Below, piece by piece: positions 1 to 49,077 of a stretch of DNA of 49,077 nucleotides. The notes beneath the pieces are model-generated. The model was not told where the DNA came from. It searched no databases and worked only from the letters and a program-made list of their open reading frames with translations. The DNA comes from Teichococcus wenyumeiae. Its GTDB lineage: Bacteria > Pseudomonadota > Alphaproteobacteria > Acetobacterales > Acetobacteraceae. Numbering within the stretch: the stretch's first letter is position 1; the number at the start of each line of letters is the position of its first letter. A program made the position numbers and the translations under genes. Where the stretch lies: positions 1 to 49,077 of the forward strand of contig NZ_RFLX01000026.1 in assembly GCF_003696345.1 (NCBI RefSeq), given 5' to 3'.

Positions 1-96
1 GGCATCCAAACTGCAGGGACAGAGACCCGACCCGTAACTTCCCGGGCCTCCACCTCCAAGCCGCCAGTCCGTGCAACAAGGTTACGCAACGCAACA

Positions 97-152
97 AACA
101 TGTAAATGTTACCCTTTCCTAAGGCACCGAAGCCTGTCTATCTTCATCTATC
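97..152 (+). promoter_or_regulatory. candidate promoter/operator upstream of the first PKS gene
   Basis: The only stretch in the window with lower GC content. Inverted repeat AACAT-gtaa-ATGTT at 97-110. Tandem CGCAA repeat at 86-95. Direct repeat TCTATC at 137-142 and 147-152, one helical turn apart. No sigma-factor consensus could be assigned with confidence. Confidence 0.25.
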
Positions 153-154
153 GT

Positions 155-164
155 AAGGTAGAGG
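155..164 (+). promoter_or_regulatory. ribosome binding site (AAGGTAGAGG) for the PKS gene
   Basis: Purine-rich Shine-Dalgarno-like sequence 7 nt upstream of the GTG at 172. An in-frame TAA at 154-156 excludes any start further upstream. Confidence 0.5.
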
Positions 165-171
165 CTCCTCA

Positions 172-1830
172 GTGTCTGTTGGCGTGTACCAGACTGAACT
201 GCGGGCTTGGACCCATGGTGGATGTTTGCAAGCGCTGCCAGGCGCGCCAGCTAATCTGGCGGCCGCACTGCGACAGGCGGCCCAAAGCGGCGCAGGCATC
301 TTCTATGCCGAAGACCATCGTCAGCAATCTTATGCCGAGCTTCTTCAGCAAGCCTCAAGTATAGCTGGAAGCTTGAGAGCGCAAGGACTACGCGACGGGG
401 AACCCGTTGTTCTGCAACTGGACAACGCGGCGGATGTTTTGCCGGCAGTATGGGCCTGTTTTCTGCACGGTTATACGGCAGTGCCGGTCGCCCCTGTTGC
501 CGAGTTCACCAACGGACATGCCGAGGCCCGCCGGTTGCGGGCGGCCATTGATGTTCTGAACGATCCGCTGGTCGTGGTGCCTGATGACAGGCTTGAGGAA
601 TGGCGCGGTAGAAACGTGGGCTCGCGCGTGGTGTCTCTGCGGGAGCTACGTCAGGACAGCGCGAAGGAAAGGCCGAAAGAGCCGGGTCCGGAAAGCCCTG
701 CGCTTCTTCTGTTGACCTCAGGAAGCACGGGCACTCCGAAGGGCGTGCCGCTGACCCATGCGAACCTGCTGGCCATGGCTGCCGGCACGGCGCAGATGAA
801 CGGCTTCGGCGCGGCGCACGCTGCCTTGAACTGGATGCCGCTGGACCATGCCGGCGCCCTGATATTCCTGAGCGTCATGCCGGTCCTGCTGGGCGCCAGC
901 CAGGTACACATACCGACCCGGCGGGTGGTGGAACGCCCCCTGCTCTGGCTGGAACTGATTGCCCGGCACCGTGCGGCTATCTCCTGGGCTCCGAATTTTG
1001 CCTTCTCGCTCATCAACAATGCGGCGGAGGAACTGCAACGGGCGGCGTTGGACCTGTCGTGTCTGCGATTTCTGGTGAATGCCGGCGAACAGGTGACGGC
1101 CAGAACCGCTCTGGACTTCCTGACGCTCCTGGCACCCTACGGCGTGCCGCAGGACGTGCTGCGACCGGCCTTCGGCATGTCGGAAACTTGCTCCGGCATC
1201 ACTTGGTCGGCTGGCCTGACGCCGGCATGCCTGGCACAGGAGGGTTCCTATGTTTCCTTGGGACGTCCCATTCCCGGCGCGGAGATCCGCATTACCTGCG
1301 AGGACGGCGCGGTCCTGGCGGAAGGGGAGGTCGGTCGGCTGGAACTGCGCGGTGCATCCGTCATCACCGGCTACCACGCGAACCCTGCCGCCGATGCGGA
1401 AGCCTTCACCGATGATGGCTGGTTCCGCAGCGGCGATCTCGGCTTCATCCGTGACGGCGAGCTGTACCTGACCGGCAGGGAAAAAGAGGAGCTGGCCATC
1501 AACGGCCGTAAGGTACCCCTTCACGACGTGGAAGCCAGCGTCGCGATGGTGCCCGGCGTCATGCCTGCCTTTACCTGCGCCTTCGGCGTCAGGCAGGCAG
1601 ATACGGACGGGCTTGTTGTCACCTTCTGCGCGGAGGAGCGGGACCAGGCGGCATGGCCCGCCCTGGTCCGGGCAATCCGGGCCCACCTCGTGCGCGACAT
1701 GAGATTGTCGCCGGTCCAGGTCGTCCCTCTCGCTGCCAGTGATGTTCCGAAATCCAGCATCGGCAAGATCCAGCGCCGCAGCCTCCAGGCCAGCTATATG
1801 GCTGGGAACTTCACCGAGGTCACGAACCGG
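172..1830 (+). other. FAAL (fatty acyl-AMP ligase) loading domain
   Basis: LLLLTSGSTGTPKGVPLTHANL and YLTGREKEEL. Adenylate-forming fold followed directly by an ACP. Coordinates are approximate. Confidence 0.8.
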
Positions 1831-4800
1831 TTCGACACCGCGCCCGGGCGCGCCGCCGCCGGAACGCCGCTCTCCGCTGTCGAGGAGCGCGTGGCCGCAA
1901 TCTGGAGAGCCGTGCTCGACCTGCAGCATGTCGGGCGGGACGAGAACTTCTTCGATCTTGGCGGGCACTCGCTGCTGCTGATCAAGGCCCAGTCGATGCT
2001 GGAGGCCGCCTTCGGGCCCGTGACACTGGGCGACTTGTTCGCGCATTCCACCGTGGCCATGCAGGCCCGCTTCCTGTCAGGCACGAAGGAGGACGTGGTG
2101 CCGCGCCCGGTCCGTCGCAGCGCCGACGGCCGTCGCGTCGACATCGCGGTGATCGGCATGGCCTGCCGCTTCCCCGGTGCCGACACCATTGATGAATTCT
2201 GGCGCAATCTCCGCGACGGCGTGGAATCCATCCGCACCTTCACGGCGGCCGAGGCGGTGAGGGAGGGTGCCGACCCGCGCTCCGCGCAGCAGCCGGGCTA
2301 CGTCGCGGCGAGCCCGGTGTTGAACGACGCCGCCGGGTTCGACGCCACCTTCTTCGGCCTGACGGATCGCGAGGCGGAGCTGATGGACCCGCAGCACCGC
2401 CTGTTCTTGGAATGCTGCTGGGAAGCCATGGAGGATGCGGGGCAGGACACGCTGTCCGCTCCCGGCAGCGTCGGCGTCTATGCCGGCGCGAGCATGAACA
2501 CCTATCTGCTGAACAACGTCCTGCCTGCCCGCGCCGGGCTGGACCCGCAGGACGACCTGCGCAGCGTTACCCTGGATTCCATGGGCGGCTTCCAACTGAT
2601 GGTGGCCAACGACAAGGACTATCTGGCCAGCCGCGTTTCCTACAAGCTCAACTTGCGCGGCCCCAGCATCAACACCCAGACCGCCTGTTCAACCGGCCTC
2701 GTGGTCATCCATCAGGCCGTGCAGAGCCTGTTGGCGGGCGAGTGCGATATGGCCATCGCCGGCACCTCCTCCGTACAGGCGCCGCAGCTGGCCGGGCATC
2801 TGCACCAGGAGGGCATGATCGTGGCACCGGACGGGCACTGCCGCGCCTTCGACGCCGATGCCCGCGGCACCATCTTCGGCAGCGGCGTCGGCGCGGTGGT
2901 GCTGAAGCGGCTGGACGATGCCCTGGCCGCCGGCGACCGCGTGCTCGCGGTGGTGAAAGGCACGGCGGTCAACAATGACGGCCTGCGCAAGGTCGGCTAC
3001 ATGGCGCCGAGTGAGGCCGGCGAGAGTGAGGTCGTGCGTGCCGCGCTGGATGTGGCCGGCGTTCCAGCCGACAGCATCGGCTTCGTGGAAGCGCACGGCA
3101 CGGGCACCGAGATCGGCGACCCCATCGAGGTGGCGAGCCTGACCCGTGCCTGGCGGCATGACACCACGCGAACCGGCTTCTGCGCGCTGGGCTCCGTGAA
3201 GACCAACATCGGCCATCTGCAGATCTCGTCGGGCATCGCCGGCTTCATCAAGGCGGTGCTGGTGCTGCAGCACCGGCAGATCCCGCCCACCCTGCACTAC
3301 CGGCGGCCCAACCCCGCCATTGCCTTCGAGCGCACGCCCTTCTTTGTCAACACGGAAGCGCTGCACTGGGTGGAATCGGAAACGCCGCGCCGCGCGGGCG
3401 TCAACTCGCTCGGCATCGGCGGCACCAACGCGCATGTGATCCTGGAGGAAGCGCCGGCCCGGCCGCGCCGTGCCGCCGGCGACACGCGGGAATGGTATCT
3501 GCTGCCGCTCTCCGCCCGCTCGCCCGCTGCCCTGGCCGCGCTGCTGGCGCGCTATCGCGACAGGCTGCTGGCTGACCCGGCGCTGGACTGCGCCGACCTG
3601 TGCTACAGCGCCGCCACCGGACGCCACCATTTCGCCCACCGCTTTGCCGCCGTCTTCACCGGGCGGGACACGTTGCTGGCGGCGCTCGACGCCGCCCTGG
3701 CCGGCCCGCCGGACACCGCCCGGGCACCGGTGGGCGATGTCGCGTTCCTGTTTACCGGCCAGGGCGCCCAGCACACCGGCATGGCGCTGGGCCTTTACCG
3801 GGAGGAACCGGTTTTCCGCGATGCGCTGGACCGTTGCGCGGCGCTGCTGCGGGCCGAAGACGGGTTCGACCTTCCGGCGGCGCTGCAGGGCGAGGCGCTG
3901 GGCGAGACCGCGCAGGCCCAGCCAGCCCTGTTCGCGGTGGAATACGCGCTGGCGACGCTCTGGCAGGCATGGGGGCTGCGCCCCGCGGCGCTGCTGGGCC
4001 ACAGCCTGGGCGAATACGTCGCCGCCTGTCTCGCCGGTGTGTTCAGCCTGGAGGACGGCCTGCGCCTCGTGGCGGCCCGCGCGCGCCTGATGCAGGCCCT
4101 GCCGCGGGACGGGGCGATGATATCCCTGTCGGCCGATCCTGACCGGGTGCGGGCCGCGCTGGCGCCGTACCGCGACACGGTGTCAGTCGCCGCGCTGAAT
4201 GGTGCGGCCAGCACAGTGGTGTCCGGCCGCGCGGCGGACGTGGCCGCGCTGGCCGCGCGGCTGGAAGCGGATGGCGTGCAAGGCATCGCGCTTCGCACCT
4301 CCCACGCCTTCCACTCGCCGCTGATGCGGCCGATGCTGGAGGCCTTCCGCGCGGTGCTGGCGACGGTGACGCTGCGGCCGCCATCCCTGCCCTTGGTGTC
4401 GAACCTGACCGGCGCGGTGGAAACCGCCTTGTTCACCGAGCCGGACTACTGGCTGCGTCACGTGATGGAGCCTGTGCGCTTCGCGCAGGGCGTCGCCACC
4501 CTGGAAGCGCTGGGATGCGCCACGCTGGTGGAGATCGGCCCCAGGCCGGTGCTGGCCGGGCTGGTGCGCGGCAGCGCTTGCGTTTTGCCGTCCCTCCGCC
4601 CTGGTGTGGCCGATGCGCGGCAGATGCTGGAGAGCCTGGCGGAACTGTACCGGCGCGGCCTGACGGTCCACTGGGACGCGCTGCACGACGCCACCCTGCG
4701 GCAACGCGTCCCACTGCCGTCCTACCCCTTCCAGCATCGCCGGTACTGGATCGAGCCGCGGCCCCAGGCGCCTCAGGCGCAGGATGCCGCGCTGCATCCC

Positions 4801-7800
4801 CTCGCGCATCGCCGCCTGCGCCTGCCGGGCCTGCCGCATTCGGTGTTCGAGACCACGCTGGAGGCCCGGCGCCTGCCGCTGCTGGAGCACCACCGGGTGC
4901 ATGGGCGCGTGCTGGTCGCGGGGGCCGGGTACCTGTCCATGCTGCTGGCCGGCGCCGCCCTGCTGACGGGCCGGGAAGCCCAGGTGCTGCGCGAGGTATC
5001 CTTTGTGGAGCCGCTGTTGCTGCCGGAGCATGGCGGCTGGACCGTGCAGATGCAGTTCCTGCCCCTGCCGCAGGGGCAGGAAGCGCGTCTGGTGGGCTTC
5101 GACGCCGCCGCGGAGGAGGGCGACCACCGCCTGCACGTCACCGCCACCCTGGCGGCGGATGTCGCCCCGCCGCCCGCGCCGCCGGATTTCGCCGCGCTGC
5201 GGGAACGCTGTCCCCGGTTGCTGGAAGCCGCGACGCTCTACGCGCGGCTGGCCGACCGGCACATCGCCCTCGGCCCACAGTTCCGCTGGCTGGAACGGAT
5301 CTGGCTCGGGCAGGATGAGGCGGTGTTCGAGGTGGCGCCGCCTTCCGGCGAGGCCGTGGACCCTGCCTTCCAGTTGCACCCGGGCCTGCTGGATTCCCTG
5401 TTGCAGCCGGCCCTGGCCGTGCTGGCGATGGGGCAGGGGAACGACACCTACGTGCCCGTGGCGCTGGAATCATTCCGTTTCCACGCCCGCCCCGCGGCCT
5501 TTCCGTTGCGCGGATATGTGCGCCGGCGCGGCGCGGCGCAGGATCTGGCGGACATCCTCGTCTGCGATGCCACGGATGCCTGCGTGGCAGAGGTGCACGG
5601 CTTCGAGTTCCGCCGGCTGGATGCGGGCAGGGTGGGCGCGGCATCCCCGCTGGATGCGGCGCTCTACGCCGTGGCCTGGGACGAATGCCCCGCTCCGGCG
5701 GCGGCAGCGGCGGAGTTTCCCGCTCCTGCTGTTCTGATGGCCGATGATGCGGTGCTGCGCCATGGACTGGATGCGCCCCTGGCGGCGGTCAACAGCCCCC
5801 GCTACCAGCAGCAGTCCGAGGACCTGGAGGCGCTCGGCCTCGCCTACCTGGTCGAGGCCTTCAAGGAAGTCGGCGCCCTGCCGCAGCCGGGTGCCTGGCG
5901 CGGCACCGAGGAGATCGCGCGGCGGCTGGCGCTGGTTCCGGGTCAGGACCGCCTGCTGCGGCGGCTGCTGCACATCCTGGAACGGCATGGCCGCCTGCTC
6001 GGGCGCGACGGGGGATGGGAAGCGCTGGAATGCCCGCCCGCCCTGTCCTCCGCCGCGCAGCGGGCGCGGGTCGAGGCGCGGCACGGCACGGCGGCGGAAG
6101 CAGAGCTGGCGCTGCTGGCCGCCTGCGGCACGCAACTCGGTGCCATCCTGCGCGGGGAGGCGGACCCGCTGGAGGCGCTGTTCCCGGGCGGAGACCTCGG
6201 CCCCGCCACGCGCCTGTACCAGGATTCCGCCGGCTTCGGCGCGTTGAACGGCCTTGTGGCCAATCTGGTTGAGAGGCTGGCCCAGGGCCTGCCGGCCGGC
6301 CGGCGCCTGCGCATCCTGGAAGTCGGCGCCGGCACGGGGGCCACCAGCCACTACGTGCTGCGGCGGCTGGACGCGGCCCGGGTGGACTACGTGTTCACCG
6401 ACGTATCGCCCCTGTTCCTGGCGCGGGCGCGCGGCAAGTTCGCGGCCTGGCCCGGCATGGACTACCGCCTGCTGGACATCGAGCGCGACCCGGCGGAGCA
6501 GGGCATCGAGCCCGGCAGCGTGGATCTCGTGATCGCCGCCAACGTGCTGCACGCCACGCGGGACCTGTCCGAGACCCTGGCCCATGTGCGTCGCATGCTG
6601 CGGCCCGGGGGGCACCTGGCGCTGCTGGAGGTGAACGAGCCCACCGTTCCGGTGGACCTGACCTTCGGCCTGCTGGAAGGCTGGTGGCGCTTCAGCGATA
6701 CGGCGCTGCGTCCGGCCTACCCGTTGCTGTCGCGCCGTCAGTGGCTGGCGCTGCTGCGGGCGCAGGGCTTCGCCACGGCCGCCGCCGCGCCGCTGGAGAT
6801 TCCGACGCCGGGCGGGCTGCAGAGCGTGATTCTCGCGCAGGCGGACGGCGTTGCGCCGCAACGCCCTGGCGCATGGGCCGTGCTGGGCGGGGCAGGGCCG
6901 GCGGGGGCACTGGCCACCGCGCTGGCGGCCGCGGGCGCCGAAGCGCGCCCGATGTCCGAAGCCGCGCTGGATGCCGCCCTGGTGGGCGGGGATGCGCTGC
7001 GCGGCATCGTGCTGGTCGTGACGCCCGGGGAGGCGGCCGCTGCGGCATGTACCGCCGCGATCCGGCTGTTGCGGGCGCAGTTGCGCGCCGGCACGTCGCA
7101 CCCCGTGCATCTGGTGACACGCGGCGCGCTGGAAGATCCGGCGCAAGCCACGTTGCAGGGCCTGGGTCGCGTGCTCTTCGCCGAGCATCCGGACATGGCC
7201 GGCAACCTGATCGACCGCGATCCGGACGAACAGGGCGACACCATGGCCGTTCTGGCCTCCCTGCTGCTGGAAGGGCGGGCGGAAGACGAGCTGGCCCTGC
7301 GCGGCGGCCGCGTGCTGGCCGCGCGGCTGCGGCCGCTGCCCGCGCCGCGACCCGCCAGTATGCCGCTGCGGGCCGATGGCACATACCTGATCACCGGCGG
7401 CCTCGGCGGCATTGGCCTGCGCCTCGCCACCGCGCTGGTGGCGCGGGGTGCGCGCCACCTGCTGCTGCTGGGCCGCGGCGCACCGGACGCGGCGGCGCAG
7501 GCCGCGATCGACGCCCTGGCCGCGCGCGGGGTGCGCGTCCGCACGGCGCAGGCGGATGTGGCGGATGCCGCGGCCCTGGCGGCTGTGCTGGCGCAGGGGG
7601 AAGAGGAGCCGCCGCTGCGCGGCGTCTTCCATCTCGCCGGCGTGCTGCACCAGGGGGTCCTGGCGCAACTGTCACCGGATGCCTTCGCCACGGCGACCGC
7701 CGCCAAGATCGAAGGAGCATTGCATCTGGACCGCCTGACGCGGGCGGCGCCGCTGGAGCATTTCGTGCTGTTCTCCTCGGCTGCCGCGCTGCTGGGCCTG

Positions 7801-8475
7801 CCGGGGCAGGGTGCCTACGCAGCCGCCAACGCGGCGCTCGACGCGCTGGCACGCCGGCGCCGTGCCGCGGGCCTGCCCGCTCTCAGCATCGGCTGGGGGC
7901 GGTGGTCGGAGGTTGGCATGGTGGCGTCCGATGCCGTGCGGCTGGAGGCTGCGGGCCATGGCGCCATTGTTCCCGATGCCGGTCTGGCGCTGCTGGAACG
8001 GATCTCCGATGGCCCTGCCCACCAGGCGGTGCTGCCGGCGGACTGGCCGCGCCTGCTGGCCGGACTGCCGCGACGCCCCACGCTGCTGGCGGAGCTGGAA
8101 CGCCCGGCGCCGCAACCGGTGTTCCAACCGGCGCCGCCCGCGCCCGCTGTTCCTGCCGGGCCGGCGCCAGGGGGCATGATGGGCTACCTCGTGGCTGAGC
8201 TGCAGCGGATCACCGGCGCGGCCATGCCGCCGCCGGCCACCAGCACCTTGCTGGAACTGGGGCTCGACTCGCTGATGAGCATCAACCTGCGCAACCGCAT
8301 CGCGCGCGAGGTGGGCGTGAACCTGCCGCTGGGCACGCTGATGGATGCCACCCTGCGGCAGCTCGCGGCGGAGCTGGAAGCGCGCGCCGACCTGGCGGGC
8401 CGTATCCGCATGGATGCCGGCCCCGTGCCGGCCGAAGCCGGCGACGCTCCCATGGAAGAGGATATCCTCCTATAA
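172..8475 (+). CDS. hybrid fatty-acyl-AMP ligase / type I PKS module: FAAL-ACP-KS-AT-DH-cMT-KR-ACP
   Basis: 2767-aa ORF with a GTG start. Motifs read: FAAL LLLLTSGSTGTPKG; ACP FFDLGGHSLL; KS DIAVIGMACRFPGA, TACSTG, EAHGTGT, NIGHLQ; AT GHSLGEY with HAFH (malonyl-type); DH HxxxGxxxxA, GPQF and DxxxQ; cMT LEVGAGTG; KR YLITGGLGGIG; ACP LGLDSL. The C-terminal tail is ...MEEDILL. Confidence 0.92.
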   Translation: MSVGVYQTELRAWTHGGCLQALPGAPANLAAALRQAAQSGAGIFYAEDHRQQSYAELLQQASSIAGSLRAQGLRDGEPVVLQLDNAADVLPAVWACFLHGYTAVPVAPVAEFTNGHAEARRLRAAIDVLNDPLVVVPDDRLEEWRGRNVGSRVVSLRELRQDSAKERPKEPGPESPALLLLTSGSTGTPKGVPLTHANLLAMAAGTAQMNGFGAAHAALNWMPLDHAGALIFLSVMPVLLGASQVHIPTRRVVERPLLWLELIARHRAAISWAPNFAFSLINNAAEELQRAALDLSCLRFLVNAGEQVTARTALDFLTLLAPYGVPQDVLRPAFGMSETCSGITWSAGLTPACLAQEGSYVSLGRPIPGAEIRITCEDGAVLAEGEVGRLELRGASVITGYHANPAADAEAFTDDGWFRSGDLGFIRDGELYLTGREKEELAINGRKVPLHDVEASVAMVPGVMPAFTCAFGVRQADTDGLVVTFCAEERDQAAWPALVRAIRAHLVRDMRLSPVQVVPLAASDVPKSSIGKIQRRSLQASYMAGNFTEVTNRFDTAPGRAAAGTPLSAVEERVAAIWRAVLDLQHVGRDENFFDLGGHSLLLIKAQSMLEAAFGPVTLGDLFAHSTVAMQARFLSGTKEDVVPRPVRRSADGRRVDIAVIGMACRFPGADTIDEFWRNLRDGVESIRTFTAAEAVREGADPRSAQQPGYVAASPVLNDAAGFDATFFGLTDREAELMDPQHRLFLECCWEAMEDAGQDTLSAPGSVGVYAGASMNTYLLNNVLPARAGLDPQDDLRSVTLDSMGGFQLMVANDKDYLASRVSYKLNLRGPSINTQTACSTGLVVIHQAVQSLLAGECDMAIAGTSSVQAPQLAGHLHQEGMIVAPDGHCRAFDADARGTIFGSGVGAVVLKRLDDALAAGDRVLAVVKGTAVNNDGLRKVGYMAPSEAGESEVVRAALDVAGVPADSIGFVEAHGTGTEIGDPIEVASLTRAWRHDTTRTGFCALGSVKTNIGHLQISSGIAGFIKAVLVLQHRQIPPTLHYRRPNPAIAFERTPFFVNTEALHWVESETPRRAGVNSLGIGGTNAHVILEEAPARPRRAAGDTREWYLLPLSARSPAALAALLARYRDRLLADPALDCADLCYSAATGRHHFAHRFAAVFTGRDTLLAALDAALAGPPDTARAPVGDVAFLFTGQGAQHTGMALGLYREEPVFRDALDRCAALLRAEDGFDLPAALQGEALGETAQAQPALFAVEYALATLWQAWGLRPAALLGHSLGEYVAACLAGVFSLEDGLRLVAARARLMQALPRDGAMISLSADPDRVRAALAPYRDTVSVAALNGAASTVVSGRAADVAALAARLEADGVQGIALRTSHAFHSPLMRPMLEAFRAVLATVTLRPPSLPLVSNLTGAVETALFTEPDYWLRHVMEPVRFAQGVATLEALGCATLVEIGPRPVLAGLVRGSACVLPSLRPGVADARQMLESLAELYRRGLTVHWDALHDATLRQRVPLPSYPFQHRRYWIEPRPQAPQAQDAALHPLAHRRLRLPGLPHSVFETTLEARRLPLLEHHRVHGRVLVAGAGYLSMLLAGAALLTGREAQVLREVSFVEPLLLPEHGGWTVQMQFLPLPQGQEARLVGFDAAAEEGDHRLHVTATLAADVAPPPAPPDFAALRERCPRLLEAATLYARLADRHIALGPQFRWLERIWLGQDEAVFEVAPPSGEAVDPAFQLHPGLLDSLLQPALAVLAMGQGNDTYVPVALESFRFHARPAAFPLRGYVRRRGAAQDLADILVCDATDACVAEVHGFEFRRLDAGRVGAASPLDAALYAVAWDECPAPAAAAAEFPAPAVLMADDAVLRHGLDAPLAAVNSPRYQQQSEDLEALGLAYLVEAFKEVGALPQPGAWRGTEEIARRLALVPGQDRLLRRLLHILERHGRLLGRDGGWEALECPPALSSAAQRARVEARHGTAAEAELALLAACGTQLGAILRGEADPLEALFPGGDLGPATRLYQDSAGFGALNGLVANLVERLAQGLPAGRRLRILEVGAGTGATSHYVLRRLDAARVDYVFTDVSPLFLARARGKFAAWPGMDYRLLDIERDPAEQGIEPGSVDLVIAANVLHATRDLSETLAHVRRMLRPGGHLALLEVNEPTVPVDLTFGLLEGWWRFSDTALRPAYPLLSRRQWLALLRAQGFATAAAAPLEIPTPGGLQSVILAQADGVAPQRPGAWAVLGGAGPAGALATALAAAGAEARPMSEAALDAALVGGDALRGIVLVVTPGEAAAAACTAAIRLLRAQLRAGTSHPVHLVTRGALEDPAQATLQGLGRVLFAEHPDMAGNLIDRDPDEQGDTMAVLASLLLEGRAEDELALRGGRVLAARLRPLPAPRPASMPLRADGTYLITGGLGGIGLRLATALVARGARHLLLLGRGAPDAAAQAAIDALAARGVRVRTAQADVADAAALAAVLAQGEEEPPLRGVFHLAGVLHQGVLAQLSPDAFATATAAKIEGALHLDRLTRAAPLEHFVLFSSAAALLGLPGQGAYAAANAALDALARRRRAAGLPALSIGWGRWSEVGMVASDAVRLEAAGHGAIVPDAGLALLERISDGPAHQAVLPADWPRLLAGLPRRPTLLAELERPAPQPVFQPAPPAPAVPAGPAPGGMMGYLVAELQRITGAAMPPPATSTLLELGLDSLMSINLRNRIAREVGVNLPLGTLMDATLRQLAAELEARADLAGRIRMDAGPVPAEAGDAPMEEDILL
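1870..2090 (+). other. ACP (loading carrier domain)
   Basis: FFDLGGHSLLLIKAQ, with the Ser codon near 1969-1971. Confidence 0.75.
2140..3460 (+). other. KS domain
   Basis: DIAVIGMACRFPGA start. Active-site TACSTG with the Cys codon at 2677-2679. EAHGTGT and NIGHLQ His motifs are present. Confidence 0.85.
3730..4640 (+). other. AT domain (malonyl-specific)
   Basis: GHSLGEY at 3997-4017, a HAFH specificity motif, and the YPFQHRRYW post-AT linker. Confidence 0.8.
4790..5640 (+). other. DH domain
   Basis: HRVHGRVLVAGAGY (an HxxxGxxxxA variant), LADRHIALGPQF, and LLDSLLQ (DxxxQ). Confidence 0.65.
5950..6720 (+). other. C-methyltransferase domain
   Basis: LRILEVGAGTGATS SAM-binding motif at about 6316-6345, and DLVIAANVLHAT. 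Confidence 0.75.
6900..7950 (+). other. KR domain
   Basis: GTYLITGGLGGIGL Rossmann motif at about 7384-7419, and the catalytic region SSAAALLGLPGQGAYAAANA. No LDD motif was seen. Confidence 0.75.
8200..8410 (+). other. ACP domain
   Basis: LELGLDSLMSINLRNR. Confidence 0.75.
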
Positions 8476-8480
8476 CGCCC

Positions 8481-8690
8481 CTGGATGATCTTCTGGCCGA
8501 GCTGGCCGCCCGTGGCCTGCGGCTGGCGGCGGAAGGCGGGCAGTTGCGCGTGCGCGGCCCCCGTGGCGCGGTGGACGACGCGCTGCGCCAGCGGCTCATG
8601 GCCGCCAAGGACGCCTTGCTGGCCTACCTGGAGCGGGACGCCATCACCGAAGACGCGCTGCCCCGCGTGGTGCCGGACCCGGCGCGGCGG
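8481..8690 (+). other. TubC-like N-terminal docking domain
   Basis: LLAELAARGLRLAAEGGQLRVRGPRGAVDDALRQRLMAAKDALLAYL. The same fold pattern is seen at the N-termini of the genes starting at 19489 and 24048. Confidence 0.6.
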
Positions 8691-11600
8691 CATGAGCCGT
8701 TTCCGTTGACCGACATCCAGGAGGCCTACTGGGTCGGCAGCGGCCTCGAAGGCGGCGGCGGTTACCATTACTACCTGGAATTCGACGTGCCCGGGCTGGA
8801 CGTGGCACGGCTGGAGCGTGCCTGGGGCGCGCTGGTGCTGCGGCACGAGATGCTGCGTGCCGTGGTGATGCCGGACGGGCGCCAGCGCATCCTGCCCGAG
8901 GTGCCGGCGCCCCGCGTCAGCCGCCACGACCTGTCCGGCCTGGCCGGGGACGAGGCCGAGGAGCGGCAGGCCGCGCTGCGGCGGACGCTGTCGCACCCCG
9001 ACCGCCCGCTGGACCGGTGGCCGTTGTCGGAGGTGCATGTCAGCCTGCGGGCCGGCGGGCTGGGGCGGGTGCATGTCAGCCTGGGGCTGATCACGCTCGA
9101 CAGCGGCAGCATGATGATCCTCTTCGCCGAGTGGCAGCGGCTGTACGAGGATGCCGGTGCGGCGCTGCCGCCGCTGCCGACATCGTTCCGCGACTACGTG
9201 CTGGCCGAGCGCGCCCTGCAGGGCACCCCGCTGTTCCAGCGGGCCGAGCGCTACTGGCAGCGGCGGGTCGAGGCGCTGCCCCCCGCCCCGGCGCTGCCGC
9301 TGGCACCGCGCCAGCCCCGCGCCGCGTCCCGCTTCGGGCGGATGACGGGGTGGCTGCCCGCGCCGGAATGGGCGGCGTTGAAGCAGCGGGCGGTGCGGCA
9401 CGGGCTCACGCCCTCTGCCCTGCTGCTGGCGGCCTTTTCCGAGATCCTGGCAGGCTGGAGCGAGAGCCCGCGCTTCACCCTGAACCTGACGCTGTTCAAC
9501 CGCCTGCCGATGGGCGAGGCGATCGGCGCCGTGGTTGGCGACTTCACCTCCGTCACGCTGCTGGAAGTAGACTTCACGGCCCGCCGCCCCTTCGTGGAAC
9601 ACGCGGCGGCCCTGAACCGGCAACTGCGGGAAGACCTCGATCACCGCACCTATCCAGGCGTCCGGGCGCTGAGGGAATGGGCGCGGCGCCAGGGTGTCAC
9701 CGGCCGCGCACTGGCGCCGGTGGTGTTCAGCAGCACGCTGGTGCTGGACACGGCGCAGGGCTTCAGCCTGGGCCGGCTGTTCGGCGGAACATTGGGCTAC
9801 GCCATCAGCCAGACGCCGCAATGCGATCTCGACCACCAGCTGATGGAGGATGACGGCGCGCTGGTGTTCCACTGGGACGTGCTGGACGGCCGGTATCCGG
9901 AAGGCATGGTGACGGCGATGTTCGGCGCCTACACCGCCCTCCTGTCACGGCTCGCGGCGGGGGACGAGGCTTTCGCCGAGGCGAGGGGGCCGGCCATCCC
10001 CGCCGCGCAGCAGTCCCGGCGTGATGCCAGCAACAACACCGCCGCGCCGATGGGGGAGGAAACGCTGTGCGAGCTGTTCGCCCGCCAGGTGGCGTCGCGC
10101 GGCGATGCGCCGGCGGTGATCGCGGGCGAGGAGACGCTCAGCTACCGGGAGCTGGACCTGCGCGCCCGCCGCGTCGCGGGCTGGCTGCTGGCGCAGGGTG
10201 CCTCGCCGGACGCGCCGGTGGCGGTGGTGATGCGCAAGGGCTGGGCCCAGCCGGTCGCGGTGCTGGGCACGCTGATGGCCGGCTGCGCCTACCTGCCGGT
10301 GGATGCCGCCCTGCCGCCTGCCCGCCGTGCCGCACTGCTGCAACAGGCCGGCGCGCGGCAGGTGCTGTGCGACGCCTTGCTGCTGCCAGCCCTGTCGGGC
10401 AGCCTGCCATGCCTGGCGGTTGACGCGCAGCCCGCCGATGCCACCGCTGCCGAACCCAGACCGGCGCCGCCGGACGGCCTGGCCTATGTGCTGTTCACCT
10501 CCGGCTCCACCGGGCAGCCCAAGGGCGTGATGATCGGGCAGCGCGGCGTGGTGCAGCGGATGCAGGACGTGGTGCGCCGCTTCGGGCTGGGGCCGCAGGA
10601 CCGCGTGCTGGGCCTGACGGCGCTGCACCACGATCTCTCGGTGTTCGACATCTTCGGCGTGCTGTGCTGCGCCGGCGGAACCCTGGTGCTGCCCGACGCG
10701 GACGGGCTGCGGGAACCCGCCCACTGGCGCGCGCTGATGGCGCGGCACGGTGTCACGCTGTGGAATTCGGTGCCCGCTTTCCTGTCCATGCTGGCGGACG
10801 AGCTGGAAGCGACCGGGGGCGCGGCCCCGCCCCTGCGCTGGTGCATCCTGTCCGGGGACTTCATTCCGGTGACGCTGCCCGATCGTATCCGCGGCCTGGT
10901 GCCGGGGCTGGAGGTCGTGGCCGCCGGCGGGCCCACCGAGACCACGGTCTGGGACATCTGCGACCCCCTGGACGCGGTGGATGCCGGCCTGCCCAGCATC
11001 CCCTATGGCCGCCCCATGGCGAATGCACGGTACCATGTGCTGCGCGAGAACCTGGACCCTTGCCCGGACTGGGTGCCGGGGGAGTTGTGCATCGCGGGCG
11101 CCGGGCTGGCCCATGGCTACTGGCGGGACGAGGCGGCCACGGCGCGCGCCTTCATCCGCCATCCCGTGACCGGCGAGCGGCTCTACCGCTCCGGCGACAT
11201 GGGGCGCTGGCTGCCGGACGGGCGGATCGAGATCCTGGCGCGCCAGGACTTCCAGGTGAAGCTGCAGGGCCAGCGCATTGAGCTGGGCGAGATCGAGGCC
11301 GCGCTGGAACGGATGCCGGGCGTGGCGCGCGCCGTGGTGACGCTGCAGCGCCTGCCGGCCGGGGAAAGCCGGCTGGTGGCGCATATGGTGCCGGCAGCGG
11401 CCCCGCCCGCCGATGCGTGGCGCCTGGAGTTCAAGCTCGGCCAGCCTGGGCTGCGACGCGCGGAGCCAGGGCAGGACGCCCTGCCGCTGCCCACCGTGCC
11501 GGAAGAATCCGCCGCCTTTCTGGCGCGGCAGAGCCACCGCCGCTTCACCGGCCGCGCCGTGCCGGCGGCGGCGCTGTCCGGGCTGCTGGCTGGGCTCCGG

Positions 11601-12557
11601 CAGATGCCGGTTCCGGGGGCGCCGCTGCCCAAGCGCCTGTATCCCTCAGCCGGCAGCCTCTACCCGTTGCAGGCCTACCTGCATGTCCGGCCTGGGGGCG
11701 TGGCGGGCGTGCCGGCGGGCTTCCACTATTACGACCCCTCCCGCCACGCGCTGCTGCCGGTGGGCGGGGAGGAAGCCGGCCCCTACGCCGGCAGCAACGC
11801 CGCCCTGCTGCGGGAGGCTGCCTTCGTGGTGCTGCTGGTGGGGGCGCTGGACGCGGTGGAGCCCGCCTATCCCGGCGCCAGCCGCGACTTCTGCCTGCTG
11901 GAGGCCGGCCATGCCGGGCAGGTGCTGATGCAGCGGGCGGCGGCGCTGGAGATCGGCCTCTGCCCGCTGGGGCAGGGGGTGGAGGAGGCCGCGCTCCGCC
12001 GCGCCTGCGGCCTCGGCGACCGGCACGTGCTGGCCTATACGCTGGCCGGCGGCGGCATCGATCCCGCCTGGTCCGGCGCCTGGATGGCCAATGACGCGCC
12101 CGGCGCGGCCGAGGCCTGGCACGCGCCGCTGCGCCGGGCGGCGCAGGCGGTGCTGCCCGCCCATATGGTGCCTTCCGCCTTCCGCCGCTGGCCCGCCCTG
12201 CCGCTGACCGCCAATGGCAAGCTCGACCGGCGGCGGCTGGCCGAGGCCGGGGCGGGAGAGGAAGCGGCGCCACCCCCGGCGGCGGCCTCGGCGCTGGAGG
12301 CAGAGGTGGCGGCCATGCTGGGCGCGCTGCTCGGCACCGGCCCGGTGGACCCGGCGGCGCCGTTCTTTGACCTGGGGGCGAGTTCCGTGACGCTGGTGCA
12401 GTTGCGCAACCGGCTGCAGGCCGAATGCGGCCTCACCGTGCCCATGGCGGAGATGTTCGGGCGTGGCAGCGTGCGGCTGCTGGCCCAGTGGCTGGAAGAA
12501 GCAGGCGCCGCCATGCCGGCGCGGCCAGCGATGCCCCGGGCGGAGGCGGTATCGTGA
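8481..12557 (+). CDS. NRPS module: docking domain-Cy-A(embedded Ox)-PCP, a thiazole/oxazole-forming module
   Basis: The ORF track starts at TTG 8544, but the reading frame is open upstream to 8460 and encodes an N-terminal docking fold (PLDDLLAELAARGLRLAAEGGQLRVRG). There is no in-frame ATG/GTG/TTG, so the start is uncertain (CTG 8481 is used here). Cy FPLTDIQEAYWVG. A domain FTSGSTGQPKG, YRSGDMGRW and LTANGKLDR. An FMN-oxidase-like insert (YPSAGSLYPLQAY) lies between A8 and A10. PCP FFDLGASSVT. The stop overlaps the next gene's start (GTGA). Confidence 0.88.
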   Translation: MDDLLAELAARGLRLAAEGGQLRVRGPRGAVDDALRQRLMAAKDALLAYLERDAITEDALPRVVPDPARRHEPFPLTDIQEAYWVGSGLEGGGGYHYYLEFDVPGLDVARLERAWGALVLRHEMLRAVVMPDGRQRILPEVPAPRVSRHDLSGLAGDEAEERQAALRRTLSHPDRPLDRWPLSEVHVSLRAGGLGRVHVSLGLITLDSGSMMILFAEWQRLYEDAGAALPPLPTSFRDYVLAERALQGTPLFQRAERYWQRRVEALPPAPALPLAPRQPRAASRFGRMTGWLPAPEWAALKQRAVRHGLTPSALLLAAFSEILAGWSESPRFTLNLTLFNRLPMGEAIGAVVGDFTSVTLLEVDFTARRPFVEHAAALNRQLREDLDHRTYPGVRALREWARRQGVTGRALAPVVFSSTLVLDTAQGFSLGRLFGGTLGYAISQTPQCDLDHQLMEDDGALVFHWDVLDGRYPEGMVTAMFGAYTALLSRLAAGDEAFAEARGPAIPAAQQSRRDASNNTAAPMGEETLCELFARQVASRGDAPAVIAGEETLSYRELDLRARRVAGWLLAQGASPDAPVAVVMRKGWAQPVAVLGTLMAGCAYLPVDAALPPARRAALLQQAGARQVLCDALLLPALSGSLPCLAVDAQPADATAAEPRPAPPDGLAYVLFTSGSTGQPKGVMIGQRGVVQRMQDVVRRFGLGPQDRVLGLTALHHDLSVFDIFGVLCCAGGTLVLPDADGLREPAHWRALMARHGVTLWNSVPAFLSMLADELEATGGAAPPLRWCILSGDFIPVTLPDRIRGLVPGLEVVAAGGPTETTVWDICDPLDAVDAGLPSIPYGRPMANARYHVLRENLDPCPDWVPGELCIAGAGLAHGYWRDEAATARAFIRHPVTGERLYRSGDMGRWLPDGRIEILARQDFQVKLQGQRIELGEIEAALERMPGVARAVVTLQRLPAGESRLVAHMVPAAAPPADAWRLEFKLGQPGLRRAEPGQDALPLPTVPEESAAFLARQSHRRFTGRAVPAAALSGLLAGLRQMPVPGAPLPKRLYPSAGSLYPLQAYLHVRPGGVAGVPAGFHYYDPSRHALLPVGGEEAGPYAGSNAALLREAAFVVLLVGALDAVEPAYPGASRDFCLLEAGHAGQVLMQRAAALEIGLCPLGQGVEEAALRRACGLGDRHVLAYTLAGGGIDPAWSGAWMANDAPGAAEAWHAPLRRAAQAVLPAHMVPSAFRRWPALPLTANGKLDRRRLAEAGAGEEAAPPPAAASALEAEVAAMLGALLGTGPVDPAAPFFDLGASSVTLVQLRNRLQAECGLTVPMAEMFGRGSVRLLAQWLEEAGAAMPARPAMPRAEAVS
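8690..9960 (+). other. heterocyclization (Cy) domain, variant motif GxxxxDxxS
   Basis: FPLTDIQEAYWVG N-terminal Cy signature. The core aligns ungapped to the second Cy domain (DALWGDAHS) as GLITLDSGS. Confidence 0.7.
10050..12230 (+). other. A domain (Cys-like code DLFNISAVWK) with embedded oxidase
   Basis: A3 motif at about 10494-10529. LSGDFIP (typical of Cys-activating domains). A10 LTANGKLDR. The specificity code was read by manual alignment to GrsA. Confidence 0.7.
11400..11990 (+). other. Ox (FMN-dependent oxidase) domain inserted in the A domain
   Basis: RQSHRRFTGRAV...RLYPSAGSLYPLQAYLHV...FCLLEAGHAGQ. Similar to the EpoB/MtaD-type Ox placed between A8 and A10. Confidence 0.7.
12290..12500 (+). 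other. PCP domain
   Basis: FFDLGASSVTLVQLRNRL. Confidence 0.7.
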
Positions 12558-15500
12558 GCAGCGCGCGCGACATCGCCATCATCGGCATGAGCGGCCGCTT
12601 CCCCGGCGCCCCCGACACCGCGCAGCTCTGGGACAACCTGCTGCAGGGGCGGGACGGCATCACGCGGCCCGATCGGGCGGCGCTGCTGGCGGCGGGGGTG
12701 CCGCAGGCGGTGCTGGACCGGCCCGGCTTCGTGCCCGCCGCGCCGCTGCTGGAAGAGATCGACCGCTTCGACGCCGCCTTCTTCGGCATCAGCCCCCGGG
12801 AAGCCACGACGCTGGCGCCCGCCATCCGGCTGTTCCTGGAGTGCTGCTGGGAAGCTTTCGAGAATGCCGGGCGTGTGCCCGGCGGCGCGGTGGGCGTGTA
12901 TGCCGGCGCCAACATGAGCCAGTACTGGCGGCTGGGCGCGCATGGCTTGGAGCCCGGGCTGGAGCAGATCCTCGGCAATGACAAGGACTACCTCGCCACC
13001 CATGTCGCCTACCGCCTGAACCTGAAGGGGCCGGCACTGTCGGTGCAGACCGCCTGCTCCACCTCGCTGGTGGCGGTGCATATGGCGGCCGAGGCCTTGT
13101 TGTCGGGGCAGTGCGACATGGCGCTGGCCGGCGGCGCCACCGTGCGCGTGCCGCACGACCCCGGGTACCAGTGGACGCAAGGCAGCATCCTCTCCCCGGA
13201 CGGCGTGTGCCGGCCCTTCGATGCCGCCCCCAGCGGCCCGGTCTTCGGCAGCGGCGTCGGCGTCGTGCTGCTGAAGCGGCTGGGGGATGCGCTGACGGAT
13301 GGCGACCCGGTGCGGGCGGTGATCCGCGGTTCCGCCATCAACAACGACGGCGGCGGCAAGGCGGGCTTCACCGCGCCGGGCCTGGAGGGGCAGGCGGCGG
13401 TGGTCGCGCAGGCCCTGGCCCGCGCCGGCGTGCCGGCCCGCAGCATCTCCTACATCGAGGCGCATGGCACGGGCACCGCGCTGGGCGACCCCATCGAGGT
13501 CGCCGCGCTGACCCGCGCCTTCCGGCAGAACACGGCGGAGAGCGGCTTCTGCCGCATCGGCTCCGTGAAGGGCAACCTCGGACACCTGGAGACGGCGGCC
13601 GGGGTCGCCGGCCTGATCAAGACCGTGCTGGCGCTGGAACACCGGGAGCTGCCGCCGAGCGTGCATTATGCGGCGCCGAACCCGGAGATCGACTTCGCCG
13701 CCACCCCCTTCGTGGTGAACGCAGCACGCTGCCCCTGGCAGGCGGAGGGCCCGCTGCGGGCGGGCGTCAGCTCCTTCGGCATGGGTGGCACCAACGCGCA
13801 TGTGGTGCTGGAGGAAGCGCCCCCGCGCGCCGTGCCGGACCTGGATAACCGGCCGCAGTTGCTGCTGCTCTCCGCGCGCACGCCCACGGCGCTGGCACGC
13901 ATCGGCCGCGCCCTGCTGGCGCAGCTGCGCCGGCAACCCGACCTGCGGCTGGCGGACGTGGCCCATACCCTGGCCGCGGGGCGCGCCCGCCTGCCGCTCC
14001 GGCGAGCGCTGGTCTGCGCCTCGGTCGAGGAACTGGCCACGCTGCTGGAAACGCCGACGCCCGCTGTCCGCCCGAAGGCCGGGCCCCCGCCTCATCTGGG
14101 CCTGGTGCTGGACGGCGCGCTGCCGCCCTCCCTGGCCCGCGCGCTGCACGCCGAGGACGACACCTTCCGCGCGGCGGCGGACGAGGCCCTGGCGGCCTGT
14201 GGCCTGACCCCCGACGCCTTTCAGGACCCGCTGCCGCCCGCTGCGGCGTTTTGCGCTGGCCATGGGCTGGCGAGGCTGCTGGCCGCCTGGGGGCTGCCGC
14301 CCGCCGCCCTGGCCGCCGGCACGCCCTGGGCCCTGGCCCTGCGGTCCTGCCTGGAAGGGCGCCTCACCCTGCCCGAAGCCGCCGCGCTGGCCTGTGCGAA
14401 GGGTACGCCGCCTTCCGCCGCAATGGCGCCGGAACAGGCGGGCGGGATCTGGGTCGACCCTTCCGCACTGCGCCTGAATGGCGGTGCCGCCTGGGCGGGG
14501 CGCCATGCCCTGCTGCAACTGGTGGCGCACCTCTGGACCCAGGGGTTGGAACCGCTGCCGGGTGCCCTGGCCGGGGTGTCGGCCCGCCGCGTGGCCCTGC
14601 CGACCTATCCCTTCGAGCGGCAGCGATTCTGGGTGGAGGCGGCCCCACAGCCCGTCGCCGTGGCGGAGCCGCCTGCCGTTGCAGCGCCAACTTCGGCCAG
14701 CGCGCCGGATGCCCGCAGCATCCGGCTGGTCTTGCAGCAGATCGTCGGCCATGCGCTGCACCTGCCGCCCGAACAGGTCTCACCTGACCGCGACTTCATC
14801 GAGATGGGCGCGGATTCCCTGGTGCTGGTGGAATCCGTGCAGGAGATCGAGCGCCGGCTGGGCCTGCGCGTGCCCGTGCGCGACCTGTTCGAGACCACCA
14901 CCACCGTGTCCAGCTTGGCGCGGGCCCTGGCCACGCGGCTGGCGGCGGCTCCAGTTTCGGCGGCGTCACCACCACCCACTCTAGCGGCCATGCCGGTGCC
15001 TGCCGCCGCGCCCTCCATCCCGGCTCCGCCGCCAGACACCGTGCTGGACGACCCCCGGCAGCAGCAGCACGTCGCCGCGCTGGTGGCGCGCTATACCGCG
15101 CGCACGGCGGCCTCCAAGCGTCTGGCGGCGGAGAAGCGGGCGGGGCTGGCCGACGTGCGGGCCGCGGCGGGCTTCAAGCTGCTGATCAAGGAGATGCTCT
15201 ACCCGATCGTGGTGGAGCGTGGTGACGGCGGGCACGTCACCGACGTGGACGGCAACGACTACGTGGACGTGACCATGGGCTTCGGCGTGCGCCTGTTCGG
15301 CCACCGCGCCGCGTTCCTGGACGCCGCGTTGCGCGACCAGTTGGACCGCGACGCGCCGCTGGGGCCGGAGAACCGCGACACCGGCGACGTCGCCGCCTTG
15401 CTGCGGCGGATGACGGGGATGGAGCGGGTCGCCTTCTTCACCACCGGCACGGAAGCGGTGATGACCGCCCTGCGGCTGGCCCGTGCGCGGAGCGGGCGGG

Positions 15501-18500
15501 ACGGGTTGGTGCTGTTTAAGGGGTCCTATCACGGCCATGCCGATGCGACGCTCGGCATCGGCCTGCCCGACGGCCGCGCCGCGCCGCTCTCCGCCGGCGT
15601 GCCCTCCACCACGCTGCAGCACCTGACCATTCTGGACTACGGCAGCGAGGATGCGCTGCACCGCATCGAGGCGCAGGCCGCCCATCTGGCGGCGGTGGTG
15701 GTGGAACCGGTGCAGAGCCGGCATCCGGACCGCCAGCCGCAAGCTTTCCTGCAGGCGCTGCGGCGGATCACGCAGCAGCACGGCATCGCCCTGATCTTTG
15801 ACGAGATGATCACCGGCTTCCGGATCGGTGCCGGGGGCGCCCAGGCCTGGTTCGGGGTGGAGGCGGACATCGCCGCCTACGGCAAGATCGTGGGCGGCGG
15901 CATGCCGGTGGGCGTGGTCGCCGGCAAGGCTGCGTGGATGGACGGGCTGGACGGCGGTGCGTGGCGCTTCGGCGATGCGACCTATCCGGAGAAGCCCGCC
16001 ATCTTCTATGCCGGCACCTTCAACAAGAATCCCTGGACCATGGCCGCCGCGCGCGCGGTGCTGGCGGAGATCGACGCGCGAGGCCCGGCGCTGTTCACCG
16101 CGCTGAACCGCCGCACCACCTGGCTCGCCACCGCGCTGAACGCGTTCTTCGCGCGGGAAGGCGTGGCGCTCGAGGTCGTCCACTTCGCGTCCCTGTTCCG
16201 CTTCCGCGTGGGCGGGCTGGCGGACCTCTTCTTCTTCCACATGATCGCGAGCGGCATCTACATCTGGGAAGGCCGCAACTGCTTCCTGGCCGCGGCGCAT
16301 GACGACGCGGATGTGGAGCGCATCATGGCGGCCGCGCGCGACAGTGCCCTGGCCCTGCGCGCGGACGCCTTGCTGGACGCGGCGCCCCCCGCGCCACGCC
16401 ACCCCGTCACCGCCGCGCAGGCGCAACTGCTGCTGTTGGAGCGGATCGACCCCGATGCCGCGCTGGCCTACAACATTCACCTGACGGCCCTGCTGTCCGG
16501 CCCGCTGGACGAGGACGCGTTGCAGCTGGCGGTCGCGGCCCTGGTGCGGCGGCACGAAGTGCTGCGCAGCCGTTTCCCTGACAGCGCGGATGCGCGCGTG
16601 GCGGAGCCGTTCCTCTGGGTGCCGCTGCAGCGCCACGACCTGGCGCCGGAAGCGGTGGACGGCTGGTTCGCCGGCGAGGCATCCCGCCGCTTCGACCTGG
16701 CGGAAGGCCCGCTGCTGCGCGCACAGCTGTTGCGGCTGGGGGCGGGGTCGGCGCAACTAGTGCTGTCCCTGCCGCACATCATCGGGGACGGCGTGACCCT
16801 GAACCTGCTGCTGCGGGAACTGGTACAGCTCTACGAGGGCGAGCGGGCGGGCCGCGCCGCCGGGCTGCCGGAGCCCGTGCCCTTCCATGCCTACACAGCC
16901 TGGCTGGAAGCCCGCCGCCCTGCCTCGGCCACGGATCTCGCATGGTGGCGGCAACAGCTTGCCGGGCCGCTGCCGGTGCTGAACATGCCGCTGGACCATC
17001 CTCGGCCGGCGGTGCGGCGGCACGCGGCGGCTGTGGCGACCACCCGCATGGATATCGCCCTGGCGACGGCGCTGCGGCGGGCTGGCGGCACGCGGCGCGC
17101 CACCTTCCTGATGCTGTGCCTGGCGGCATGGCAGGCGCTGCTGCACCGGATCAGCGGCGATGACGACCTGATCGTCGGCGTACCCACCGCCGGGCGCGGC
17201 ATGCCGGGCAGCGAGGCGATGGCCGGATATTGCACGCACCTGCTGCCCGTTCGCAGCCGCCCCCTGGCCGGCGCGCGTTTCGCCGACCTGCTGGAAGCCA
17301 CCCGCGCCACGCTGCTGGATGCCATGGCGCATGGCGATCTCCCGTTCGCGGAGCTGCTGGACGCGCTGGCCCTGCCGCGGGACGCGTCGCGCACGCCACT
17401 GCTGTCCACCACCTTCAACCTGGACCACCCCCCGGCAGCGGCCACGATGGATGGCGTGACCCTGCAGGTGGTGCCGCCGCCGGTGCATCATGCCAGCTAC
17501 GAGCTGGCGCTGAACATCACCGAACTGGATGACGGGCCCGTCGTGGAATGCCGCTACCACACCGCCCTGTTCGACCCCGCGCGGATCCAGGCCCTGTTGC
17601 GGCAATACGAGACGGTGCTGCGCCAGGTGGCGGCCGACCTGGAGGTGCCGCTGGCATCGCTCGACCTGTCGCGAGGGGAAGCGGCGCTGCCCGACCCCGC
17701 GGCACCGCTTGCGGAGCCGTCCTACCCTGGCGTGCTGGCGCTGCTGCTGCGCCAGCCGCCCGATGCCATCGCCATCCGGGACGCGGAACGCGCGTGGCGG
17801 TACGCGGAGGTGACGGAGGAAGCCCAGGGCATCGCCCGGATGCTGGTGGCCCATGGCGTGCGGCCCGGGGACCGTGTGGCGCTGCTGGCGCCGCGCGATG
17901 GCCGGCTGGCCTGTGCTATGGCGGGAACCTGGCTGGCAGGCGCCGTCTTCCTTTGCCTGGACGCGGCCCTGCCGCCGGCGCGCCTGCAGGCCATGGCGGA
18001 GGCCGCCGGCGCTGGTTGGGTTCTGGACCTGCATGCCACGCCGTCCACGGTGCCCGCCGGGCCGACGCACCTGCACGCCCCTTCCGGCAGCGTTTGGCCG
18101 GAAGCCGGGTTGCCGGCGATGCCGGCCGGAGACGACCCGGCCTACATCGTCTTCACCTCCGGCACCACGGGCCGGCCGCGCGGCATCCTGGGCACGCACA
18201 AGGGGGTGGCGCAGTTCCTGGACTGGCAGCGCCAGCGCTTCGGCATCGGCCCGGCGGACCATGTGGCGCAACTCGCCGCCCCGTCCTTCGACGTGCTGCT
18301 GCGGGACGTGTTCCTGCCATTGACCACGGGCGCCACGCTGCATGTCCCGCCGCCCGCCGTGGCGGATGACCCTGCCGGCCTCGCCGCATGGCTGGCAGCC
18401 AGTGGCGTCACCGTGCTGCATGCAGTGCCATCGCGCGCACGGGGGTGGCTGGCGGCGGCCCCGGTGGGCGGCTGGCCGCAACTGCGCCGCACCTTCTTCT

Positions 18501-19492
18501 CGGGGGAAGCGCTGGACCCCGGGCTGGCCCGCGCATGGCGGGCAGCCTGCGCGGCCGAGGCGCTGGTGGTGAACTTCTACGGCAGCACCGAGACCACCAT
18601 GATCAAGGGCTACCGCGTGCTGGACGAGGGCGGCCCCCTGCACGCCGTGCTGCCGATGGCTGACACCCAGATGCTGGTGCTGCGAGACGGCCAGCCCTGC
18701 GGCGTCGGCGAAGCAGGAGAGGTGGTGGTCCGCACGCCTTTCCGCAGCGCCGGCTATCTGGAAGGCGGCGCGGCCGCGACCTTCGTGCCCAGCCCCTTCC
18801 GTTCAGCGGACATGCTGTATCGCAGCGGCGACACCGGCCGCTTCCGCGTGGATGGTTCGGTCGAGATCCTGGGCCGGCTGGACGAGCAGGTGAAGATCCG
18901 GGGCGTGCGGGTGGAGCCTGCCGAGGCGCGCCTGGCGCTGGAGGCACACCCGGCCGTGGCACAGGCGGCCGTGCTGGCCTGGCCGGGTGCGGCAGGGCCG
19001 GAACTGGCCGCCTATGTCGTTCCGGCGGCAGATGAGGACCCGGCCCCCGCGGCGCTGCGGGCCTTCCTGGCCGCCCGGCTGCCGGCCGCCGCCGTGCCGG
19101 GATGCGTGACACTCCTGCCCGCGCTGCCGCTGCTGCCGAACGGCAAGCTGGATCGCCACGCCCTGCCGCCGCCACAGGCCGCGTCGCCCGTGGCGGTGGT
19201 GCCACCGCGTGGCGCGATGGAAGCACTGCTGCTGCGGGCATGGCACGACGTGCTGCCAGGCGTCCCGCCGGGTGTGGAGGATGACGTGTTCACGCAGGGC
19301 GCCAACTCGCTCGGCGCGACCCAGCTGGTATCGCGCCTGCGGGGGCTGCTGGGGCTGGAACTGCCGCTGACGGCGGTGTTCGAGAACCCGACGGTGGCCG
19401 CACTGGCGCGGCATGTCGAGATGCGGCAGGCGCTGGCGGCGGTGATGGCCGATCCGGCCGAGATGGATGACGGAGAACTGATCGGTCCATGA
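12554..19492 (+). CDS. hybrid PKS/NRPS: KS-AT(degenerate)-ACP-aminotransferase-C-A-PCP (beta-amino acid forming)
   Basis: GTG at 12554 overlaps the upstream TGA (GTGA). MSSARDIAIIGMSGRFPGA is a KS N-terminus. The stretch 12425-12553 in the ORF track is out-of-context read-through. KS TACSTS, EAHGTGT, GNLGHLE. The AT remnant lacks the active-site Ser (GHGLA). ACP MGADSL. Class III PLP aminotransferase with YGKIVGGGMP. C domain PHIIGDG. A domain FTSGTTGRPRG, YRSGDTGRF, LPNGKLDR. PCP GANSLGA. The C-terminal tail is ...EMDDGELIGP. Confidence 0.9.
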   Translation: MSSARDIAIIGMSGRFPGAPDTAQLWDNLLQGRDGITRPDRAALLAAGVPQAVLDRPGFVPAAPLLEEIDRFDAAFFGISPREATTLAPAIRLFLECCWEAFENAGRVPGGAVGVYAGANMSQYWRLGAHGLEPGLEQILGNDKDYLATHVAYRLNLKGPALSVQTACSTSLVAVHMAAEALLSGQCDMALAGGATVRVPHDPGYQWTQGSILSPDGVCRPFDAAPSGPVFGSGVGVVLLKRLGDALTDGDPVRAVIRGSAINNDGGGKAGFTAPGLEGQAAVVAQALARAGVPARSISYIEAHGTGTALGDPIEVAALTRAFRQNTAESGFCRIGSVKGNLGHLETAAGVAGLIKTVLALEHRELPPSVHYAAPNPEIDFAATPFVVNAARCPWQAEGPLRAGVSSFGMGGTNAHVVLEEAPPRAVPDLDNRPQLLLLSARTPTALARIGRALLAQLRRQPDLRLADVAHTLAAGRARLPLRRALVCASVEELATLLETPTPAVRPKAGPPPHLGLVLDGALPPSLARALHAEDDTFRAAADEALAACGLTPDAFQDPLPPAAAFCAGHGLARLLAAWGLPPAALAAGTPWALALRSCLEGRLTLPEAAALACAKGTPPSAAMAPEQAGGIWVDPSALRLNGGAAWAGRHALLQLVAHLWTQGLEPLPGALAGVSARRVALPTYPFERQRFWVEAAPQPVAVAEPPAVAAPTSASAPDARSIRLVLQQIVGHALHLPPEQVSPDRDFIEMGADSLVLVESVQEIERRLGLRVPVRDLFETTTTVSSLARALATRLAAAPVSAASPPPTLAAMPVPAAAPSIPAPPPDTVLDDPRQQQHVAALVARYTARTAASKRLAAEKRAGLADVRAAAGFKLLIKEMLYPIVVERGDGGHVTDVDGNDYVDVTMGFGVRLFGHRAAFLDAALRDQLDRDAPLGPENRDTGDVAALLRRMTGMERVAFFTTGTEAVMTALRLARARSGRDGLVLFKGSYHGHADATLGIGLPDGRAAPLSAGVPSTTLQHLTILDYGSEDALHRIEAQAAHLAAVVVEPVQSRHPDRQPQAFLQALRRITQQHGIALIFDEMITGFRIGAGGAQAWFGVEADIAAYGKIVGGGMPVGVVAGKAAWMDGLDGGAWRFGDATYPEKPAIFYAGTFNKNPWTMAAARAVLAEIDARGPALFTALNRRTTWLATALNAFFAREGVALEVVHFASLFRFRVGGLADLFFFHMIASGIYIWEGRNCFLAAAHDDADVERIMAAARDSALALRADALLDAAPPAPRHPVTAAQAQLLLLERIDPDAALAYNIHLTALLSGPLDEDALQLAVAALVRRHEVLRSRFPDSADARVAEPFLWVPLQRHDLAPEAVDGWFAGEASRRFDLAEGPLLRAQLLRLGAGSAQLVLSLPHIIGDGVTLNLLLRELVQLYEGERAGRAAGLPEPVPFHAYTAWLEARRPASATDLAWWRQQLAGPLPVLNMPLDHPRPAVRRHAAAVATTRMDIALATALRRAGGTRRATFLMLCLAAWQALLHRISGDDDLIVGVPTAGRGMPGSEAMAGYCTHLLPVRSRPLAGARFADLLEATRATLLDAMAHGDLPFAELLDALALPRDASRTPLLSTTFNLDHPPAAATMDGVTLQVVPPPVHHASYELALNITELDDGPVVECRYHTALFDPARIQALLRQYETVLRQVAADLEVPLASLDLSRGEAALPDPAAPLAEPSYPGVLALLLRQPPDAIAIRDAERAWRYAEVTEEAQGIARMLVAHGVRPGDRVALLAPRDGRLACAMAGTWLAGAVFLCLDAALPPARLQAMAEAAGAGWVLDLHATPSTVPAGPTHLHAPSGSVWPEAGLPAMPAGDDPAYIVFTSGTTGRPRGILGTHKGVAQFLDWQRQRFGIGPADHVAQLAAPSFDVLLRDVFLPLTTGATLHVPPPAVADDPAGLAAWLAASGVTVLHAVPSRARGWLAAAPVGGWPQLRRTFFSGEALDPGLARAWRAACAAEALVVNFYGSTETTMIKGYRVLDEGGPLHAVLPMADTQMLVLRDGQPCGVGEAGEVVVRTPFRSAGYLEGGAAATFVPSPFRSADMLYRSGDTGRFRVDGSVEILGRLDEQVKIRGVRVEPAEARLALEAHPAVAQAAVLAWPGAAGPELAAYVVPAADEDPAPAALRAFLAARLPAAAVPGCVTLLPALPLLPNGKLDRHALPPPQAASPVAVVPPRGAMEALLLRAWHDVLPGVPPGVEDDVFTQGANSLGATQLVSRLRGLLGLELPLTAVFENPTVAALARHVEMRQALAAVMADPAEMDDGELIGP
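12566..13830 (+). other. KS domain (follows an NRPS module)
   Basis: Cys, His and His active-site residues are all present (TACSTSLV, EAHGTGT, GNLGHLETAAG). Confidence 0.85.
13850..14600 (+). other. degenerate/truncated AT domain (AT-null)
   Basis: The KS-AT linker and the post-AT PTYPFERQRFW motif are conserved. The AT core is shortened, and GHSxG is replaced by AGHGLAR at 14258-14272, so there is no catalytic Ser. Confidence 0.65.
14720..14930 (+). other. ACP domain
   Basis: DFIEMGADSLVLVESVQ. Confidence 0.7.
15050..16330 (+). other. PLP-dependent aminotransferase (AMT) domain, class III / GSA-aminotransferase-like
   Basis: VDVTMGFGVRLFGH, FFTTGTEAVMTALRLAR, IFDEMITGFR, and the PLP-Lys motif AYGKIVGGGMP (Lys codon at about 15884-15886). 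The domain order ACP-AMT-C resembles MycA/ItuA/McyE-type beta-amino installation. Confidence 0.8.
16390..17700 (+). other. C domain (accepts beta-aminoacyl donor)
   Basis: PHIIGDG, an HHxxxDG variant in which the second His is retained. Confidence 0.7.
17720..19170 (+). other. A domain, non-standard specificity code DVRHFSFMIK
   Basis: The A3 motif reads TSGTTGRPRG (Lys to Arg). A7 YRSGDTGRF. A10 LPNGKLDR. The code keeps a Ser-like D-V-x-H-x-S core but otherwise matches no standard code. Confidence 0.65.
19230..19430 (+). other. PCP domain
   Basis: DVFTQGANSLGATQLVSRL. Confidence 0.65.
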
Positions 19493-19690
19493 CGGTCGCT
19501 GAACTGCTGCAGGCCCTGCGCCGCCACGGTGCGCAGATCGCTGTGCAGGACGGCGCGCTGCGCCTCAAGACAACGGCGGAACTGCCCGCGGTGCTGCGCG
19601 ATACGCTGGCGGCGCAGCGGGACGCGCTGGTGGCCTTGTTGCGCGATGCGCCCGCCGCGTCCGCCCAGCGGCCTATTCCGCCCGCCCCGC
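19489..19690 (+). other. TubC-like N-terminal docking domain
   Basis: ELLQALRRHGAQIAVQDGALRLKTTAELPAVLRDTLAAQRDALVALL. Confidence 0.6.
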
Positions 19691-22600
19691 CCGCCACGCC
19701 GCTGCCGCTGTCCTTCGCCCAGCAACGGCTCTGGTTCCTGCACCAGTGGCAGGGCAACAGCCCCCTCTACAACGAGGCTGTGGCGCTGCGGCTGGAGGGC
19801 GTGCTGGACCTTCCCGCGCTGGAGGAGGCGCTGCGCGAGGTGGTACGCCGCCACGCCGTGTTCCGCACCAGCTTCGAAGCCGCCGGCGATGTTCCGCAGC
19901 AGCGCATCGCGCCCACCGCCACCCTGGCGCTGCGCGTGCAGGACCTTTCGGCAGCCGCGACCGAGGAGGCGATAGCCGAGGAAGCCGCGCGCCCCTTCGA
20001 TCTCGGCCGCGACCTGATGCTGCGCGCCACGCTGTTCCGGCAGGATGCCGAAACGGGCGTGCTGGTGCTGGTGATGCACCACATCGCCTGCGACGGCTGG
20101 TCCTCCGCCGTGCTGGTGCGGGAATGGACGACGCTCTACGCCGCTTTCCGCCAGGGGGAACCATCCCCGCTGCCGCCCCTGCCCATCCAGTACGCTGACT
20201 TCGCCGCCTGGCAGCGCGACCCCGCGCGGCGCCCGCTGCTGGACCGCGACCTGGCCTGGTGGAAGCAGCACCTGTCCGGGGCACCCGGCACCATCCCCCT
20301 GCCCACGGACCGGCCGCGCCCGGCGCGCGAAACCTTCAGCGGCGCCCGGCACGACTTCATGCTGGACGCTACCACCACCACCGCGCTGCGGCAGCTGGGG
20401 CGGGACTGCAAGGCCACGCCCTTCATGGTGCTGTCCGCCGGCTTCAACCTGCTGCTGCAGCGCTACAGCGGGCAGGATGACCTGGTGGTGGGCACCCCCA
20501 TCGCCAACCGTGACCGGCAGGAACTGGAAGGGCTGGCGGGGTTCTTCGTCAATACGCTTGCCCTGCGCAGCGATCTTTCGGGCGACCCGTCCTTGCGCGC
20601 ACTGCTGGACCGGGTCCGGCGGGTAGCGCAGGACGCCTTCGCGCATCAGGCATTGCCGTTCGAGCAGCTGGTGGAGGCGCTGGCACCGCGCCGCAGCCTC
20701 AGCCACGCGCCGCTGTTCCAGGTGATGTTCAGCCTGCGCAACGCGCCGCAGGCGCCGCTGGCGCTGCCGGGCCTGCGGGTGACGCCGCTTCCGCTGCCCT
20801 GCCGCACCGCCAAGTTCGACCTGCTGCTGTTCCTGCACGAACAGGACGGCGGGCTGGCCGGCAGCTTCGAATACAACACCGACCTGTTCGACGCCGCCAC
20901 GGTCGCCCGCATGGCTGGCCACCTGTGTCACCTCCTGGCTACCGCTTCCGCGCGCCCGGACGTACCGCTCTCCACCTTGCCCATGCTGCCGGACGCGGAG
21001 CGGGATGCCGCACTGGCCGCCGGGCGTGGCGCGCGGACGGATTATCCAAGAAACGAAGCACTGACGGCGTTGTGGGCGCGGCAGCTGAGGCGCACGCCTG
21101 ATGCGCCCGCGATCCGCGCGCCGGATGCCTGCCTCAGCTATGCCGGGCTGGACAACATGGCGCGCGGCATCGCGGCGCAGCTGGTGCGGCATGGCGCGCG
21201 GCCCGGCGAGTTCACCGGCATCGCCCTCGGCCGCTCGGCGGCCCTGGTGGGCGGCATCCTGGGCATCCTGATGGCTGGTGGCGCCTATGTGCCACTCGAT
21301 CCCGCCTATCCACGGGAGCGGCTGGCCTTCATGCTGGCCGATGCCGGCATCCGCCATGTGGTCACGGACCGCGCCCACGCGGCCGCCCTGGCCGGCCTGC
21401 CGGTGACGCTGCTGTTGCTGGATGAGGCGGAGAAAGCCGCCCCGCCGCTGTCCCTCCCGCCGCCGGCCGGGCCACTGGACCCCGCCTGCGTGATGTACAC
21501 CTCGGGCTCCACCGGCCGTCCAAAGGGCGTGGTGGTGCCGCACCGGGCCGTGGCGCGGCTGGTCTGCGGCACGGACTACCTGGACTTCCCCGCCATCCGC
21601 CGCATGGCGCACCTGTCCAACACCGCCTTCGATGCCGCGACCTTCGAGATCTGGGGCGCGCTGCTGCATGGGGCCGAGTTGGTGGTCGTGCCGCAGGACA
21701 CGCTGCTGGCGCCCGACGCCTTCACGGCGGCGTTGCGGCGGGACGGCATAGACACCCTGTTCCTGACAGCGGCGCTGTTCCATCGCATGGCGGCCGAGCG
21801 GCCAGACGCCTTCGGCGGTGTCGCCCAGATGCTGGTCGGGGGAGAACCCGTTTCCCCCGCCGCCATCCGCCGGGTCATGGAATCCGGCGCGCCGCCGCGC
21901 CGCATCAGCAACGCCTACGGCCCCACGGAAGCCACCACCTTCGCCGTCTCCGGCCCCTTCTCCTTGCCGGCAAGCGAGGGGCAGGCGGTTCCGATCGGGC
22001 GCCCCCTGGCCAATACCGAGGCGCATGTCCTGGACCCCGCGGGCCAGCCGCTGCCGCCGGGCATCTGGGGCGAGCTGTGGATCGGCGGGAACGCGCTGGC
22101 CCTTGGCTACCTGAACCGGCCGGAACTGACGGCGGAGCGTTTCGTGGACACGCCGCTCGGCCGCCTCTACCGCAGCGGGGACCGCGCGCGGCGGCGGCCG
22201 GACGGGCAGGTGGAACTGTCCGGACGGCTCGACCGGCAGATCAAGCTGCGCGGGTACCGCATCGAGCCGGGGGAGGTGGAGGCGGCGCTGGCCTGCCACC
22301 CGGGCGTGCGCGACGCGCTGGTGGCGGTGCATGACGCGGGGAAGGCCGATGCGCGGCTCGTCGCCTACGTCCTGCCAGACCATCCCGGGCATGACGGTGC
22401 CGGCGCCGAGCACGTGCAGCAATGGGAAACCCTGTTCGACGCGACATACCGCGAGGACACTTCCACCCGCACCGCCAGCCCGCTGGCCCCCGCCGATCCC
22501 GCCCTCAACTTCCGGGGATGGGAGAGCAGCTACACCGGCGCGCCCATCCCGGCCGACGAGATGCGGGAATGGCTGGACCACACGCTGGCCGAGATCGAGG

Positions 22601-24051
22601 CGCTGGCGCCCGCGCGGGTGCTGGAGATCGGCTGCGGCACCGGCCTGCTGCTGGCACGGCTGGCGCCGGCGCGGGAAGCCTATGTCGGCACCGACTTCTC
22701 CCAGGCGGCGCTGGACGGCATCGCGGCGCTGCGCCGCGCGCGGCCGGAACTGGCGCATGTGCATCTGGCGCGCCAGATGGCGGATGACCTGGCAGGGCTG
22801 CCGGAAGGCGGCTTCGACCTGGTGGTCATCAACTCCGTCGCCCAGTACTTCCCCAGCCTGGATTACCTGCTGCAGGTGCTTCGCGCCGCCGCCACGCGGC
22901 TGCGGCCGGGGGGGCGCATCTATCTGGGTGATCTGCGCAACGCCGACCTCGACCTGGCCTTCCACGCTTCCGTGCAGGCGGCGCGGGCCGAGCCGGGTAC
23001 GACGCTGGCCGAGCTGGGCCGGCAGGTGCGCGACGCGCTGGCCGATGAGGAGGAGCTGCTGGTGGCCCCGGCGCTGCTGCACGACATCGGCCGCCACGTG
23101 CCGGGGCTGGGCTGCGAGCGGGTGAGCCTGAAGCGCGGGCGGTTCCACAACGAACTGACCCGCTTCCGCTACCAGGCTGTTCTCAGGCGGGACATGCCGC
23201 CGCCCCTGCCAGCGGTGGCCCATGCCGTGGAATGGGCGGCGGACCGCCCGGGCCTGCCGGCCGTCCGCGCCATGCTGGCGGCGCGGCCGGCGGCGCTGGT
23301 GCTGCGCGGCATCGCCAATGCCCGGCTGGGGCGGGAAGCCGCGCTGCTGGAAGCCCTGGCCGAGCCGGCGGAGGCGCCGCTGCCTCCGCCCCGGTCGCAG
23401 GGGCTGGACCCCGAGGCGCTGCACGCGCTGGGCGAGGCGATGGGCTATGCCGTCGCCACCACCTGGTCCGGGGCAGGGGCCGATGGCGCCTTCGACGCCG
23501 CGTTCCACCGTGCCGGCCCGGCCGCGCCGCTGCTGGCCCGCCCGCATTCGGCCATGGTTCCGGCGCGGGAAGCGCTGGCCAGCAATCCCCTGCTGGGCAA
23601 GCTCAGCCGGCGGCTGGGGCCGGTGCTGCGGGACCATCTGCGCGCCGCGCTGCCCGAGCACATGGTGCCCGGTGCCATCGTGTTTCTCAGCCGCTGGCCA
23701 TTGACGCCGAACGGGAAGGTGGACCGCGCGGCCCTGCCGGACCCGGCCCGCGTCCGCCGCCCCGCCGCGGGCACGGCGCCGCCGGCCGGGCGCACGCAGC
23801 AGCGCGTGGCCGCCGTGTGGCGGGCTGTGCTGGGGCTGGACAGCCTCGGCGCCGACGAGAACTTCTTCGAGATCGGCGGCCATTCCCTGCTGGCCACGCA
23901 GATCGTGTCCCGGCTCCGGCACGAGTTCGGCGCGCCGCTGGGTCTGCGCGACTTCTTCGCCGCGCCCACCGTCGCCGCGCTGGCGCAACACCTCGACAGC
24001 CTCGCCGCCCCGCCGCCCGCCGCGGGCGAGCAGGAGGAGTTTCTGCTGTGA
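19489..24051 (+). CDS. NRPS module: docking domain-C-A(embedded methyltransferase)-PCP
   Basis: ATG at 19489 overlaps the upstream TGA (ATGA). N-terminal docking fold MTVAELLQALRRHGAQIAVQDGALRLK. LCL-type C domain MHHIACDGWS. A domain YTSGSTGRPKG, YRSGDRARR, LTPNGKVDR. The A-domain code DAFFLGATFK is Val/Ile-like. A SAM-MT insert (VLEIGCGTGLL) lies between A8 and A9. PCP FFEIGGHSLL. The C-terminal tail is ...EQEEFLL. Confidence 0.9.
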   Translation: MTVAELLQALRRHGAQIAVQDGALRLKTTAELPAVLRDTLAAQRDALVALLRDAPAASAQRPIPPAPPATPLPLSFAQQRLWFLHQWQGNSPLYNEAVALRLEGVLDLPALEEALREVVRRHAVFRTSFEAAGDVPQQRIAPTATLALRVQDLSAAATEEAIAEEAARPFDLGRDLMLRATLFRQDAETGVLVLVMHHIACDGWSSAVLVREWTTLYAAFRQGEPSPLPPLPIQYADFAAWQRDPARRPLLDRDLAWWKQHLSGAPGTIPLPTDRPRPARETFSGARHDFMLDATTTTALRQLGRDCKATPFMVLSAGFNLLLQRYSGQDDLVVGTPIANRDRQELEGLAGFFVNTLALRSDLSGDPSLRALLDRVRRVAQDAFAHQALPFEQLVEALAPRRSLSHAPLFQVMFSLRNAPQAPLALPGLRVTPLPLPCRTAKFDLLLFLHEQDGGLAGSFEYNTDLFDAATVARMAGHLCHLLATASARPDVPLSTLPMLPDAERDAALAAGRGARTDYPRNEALTALWARQLRRTPDAPAIRAPDACLSYAGLDNMARGIAAQLVRHGARPGEFTGIALGRSAALVGGILGILMAGGAYVPLDPAYPRERLAFMLADAGIRHVVTDRAHAAALAGLPVTLLLLDEAEKAAPPLSLPPPAGPLDPACVMYTSGSTGRPKGVVVPHRAVARLVCGTDYLDFPAIRRMAHLSNTAFDAATFEIWGALLHGAELVVVPQDTLLAPDAFTAALRRDGIDTLFLTAALFHRMAAERPDAFGGVAQMLVGGEPVSPAAIRRVMESGAPPRRISNAYGPTEATTFAVSGPFSLPASEGQAVPIGRPLANTEAHVLDPAGQPLPPGIWGELWIGGNALALGYLNRPELTAERFVDTPLGRLYRSGDRARRRPDGQVELSGRLDRQIKLRGYRIEPGEVEAALACHPGVRDALVAVHDAGKADARLVAYVLPDHPGHDGAGAEHVQQWETLFDATYREDTSTRTASPLAPADPALNFRGWESSYTGAPIPADEMREWLDHTLAEIEALAPARVLEIGCGTGLLLARLAPAREAYVGTDFSQAALDGIAALRRARPELAHVHLARQMADDLAGLPEGGFDLVVINSVAQYFPSLDYLLQVLRAAATRLRPGGRIYLGDLRNADLDLAFHASVQAARAEPGTTLAELGRQVRDALADEEELLVAPALLHDIGRHVPGLGCERVSLKRGRFHNELTRFRYQAVLRRDMPPPLPAVAHAVEWAADRPGLPAVRAMLAARPAALVLRGIANARLGREAALLEALAEPAEAPLPPPRSQGLDPEALHALGEAMGYAVATTWSGAGADGAFDAAFHRAGPAAPLLARPHSAMVPAREALASNPLLGKLSRRLGPVLRDHLRAALPEHMVPGAIVFLSRWPLTPNGKVDRAALPDPARVRRPAAGTAPPAGRTQQRVAAVWRAVLGLDSLGADENFFEIGGHSLLATQIVSRLRHEFGAPLGLRDFFAAPTVAALAQHLDSLAAPPPAAGEQEEFLL
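19700..20990 (+). other. C domain (LCL-like)
   Basis: PLSFAQQRLWFL and MHHIACDGWS at about 20075-20104. Confidence 0.75.
22400..23200 (+). other. methyltransferase domain embedded in the A domain (N-MT-like position, between A8 and A9)
   Basis: MREWLDHTLAEI...VLEIGCGTGLLLARL at 22621-22644 ...DLVVINSVAQYFP...RPGGRIYLGDLRN. Confidence 0.7.
23790..23990 (+). other. PCP domain
   Basis: FFEIGGHSLLATQIVSRL. Confidence 0.7.
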
Positions 24052-24240
24052 CCAGCCCCTGCATCGAGGATTTCCTCGAAGTCCTTTCGCGCGCCGGCGT
24101 CGTGCTGGCCGTGGAGGGAGACCGCCTCCGCCTGCGCGCCGCCCCCGGCGTGCTGAACGACGCGCTGCGGGCGGAGATCGCGGCGCGCAAGCCGGAACTG
24201 CTGCGGGCGCTCGGCCGGAATGAGGGCATCCGCGCGGCAG
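24048..24240 (+). other. TubC-like N-terminal docking domain
   Basis: IEDFLEVLSRAGVVLAVEGDRLRLRAAPGVLNDALRAEIAARKPELLRAL. Confidence 0.6.
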
Positions 24241-27200
24241 ACCCCCGGCCGGCACGGCTGCCGCTGTCCTTCGCGCAGCAGCGGCTGTGGTTCCTGGACC
24301 AGATGATGGGGCCGGGCCCCACCTACAACATCTCCAGCGCCCTTCGCCTGCGGGGCGCGCTGGACGCCGCCGCCATGGCGGCCGCGTTGTCCGGGATCGT
24401 GGCGCGGCACGAGGTGCTCCGCACCCGCTTCGTGGCCGAGGACGGCCAGCCCTTCCAGCAGGTGATGCCGGCATTCCCCGTGCCGCTGCCGCAGCGCGAT
24501 ATCGGCGATGTCGGAGATGCCGCCCTTCGTGCCGTGATTGTCGAGATTATCGCGCAGTCCTTCGACCTTGCCCAGGCACCCCTGTTGCGCGCCACGCTGG
24601 TGCGCCTGGGTGAGCAGGACCATGTGCTGGTGCTGCTGGTGCACCACATCGCCGCCGATGGCTGGTCGATCGGCCTTCTGACGGATGAGCTGGGCGCGCT
24701 CTACGCCGCCTTCGCGCGTGGCGAGGCGTCCCCGCTGCCGCCGCTGGCGTTGCAATACGCCGATGTGGCGCTGTGGCAGCGGGGCTGGCTGCGCGGCGCG
24801 GAGCTGGAGCGGCAACTCTCCTTCTGGCGCGACCGACTGGCCGGTGCCCCGGCGCTGCTGCACCTGCCGACCGACCATCCCCGGCCGCCGCGCGAGAGCT
24901 TCCGCGGCGCCCATGCCGGCTTCCGCCTGCCGCACGCCTTGGCGGAGGATCTGAAGGGACTGGCGCGCCGCCTCCGCACCACCTTGTTCACCGTGCTGGC
25001 GGCCGGGTTCTTCACGCTGCTGCACCGCTACAGCGGGCAGGACGACATCGTCGCCGGCACGCCCATCGCCAACCGCCACCGGCGGGAGGTGGAACCGCTG
25101 GTCGGGTTCTTCGTCAATACGCTGGCGCTGCGCGCCAGGGTGGATGGCGCCATGCCCTTCGAGGCGCTGGTGCGGCAGTTGAGCGAAACCGCCCGCGATG
25201 CCTTCGACCACCAGGACCTGCCGTTCGAGCGGCTGGTGGAGGAACTGGCACCGGAGCGGGACATGAGCCACGCGCCGCTGTTCCAGACCGCCTTCGCCTT
25301 GCAGAATGCGCCCCGGCCGCCCCTCCGGCTGGCCGGGCTGGAGATCGAGCCGCTGCCGCTCGACAACGGCACGGCGAAGTTCGACCTGTTCCTGTCGATG
25401 CAGGAGGAGGACGGGGCGCTGGCCGGGGTATGGGAATACGCCACCGACCTGTTCGAGCCCGGCAGCATCGACCGCTTCACGCGCCACCTCCAGGCGATCC
25501 TGGCGGCGGCGGTAGCCAACCCCGCCGGCGCCGTCGGCACATTGCCCATGCTGTCCGAGGCGGAGCGGCACCAGCAGTTACAGGAATGGAACGCGCCGCC
25601 GGTCCCGGCAGCCACGGTGCACAGCTTTCCCGCCCGCTTTCAGCGCCGCGTGGCGGAAGCGCCCGGCGGCGTCGCCCTGGCGGAAGGGCCGCGCGTGCTG
25701 CGTTACGCGGAACTCGATGCCGCCGCCGCCGCCCTCGCGGCGCGGCTGCGCGCGGCGGGCGTGGCGCCCGGCATGTTGGTGGGGCTGTGCCTGGAGCGCG
25801 GCGCGGACGCCTTTATCGCCATTCTGGCCCTGATCAAGGCGGGGGCCGCCTGGCTGCCGCTGGACCCCGACTATCCCGCCGCGCGGCTGTCCTTCGTGCT
25901 GTCGGACGCCGGGGTTCCGCTGGTGCTCACGCGCGACGCGCTGCTGCCGCGCCTGCCGGCGCCAGGAAGCTGGCAGCCCCTGTGCCTGGAGCGGCTGCCG
26001 GAAGGCCCGGCCCTGGCGCCCCATGACCCGGCGCCGGACGACCTGGCCTATGTGATCTACACCTCCGGCTCCACGGGCCAGCCCAAGGGGGTGATGCTGA
26101 CGCATGGCGGGCTCGGCAACCTCGCCGGCGCCGTGGCGTGGCGGTTCGGCGCCGGGCCGGGGGACCGGGTGCTGCAATTCGCGTCCCTCAGCTTCGATGC
26201 CTCGAGCTGGGAGATGGTCATGGCGCTGGGCAGCGGCGCCTGCCTGGTGCTGCCGCCGGCCCGCCCGTTGCCAGACTGCGCTTTCGCCGAATGGATGGCC
26301 GAGGCGGGCATCACCCACGCGACGCTGCCGCCCTCCTTTCTCGCCGCCCTGCCCAATGCGCCCCTGCCGGCGCTGCGGGAACTGGTGCTGGCGGGGGAGG
26401 CGCTGCCGCAGCCGCTGCTGGCGCGCTGGGCACCCGGGCGGCGCCTGACCAACGCCTATGGCCCCACCGAAACCACCGTCTGCGCCACGGCCGGCACCTG
26501 CGGGGCCGGGGAGGCAGTGACGATCGGCCGACCCATCGACAATGTCGTGGCGCTGGTTCTCGGGCCGCAGAACCAGTTGCTGCCGGTGGGCGCGGTGGGG
26601 GAATTGGCGGTCGGTGGTCTCGGGGTCGCGCGCGGCTATCTCGGGCGGCCGGAGCTGACGGCGGAGCGCTTCATCGCCAACCCCTACGGCCCTGGCCGGC
26701 TGTACCAGACCGGCGACCTGGCGCGGCACCGCCCGGACGGGCGCCTGGACTATGTCGGCCGCGCCGACCACCAGGCCAAGCTGCGCGGCTTCCGCGTGGA
26801 GCCGGGGGAGGTGGAGGCGGCGATCCGCCGCTGCGACGGCGTGGCCGACTGCGTGGTCGTGGCGCGGGAGGACGTGCCGGGCGAGAAACGCCTCGTCGCC
26901 TATGTGCAGCCGCTGCCGGACCATGCCGTGGAAGGGACGGAACGGCGGGACAGCTGGCGCACGCTGTTCGACAGCCTCTACCGGGACATGGCGGCGGGCG
27001 ACTTCAACATCGCCGGCTGGAACAGCTCCTATGACGGCCAGCCGATCCCTGCCGGGGAGATGCGGGAATGGCTGGACCACACGGTGGCCGAGATCCTGGC
27101 GCTGCGCCCGCGGCGGGTCCTGGAGATCGGCTGCGGCAGCGGGCTGGTGCTCGCGCGGGTGGCGCCGCTCTGTGCCGCCTACCATGGCACCGACATCGCG

Positions 27201-30200
27201 GCGGATGCGCTGCGGAGCGTGGCGGCGCTGTGCGAGGCGCGGCCGGAGCTCGCGCATGTGACGCTGGAACAGCGCGGCGCCGAGCAGATCGGCGGCCTGC
27301 CGGGCGGCTACGACCTCGTGGTGCTGAACTCGGTGGTGCAGTACTTCCCTGGCATCGACGACCTGCGGCGGCTTCTGCTGGCGGTGGTGCCGCTGCTGGC
27401 GCCGGGCGGCCGCGTGTTCCTGGGGGATCTGCGCCATCACGGGCTGATGGAGGCGCTCCAGGCCTCGGTCGCGGTGCATGCGGCGGGGGATGACACCACC
27501 CGCGCCGCGCTGCGCGAGCGTGTCCGCCGCCGCATGACGGAGGAGGAGGAGCTCTACGTCGACCCCGCCTTCTTCGCCGCGCTGCTGCCGGACCTGCCGG
27601 GCCTGGAGGAAGCGCGCATCCGCGTCAAGCGTGGCGCCGCGCGCAACGAGCTCAGCGCCTTTCGCTACCAGGCGGTGCTGGGCCCCGCCGCCGAGGGCAC
27701 GCCGCTGGCGGCGGAGCTGCACTGGAGCCGCGACCGCCTGGGATTGGCGGCGCTGGCGGCACGGCTGGAAGACGGCACCGCACCCTTCGCGGTGGAGGGC
27801 ATCCCCAACGCGCGGCTGGCGGCGGAAGCGCAGCTGCTGCGCTGGTTGCAGCAGCCGGGAGAGGCCACGCTGGAGGAATGGCGGCGCCAGCCTGTGCCTG
27901 CCGGCATCGAGCCCGAGGCGCTCCATGCCCTGGCGGCGCGGCATGGCTGGGCGCTGGAGCTGGCCACAACAGCCGGCGACCCCTGCGCGATGCGCGCCGT
28001 GTTCCACCGGGGCGCACCGCCCGCCCTTCCCGTCGCCGCCGGGGTGAGGGGGGACTGGTTGCGCTTCGCCAATGATCCGCTGCTCGGGCGCGCCAGCCAG
28101 CGGCTGGCCCCCATGCTGCGGCAGGCCTTGCGGGACACGTTGCCCGACTACATGCAGCCCGCCGCGACCGTGATGCTGGCGCGGCTGCCGCTGACACCCA
28201 ACGGCAAGGTGGACCGCGCCGCGCTGCCGCCGCCCGGCGGCCAGCCTGTTGCCGCGACCGTGCCGCCGTCCACGCCGGCGGAGGCGGTGCTGGCTGGCAT
28301 CTGGCGGGACCTGCTGCGGCTGGACCAGGTCGGCATCCACGACAACTTCTTCGAGTGCGGCGGCGATTCCATCCTGTCCATCCAGGTGATCTCCCGCGCC
28401 CGGGCCGCCGGGCTGCGGCTGAGCCCGCGCGACCTCTTCGCGCACCAGACCATCGCCCGGCTGGCGGCGGTGGCCACGGAGGATGCCGTCCCCACCGCCG
28501 AGCAGGACGCCGTGGTGGGCCCCGCCGCCGCCACGCCGATCCAGCACTGGTTCGCCGAGACCGTGGCGCCGGACCCGCACCACTTCAACCAGTCTCTGCT
28601 GGTGACGCTGCGTCCGGACTTCGATGCCGCCCTGCTGCCCGGCGTGCTGGACGCCCTGCTGCGTCACCACGATGCACTGCGCAGCCGTTTCCCCGGCCCC
28701 GGCCCGGAGCCCGAGATCCTGCCGGCCATGGACGCGGCGGGGGGCGCCGCGCTGATCGACCGGCACGACCTTTCCCTGCTGCCGGAGGACGCGCGGGCCG
28801 GGCGGCTGCGCGCCCTCTGCGCCGCCCTGCAGGCCAGCCTGGACCCGCGCGGCGGCCCGCTGCTGCGCCTGGCGCTGTTCGACATGGGCCCGGACGCGGC
28901 GCCGCTGCTGTTCTGGACCATGCACCATCTGGTGGTGGACGCCGTGTCCTGGCGCATCCTGCAGGAGGATTTCACCGCGGCCTACGCCCTGCTGGCGCGG
29001 GGGGAGGCCGTGGCGCTGCCGCCCAAGACCACCTCCGCCCGCGTCTGGGCGGCCATGCTGGAGCGGGAGGCCGAGGCGCCCACCACGCAGGCCGAGCTGC
29101 CCTACTGGCGGGAAGCGGTGTCCGTTGACGCGCCCGCCCTGCCGCGGGACTTCGCCGGCGACAACACCGTGGCGTCGGAAGCGGTGGTGGTGGCGCGGCT
29201 GGCGGAGGCGCCAAGCCGGGAGCTGCTGGGCCGTGCCCAGGCCGCCTACCGCACCCAAGGGCAGGAACTGCTGCTGGCGGCGCTCCTAGGCGTCCTGCGG
29301 GACTGGACGGGCGCGGATGCCGTGCGGCTGGACCTGGAGGGCCATGGCCGCCAGGGCGGCCCGGCGGAGGCCGACCTGTCCCGCACCGTCGGCTGGTTCA
29401 CGGCGCTGTACCCGCTGCGGCTGGCGGCGGCGGGCGACGATGCCGCCGCGCTGATCGTCGCGGCCAAGGAGCAGTTGCGCGCCGTGCCCCGCCACGGCCT
29501 GGGCTTCGGGCTGCTGCGCTACCTCCGCCGCCACCCGGCGCTGCTGGGGCAGCGCGGGTCGGAACTGTGCTTCAACTACCTGGGCCAGACCACCGTGCCG
29601 CGGGATGGTGAGCTGGTGACGGGCGTGCCGGAGCTGGACAGCGGCCCGATCCACGCGCCGCGCCAGCACCGCCCCTACCTGATCCAGGTGAACGCCGCCT
29701 TCACTGGCAGGCGGCTCGTGTTCCGCTGGCACTACAGCCGCGCCGTGCATGCCGAGGCCACGATCGAGAAGCTGGCGGAGGCGATGCTGCGGCGGCTGGA
29801 AGCGCTGGCGGCGCATTGCCTGTCGCTGCCCGCCCCGGTGCCCACGCCCGCCGACTATCCCGCCGCGACGCTGACGGGCGCCGAACTGGCCTCGCTTCCC
29901 CTCGACACGGAGGTGGAGGATGTCTGCGACGCCACGCCGCTGCAGGAGGGGATGCTGTTCGAATCCCTCTCATCCCCCGGAGCCGGCAGCTACCTGGAGC
30001 AGGTGGTGCTGGAACTACAAGGCCCGCTGCGGGAGGATGCCCTGCAAGCCGCGTGGCAGGAGCTGGTGAAACGCCATGCCGTGTTGCGAACCGCTTTCCA
30101 CTGGGAAGCGCAGGCACGGGTGAGGCAGGTGGTGCGCCGGCGGGCCACGCTGCCCTTCCTGCGCGAGGACTGGCGCGGCCTGCCCGGGGCGGTGCGGGAG

Positions 30201-33200
30201 CGGCGGGTGGAGGACTGGCTGGCCGCCGACCGCCGCACGCCCTTCGACCCCGCCCGCCCACCCCTGATGCGCCTGGCGCTGCTGCGGGCGGAAGAAGCCC
30301 GGTGGCACATGGTCTGGACCACCCACCACGCTTTGATGGATGGTTGGTGCATTCCGGTGCTGATGCGGGAACTGCGCGCGCTCTACGCGGCCGCTGTGCG
30401 CGGCACGCCCGCCGCGCTGCCGCCGGCGCCGGACTGGCGTGACTTCCTGCGCTGGCGGCGTGCGCGGGACGGCGATGCGCTGCTGGCCTTCTGGGGCGCG
30501 GAACTCGGGGATGTGGAGGCGCCGACACGCCTGGCCGCCTTGCCCGCCGCAAGCCACGGTATGCCCCGCCGCTGCAACACCCTGCGGCTGGAACTGCCGG
30601 CCCGCACCGCGACGGCGCTGGAAGGCACCGCCCGCGCCGCGCGCGTCACGCTGAACACCCTGCTGCAGGCCGCCTGGGCCCTGCTGCTGGGCCACGAGAC
30701 CGGAACCACGGACGTGCTGCACGGTACCACCGTGTCCGGCCGGCCGGCTGACCTGCCGGGCGTGGAGAACATGGTGGGGTTGTTCATCAACACCCTGCCG
30801 GTGCGCACGCGGCTGGACTGGTCCCTGCCGGTGCGGGACTGGGTGGAAGCCCGCCACGCCGCGCAGGTCGCCATGGAGCAGCATGGCAGCCTGCCGCTGC
30901 GCGACATCCTGGCCTGCGCGCCCGGCGTGCCGCGCGGAACACCGTTGTTCGACACGCTGCTGGTGTTCGAGAACTTCCCCTTTGACGCTGCCGAGCAGCG
31001 CCCATCCCTGGATACTGACGTTGCGGTATCCGGCTTCTCCGCCACGGGCGAGACCAGCTTCCCTCTCACCGTGGTGGCCAGTGCCCGCGCCGGGCGCCTG
31101 GCCTTGCGCATGACCTTCGACGAGGCCTGCCTCGACGCCGCGCGGGTGGAAACCCTCGCCGCGCGCCTGCGGGCGCTGCTGGACCGGCTGGCCGAGGGGC
31201 TGGAGGGCACGGTCGGCGAACTGCTGCCTTACGACGAGGCCGGGCGCGCGGCGCTGTTGTCCGCGGGGCAGGGCGCCACCCGCATCTGGGCCGGCCCGCC
31301 CGACCTGCCAGCGCTGTTCGCCGCCCACCGCGCCGCGGCACCGGATGCCGTCGCCCTGCTGGACGGCGCCTCCACCTGGACCTACGCCATGCTGGACGCC
31401 GCTGCCGCAGGCTTGGCGGCGCGGCTGGCGGCGGCGGGCCACCTGGCAGGCAGCCCGGTGGGCCTCTTGCTGGACCGTGGCGCGGGCTTCGTGGCGGCGG
31501 TGCTGGCGGCCTGGCGGCGCGGCGCGCCGTTTGTGCCGCTAGACCCGCGCTGGCCGGCCGCGCGGCTGGAGGAACTGGCAGCGCAGGCCGGCATCGGCCA
31601 TGTGGTCACCGACGGGGGCGCGATCCCGGTGCTGGCGGGAACGCGGCGCATCCTTGCCGCGGATGCCGCCGCCGACGCGGCGCAGGCTCCCCCAGTGGTG
31701 GGCGGGACGCTGGCCTATGTGATCTTCACCTCCGGCTCCACCGGGCGCCCCAAGGGCGTGCGCGTCGGTCACCGGCAACTGCACAACTACCTTCACGCCC
31801 TGGCCGAGCGGCTGGGGCTGGAGGCCGGCGGCCCGCAGCCCTGCTTCGCCACCACCGCCGGCTTCGCCGCGGACCTGGGCTACACCGCCCTGTTTGGCAC
31901 GCTCTGCACAGGCGGCCGCCTGCTGCTGGTGGAGGAAGCGCTGGCCACCGATCCGGACGCGCTAGCCGCCCTCTTCCGCGCACAGCCTGTGGATTACCTG
32001 AAGACCGTGCCCTCCCATTTTGCGGCCCTGCTGTCCGCGCGGGATGCGGCCGCGCTGCTGCCGCGCCGCGCCCTGATCTGCGGCGGCGAAGCACTGCCCT
32101 GGGCGCTGGTGGACCGTGCCCGCGCCTTGTCTCCTTCCACGGCGGTGTTCAACCACTACGGACCCACCGAAACCACGGTGGGCGCGGTGGCCGGCCGGGT
32201 GGATGCGCTGCCTGCCCATGCGCGGGCGGGGGAAACGGCGCCGCTCGGTCAGCCGCTGGCCAATATGGCGGTGACGCTGCTGAACGGCGCCGGCCAGCCG
32301 GTGCCGGCGGGTGCGCCTGGGGAGATCGTGCTGTCCGGCGTGCAGGTGGCGGAGGGCTATCTGGACGGCACCGAACCGGGCGGCTTCCGGCCCGGCGCGG
32401 TGCCGGCCTACCGGACGGGGGACCTGGCGCGGCGCCTGCCGGATGGCACCCTGCTTTATCTCGGCCGGGCCGACCGGCAGGTGAAGATCCGTGGCTACCG
32501 CGTGGAGCCGGAAGAGCTAGCCGCCGCCCTGCGCCGGCAGCCGGGCGTGCGGGACGTGGCGGTGGTGGCGTCGCCGGCGCCGGCCGGCGGGCAGCGCCTG
32601 CTGGCCTATGTCGTCCCCGCCGGCGCGGAGCCGGAGGGATGGGCCGACACGCTGCTGGCCGTCCTGCGCGACAGCCTGCCGGAGTTCATGCTGCCCGCAG
32701 CCGTGGTGCCGCTGCCGGCCATGCCGCGGCTGGGCAATGGCAAGCTGGACACCCAGCGCCTGCCGCAGCCCGAGCCCGCCGCCCACCGCGCCGCCGGGCC
32801 GCGCAATGTGGTGGAGGCGGCGCTGCTGCCCGCCTTCGCCGCGGTGCTGCGGGCGCCCTGCGCCGGAGTGAGCGACAACTTCTTCGACCTGGGCGGCGAT
32901 TCCATCCTGGCCATCCAGATCGTCGCCCGGGTGCGGCAGGCCGGCTGGGTAGTGACCACGCGGCAGATCTTCACGCACCAGACCGTCGCCGAGCTGGCCT
33001 TCGTGGCAAGCCCCGCCGATGCGGCGGCGACGGCTGCGGATACCGGAGCGCCCGCGCCGCCGACGCCGATCCAGCGCCGCTTCCTGCAACTCGGCCTGGC
33101 CAACCCTGCGCACTACAACCAGGCCATGATCTTCGCCGCACCGCCGGACGCCACGCCGGAGGTGCTGCGCCCGGCGCTTGCCGCGGTGATCGCGCGGCAC

Positions 33201-34466
33201 GACGCACTGCGGATGCGGCTGTCCGACTACGGCCCCGCCGCACAGCTGCTGTTCGGGGACGCGGAGGATGCCGGGAGCATCCTCCGCGTGCTCGACCTGC
33301 CCGGGGCGGAAGCGGTGGCGCTGGAAGCAGCGCTGGCCGCGGCCCAGGGCGGGCTGGACCCGGTGGCCGGACCCTTGATGCGGATGACCCTGGTGCGGCG
33401 CGGCGGCGGCCTGCCGCCGCTGCTGCACTGGGCTATCCACCATCTGGCGGTGGACGGCGTGTCCTGGCGCATCCTGCTGGCCGAGCTGGATACCGCCTGC
33501 CGGCAGCTTCGCGCCGGGCAACCGGTGGTGCTGCCGCCGGTCACGATGTCCTTCGCGGGCTGGGCACGGCTTCTCCAGGCCCATGCCACCTCGGCCGCCG
33601 TGGCGGCCGAGCTGCCCTACTGGATCGCCGCCGGCAGCGCGGACGGCGCCGCACCGCCGCCCGCCGACCACGCGCTGGCGCCGGATACCGTTCTGCAGGC
33701 CCGCCGTGTTTCCGTTGCGCTGGATGCGGCGGAAACCGATGCGCTGCTGAAGCGGGCGCCGGCCGCCTACAATACCCAGGTCAATGACCTGCTGCTGGCG
33801 GCGCTCGCGCGCGCCATGCGCGCGGCCACCGGCCAGGCGGCGCTGCGCGTGGACCTGGAAGGCCATGGGCGCGAGCCACCGGACGAGGCGGCCGACCTGT
33901 CGCGCAGCGTGGGCTGGTTCACCAGCCTGTTCCCGCTGCGCCTGACGCTGCCGCCGCGCGGCTGGGCCGACGACCCCGGCGCCGACATCCGCGCGGTGAA
34001 GGAAGCGCTGCGGCGCGTGCCGGGCAGGGGCATCGGCTACGGCCTGCTGCGCTACGGCGCCGGGGCGGCGGCGCTGCAGGCCCAGCCGGCGGCCCCCATG
34101 GTGTTCAACTACCTCGGCCAGTTCGACAGTCTTTCCGATGGCGGGGCCGATACCCTGCTGGCGGGGGAGGCCGGCACCGGCGCCGGCCCGATGCGGGACC
34201 CGCGCCAGCACCGCGTCTACCCGATCGAGGTGAATGCACTGGTGCTGGCCGGGCGGCTGCGGCTGTCCCTGGACTACCCCGCCGGCCGCTACGCCGCCGC
34301 GACCGCGCAGGGCTGGGCGGAGGCGATCATGGCGGAGCTGCGGCTGCTGCTGGAACACTGCCTGGCCGATGGCACGGGCGGCCACACCGCCAGCGACTTC
34401 GAGATGGCGGGCATGGATGACGCGGACCTGGCGCGGCTGGCCACACTGATGGGCAAGGACCACTGA
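24048..34466 (+). CDS. two-module NRPS: docking domain-C-A(Phe, embedded MT)-PCP-E-C-A(Asp-like)-PCP-E
   Basis: A GTG at 24048 overlapping the upstream TGA (GTGA) gives MTSPCIEDFLEVLSRAGVVLAVEGDRLRLR, a docking fold. The track ORF starts at 23232, but 23232-24047 is a spurious extension overlapping the previous gene's PCP. Module 1: VHHIAADGWS; A-domain code DAWTVAAVCK (Phe); MT VLEIGCGSG; PCP FFECGGDSIL (E-associated type); E HHLVVDAVSW. Module 2: C THHALMDGWC (DCL-like); A-domain code DLTKIGHVGK (Asp-like); PCP FFDLGGDSIL; E HHLAVDGVSW. The C-terminal tail is ...MAGMDDADLARLATLMGKDH (COM-donor-like). Confidence 0.9.
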   Translation: MTSPCIEDFLEVLSRAGVVLAVEGDRLRLRAAPGVLNDALRAEIAARKPELLRALGRNEGIRAADPRPARLPLSFAQQRLWFLDQMMGPGPTYNISSALRLRGALDAAAMAAALSGIVARHEVLRTRFVAEDGQPFQQVMPAFPVPLPQRDIGDVGDAALRAVIVEIIAQSFDLAQAPLLRATLVRLGEQDHVLVLLVHHIAADGWSIGLLTDELGALYAAFARGEASPLPPLALQYADVALWQRGWLRGAELERQLSFWRDRLAGAPALLHLPTDHPRPPRESFRGAHAGFRLPHALAEDLKGLARRLRTTLFTVLAAGFFTLLHRYSGQDDIVAGTPIANRHRREVEPLVGFFVNTLALRARVDGAMPFEALVRQLSETARDAFDHQDLPFERLVEELAPERDMSHAPLFQTAFALQNAPRPPLRLAGLEIEPLPLDNGTAKFDLFLSMQEEDGALAGVWEYATDLFEPGSIDRFTRHLQAILAAAVANPAGAVGTLPMLSEAERHQQLQEWNAPPVPAATVHSFPARFQRRVAEAPGGVALAEGPRVLRYAELDAAAAALAARLRAAGVAPGMLVGLCLERGADAFIAILALIKAGAAWLPLDPDYPAARLSFVLSDAGVPLVLTRDALLPRLPAPGSWQPLCLERLPEGPALAPHDPAPDDLAYVIYTSGSTGQPKGVMLTHGGLGNLAGAVAWRFGAGPGDRVLQFASLSFDASSWEMVMALGSGACLVLPPARPLPDCAFAEWMAEAGITHATLPPSFLAALPNAPLPALRELVLAGEALPQPLLARWAPGRRLTNAYGPTETTVCATAGTCGAGEAVTIGRPIDNVVALVLGPQNQLLPVGAVGELAVGGLGVARGYLGRPELTAERFIANPYGPGRLYQTGDLARHRPDGRLDYVGRADHQAKLRGFRVEPGEVEAAIRRCDGVADCVVVAREDVPGEKRLVAYVQPLPDHAVEGTERRDSWRTLFDSLYRDMAAGDFNIAGWNSSYDGQPIPAGEMREWLDHTVAEILALRPRRVLEIGCGSGLVLARVAPLCAAYHGTDIAADALRSVAALCEARPELAHVTLEQRGAEQIGGLPGGYDLVVLNSVVQYFPGIDDLRRLLLAVVPLLAPGGRVFLGDLRHHGLMEALQASVAVHAAGDDTTRAALRERVRRRMTEEEELYVDPAFFAALLPDLPGLEEARIRVKRGAARNELSAFRYQAVLGPAAEGTPLAAELHWSRDRLGLAALAARLEDGTAPFAVEGIPNARLAAEAQLLRWLQQPGEATLEEWRRQPVPAGIEPEALHALAARHGWALELATTAGDPCAMRAVFHRGAPPALPVAAGVRGDWLRFANDPLLGRASQRLAPMLRQALRDTLPDYMQPAATVMLARLPLTPNGKVDRAALPPPGGQPVAATVPPSTPAEAVLAGIWRDLLRLDQVGIHDNFFECGGDSILSIQVISRARAAGLRLSPRDLFAHQTIARLAAVATEDAVPTAEQDAVVGPAAATPIQHWFAETVAPDPHHFNQSLLVTLRPDFDAALLPGVLDALLRHHDALRSRFPGPGPEPEILPAMDAAGGAALIDRHDLSLLPEDARAGRLRALCAALQASLDPRGGPLLRLALFDMGPDAAPLLFWTMHHLVVDAVSWRILQEDFTAAYALLARGEAVALPPKTTSARVWAAMLEREAEAPTTQAELPYWREAVSVDAPALPRDFAGDNTVASEAVVVARLAEAPSRELLGRAQAAYRTQGQELLLAALLGVLRDWTGADAVRLDLEGHGRQGGPAEADLSRTVGWFTALYPLRLAAAGDDAAALIVAAKEQLRAVPRHGLGFGLLRYLRRHPALLGQRGSELCFNYLGQTTVPRDGELVTGVPELDSGPIHAPRQHRPYLIQVNAAFTGRRLVFRWHYSRAVHAEATIEKLAEAMLRRLEALAAHCLSLPAPVPTPADYPAATLTGAELASLPLDTEVEDVCDATPLQEGMLFESLSSPGAGSYLEQVVLELQGPLREDALQAAWQELVKRHAVLRTAFHWEAQARVRQVVRRRATLPFLREDWRGLPGAVRERRVEDWLAADRRTPFDPARPPLMRLALLRAEEARWHMVWTTHHALMDGWCIPVLMRELRALYAAAVRGTPAALPPAPDWRDFLRWRRARDGDALLAFWGAELGDVEAPTRLAALPAASHGMPRRCNTLRLELPARTATALEGTARAARVTLNTLLQAAWALLLGHETGTTDVLHGTTVSGRPADLPGVENMVGLFINTLPVRTRLDWSLPVRDWVEARHAAQVAMEQHGSLPLRDILACAPGVPRGTPLFDTLLVFENFPFDAAEQRPSLDTDVAVSGFSATGETSFPLTVVASARAGRLALRMTFDEACLDAARVETLAARLRALLDRLAEGLEGTVGELLPYDEAGRAALLSAGQGATRIWAGPPDLPALFAAHRAAAPDAVALLDGASTWTYAMLDAAAAGLAARLAAAGHLAGSPVGLLLDRGAGFVAAVLAAWRRGAPFVPLDPRWPAARLEELAAQAGIGHVVTDGGAIPVLAGTRRILAADAAADAAQAPPVVGGTLAYVIFTSGSTGRPKGVRVGHRQLHNYLHALAERLGLEAGGPQPCFATTAGFAADLGYTALFGTLCTGGRLLLVEEALATDPDALAALFRAQPVDYLKTVPSHFAALLSARDAAALLPRRALICGGEALPWALVDRARALSPSTAVFNHYGPTETTVGAVAGRVDALPAHARAGETAPLGQPLANMAVTLLNGAGQPVPAGAPGEIVLSGVQVAEGYLDGTEPGGFRPGAVPAYRTGDLARRLPDGTLLYLGRADRQVKIRGYRVEPEELAAALRRQPGVRDVAVVASPAPAGGQRLLAYVVPAGAEPEGWADTLLAVLRDSLPEFMLPAAVVPLPAMPRLGNGKLDTQRLPQPEPAAHRAAGPRNVVEAALLPAFAAVLRAPCAGVSDNFFDLGGDSILAIQIVARVRQAGWVVTTRQIFTHQTVAELAFVASPADAAATAADTGAPAPPTPIQRRFLQLGLANPAHYNQAMIFAAPPDATPEVLRPALAAVIARHDALRMRLSDYGPAAQLLFGDAEDAGSILRVLDLPGAEAVALEAALAAAQGGLDPVAGPLMRMTLVRRGGGLPPLLHWAIHHLAVDGVSWRILLAELDTACRQLRAGQPVVLPPVTMSFAGWARLLQAHATSAAVAAELPYWIAAGSADGAAPPPADHALAPDTVLQARRVSVALDAAETDALLKRAPAAYNTQVNDLLLAALARAMRAATGQAALRVDLEGHGREPPDEAADLSRSVGWFTSLFPLRLTLPPRGWADDPGADIRAVKEALRRVPGRGIGYGLLRYGAGAAALQAQPAAPMVFNYLGQFDSLSDGGADTLLAGEAGTGAGPMRDPRQHRVYPIEVNALVLAGRLRLSLDYPAGRYAAATAQGWAEAIMAELRLLLEHCLADGTGGHTASDFEMAGMDDADLARLATLMGKDH
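26950..27760 (+). other. methyltransferase domain embedded in the Phe A domain
   Basis: MREWLDHTVAEI...VLEIGCGSGLVLARV at 27121-27144. Closely similar to the MT at 22400-23200, sharing an identical 24-mer at 22561-22584 and 27060-27083. Confidence 0.7.
28500..29830 (+). other. epimerization (E) domain 1
   Basis: PIQHWFAETV...HHLVVDAVSWRIL at about 28923-28952. The upstream PCP has GGDSI, and the downstream C domain is DCL-type. Confidence 0.75.
31260..32770 (+). other. A domain, code DLTKIGHVGK (Asp-like, or Asn)
   Basis: FTSGSTGRPKG at about 31726-31758, YRTGDLARRL, and GNGKLDTQRL. The Asp signature DLTK..GH..GK was read by manual alignment to GrsA. Confidence 0.6.
33040..34400 (+). other. 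epimerization (E) domain 2
   Basis: PIQRRFLQLG...HHLAVDGVSWRIL at about 33438-33467. Confidence 0.75.
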
Positions 34467-34471
34467 GGGCG

Positions 34472-49077: not shown

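Follow-up and report, generated by a model that had tools for sequence, protein, structure and literature searches.

The question raised by this locus is whether a thiazole-forming module placed directly ahead of a KS-ACP-aminotransferase module would yield a β-amino acid with a thiazole on its amine-bearing carbon. The window, by which we mean the whole stretch of 49,077 nucleotides that was analyzed, derives from Teichococcus (Roseomonas) wenyumeiae of the Roseomonas group and has a GC content of 73%. By its domain content, it encodes a FAAL-PKS/NRPS lipopeptide assembly line (Table 1). An earlier note on this DNA had described a Cy-A(Ox)-PCP protein followed directly by KS-ACP-AMT-C, and this order was confirmed by the Pfam domains of g2 and g3. 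The open reading frame at 8544-12557 matched Condensation (3.7e-27), AMP-binding (1.9e-79), Nitroreductase (8e-12), and PP-binding, and that at 12425-19492 matched ketoacyl-synt (1.6e-66), PP-binding, Aminotran_3 (8.1e-48), Condensation (1.8e-72), AMP-binding, and PP-binding; chance matches would not reach such E-values. The start of g3, a GTG at 12554, overlaps the g2 stop codon.

Table 1 Genes and domains of the window, with the matches or motifs by which they were assigned
Feature	Position	Strand	Evidence or remark
g1: FAAL-ACP-KS-AT-DH-cMT-KR-ACP	172..8475	+	Pfam, motifs, NCBIfam fatty acyl-AMP ligase-type matches
g2: docking domain-Cy-A(Ox)-PCP	8481-12557	+	
g2 N-terminus, TubC_N-type β-hairpin docking domain	8484..8633	+	PF18563, E 3.8e-13
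g2 Cy, EpoB-like	8670..9965	+	Best solved-structure match PDB 5T7Z (EpoB), E 2.4e-111
g2 GLITLD, variant Cy signature DxxxxD	9084..9101	+	First Asp replaced by Gly
g2 A, code DLFNISAVWK	10077..12230	+	Cys-like; canonical DLYNLSLIWK
g2 Ox, FMN oxidase (nitroreductase fold) within A, between A8 and A9	11523..12044	+	PF00881, 8e-12
g2 PCP of the thiazole module	12303..12494	+	Pfam PP-binding
g3: KS-ACP-AMT-C-A-PCP	12554-19492	+	
g3 KS	12563..13843	+	Pfam, motifs
g3 KS-AT linker and decayed AT remnant	13844..14653	+	AGTPW replaces GHSxG
g3 ACP	14732..14929	+	Pfam; phosphopantetheine-attachment Ser755 in MGADSL, 14816-14818
g3 AMT, class III PLP aminotransferase, MycA type	15104..16327	+	Aminotran_3 8.1e-48; 6KFM E 9e-132
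g3 C-A-PCP after AMT, same protein	16403..19408	+	C motif PHIIGDG, catalytic His and Asp kept
g4: weak docking domain-C-A(N-MT)-PCP	19489..24051	+	A code DAFFLGAFAK, Ile/Val-like; tail ...QEEFLL
g5: TubC_N docking domain-C-A(Phe code, MT)-PCP-E-C-A(Asp code)-PCP-E	24039..34466	+	
g6: C-A(Thr code, FkbM-type MT)-PCP-Cy-A(Ox)-PCP-TE	34472..43276	+	
Accessory genes	43319..48892	-	None a discrete acyltransferase
Band_7/SPFH gene	43319-44659	-	
ABC transporter gene	44656-46353	-	Cyclic-peptide-exporter-like
DUF697 gene	46558-47163	-	
Type II thioesterase gene	47238-47921	-	
PPTase gene	48110-48892	-	

No canonical start (ATG, GTG, or TTG) was present in the codon list of g2 upstream of 8544, and translation must therefore begin at or near the CTG at 8481. 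The region described in the earlier note starts at this position, and the TubC_N docking domain, which aligns to the N-terminal region of EpoB from residue 48, begins there. A start at TTG 8544 was rejected, since the docking domain would be cut in half. g2 and g5 carry TubC_N domains, g4 has a weak one, and matching acidic tails ending in LL were found on g1 (...EEDILL) and g4. As read from sequence, this pattern of putative docking domains and tails fits a colinear order only.

Residue conservation was judged on five aligned orthologues, having overall identities of 54-69% for g2 and 51-62% for g3. In the window as well as in these orthologues, the g2 Cy domain keeps the FTLN Thr, the GDFTS Asp, and SQTPQ; the Thr and Asp we take, from the structural literature on BmdB and EpoB, to be the catalytic residues. 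Where DxxxxDxxS was sought, the domain reads GLITLDSGS, a departure that the earlier note does not mention. DxxxxD is kept in EpoB, HMWP2, and FmoA3, whereas Gly occupies the first position not only in g2 but also in L001, L082, L084, L085, L087, P0130, and P0144; in P0174 (Algicola), as in EpoB, it is Asp. GLITLD is the Cy signature in most members of the cluster family, and across the EpoB-like clade the first position may be G, A, or D. The code of the g2 adenylation domain is identical to the canonical Cys code at 6 of 10 positions and conservatively replaced at 3 more, as read against an approximate PheA reference fragment, and is unchanged in the five aligned orthologues. The Ox motifs KRLYPSAGSLYPLQ and GFHYYDP are present, and the Ox domain is flanked by A8 (QVKLQGQRIELGEIE) and A9 (LPAHMVP).

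The g3 KS, which the earlier note had receiving a thiazole-carbonyl thioester, retains its Cys-His-His (TACSTS, HGTGT, GNLGH) and proved more similar to KSs fed by NRPS modules than to ACP-fed ones. Its median identity was 53% to A-PCP-fed KSs versus 42% to ACP-fed KSs (p 2.5e-11), and in the NJ tree it fell in a 32-member clade with 26 A-fed members, a signal that may partly reflect within-cluster relatedness, because the FAAL-fed g1 KSs of the cluster family likewise fall in this "NRPS-fed" clade. The comparison cluster L089 pairs the same Cy-A(Ox)-PCP with a KS 64% identical to that of g3, so KSs of this type go together with the thiazole module. By sequence affinity, then, the g3 KS would be expected to accept a PCP-bound thiazolyl thioester.

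Absent from the earlier note is the decay of the AT in this KS module. The remnant is conserved neither in sequence nor in length among the orthologues, and the module is therefore functionally AT-less. A hidden AT was ruled out, as no Pfam match to one was obtained between the KS and ACP even at E<=1. No discrete AT gene of the FenF/ItuD type was found among the window accessory genes or in the 171 bases upstream, and the upstream flanks of the L082, L084, L088, and L090 clusters held no acyltransferase gene. Among the other KS-AMT modules of the comparison set, 1 of 66 is AT-less.

As in a MycA-type module, an elongating KS and an ACP with its attachment Ser stand directly before the AMT domain. 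The best solved-structure match of this domain was the MycA AMT (6KFM), which aligned over the full domain, including the PLP Lys. The segment AYGKIVGGGMP, in which the earlier note had placed the PLP Lys of a class III aminotransferase, corresponds to g3 residues 1107-1117 (window 15872-15904) and contains Lys1110 (15881-15883), so that both the residue and the enzyme class were borne out by the structural alignment and Pfam. The other PLP-fold residues looked for, GTEAVM and the cofactor-binding Asp in FDEMITGF, are also present and, like Lys1110, kept in the five aligned orthologues; the Lys of YGKI(V/I)GGG and the Asp of FDE(M/I)ITGF align between the g3 AMT and 6KFM. In the alignment with the MycA AMT, the domain ends at position 16330, where the earlier note had closed its region. 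Compared by the type of module, the g3 AMT lay nearer to AMTs from ACP/FAAL-fed modules (52%) than to AMTs from A-fed ones (43%). The code of the g3 A domain, DVRHFSFMIK, gave no confident substrate match.

Orthologous clusters were collected by a search with the Cy protein and by contig look-ups. The four genes keep their order in at least seven further lineages spanning 44-76% GC, including Algicola sagamiensis, and the syntenic loci encode proteins with 44-69% identity to g2. The order FAAL-PKS, Cy-A(Ox)-PCP, KS-ACP-AMT-C-A-PCP is complete in L001, L082-L085, L088, and L090, and L086 and L087 agree with it over the length that their short contigs cover. A contig scan with g3 as the query returned relatives of at most 47% identity among the matches listed. 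The thiazole/AMT junction defines an orphan cluster family and not a single case; synteny, like the domain identities, the listed catalytic residues, and the KS affinity, is a matter of direct observation.

We consider that the genes probably form a colinear line in which the thiazole module feeds KS-ACP-AMT to make a thiazolyl β-amino acid. The chemical steps, malonyl source, and release mode that follow are inferred from domain content, and the product is predicted, not observed. g1 would activate a fatty acid and extend it once with malonate, the AT of g1 bearing the malonyl signature (GHSLGE and HAFH), and C-methylation, reduction, and dehydration would give a 2-methyl-2-enoyl-S-ACP. Both the presence and the geometry of the double bond are uncertain, because the g1 DH motif is HxxxGxxxxA and the KR is without LDD. 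The C-terminal tail of g1 would dock onto the β-hairpin docking domain of g2, whose Cy domain would condense the acyl chain with Cys-S-PCP and then cyclodehydrate, and whose Ox domain would oxidize the thiazoline to a 2-alkenyl-thiazole-4-carbonyl-S-PCP. The g3 KS would take this thioester and condense it with malonyl-S-ACP; the malonyl group must come in trans, the AT of this module having decayed, and its most likely loader would be the malonyl-specific g1 AT or FabD. The MycA-type AMT would transaminate the β-keto group, giving 3-amino-3-(2-alkenylthiazol-4-yl)propanoyl-S-ACP, and the g3 C domain would couple the carbonyl of this unit to the first amino acid in a series of five, predicted as that selected by the g3 A domain, an N-Me-Ile/Val-like residue, D-N-Me-Phe, D-Asp, and (O-methyl?)Thr. 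In g6, with a canonical Cy signature (DALWGD) and a Cys code (DLYTLSLIWK) in its second A domain, a second Cys would become a thiazole. Release by the TE would most likely be by macrolactamization onto the free β-amine, as in iturins.

The weakest points of this scheme are the sources of the alternatives to be weighed against it. The Asp-to-Gly change in DxxxxD might leave the Cy domain condensing only, or inactive, and the KS would then be given an N-acyl-cysteinyl (or thiazoline) thioester, leading to a 3-amino-4-acylamino-5-mercapto acid. Mutation of the DxxxxD Asp residues in the VibF and BacA Cy domains reportedly damaged activity, and EpoB, HMWP2, and FmoA3 all have DxxxxD where g2 has GLITLD. 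The Gly is, however, kept in 5 of 5 aligned orthologues beside fully conserved FTLN, GDFTS, and SQTPQ; the position varies within the EpoB-like clade; and the conserved Ox domain would be without a substrate unless thiazoline forms. Structural work on BmdB-Cy2 is said to assign DxxxxD a structural role and catalysis to the Thr/Asp pair, both of which g2 keeps, and we regard an impaired Cy domain as improbable. Nor do we favor, by a similarly low estimate set slightly beneath it, that the AT-less KS-ACP-AMT is a relic, skipped or used for transfer only, such that neither C2 extension nor transamination occurs and the next amino acid is attached straight to the thiazolyl carbonyl. The decayed AT, the window's want of a trans-AT gene, and the rarity of AT-less modules (just 1 of the 66 others compared) speak for it, but the KS Cys-His-His, the ACP Ser, and the AMT Lys and Asp are kept in orthologues of 51-62% identity, drift being confined to the AT remnant. 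The AT of g1 is moreover malonyl-specific, and MycA, likewise AT-less, is reported to function with a trans-acting loader.

We give the least credence to a non-colinear line, in which Cy-A(Ox)-PCP acts elsewhere, for example after g4, and KS-AMT extends a plain FAAL-PKS chain as in ordinary lipopeptides. The likeness of the g1 and g4 tails, together with TubC_N domains on both g2 and g5, makes cross-docking conceivable, but a swapped order strands modules without a starter or without a TE. One gene order is shared by all the orthologous clusters (44-76% GC), the start codon of g3 overlaps with the stop codon of g2, and the g3 KS groups with NRPS-fed KSs and resembles the KS behind the same Cy module in L089, which is without an AMT. 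The placement of the Cy protein ahead of KS-AMT in the earlier note withstood the comparison of gene order. That the compound is already described and the junction is known chemistry is unlikely, if somewhat less so than the three preceding possibilities. Most papers in subscription journals lie outside the literature covered; the full-text literature on thiazole with aminotransferase, β-amino, and lipopeptide, on Roseomonas, or on Algicola yielded nothing relevant, and the proteins of the family in the databases bear no compound-specific name. A myxobacterial origin, suggested by the 73% GC and the TubC_N domains, was rejected, a partial protein with 100% identity being known from T. wenyumeiae. 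A known myxobacterial compound, thiamyxin, was considered as a match and ruled out, its biosynthesis having a GNAT loader and no AMT.

The preferred assignment, a colinear line with a thiazole module feeding the AMT module, combines features of several known systems. MycA, a subunit of the mycosubtilin/iturin synthetases, is FAAL-ACP-KS-ACP-AMT-C-A-PCP. It shares with g3 the AT-less order KS-ACP-AMT-C-A-PCP and a closely homologous AMT, and in both the β-amine is expected to serve ring closure. The MycA KS is fed by FAAL-ACP on the same protein, whereas the g3 KS belongs to the NRPS-fed clade and is fed by a thiazole-forming NRPS protein, a complete PKS module and Cy-A(Ox)-PCP lying between it and the FAAL in place of a direct FAAL-ACP feed. 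A malonyl transacylase gene of the FenF/ItuD type, as in mycosubtilin and iturin clusters, was not found in the window cluster.

The epothilone proteins EpoA-EpoB-EpoC are arranged likewise: a PKS precedes docking domain-Cy-A(Ox)-PCP, and the thiazolyl thioester is received by the KS of the protein that follows. In both EpoB and g2, the Ox is embedded in the A domain; among solved structures, the Cy and docking domain of g2 are nearest to EpoB, and database relatives of g2 are labeled "epothilone synthetase B". The systems differ in that EpoC is KS-AT-DH-KR-ACP, without an AMT, that the upstream PKS of the window cluster starts with a FAAL, and that EpoB has DLINVD where g2 has GLITLD. A related case is the sister cluster L089 (GCA_028281495.1), grouped for comparison with an epothilone-like cluster from an Anaerolineae MAG (L091). 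In L089 the FAAL-KS-AT-..-KR loader and the docking domain-Cy-A(Ox)-PCP are the same as in the window cluster, but the thiazole module is followed by KS-AT-KR-(ACP)-C-A with the AT kept, which would give a β-hydroxy and not a β-amino residue.

The only published pathway found with a thiazole module and a downstream AMT module in the same chain is the pateamine trans-AT PKS/NRPS, in which module 6 is a Cy-A-Ox thiazole module and module 8 an AMT module that yields a β-amino unit (PMC7157528). Because a beta-branching/ER module separates the two, the pateamine amine is not on the thiazole-attached carbon, and the system further differs from that of the window in being trans-AT, in its macrodiolide product, and in its unrelated architecture and organism (PMC7157528). 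The ACP-AMT-C logic, with a β-amino acid at the start of the peptide, is also seen in puwainaphycin-type FAAL-fed KS-AT-ACP-AMT-C starters, cyanobacterial and other (PMC4219810). KS-AT-ACP-AMT-C loci fed by A-PCP-sulfotransferase follow the same ACP-AMT-C logic and are evidence that a PCP-bound substrate is acceptable to KS-AMT modules. Both types differ from g3 in keeping a cis AT, and in no case among the 80 other KS-AMT loci does a Cy or Ox domain lie upstream.

The earlier note's description of the junction as unusual holds, with two caveats. It stands in that those 80 loci lack an upstream Cy or Ox and that no paper on a thiazole/AMT junction or a named product was found in the full-text literature, which excludes most subscription-journal papers; it is weakened in that A-PCP-fed AMT modules exist among the comparison loci and in that pateamine combines thiazole and AMT modules (PMC7157528). 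All domains and individual hand-overs are precedented; what is new is the join, for which no described product was found. The thiazolyl β-amino acid reading of the junction is supported, at the level of sequence, each check of that kind suggested in the earlier note having turned out in favor of it. If it is true, the cluster makes a β-amino acid with a thiazole on the amine-bearing carbon, and we found no natural product or pathway with such a residue.

More tentatively, and at somewhat short of an even chance, the relatives in Alpha- and Gammaproteobacteria and the window may make undescribed cyclic lipopeptides in which a C-terminal thiazole-4-carbonyl is closed onto the amine of 3-amino-3-(2-alkenylthiazol-4-yl)propanoate, a residue unreported in natural products; an AT-less module would be fed in trans by the cis-AT of another module, and the Cy domain would work with GxxxxD although DxxxxD is supposed to be invariant. 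The orphan family occurs in culturable bacteria (T. wenyumeiae and A. sagamiensis), which makes the prediction directly testable. It also offers three natural experiments of use to assembly-line engineering, while overturning no principle: a MycA-type AMT on a heteroaryl β-keto substrate, matched clusters with an AMT or AT-KR behind the same thiazole module and KS, and Cy domains without the first Asp of DxxxxD.

Of the accessory genes, the ABC transporter gene resembles those of cyclic peptide exporters, a likeness that we counted for the proposed assembly line. An open reading frame on the + strand at 43313-44701 (462 aa, no Pfam match) was not accepted as a gene, since it overlaps the Band_7/SPFH reading frame on the - strand. 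A Band_7 gene also adjoins the L084, L088, and L090 clusters, and in L088 an ABC transporter gene lies next to it.

Pfam and ORF surveys of the window (73% GC) revealed a single assembly line encoded by six consecutive + strand genes, g1 to g6, followed by accessory genes that all lie on the - strand. The domains that the earlier note had named for 8481-16330 were identified there with E values from 1e-12 to 1e-80, and the PLP-binding Lys lies in the motif it described. Domain order, conserved catalytic residues, and the affinities of the KS together uphold the prediction that this region makes a thiazolyl-substituted beta-amino acid at the junction where g2, with its heterocyclisation (Cy) and FMN oxidase (Ox) domains, feeds the KS-ACP-aminotransferase (AMT) module of g3.

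Features of the assembly line and adjacent genes
Feature	Position	Strand	Content
Assembly line	172-43276	+	g1 to g6
g1	172-8475	+	FAAL-ACP-KS-AT-DH-cMT-KR-ACP
g2	about 8481-12557	+	docking domain-Cy-A(Ox)-PCP
g2 TubC_N docking domain	begins at 8481; encoded from 8481-8484	+	PF18563, E 3.8e-13, residues 2-51 counted from 8481
g2 Cy signature	9084-9101	+	GLITLD
g3	12554-19492	+	KS-ACP-AMT-C-A-PCP
g3 KS-ACP interval	13844-14653	+	KS-AT linker and decayed AT remnant only
g3 PLP-Lys motif	15872-15904 (Lys 15881-15883)	+	AYGKIVGGGMP
g3 AMT domain end	16330	+	by alignment to the solved MycA AMT
g3 A domain	17750-19147	+	code DVRHFSFMIK
g4		+	C-A(N-MT)-PCP
g5		+	docking domain-C-A(MT)-PCP-E-C-A-PCP-E
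g6		+	C-A(FkbM-type MT)-PCP-Cy-A(Ox)-PCP-TE
g6 FkbM-family methyltransferase	37400-38000 (residues 985-1167)	+	PF05050, within the Thr-specific A domain
Accessory genes		-	Band_7/SPFH, cyclic-peptide-exporter-like ABC transporter, DUF697, type II thioesterase, PPTase
Band_7/SPFH, adjoining ABC exporter, and DUF697 genes	43319-47163	-	

In the g2 frame, no ATG, GTG, or TTG follows the upstream stop codon, which lies before 8199, until TTG 8544. The docking domain is thus coded ahead of any ordinary start, indicating either a non-canonical start (CTG 8481 or ATA 8472) or a sequence error. Orthologues at other loci start with ATG (L001, L084, L085) or GTG (L082), and that of L087 was likewise called with a truncated docking domain. 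The closest solved structure to the docking and Cy region is EpoB (5T7Z, E 2.4e-111); QTPQ is kept, as are the residues matching the catalytic Thr (FTLN) and Asp (GDFTS). The Cy signature DxxxxD is commonly regarded as invariant, but g2 differs from the textbook domain in having Gly for the first Asp; the g6 Cy of the same window has the canonical DALWGD. Five aligned orthologues have GLI(T/V)LD. When the position was compared in the window, L001, L082, L084, L085, L087, and the Cy-protein relatives P0130, P0144, and P0200, the first residue was Gly in the cluster family, Ala in an Anaerolineae EpoB-like protein, and Asp in the Algicola orthologue and EpoB; the Gly and Ala forms look like natural exceptions to the signature. 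The A-domain code, DLFNISAVWK, is near the canonical Cys code and identical in the five orthologues, and an Ox domain of nitroreductase fold with its core motifs present is inserted between A8 and A9.

The GTG start of g3 overlaps the stop codon of g2, and the protein opens straight with a KS retaining Cys-His-His. The interval between KS and ACP gave no Pfam match to an AT even at E<=1, and has AGTPW in place of GHSxG. This remnant varies in length and sequence in every orthologue, is deleted in L082, and is the only unconstrained part of g3 among the five aligned. The window ORFs include no discrete AT gene in the cluster; the sole AT is that of g1, whose HAFH motif marks it as malonyl-specific. 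The ACP retains its Ser, and the AMT is closely homologous to that of mycosubtilin MycA (6KFM, E 9e-132), with glutamate-1-semialdehyde aminomutases as runners-up at about 1e-52. Its GTEAVM and FDEMITGF motifs and its PLP Lys match their 6KFM counterparts, bearing out the PLP-fold assignment. The C domain has PHIIGDG and thus keeps its catalytic His and Asp; the A-domain code had no confident substrate match.

The earlier proposal that the KS extends a thiazole-carbonyl thioester is in keeping with its affinities. Identity to KSs preceded by A-PCP (A-fed) was 44-56% (median 53%), versus 39-48% (median 42%) for those preceded by ACP (Mann-Whitney p 2.5e-11). In a neighbour-joining tree the family KSs fell in a 32-member clade, 26 of them A-fed, with five A-fed KSs as nearest neighbours, a signal tempered by the fact that this clade also takes in the FAAL-fed g1 KSs of the family itself. 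The AMT behaved oppositely, being nearer to ACP/FAAL-fed AMTs (median 52%) than to A-fed ones (43%; p 4e-6), so that the g3 module looks mosaic. The most telling comparison for the KS substrate is the sister cluster L089 (GCA_028281495.1, 14589-24392), which shares the FAAL-PKS loader and the Cy-A(Ox)-PCP; its KS shows 64% identity to the g3 KS and leads into AT-KR-C-A, where the window has ACP-AMT-C-A. L089 represents a naturally occurring counterpart in which a beta-hydroxy group would take the place of the beta-amine. In L091, an epothilone-like cluster of an Anaerolineae MAG, the continuation is KS-AT-KR-KS. Whatever comes after, then, a KS of this type goes with the thiazole module.

By this scheme, g1 would load a fatty acid and extend it to a 2-methyl-2-enoyl thioester, the olefin geometry of which is left open by a DH motif that reads HxxxGxxxxA and a KR without LDD. 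Cys condensation, cyclodehydration, and oxidation on g2 would give 2-alkenylthiazole-4-carbonyl-S-PCP. The g3 KS would then extend this thioester, with the g1 AT or FabD supplying the malonate in trans, and the AMT would convert the beta-keto group to an amine. The g3 C domain would hand the 3-amino-3-(thiazol-4-yl)propanoyl unit to five amino acids; beyond g3, the A codes are Ile/Val-like with N-MT, Phe with MT and E, Asp with E, and Thr with the FkbM-type MT. The last insertion, rarer in interrupted A domains than the N-MT type of g4 and g5, suggests O-methyl-threonine. The g6 Cy would form a second thiazole, and the TE would release the product, probably by lactamisation onto the beta-amine as in iturins.

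Three departures from this scheme were weighed. Were the g2 Cy impaired, no thiazole would be expected, but the Ox domain and the Cy catalytic residues are conserved, and the first DxxxxD position varies (G/A/D) inside the EpoB-like clade. Skipping of the AT-less KS-ACP-AMT module is argued against by the conserved catalytic residues of all three domains in orthologues whose overall identity is 51-62%. A line that is not colinear fits poorly, as only the colinear order would put the loader first and the TE last with each module used once. TubC_N docking domains are clear on g2 and g5 and weak on g4, the C-terminal tails of g1 and g4 are alike (acidic ...LL), and gene order is identical in all relatives, a pattern that agrees with colinear action and with the Cy protein acting before the KS.

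A partial protein annotated in Teichococcus wenyumeiae, of the Roseomonas group (Alphaproteobacteria), matches g2 at 100% identity, so that a myxobacterial origin, suspected at first, was rejected. The order FAAL-PKS, docking domain-Cy-A(Ox)-PCP, KS-ACP-AMT-C-A-PCP, and C-A(MT)-PCP also occurs in L001, L082/L083, L084, L085, L088 (Algicola sagamiensis), and L090, and in L086 and L087 over the extent of their short contigs. These loci range from 44 to 76% GC, with 44-69% protein identity to g2, and the five aligned orthologues keep the KS triad (HGTAT in one), ACP Ser, and AMT motifs. The junction is thus a conserved trait of an orphan cluster family rather than an assembly accident or lone case. 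Among the 80 other KS-(AT)-ACP-AMT-C loci listed, none had a true Cy or Ox domain within 10 kb upstream; this set missed the window's own family and so gives no frequency estimate. Most of the KSs in these loci receive their substrate from FAAL-ACP, the others from PKS modules or A-PCP loaders, often A-PCP-sulfotransferase, and only 1 of 66 modules among the matches listed was AT-less.

As far as the KS, the junction follows the EpoA/EpoB/EpoC pattern, and from that domain on, the pattern of MycA; unlike a MycA-type starter, the KS has no direct FAAL-ACP feed and the window no dedicated FenF-type gene. The novelty lies in how well-understood parts are joined; the kind of system is not itself new. 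The nearest published pathway found is pateamine biosynthesis, a trans-AT system with a beta-branching module between thiazole module 6 and AMT module 8 (PMC7157528). No account of the junction or product was found in the searchable full-text literature, although the product may already be published beyond it. From the junction one would expect a building block that has not been described, and the widespread orphan family that carries the junction is a good genome-mining target.

In L019, L035, L055, L064, and L072 (Nitrospirales, Saprospiraceae, Anaerolineae, Gemmatimonadales, and Bacteroidota), an A-PCP-sulfotransferase protein about 3 kb upstream of the KS directly precedes KS-AT-ACP-AMT-C; we know of no described product of this architecture.

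Downstream of g6, a + strand ORF at 43313-44701 was rejected as the shadow of the - strand Band_7 gene. Band_7/SPFH and DUF697 are uncommon in biosynthetic clusters; a Band_7/SPFH gene also neighbors the clusters of L084, L088, and L090, which are from distant hosts, and in L088, as in the window, an ABC transporter gene adjoins it. The Band_7/SPFH and DUF697 proteins may serve in export or membrane protection.

What the first reader, a model, noticed from the sequence alone, without database searches (positions are those of the whole stretch)
13850..14600. Decayed acyltransferase in the aminotransferase-bearing PKS module (GHSxG replaced by GHGLA, core shortened)
The KS-AT linker and the post-AT PTYPFERQRFW motif are intact. 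The AT core between them is about 70 aa short and lacks the catalytic Ser (AGHGLAR at 14258-14272). The ACP of this module therefore needs malonyl loading in trans. That could come from the functional malonyl-AT of the first PKS gene or from a discrete AT outside this window. This is an evolutionary intermediate between cis-AT and AT-less architecture.
Basis: seen in the sequence. Interest (0 to 1): 0.6.

Follow-up and report, generated by a model that had tools for sequence, protein, structure and literature searches.

The report
Dead, truncated acyltransferase relic in PKS module
One module of a hybrid polyketide/peptide assembly line in Pseudoroseomonas wenyumeiae carries only a catalytically dead stump of its acyltransferase domain, so its carrier protein must be loaded by an enzyme elsewhere. 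This arrangement is real, but close precedents are already known.

Summary
Gene 3 (12554-19492) reads KS, KS-AT linker, AT relic, post-AT PTYPFERQRFW, ACP, aminotransferase, C-A-PCP. Pfam finds no AT there, even at E<=10.

- **Size of the loss.** The stretch from the KS end to PTYPF is 262 aa. It is 423 aa in gene 1 and a median of 437 aa in homologues. So 160-175 aa are missing, not about 70.
- **Motif register.** The true GHSxG equivalent is G632-T-P-W-A636 (14318-14332), with Ser replaced by Pro.
- **Other catalytic residues.** The GQG motif is lost, Arg is replaced by Lys, and the HAFH His and the small subdomain are deleted.
- **Not an artefact.** No AT is hidden in another frame, and a second strain has the same short core.
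- **Rest of the module.** The KS, ACP and aminotransferase motifs are intact. Between the two strains pN/pS for gene 3 is 0.16.
- **Relatives.** Homologues form a graded series from full AT, through truncated AT, to no AT. The closest relative has no AT at all.
- **Known precedents.** The best solved match is OzmQ KS1 (PDB 4OQJ), a trans-loaded module with a similar partial AT. MycA, loaded by FenF, is the functional precedent.

Verdict: a non-catalytic AT relic whose ACP is malonylated in trans, by an unidentified donor. It is a new member of a known kind.

The parts
12554..19492 (+). Gene 3: hybrid PKS/NRPS, KS - linker - AT relic - ACP - aminotransferase - C - A - PCP. The probable start is GTG 12554, which overlaps the gene-2 stop (GTGA).
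   Evidence: ORF list, Pfam, start/stop overlap. Between strains pN/pS is 0.16.
12566..13669 (+). Ketosynthase domain with an intact Cys-His-His triad (TACSTS at 13049-13066, EAHGTGT at 13457-13477, GNLGHLE at 13571-13591).
   Evidence: Pfam PF00109 and PF02801, motifs, conserved or invariant columns C168, H304 and H344.
13676..14080 (+). KS-AT linker subdomain, intact.
   Evidence: PF16197, PF22621 and PF22336. AlphaFold pLDDT is mostly above 90.
14081..14404 (+). N-terminal third of the AT large subdomain, retained but degenerate. The GQG-motif strand is HLGLVLDGALPP (14093-14128). It is followed by helices, the elbow strand and the helix after it.
   Evidence: BLASTP against the gene-1 AT, MAFFT, AT HMM nodes 11-35 and 72-125. 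AlphaFold pLDDT is 74-97 by 10-residue block. It aligns with OzmQ 548-635.
14255..14275 (+). It is part of the helix that precedes the nucleophile elbow and is not the GHSxG motif.
   Evidence: It aligns with 'EYALAxL' of real ATs. It is helical in the model (H562-578).
14318..14332 (+). True equivalent of GHSxG: G632-T633-P634-W635-A636. The catalytic Ser is replaced by Pro.
   Evidence: Four independent alignments agree.
14405..14500 (+). A 32-aa filler that stands in for about 180 aa of AT (the rest of the large subdomain, the small ferredoxin-like subdomain and the HAFH His). It is mostly predicted disordered.
   Evidence: AT HMM nodes 126-308 are unmatched. pLDDT is below 50 for model residues 621-634.
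14501..14632 (+). Last AT helix (RHALLQLVAHLWTQGLEP) and the post-AT linker with PTYPFERQRFW.
   Evidence: nodes 309-325. pLDDT is 83-96 by block.
14732..14929 (+). ACP with the phosphopantetheine-attachment Ser (GADSL, 14807-14821). This is the carrier that must be malonylated in trans.
   Evidence: PF00550, motif.
15203..16141 (+). Class-III aminotransferase domain with the PLP-binding Lys (YGKIVGGG, 15878-15901). It would convert the beta-keto product to a beta-amino product.
   Evidence: PF00202, motif.
3745..4632 (+). The only intact AT in the window (gene 1): GQGAQ, GHSLGE and HAFH (the malonyl-type motif). It is a candidate donor acting in trans.
   Evidence: PF00698 at 197 bits, motifs, tblastn of the whole window.

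Best explanation
The stretch 14081-14554 is the non-catalytic relic of a cis-acyltransferase.

**What is left (shown).** The relic keeps about 110 residues of the N-terminal part of the AT large subdomain and the last AT helix. These stay attached to an intact KS-AT linker and post-AT linker. Every catalytic element has been substituted or deleted.

**Role of the relic (inferred).** It probably persists as a structural scaffold that keeps the linker and post-AT linker packed on the KS.

**Chemistry of the module (inferred).**
1. The module is still used.
2. The KS takes the thiazole-containing chain from the gene-2 Cy-A-Ox-PCP module.
3. The KS condenses that chain with malonyl-ACP.
4. The aminotransferase turns the beta-keto group into a beta-amine.
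5. The C domain passes the chain on.

**Source of malonyl (inferred).** Malonyl is put on the ACP in trans by an AT encoded outside this module. The most likely donor is a housekeeping FabD-type malonyl-CoA:ACP transacylase or another discrete AT elsewhere in the genome. The gene-1 AT is the alternative.

**Origin (inferred).** The module descends from ordinary KS-AT-ACP-aminotransferase modules and is part-way along a recurrent path of AT loss.
For: **The AT is dead**
- No PF00698 hit at E<=10.
- Ser is replaced by Pro634, Arg by Lys659, and the GQG motif is lost. The HAFH motif and the small subdomain are deleted.
- 160-175 aa are missing.

**The deletion is real**
- No AT is present in other frames.
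- A second strain has the same structure.
- All 49 indels between the strains are 1-nt deletions in the other assembly, consistent with sequencing errors.

**The module is still under selection**
- Between the two strains g3 has 26 synonymous and 11 non-synonymous changes, pN/pS 0.16.
- The KS, ACP and aminotransferase motifs are intact.

**The relic is predicted to fold**
- AlphaFold gives mean pLDDT 89 and pTM 0.91. The relic scores 74-97 by 10-residue block.

**Precedent**
- The best PDB match is OzmQ KS1 (4OQJ): 45% identity, TM 0.83/0.88.
- OzmQ is the only solved chain that aligns over the whole relic.
- OzmQ is annotated KS-ACP. A review attributes loading of the AT-less oxazolomycin modules to the discrete OzmM-AT2, which is required for production (PMC9057759).
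- MycA, ItuA and BmyA have the same KS-ACP-aminotransferase order, and FenF loads malonyl onto MycA's ACP2 (PMC3039948).

**Evolution**
- There is a graded series of AT decay among homologues.
- g3 is sister to the fully AT-less P0027.

**The donor lies outside the cluster in relatives**
- Six relatives with a decayed or absent AT have no discrete AT called within the flanks fetched, up to 10 kb each side. tblastn confirmed this for three of them.
- Several of those clusters have no AT at all in view.
- There is no AT in the 10 kb upstream of gene 1 in the sister strain.
Against: - No product is known, and there are no expression or biochemical data.
- The donor AT is not identified. The downstream flank of the window and the rest of the genome could not be examined.
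- Selection on the relic itself cannot be measured. Only one synonymous and one non-synonymous difference separate the strains.
- No orthologue with the same relic was found among 5.8 billion proteins.
- The AlphaFold confidence for the relic may be inflated, because the alignment was made mostly of full-length ATs.
- The scaffold role is an inference from retention, not a test.
Confidence: 0.75

Rival explanations
1. The gene-1 cis-AT (3745-4632) is the dedicated donor. It malonylates both its own ACP and, in trans, the gene-3 ACP, so the cluster is self-sufficient.
For: It is the only intact AT in the window, and it carries the malonyl-type HAFH motif. No discrete AT lies in the window or in the 10 kb upstream.
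Against: Relatives with a decayed or absent AT (P0023, P0087, P0079, P0053) have no AT of any kind in the visible cluster, so an outside donor is enough in this family. There is no evidence of contact between gene 1 and gene 3. Gene 2 lies between them in the assembly order.
Confidence: 0.25
2. The module or the whole cluster is decaying and no longer makes the extended product. The AT relic is simply a pseudogenised part of a dead pathway.
For: The cluster is flanked by IS/transposase genes in the sister strain. No orthologue with the same relic was found. The public assembly annotates the genes as fragments.
Against: The 2312-codon frame is open in the window. The fragments in the other assembly are explained by 49 one-base deletions and no insertions, which is an error pattern. 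Substitutions are mostly at third codon positions, with pN/pS of 0.15-0.35 for g1 to g4. All other catalytic motifs of the module are intact.
Confidence: 0.1
3. This is a sequencing, assembly or frameshift artefact, and a full AT exists in the real genome.
For: The other public assembly of the species shows many frameshifts in this cluster.
Against: The DNA between the linker and PTYPF is about 480-525 bp too short to encode an AT in any frame. tblastn finds no AT-like sequence in other frames. The second strain differs at 216 substitutions over 20.6 kb (98.7% identity) and has the same length here apart from one homopolymer base. The KS and ACP are in the same frame.
Confidence: 0.02
4. The relic has a new specific job, such as a docking surface for the trans-acting AT or for the downstream aminotransferase, and is not merely a passive scaffold.
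For: Independent lineages stop at a similar stump of N-terminal helices plus last helix: g3, P0008, P0020 and OzmQ. The helix 'xxALAxLxxxWG' is the best-kept element. [quoted passage not shown]
Against: Close relatives, including the sister P0027, have lost the stump entirely and keep only the linker and the last helix. So the stump is dispensable in the family. No interaction data exist.
Confidence: 0.15

Closest known systems
OzmQ KS1 of the oxazolomycin synthase (PDB 4OQJ). From my memory, Lohman et al. 2015 PNAS describe one AT-less KS structure with a partial AT domain; I could not read the paper here.
   Same: - KS, then intact KS-AT linker, then a truncated AT stump, then LPTYPFER.R.W, then ACP.
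- 45% identity, TM-score 0.83/0.88 over about 700 residues.
- It is the only solved chain that aligns across the whole relic.
- The KS-end-to-PTYPF length is similar, about 245 aa against 262 aa.
- It follows an NRPS module, so the KS accepts an amino-acid-derived chain.
- It has no catalytic Ser.
   Different: - OzmQ sits in a bona fide trans-AT cluster with a discrete AT. OzmM-AT2 is required for production (PMC9057759).
- Here no discrete AT is visible, and gene 1 has a working cis-AT.
- OzmQ has also lost the elbow region and the helix after it, which g3 still keeps in degenerate form.
- OzmQ has no aminotransferase domain.
MycA / ItuA / BmyA (mycosubtilin, iturin and bacillomycin synthetases) with the FenF / ItuD / BmyD malonyl-CoA transacylase
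   Same: The domain order is the same: KS, ACP, aminotransferase, then an NRPS module, making a beta-amino acyl unit. The reviewed domain list includes no AT, and FenF loads malonyl onto ACP2 (PMC3039948).
   Different: In Bacillus the transacylase gene is the first gene of the operon. No such gene lies in this window or in the 10 kb upstream in the sister strain. MycA starts from a fatty acid, whereas g3 extends a thiazole-containing chain. Sequence relatedness to MycA was not tested.
Ordinary cis-AT KS-AT-ACP-aminotransferase modules (the type seen in the homologues found here, e.g. P0006, P0009, P0028, P0113)
   Same: These are the closest sequence relatives: 44-56% identity over KS, linker, ACP and aminotransferase, in the same domain order.
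   Different: They have a full AT. The distance from KS end to PTYPF is 423-472 aa, and GHSxG and HAFH are present in those inspected.
Colibactin PKS modules ClbK and ClbC (PDB 8CJH, 8XBL)
   Same: They are hybrid NRPS/PKS KS modules and high-ranking structural matches. ClbK aligns with g3 from the KS end to the post-AT motif over a similar length (g3 query residues 4-330 against ClbK 373-697).
   Different: Identity is lower (33-35%). The relic-only query matches ClbK only at the last helix and post-AT motif (E 0.39). How ClbK is loaded was not checked here.

Membership tests
Functional malonyl/acyl-CoA:ACP acyltransferase domain (Pfam PF00698, FabD fold) | Match to PF00698 above the gathering score | tested here: not met
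   No hit, even at E<=10. The gene-1 AT scores 197 bits.
Functional malonyl/acyl-CoA:ACP acyltransferase domain (Pfam PF00698, FabD fold) | GHSxG nucleophile elbow with the catalytic Ser | tested here: not met
   The equivalent is G-T-P-W-A (aa 632-636), with Ser replaced by Pro.
Functional malonyl/acyl-CoA:ACP acyltransferase domain (Pfam PF00698, FabD fold) | Catalytic His in the (H/Y)A(F/S)H motif, and the small ferredoxin-like subdomain | tested here: not met
   AT profile nodes 126-308 have no counterpart. Only 32 residues fill the gap.
Functional malonyl/acyl-CoA:ACP acyltransferase domain (Pfam PF00698, FabD fold) | N-terminal GQGxQ motif and the carboxylate-binding Arg | tested here: not met
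   FLFTGQGAQ is replaced by GLVL--DGALP, and Arg by Lys659.
AT-less KS with a partial AT stump (OzmQ KS1 type) | Active KS (Cys-His-His), retained KS-AT linker subdomain and post-AT LPTYPF motif | tested here: met
AT-less KS with a partial AT stump (OzmQ KS1 type) | A truncated, non-catalytic piece of AT between the linker and the post-AT motif, similar to the solved example | tested here: met
   phmmer aligns relic residues 6-186 with OzmQ 548-707 (E 2e-4). Foldseek gives TM 0.83/0.88.
AT-less KS with a partial AT stump (OzmQ KS1 type) | A discrete trans-acting AT encoded in the cluster | tested here: inconclusive
   None lies in the 49-kb window or in the 10 kb upstream in the sister strain.
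MycA-type beta-amino-forming module loaded in trans | Domain order KS - ACP - class-III aminotransferase - C - A - PCP, without a functional AT | tested here: met
   Pfam architecture. The AT is dead.
MycA-type beta-amino-forming module loaded in trans | A FenF-like malonyl-CoA transacylase gene adjacent in the operon | tested here: not met
   No such gene lies in the window or in the upstream 10 kb.
MycA-type beta-amino-forming module loaded in trans | Malonylation of the ACP in trans, demonstrated | not testable with these tools
   This needs a biochemical assay.
trans-AT PKS assembly line (as a lineage) | All PKS modules lack AT, and the KS groups with trans-AT KS clades | tested here: not met
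   Gene 1 has a complete cis-AT. The nearest relatives of the g3 KS are cis-AT KS-AT-ACP-aminotransferase modules.

The most novel reading that the evidence does not exclude
AT decay may be a frequent, repeatable and stepwise process in single-PKS-module hybrid NRPS/PKS clusters.

- **The steps.** The small subdomain and His go first, then the C-terminal half of the large subdomain, then everything except the linker and the last helix.
- **Why it may be tolerated.** A housekeeping FabD-type enzyme may already malonylate these ACPs, so no cluster-encoded trans-AT is needed.
- **What g3 offers.** With its AT-less sister P0027, g3 would be a natural snapshot of how AT-less modules arise from cis-AT modules, independently of the classical trans-AT PKS lineage.
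Probability: 0.4. Interest if true: 0.45.

Novelty: new member of a known kind. Interest (0 to 1): 0.3.

Why it matters
- **Annotation and product prediction.** Automatic tools will either call this module AT-less or miss that it still needs malonyl. The predicted product should still contain a C2-extended beta-amino unit after the first thiazole.
- **Enzymology.** The case adds a cis-AT-lineage example, in an Alphaproteobacterium, to the very few described partial-AT modules.
- **Evolution.** With its relatives it gives a graded natural series for asking which parts of the AT are needed only as scaffold. That is useful for engineering AT-deleted or AT-swapped modules.
- **Limits.** It does not reveal a new kind of system.

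Tried and rejected
- **Hidden AT in another frame.** tblastn of the gene-1 AT against all six frames found only a weak in-frame hit at 14243-14401. Rejected.
- **Assembly artefact.** The second strain, L004, is collinear over the region. Rejected.
- **Orthologues carrying the same relic, for a selection test.** Searching 5.8 billion proteins with the relic returned only fragments from the same species and one real AT at E 3e-5. With one synonymous and one non-synonymous difference between strains, the test has no power.
- **Source genome and flanks.**
  - The genome-contig scan returned only FAAL relatives at 35-52% identity, not the source genome.
  - Exact-protein look-ups of the PPTase (two start codons) and the type II thioesterase failed.
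  - The region is not in PLSDB.
  - Upstream sequence was reached only through a gene-1 fragment of the sister strain.
- **Discrete AT.** None was found in the window, upstream or near six relatives.
- **Literature.** Several searches for 'AT remnant' or 'inactive AT' returned nothing specific. Lohman 2015 and Gay 2014 are not held.
- **ORF 43313-44701 (+) as a possible unknown AT.** It has no family hit. The codon-position GC shows that the minus-strand ORF is the real gene.
Full report
**Setting**

The window is a high-GC (about 73%) hybrid PKS/NRPS cluster, with all synthetase genes on the + strand.
- g1 (172-8475): FAAL-ACP-KS-AT-DH-cMT-KR-ACP.
- g2 (8544-12557): C/Cy-A-Ox-PCP.
- g3 (ORF from 12425, probable start GTG 12554 overlapping the g2 stop): KS-linker-[gap]-ACP-aminotransferase-C-A-PCP.
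- g4, g5 and g6: NRPS modules that end in Cy-A-Ox-PCP-TE.
- On the minus strand: an ABC exporter, a DUF697 protein, a type II thioesterase and a PPTase.

Fragments that are 98-100% identical come from Pseudoroseomonas wenyumeiae, assembly GCA_042665835.1.

**Checking the observation**

AGHGLAR is at 14255-14275 and PTYPFERQRFW at 14600-14632. The KS-AT linker families match well, but Acyl_transf_1 does not match at all, even at E<=10. Two details need correction.

The first is the motif register. Four alignments agree on it:
- BLASTP against the gene-1 AT.
- MAFFT with 15 homologous modules.
- phmmer against ClbI.
- An HMM built from 83 full ATs of the homologues.

In all of them 'FCAGHGLARLLAAWGL' is the helix that precedes the nucleophile elbow ('FAVEYALAxLWxxWG'). 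GHSLG corresponds to G632-T633-P634-W635-A636 (nt 14318-14332), so the Ser is replaced by Pro.

The second is the size of the loss. From the KS end to PTYPF is 262 aa in g3, 423 aa in g1, and a median of 437 aa over 107 module spans, 105 of them valid single modules. That is 160-175 aa missing, not about 70.

The other catalytic elements fare as follows:
- The HMM matches the relic in three collinear pieces (nodes 11-35, 72-125 and 309-325; 9.4 bits, E 2.8e-5 for a single-sequence search).
- Nodes 126-308 have no counterpart. These cover the rest of the large subdomain, the small subdomain and the HAFH His.
- FLFTGQGAQ has become GLVL--DGALP.
- The carboxylate-binding Arg is replaced by Lys659.

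**Is it an artefact?**

It is not an artefact, on four grounds.
- tblastn of the gene-1 AT against all six frames finds nothing except a weak in-frame hit at 14243-14401.
- The DNA is simply too short to hold an AT.
- The second strain (L004) is 98.7% identical over 20.6 kb and collinear through the region.
- All 49 indels between the two sequences are single-base deletions in L004, with no insertions. That is a sequencing-error pattern, and it explains why the public annotation shows fragments.

The 216 substitutions fall mainly at third codon positions. For g3 there are 26 synonymous and 11 non-synonymous changes, giving pN/pS 0.16. So the gene has been under purifying selection. The relic itself has only one change of each type, which gives no statistical power.

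**The rest of the module**

The other domains look functional:
- KS Cys-His-His (TACSTS, EAHGTGT, GNLGHLE).
- ACP Ser (GADSL).
- Aminotransferase Lys (YGKIVGGG).

All are present, at positions that are conserved or invariant in the 70-sequence alignment. A working KS needs malonyl-ACP, so loading in trans is the logical consequence. This step is an inference.

**Relatives**

Of the 120 best homologues of the KS-to-aminotransferase stretch (44-56% identity), most are KS-AT-ACP-aminotransferase proteins with PF00698.

Measured over 105 valid modules, 90 have the normal spacing of 420-480 aa. Fifteen, g3 included, are short and lack GHSxG. Their lengths are 393, 368, 366, 355, 349, 307, 264, 262 (g3), 252, 162, 149, 147, 145, 127 and 119 aa.

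The alignment shows an ordered series:
1. The small subdomain with HAFH is lost first (P0025, P0004, P0053, P0029, and part of it in P0077).
2. The C-terminal half of the large subdomain goes next (P0087 in part, P0020, g3, P0008).
3. Finally only the linker, the last helix and PTYPF remain (P0027, P0079, P0023).

I built a neighbour-joining tree of the KS C-terminal half plus linker. It is rough and has no bootstrap. It places g3 as sister to the AT-less P0027. The other short modules are scattered next to full-length sisters, for example P0077 with P0088, P0005.2 with P0015.2, P0053 with P0121, and P0023 with P0028. That implies several independent losses.

**Structure and the closest solved precedent**

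AlphaFold on residues 44-770 of the ORF, with 69 homologues in the alignment, gives mean pLDDT 89 and pTM 0.91.
- The relic is predicted as a strand plus helices, with pLDDT of 74-97 by 10-residue block.
- A disordered 14-residue segment follows (model 621-634).
- The last helix and post-AT linker are again confident.
- The confidence for the relic may be helped by the full-length ATs in the alignment.

Foldseek against the PDB ranks OzmQ KS1 (4OQJ) first, at 45% identity and TM 0.83/0.88 over 718 columns. OzmN KS2, ClbI, ClbK and ClbC follow. By sequence, OzmQ is the only solved chain that aligns over the whole relic. Its KS-end-to-PTYPF distance is about 245 aa.

OzmQ is annotated as KS-ACP and follows an NRPS module. 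A review attributes loading of the AT-less oxazolomycin modules to the discrete OzmM-AT2, which is required for production (PMC9057759). From memory, Lohman et al. 2015 (PNAS 112:12693) describe one AT-less KS structure with a partial AT domain. I could not open that paper.

The functional precedent for the domain order is MycA/ItuA/BmyA. These have KS-ACP-aminotransferase, and FenF loads malonyl onto MycA's ACP2 (PMC3039948). The KS domains of trans-AT modules in general keep the KS-AT linker subdomain (PMC11907408).

**Who loads the ACP?**

This is not settled.
- The window holds only one AT, that of g1, which has the malonyl-type HAFH motif.
- The 10 kb upstream of g1 in the sister strain carries IS and transposase genes, and no AT in any frame.
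- The downstream flank and the rest of the genome could not be reached.
- Six relatives with a decayed or absent AT have no discrete AT called within the flanks fetched, up to 10 kb each side. tblastn confirmed this for three of them. Several of those clusters show no AT at all.

So an outside donor, most simply the FabD of fatty-acid synthesis, appears to be enough in this family. I therefore favour an outside discrete AT over the g1 AT, but only moderately.

**Comparison and novelty**

The relic fails every defining feature of a working AT. It meets the architectural features of the OzmQ-type 'KS with partial AT', and it has the MycA-type module order.

It differs from both in three ways:
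- No cluster-encoded trans-AT is visible.
- It sits in a cluster whose other PKS module has a working cis-AT.
- It belongs by descent to cis-AT KS-AT-ACP-aminotransferase modules, not to the classical trans-AT lineage.

This makes it a new member of a known kind. What might be of wider interest is the frequency and stepwise order of AT decay among these modules, seen here in passing. That would need a proper phylogenetic study.

**Verdict**

| Question | Answer |
|---|---|
| Observation | Partly confirmed: real, but mis-registered and under-measured |
| Interpretation | Supported in substance |
| Mechanism | Dead scaffold plus trans-malonylation, confidence about 0.75 |
| Donor | Unknown |
| Interest | 0.3 |

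Noticed in passing
L085 and L086 (GCA_042665835.1 contig JBHTEG010000006.1, record 26442-47227 and 230976-248326); window 1-11000: The start of the cluster (g1-g2) occurs twice on the same 248-kb contig, about 204.5 kb apart and 99.8% identical. This is either a circular replicon of about 204 kb assembled past its ends or a real duplication. IS66, IS21, DDE and Mu-type transposase genes lie directly upstream. Homology to the window begins only at window position 85.
   Followed up: partly
window 4396-25005 versus L004: The public assembly of the species differs from the window by 49 indels, all single-base deletions on its side. This fragments every synthetase gene into 'hypothetical' pieces in the annotation. 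The substitutions behave like real strain divergence (pN/pS 0.15-0.35).
   Followed up: yes
homologues P0004-P0123 (not in the window): About one in seven related KS modules (15 of 105) has a shortened AT without GHSxG, in a graded series of lengths from 393 to 119 aa. These modules are scattered over the KS tree. None of the six clusters inspected has a discrete AT within the flanks fetched (up to 10 kb each side).
   Followed up: partly
window 43313-44701: The 462-aa plus-strand ORF after g6 has no family hit and an atypical codon-position GC (GC3 0.70). The overlapping minus-strand ORF 43319-44659 (446 aa) has GC3 0.86 and is more probably the real gene. By eye it starts with a hydrophobic N-terminal segment. 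It has no NCBIfam match and was not scanned with Pfam.
   Followed up: partly
window 12551-12560: The g2 stop and the probable g3 start overlap as GTGA (GTG 12554-12556, TGA 12555-12557), which suggests translational coupling. The ATG at 12425 listed as the ORF start lies inside g2.
   Followed up: partly
window 23232-24051: The ORF listed as 23232-34466 overlaps g4 by about 800 bp. A TubC-type N-terminal docking domain sits at aa 278-326 of that ORF, so the real g5 start is probably near 24050-24065. A TubC_N match is also called at the start of the g2 equivalent in the sister strain.
   Followed up: no
window 37400-38000 (g6 aa 985-1167): An FkbM-family methyltransferase domain (PF05050) lies in the first NRPS module of g6, after the A-domain core and before the PCP. 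g4 and g5 carry Methyltransf_12-type domains in the same position.
   Followed up: no
window 1-2000 and 44001-48000: GC content drops to 0.64 at the first 2 kb and to 0.66-0.69 over the accessory genes at the 3' end, against 0.72-0.75 across the synthetase genes.
   Followed up: no
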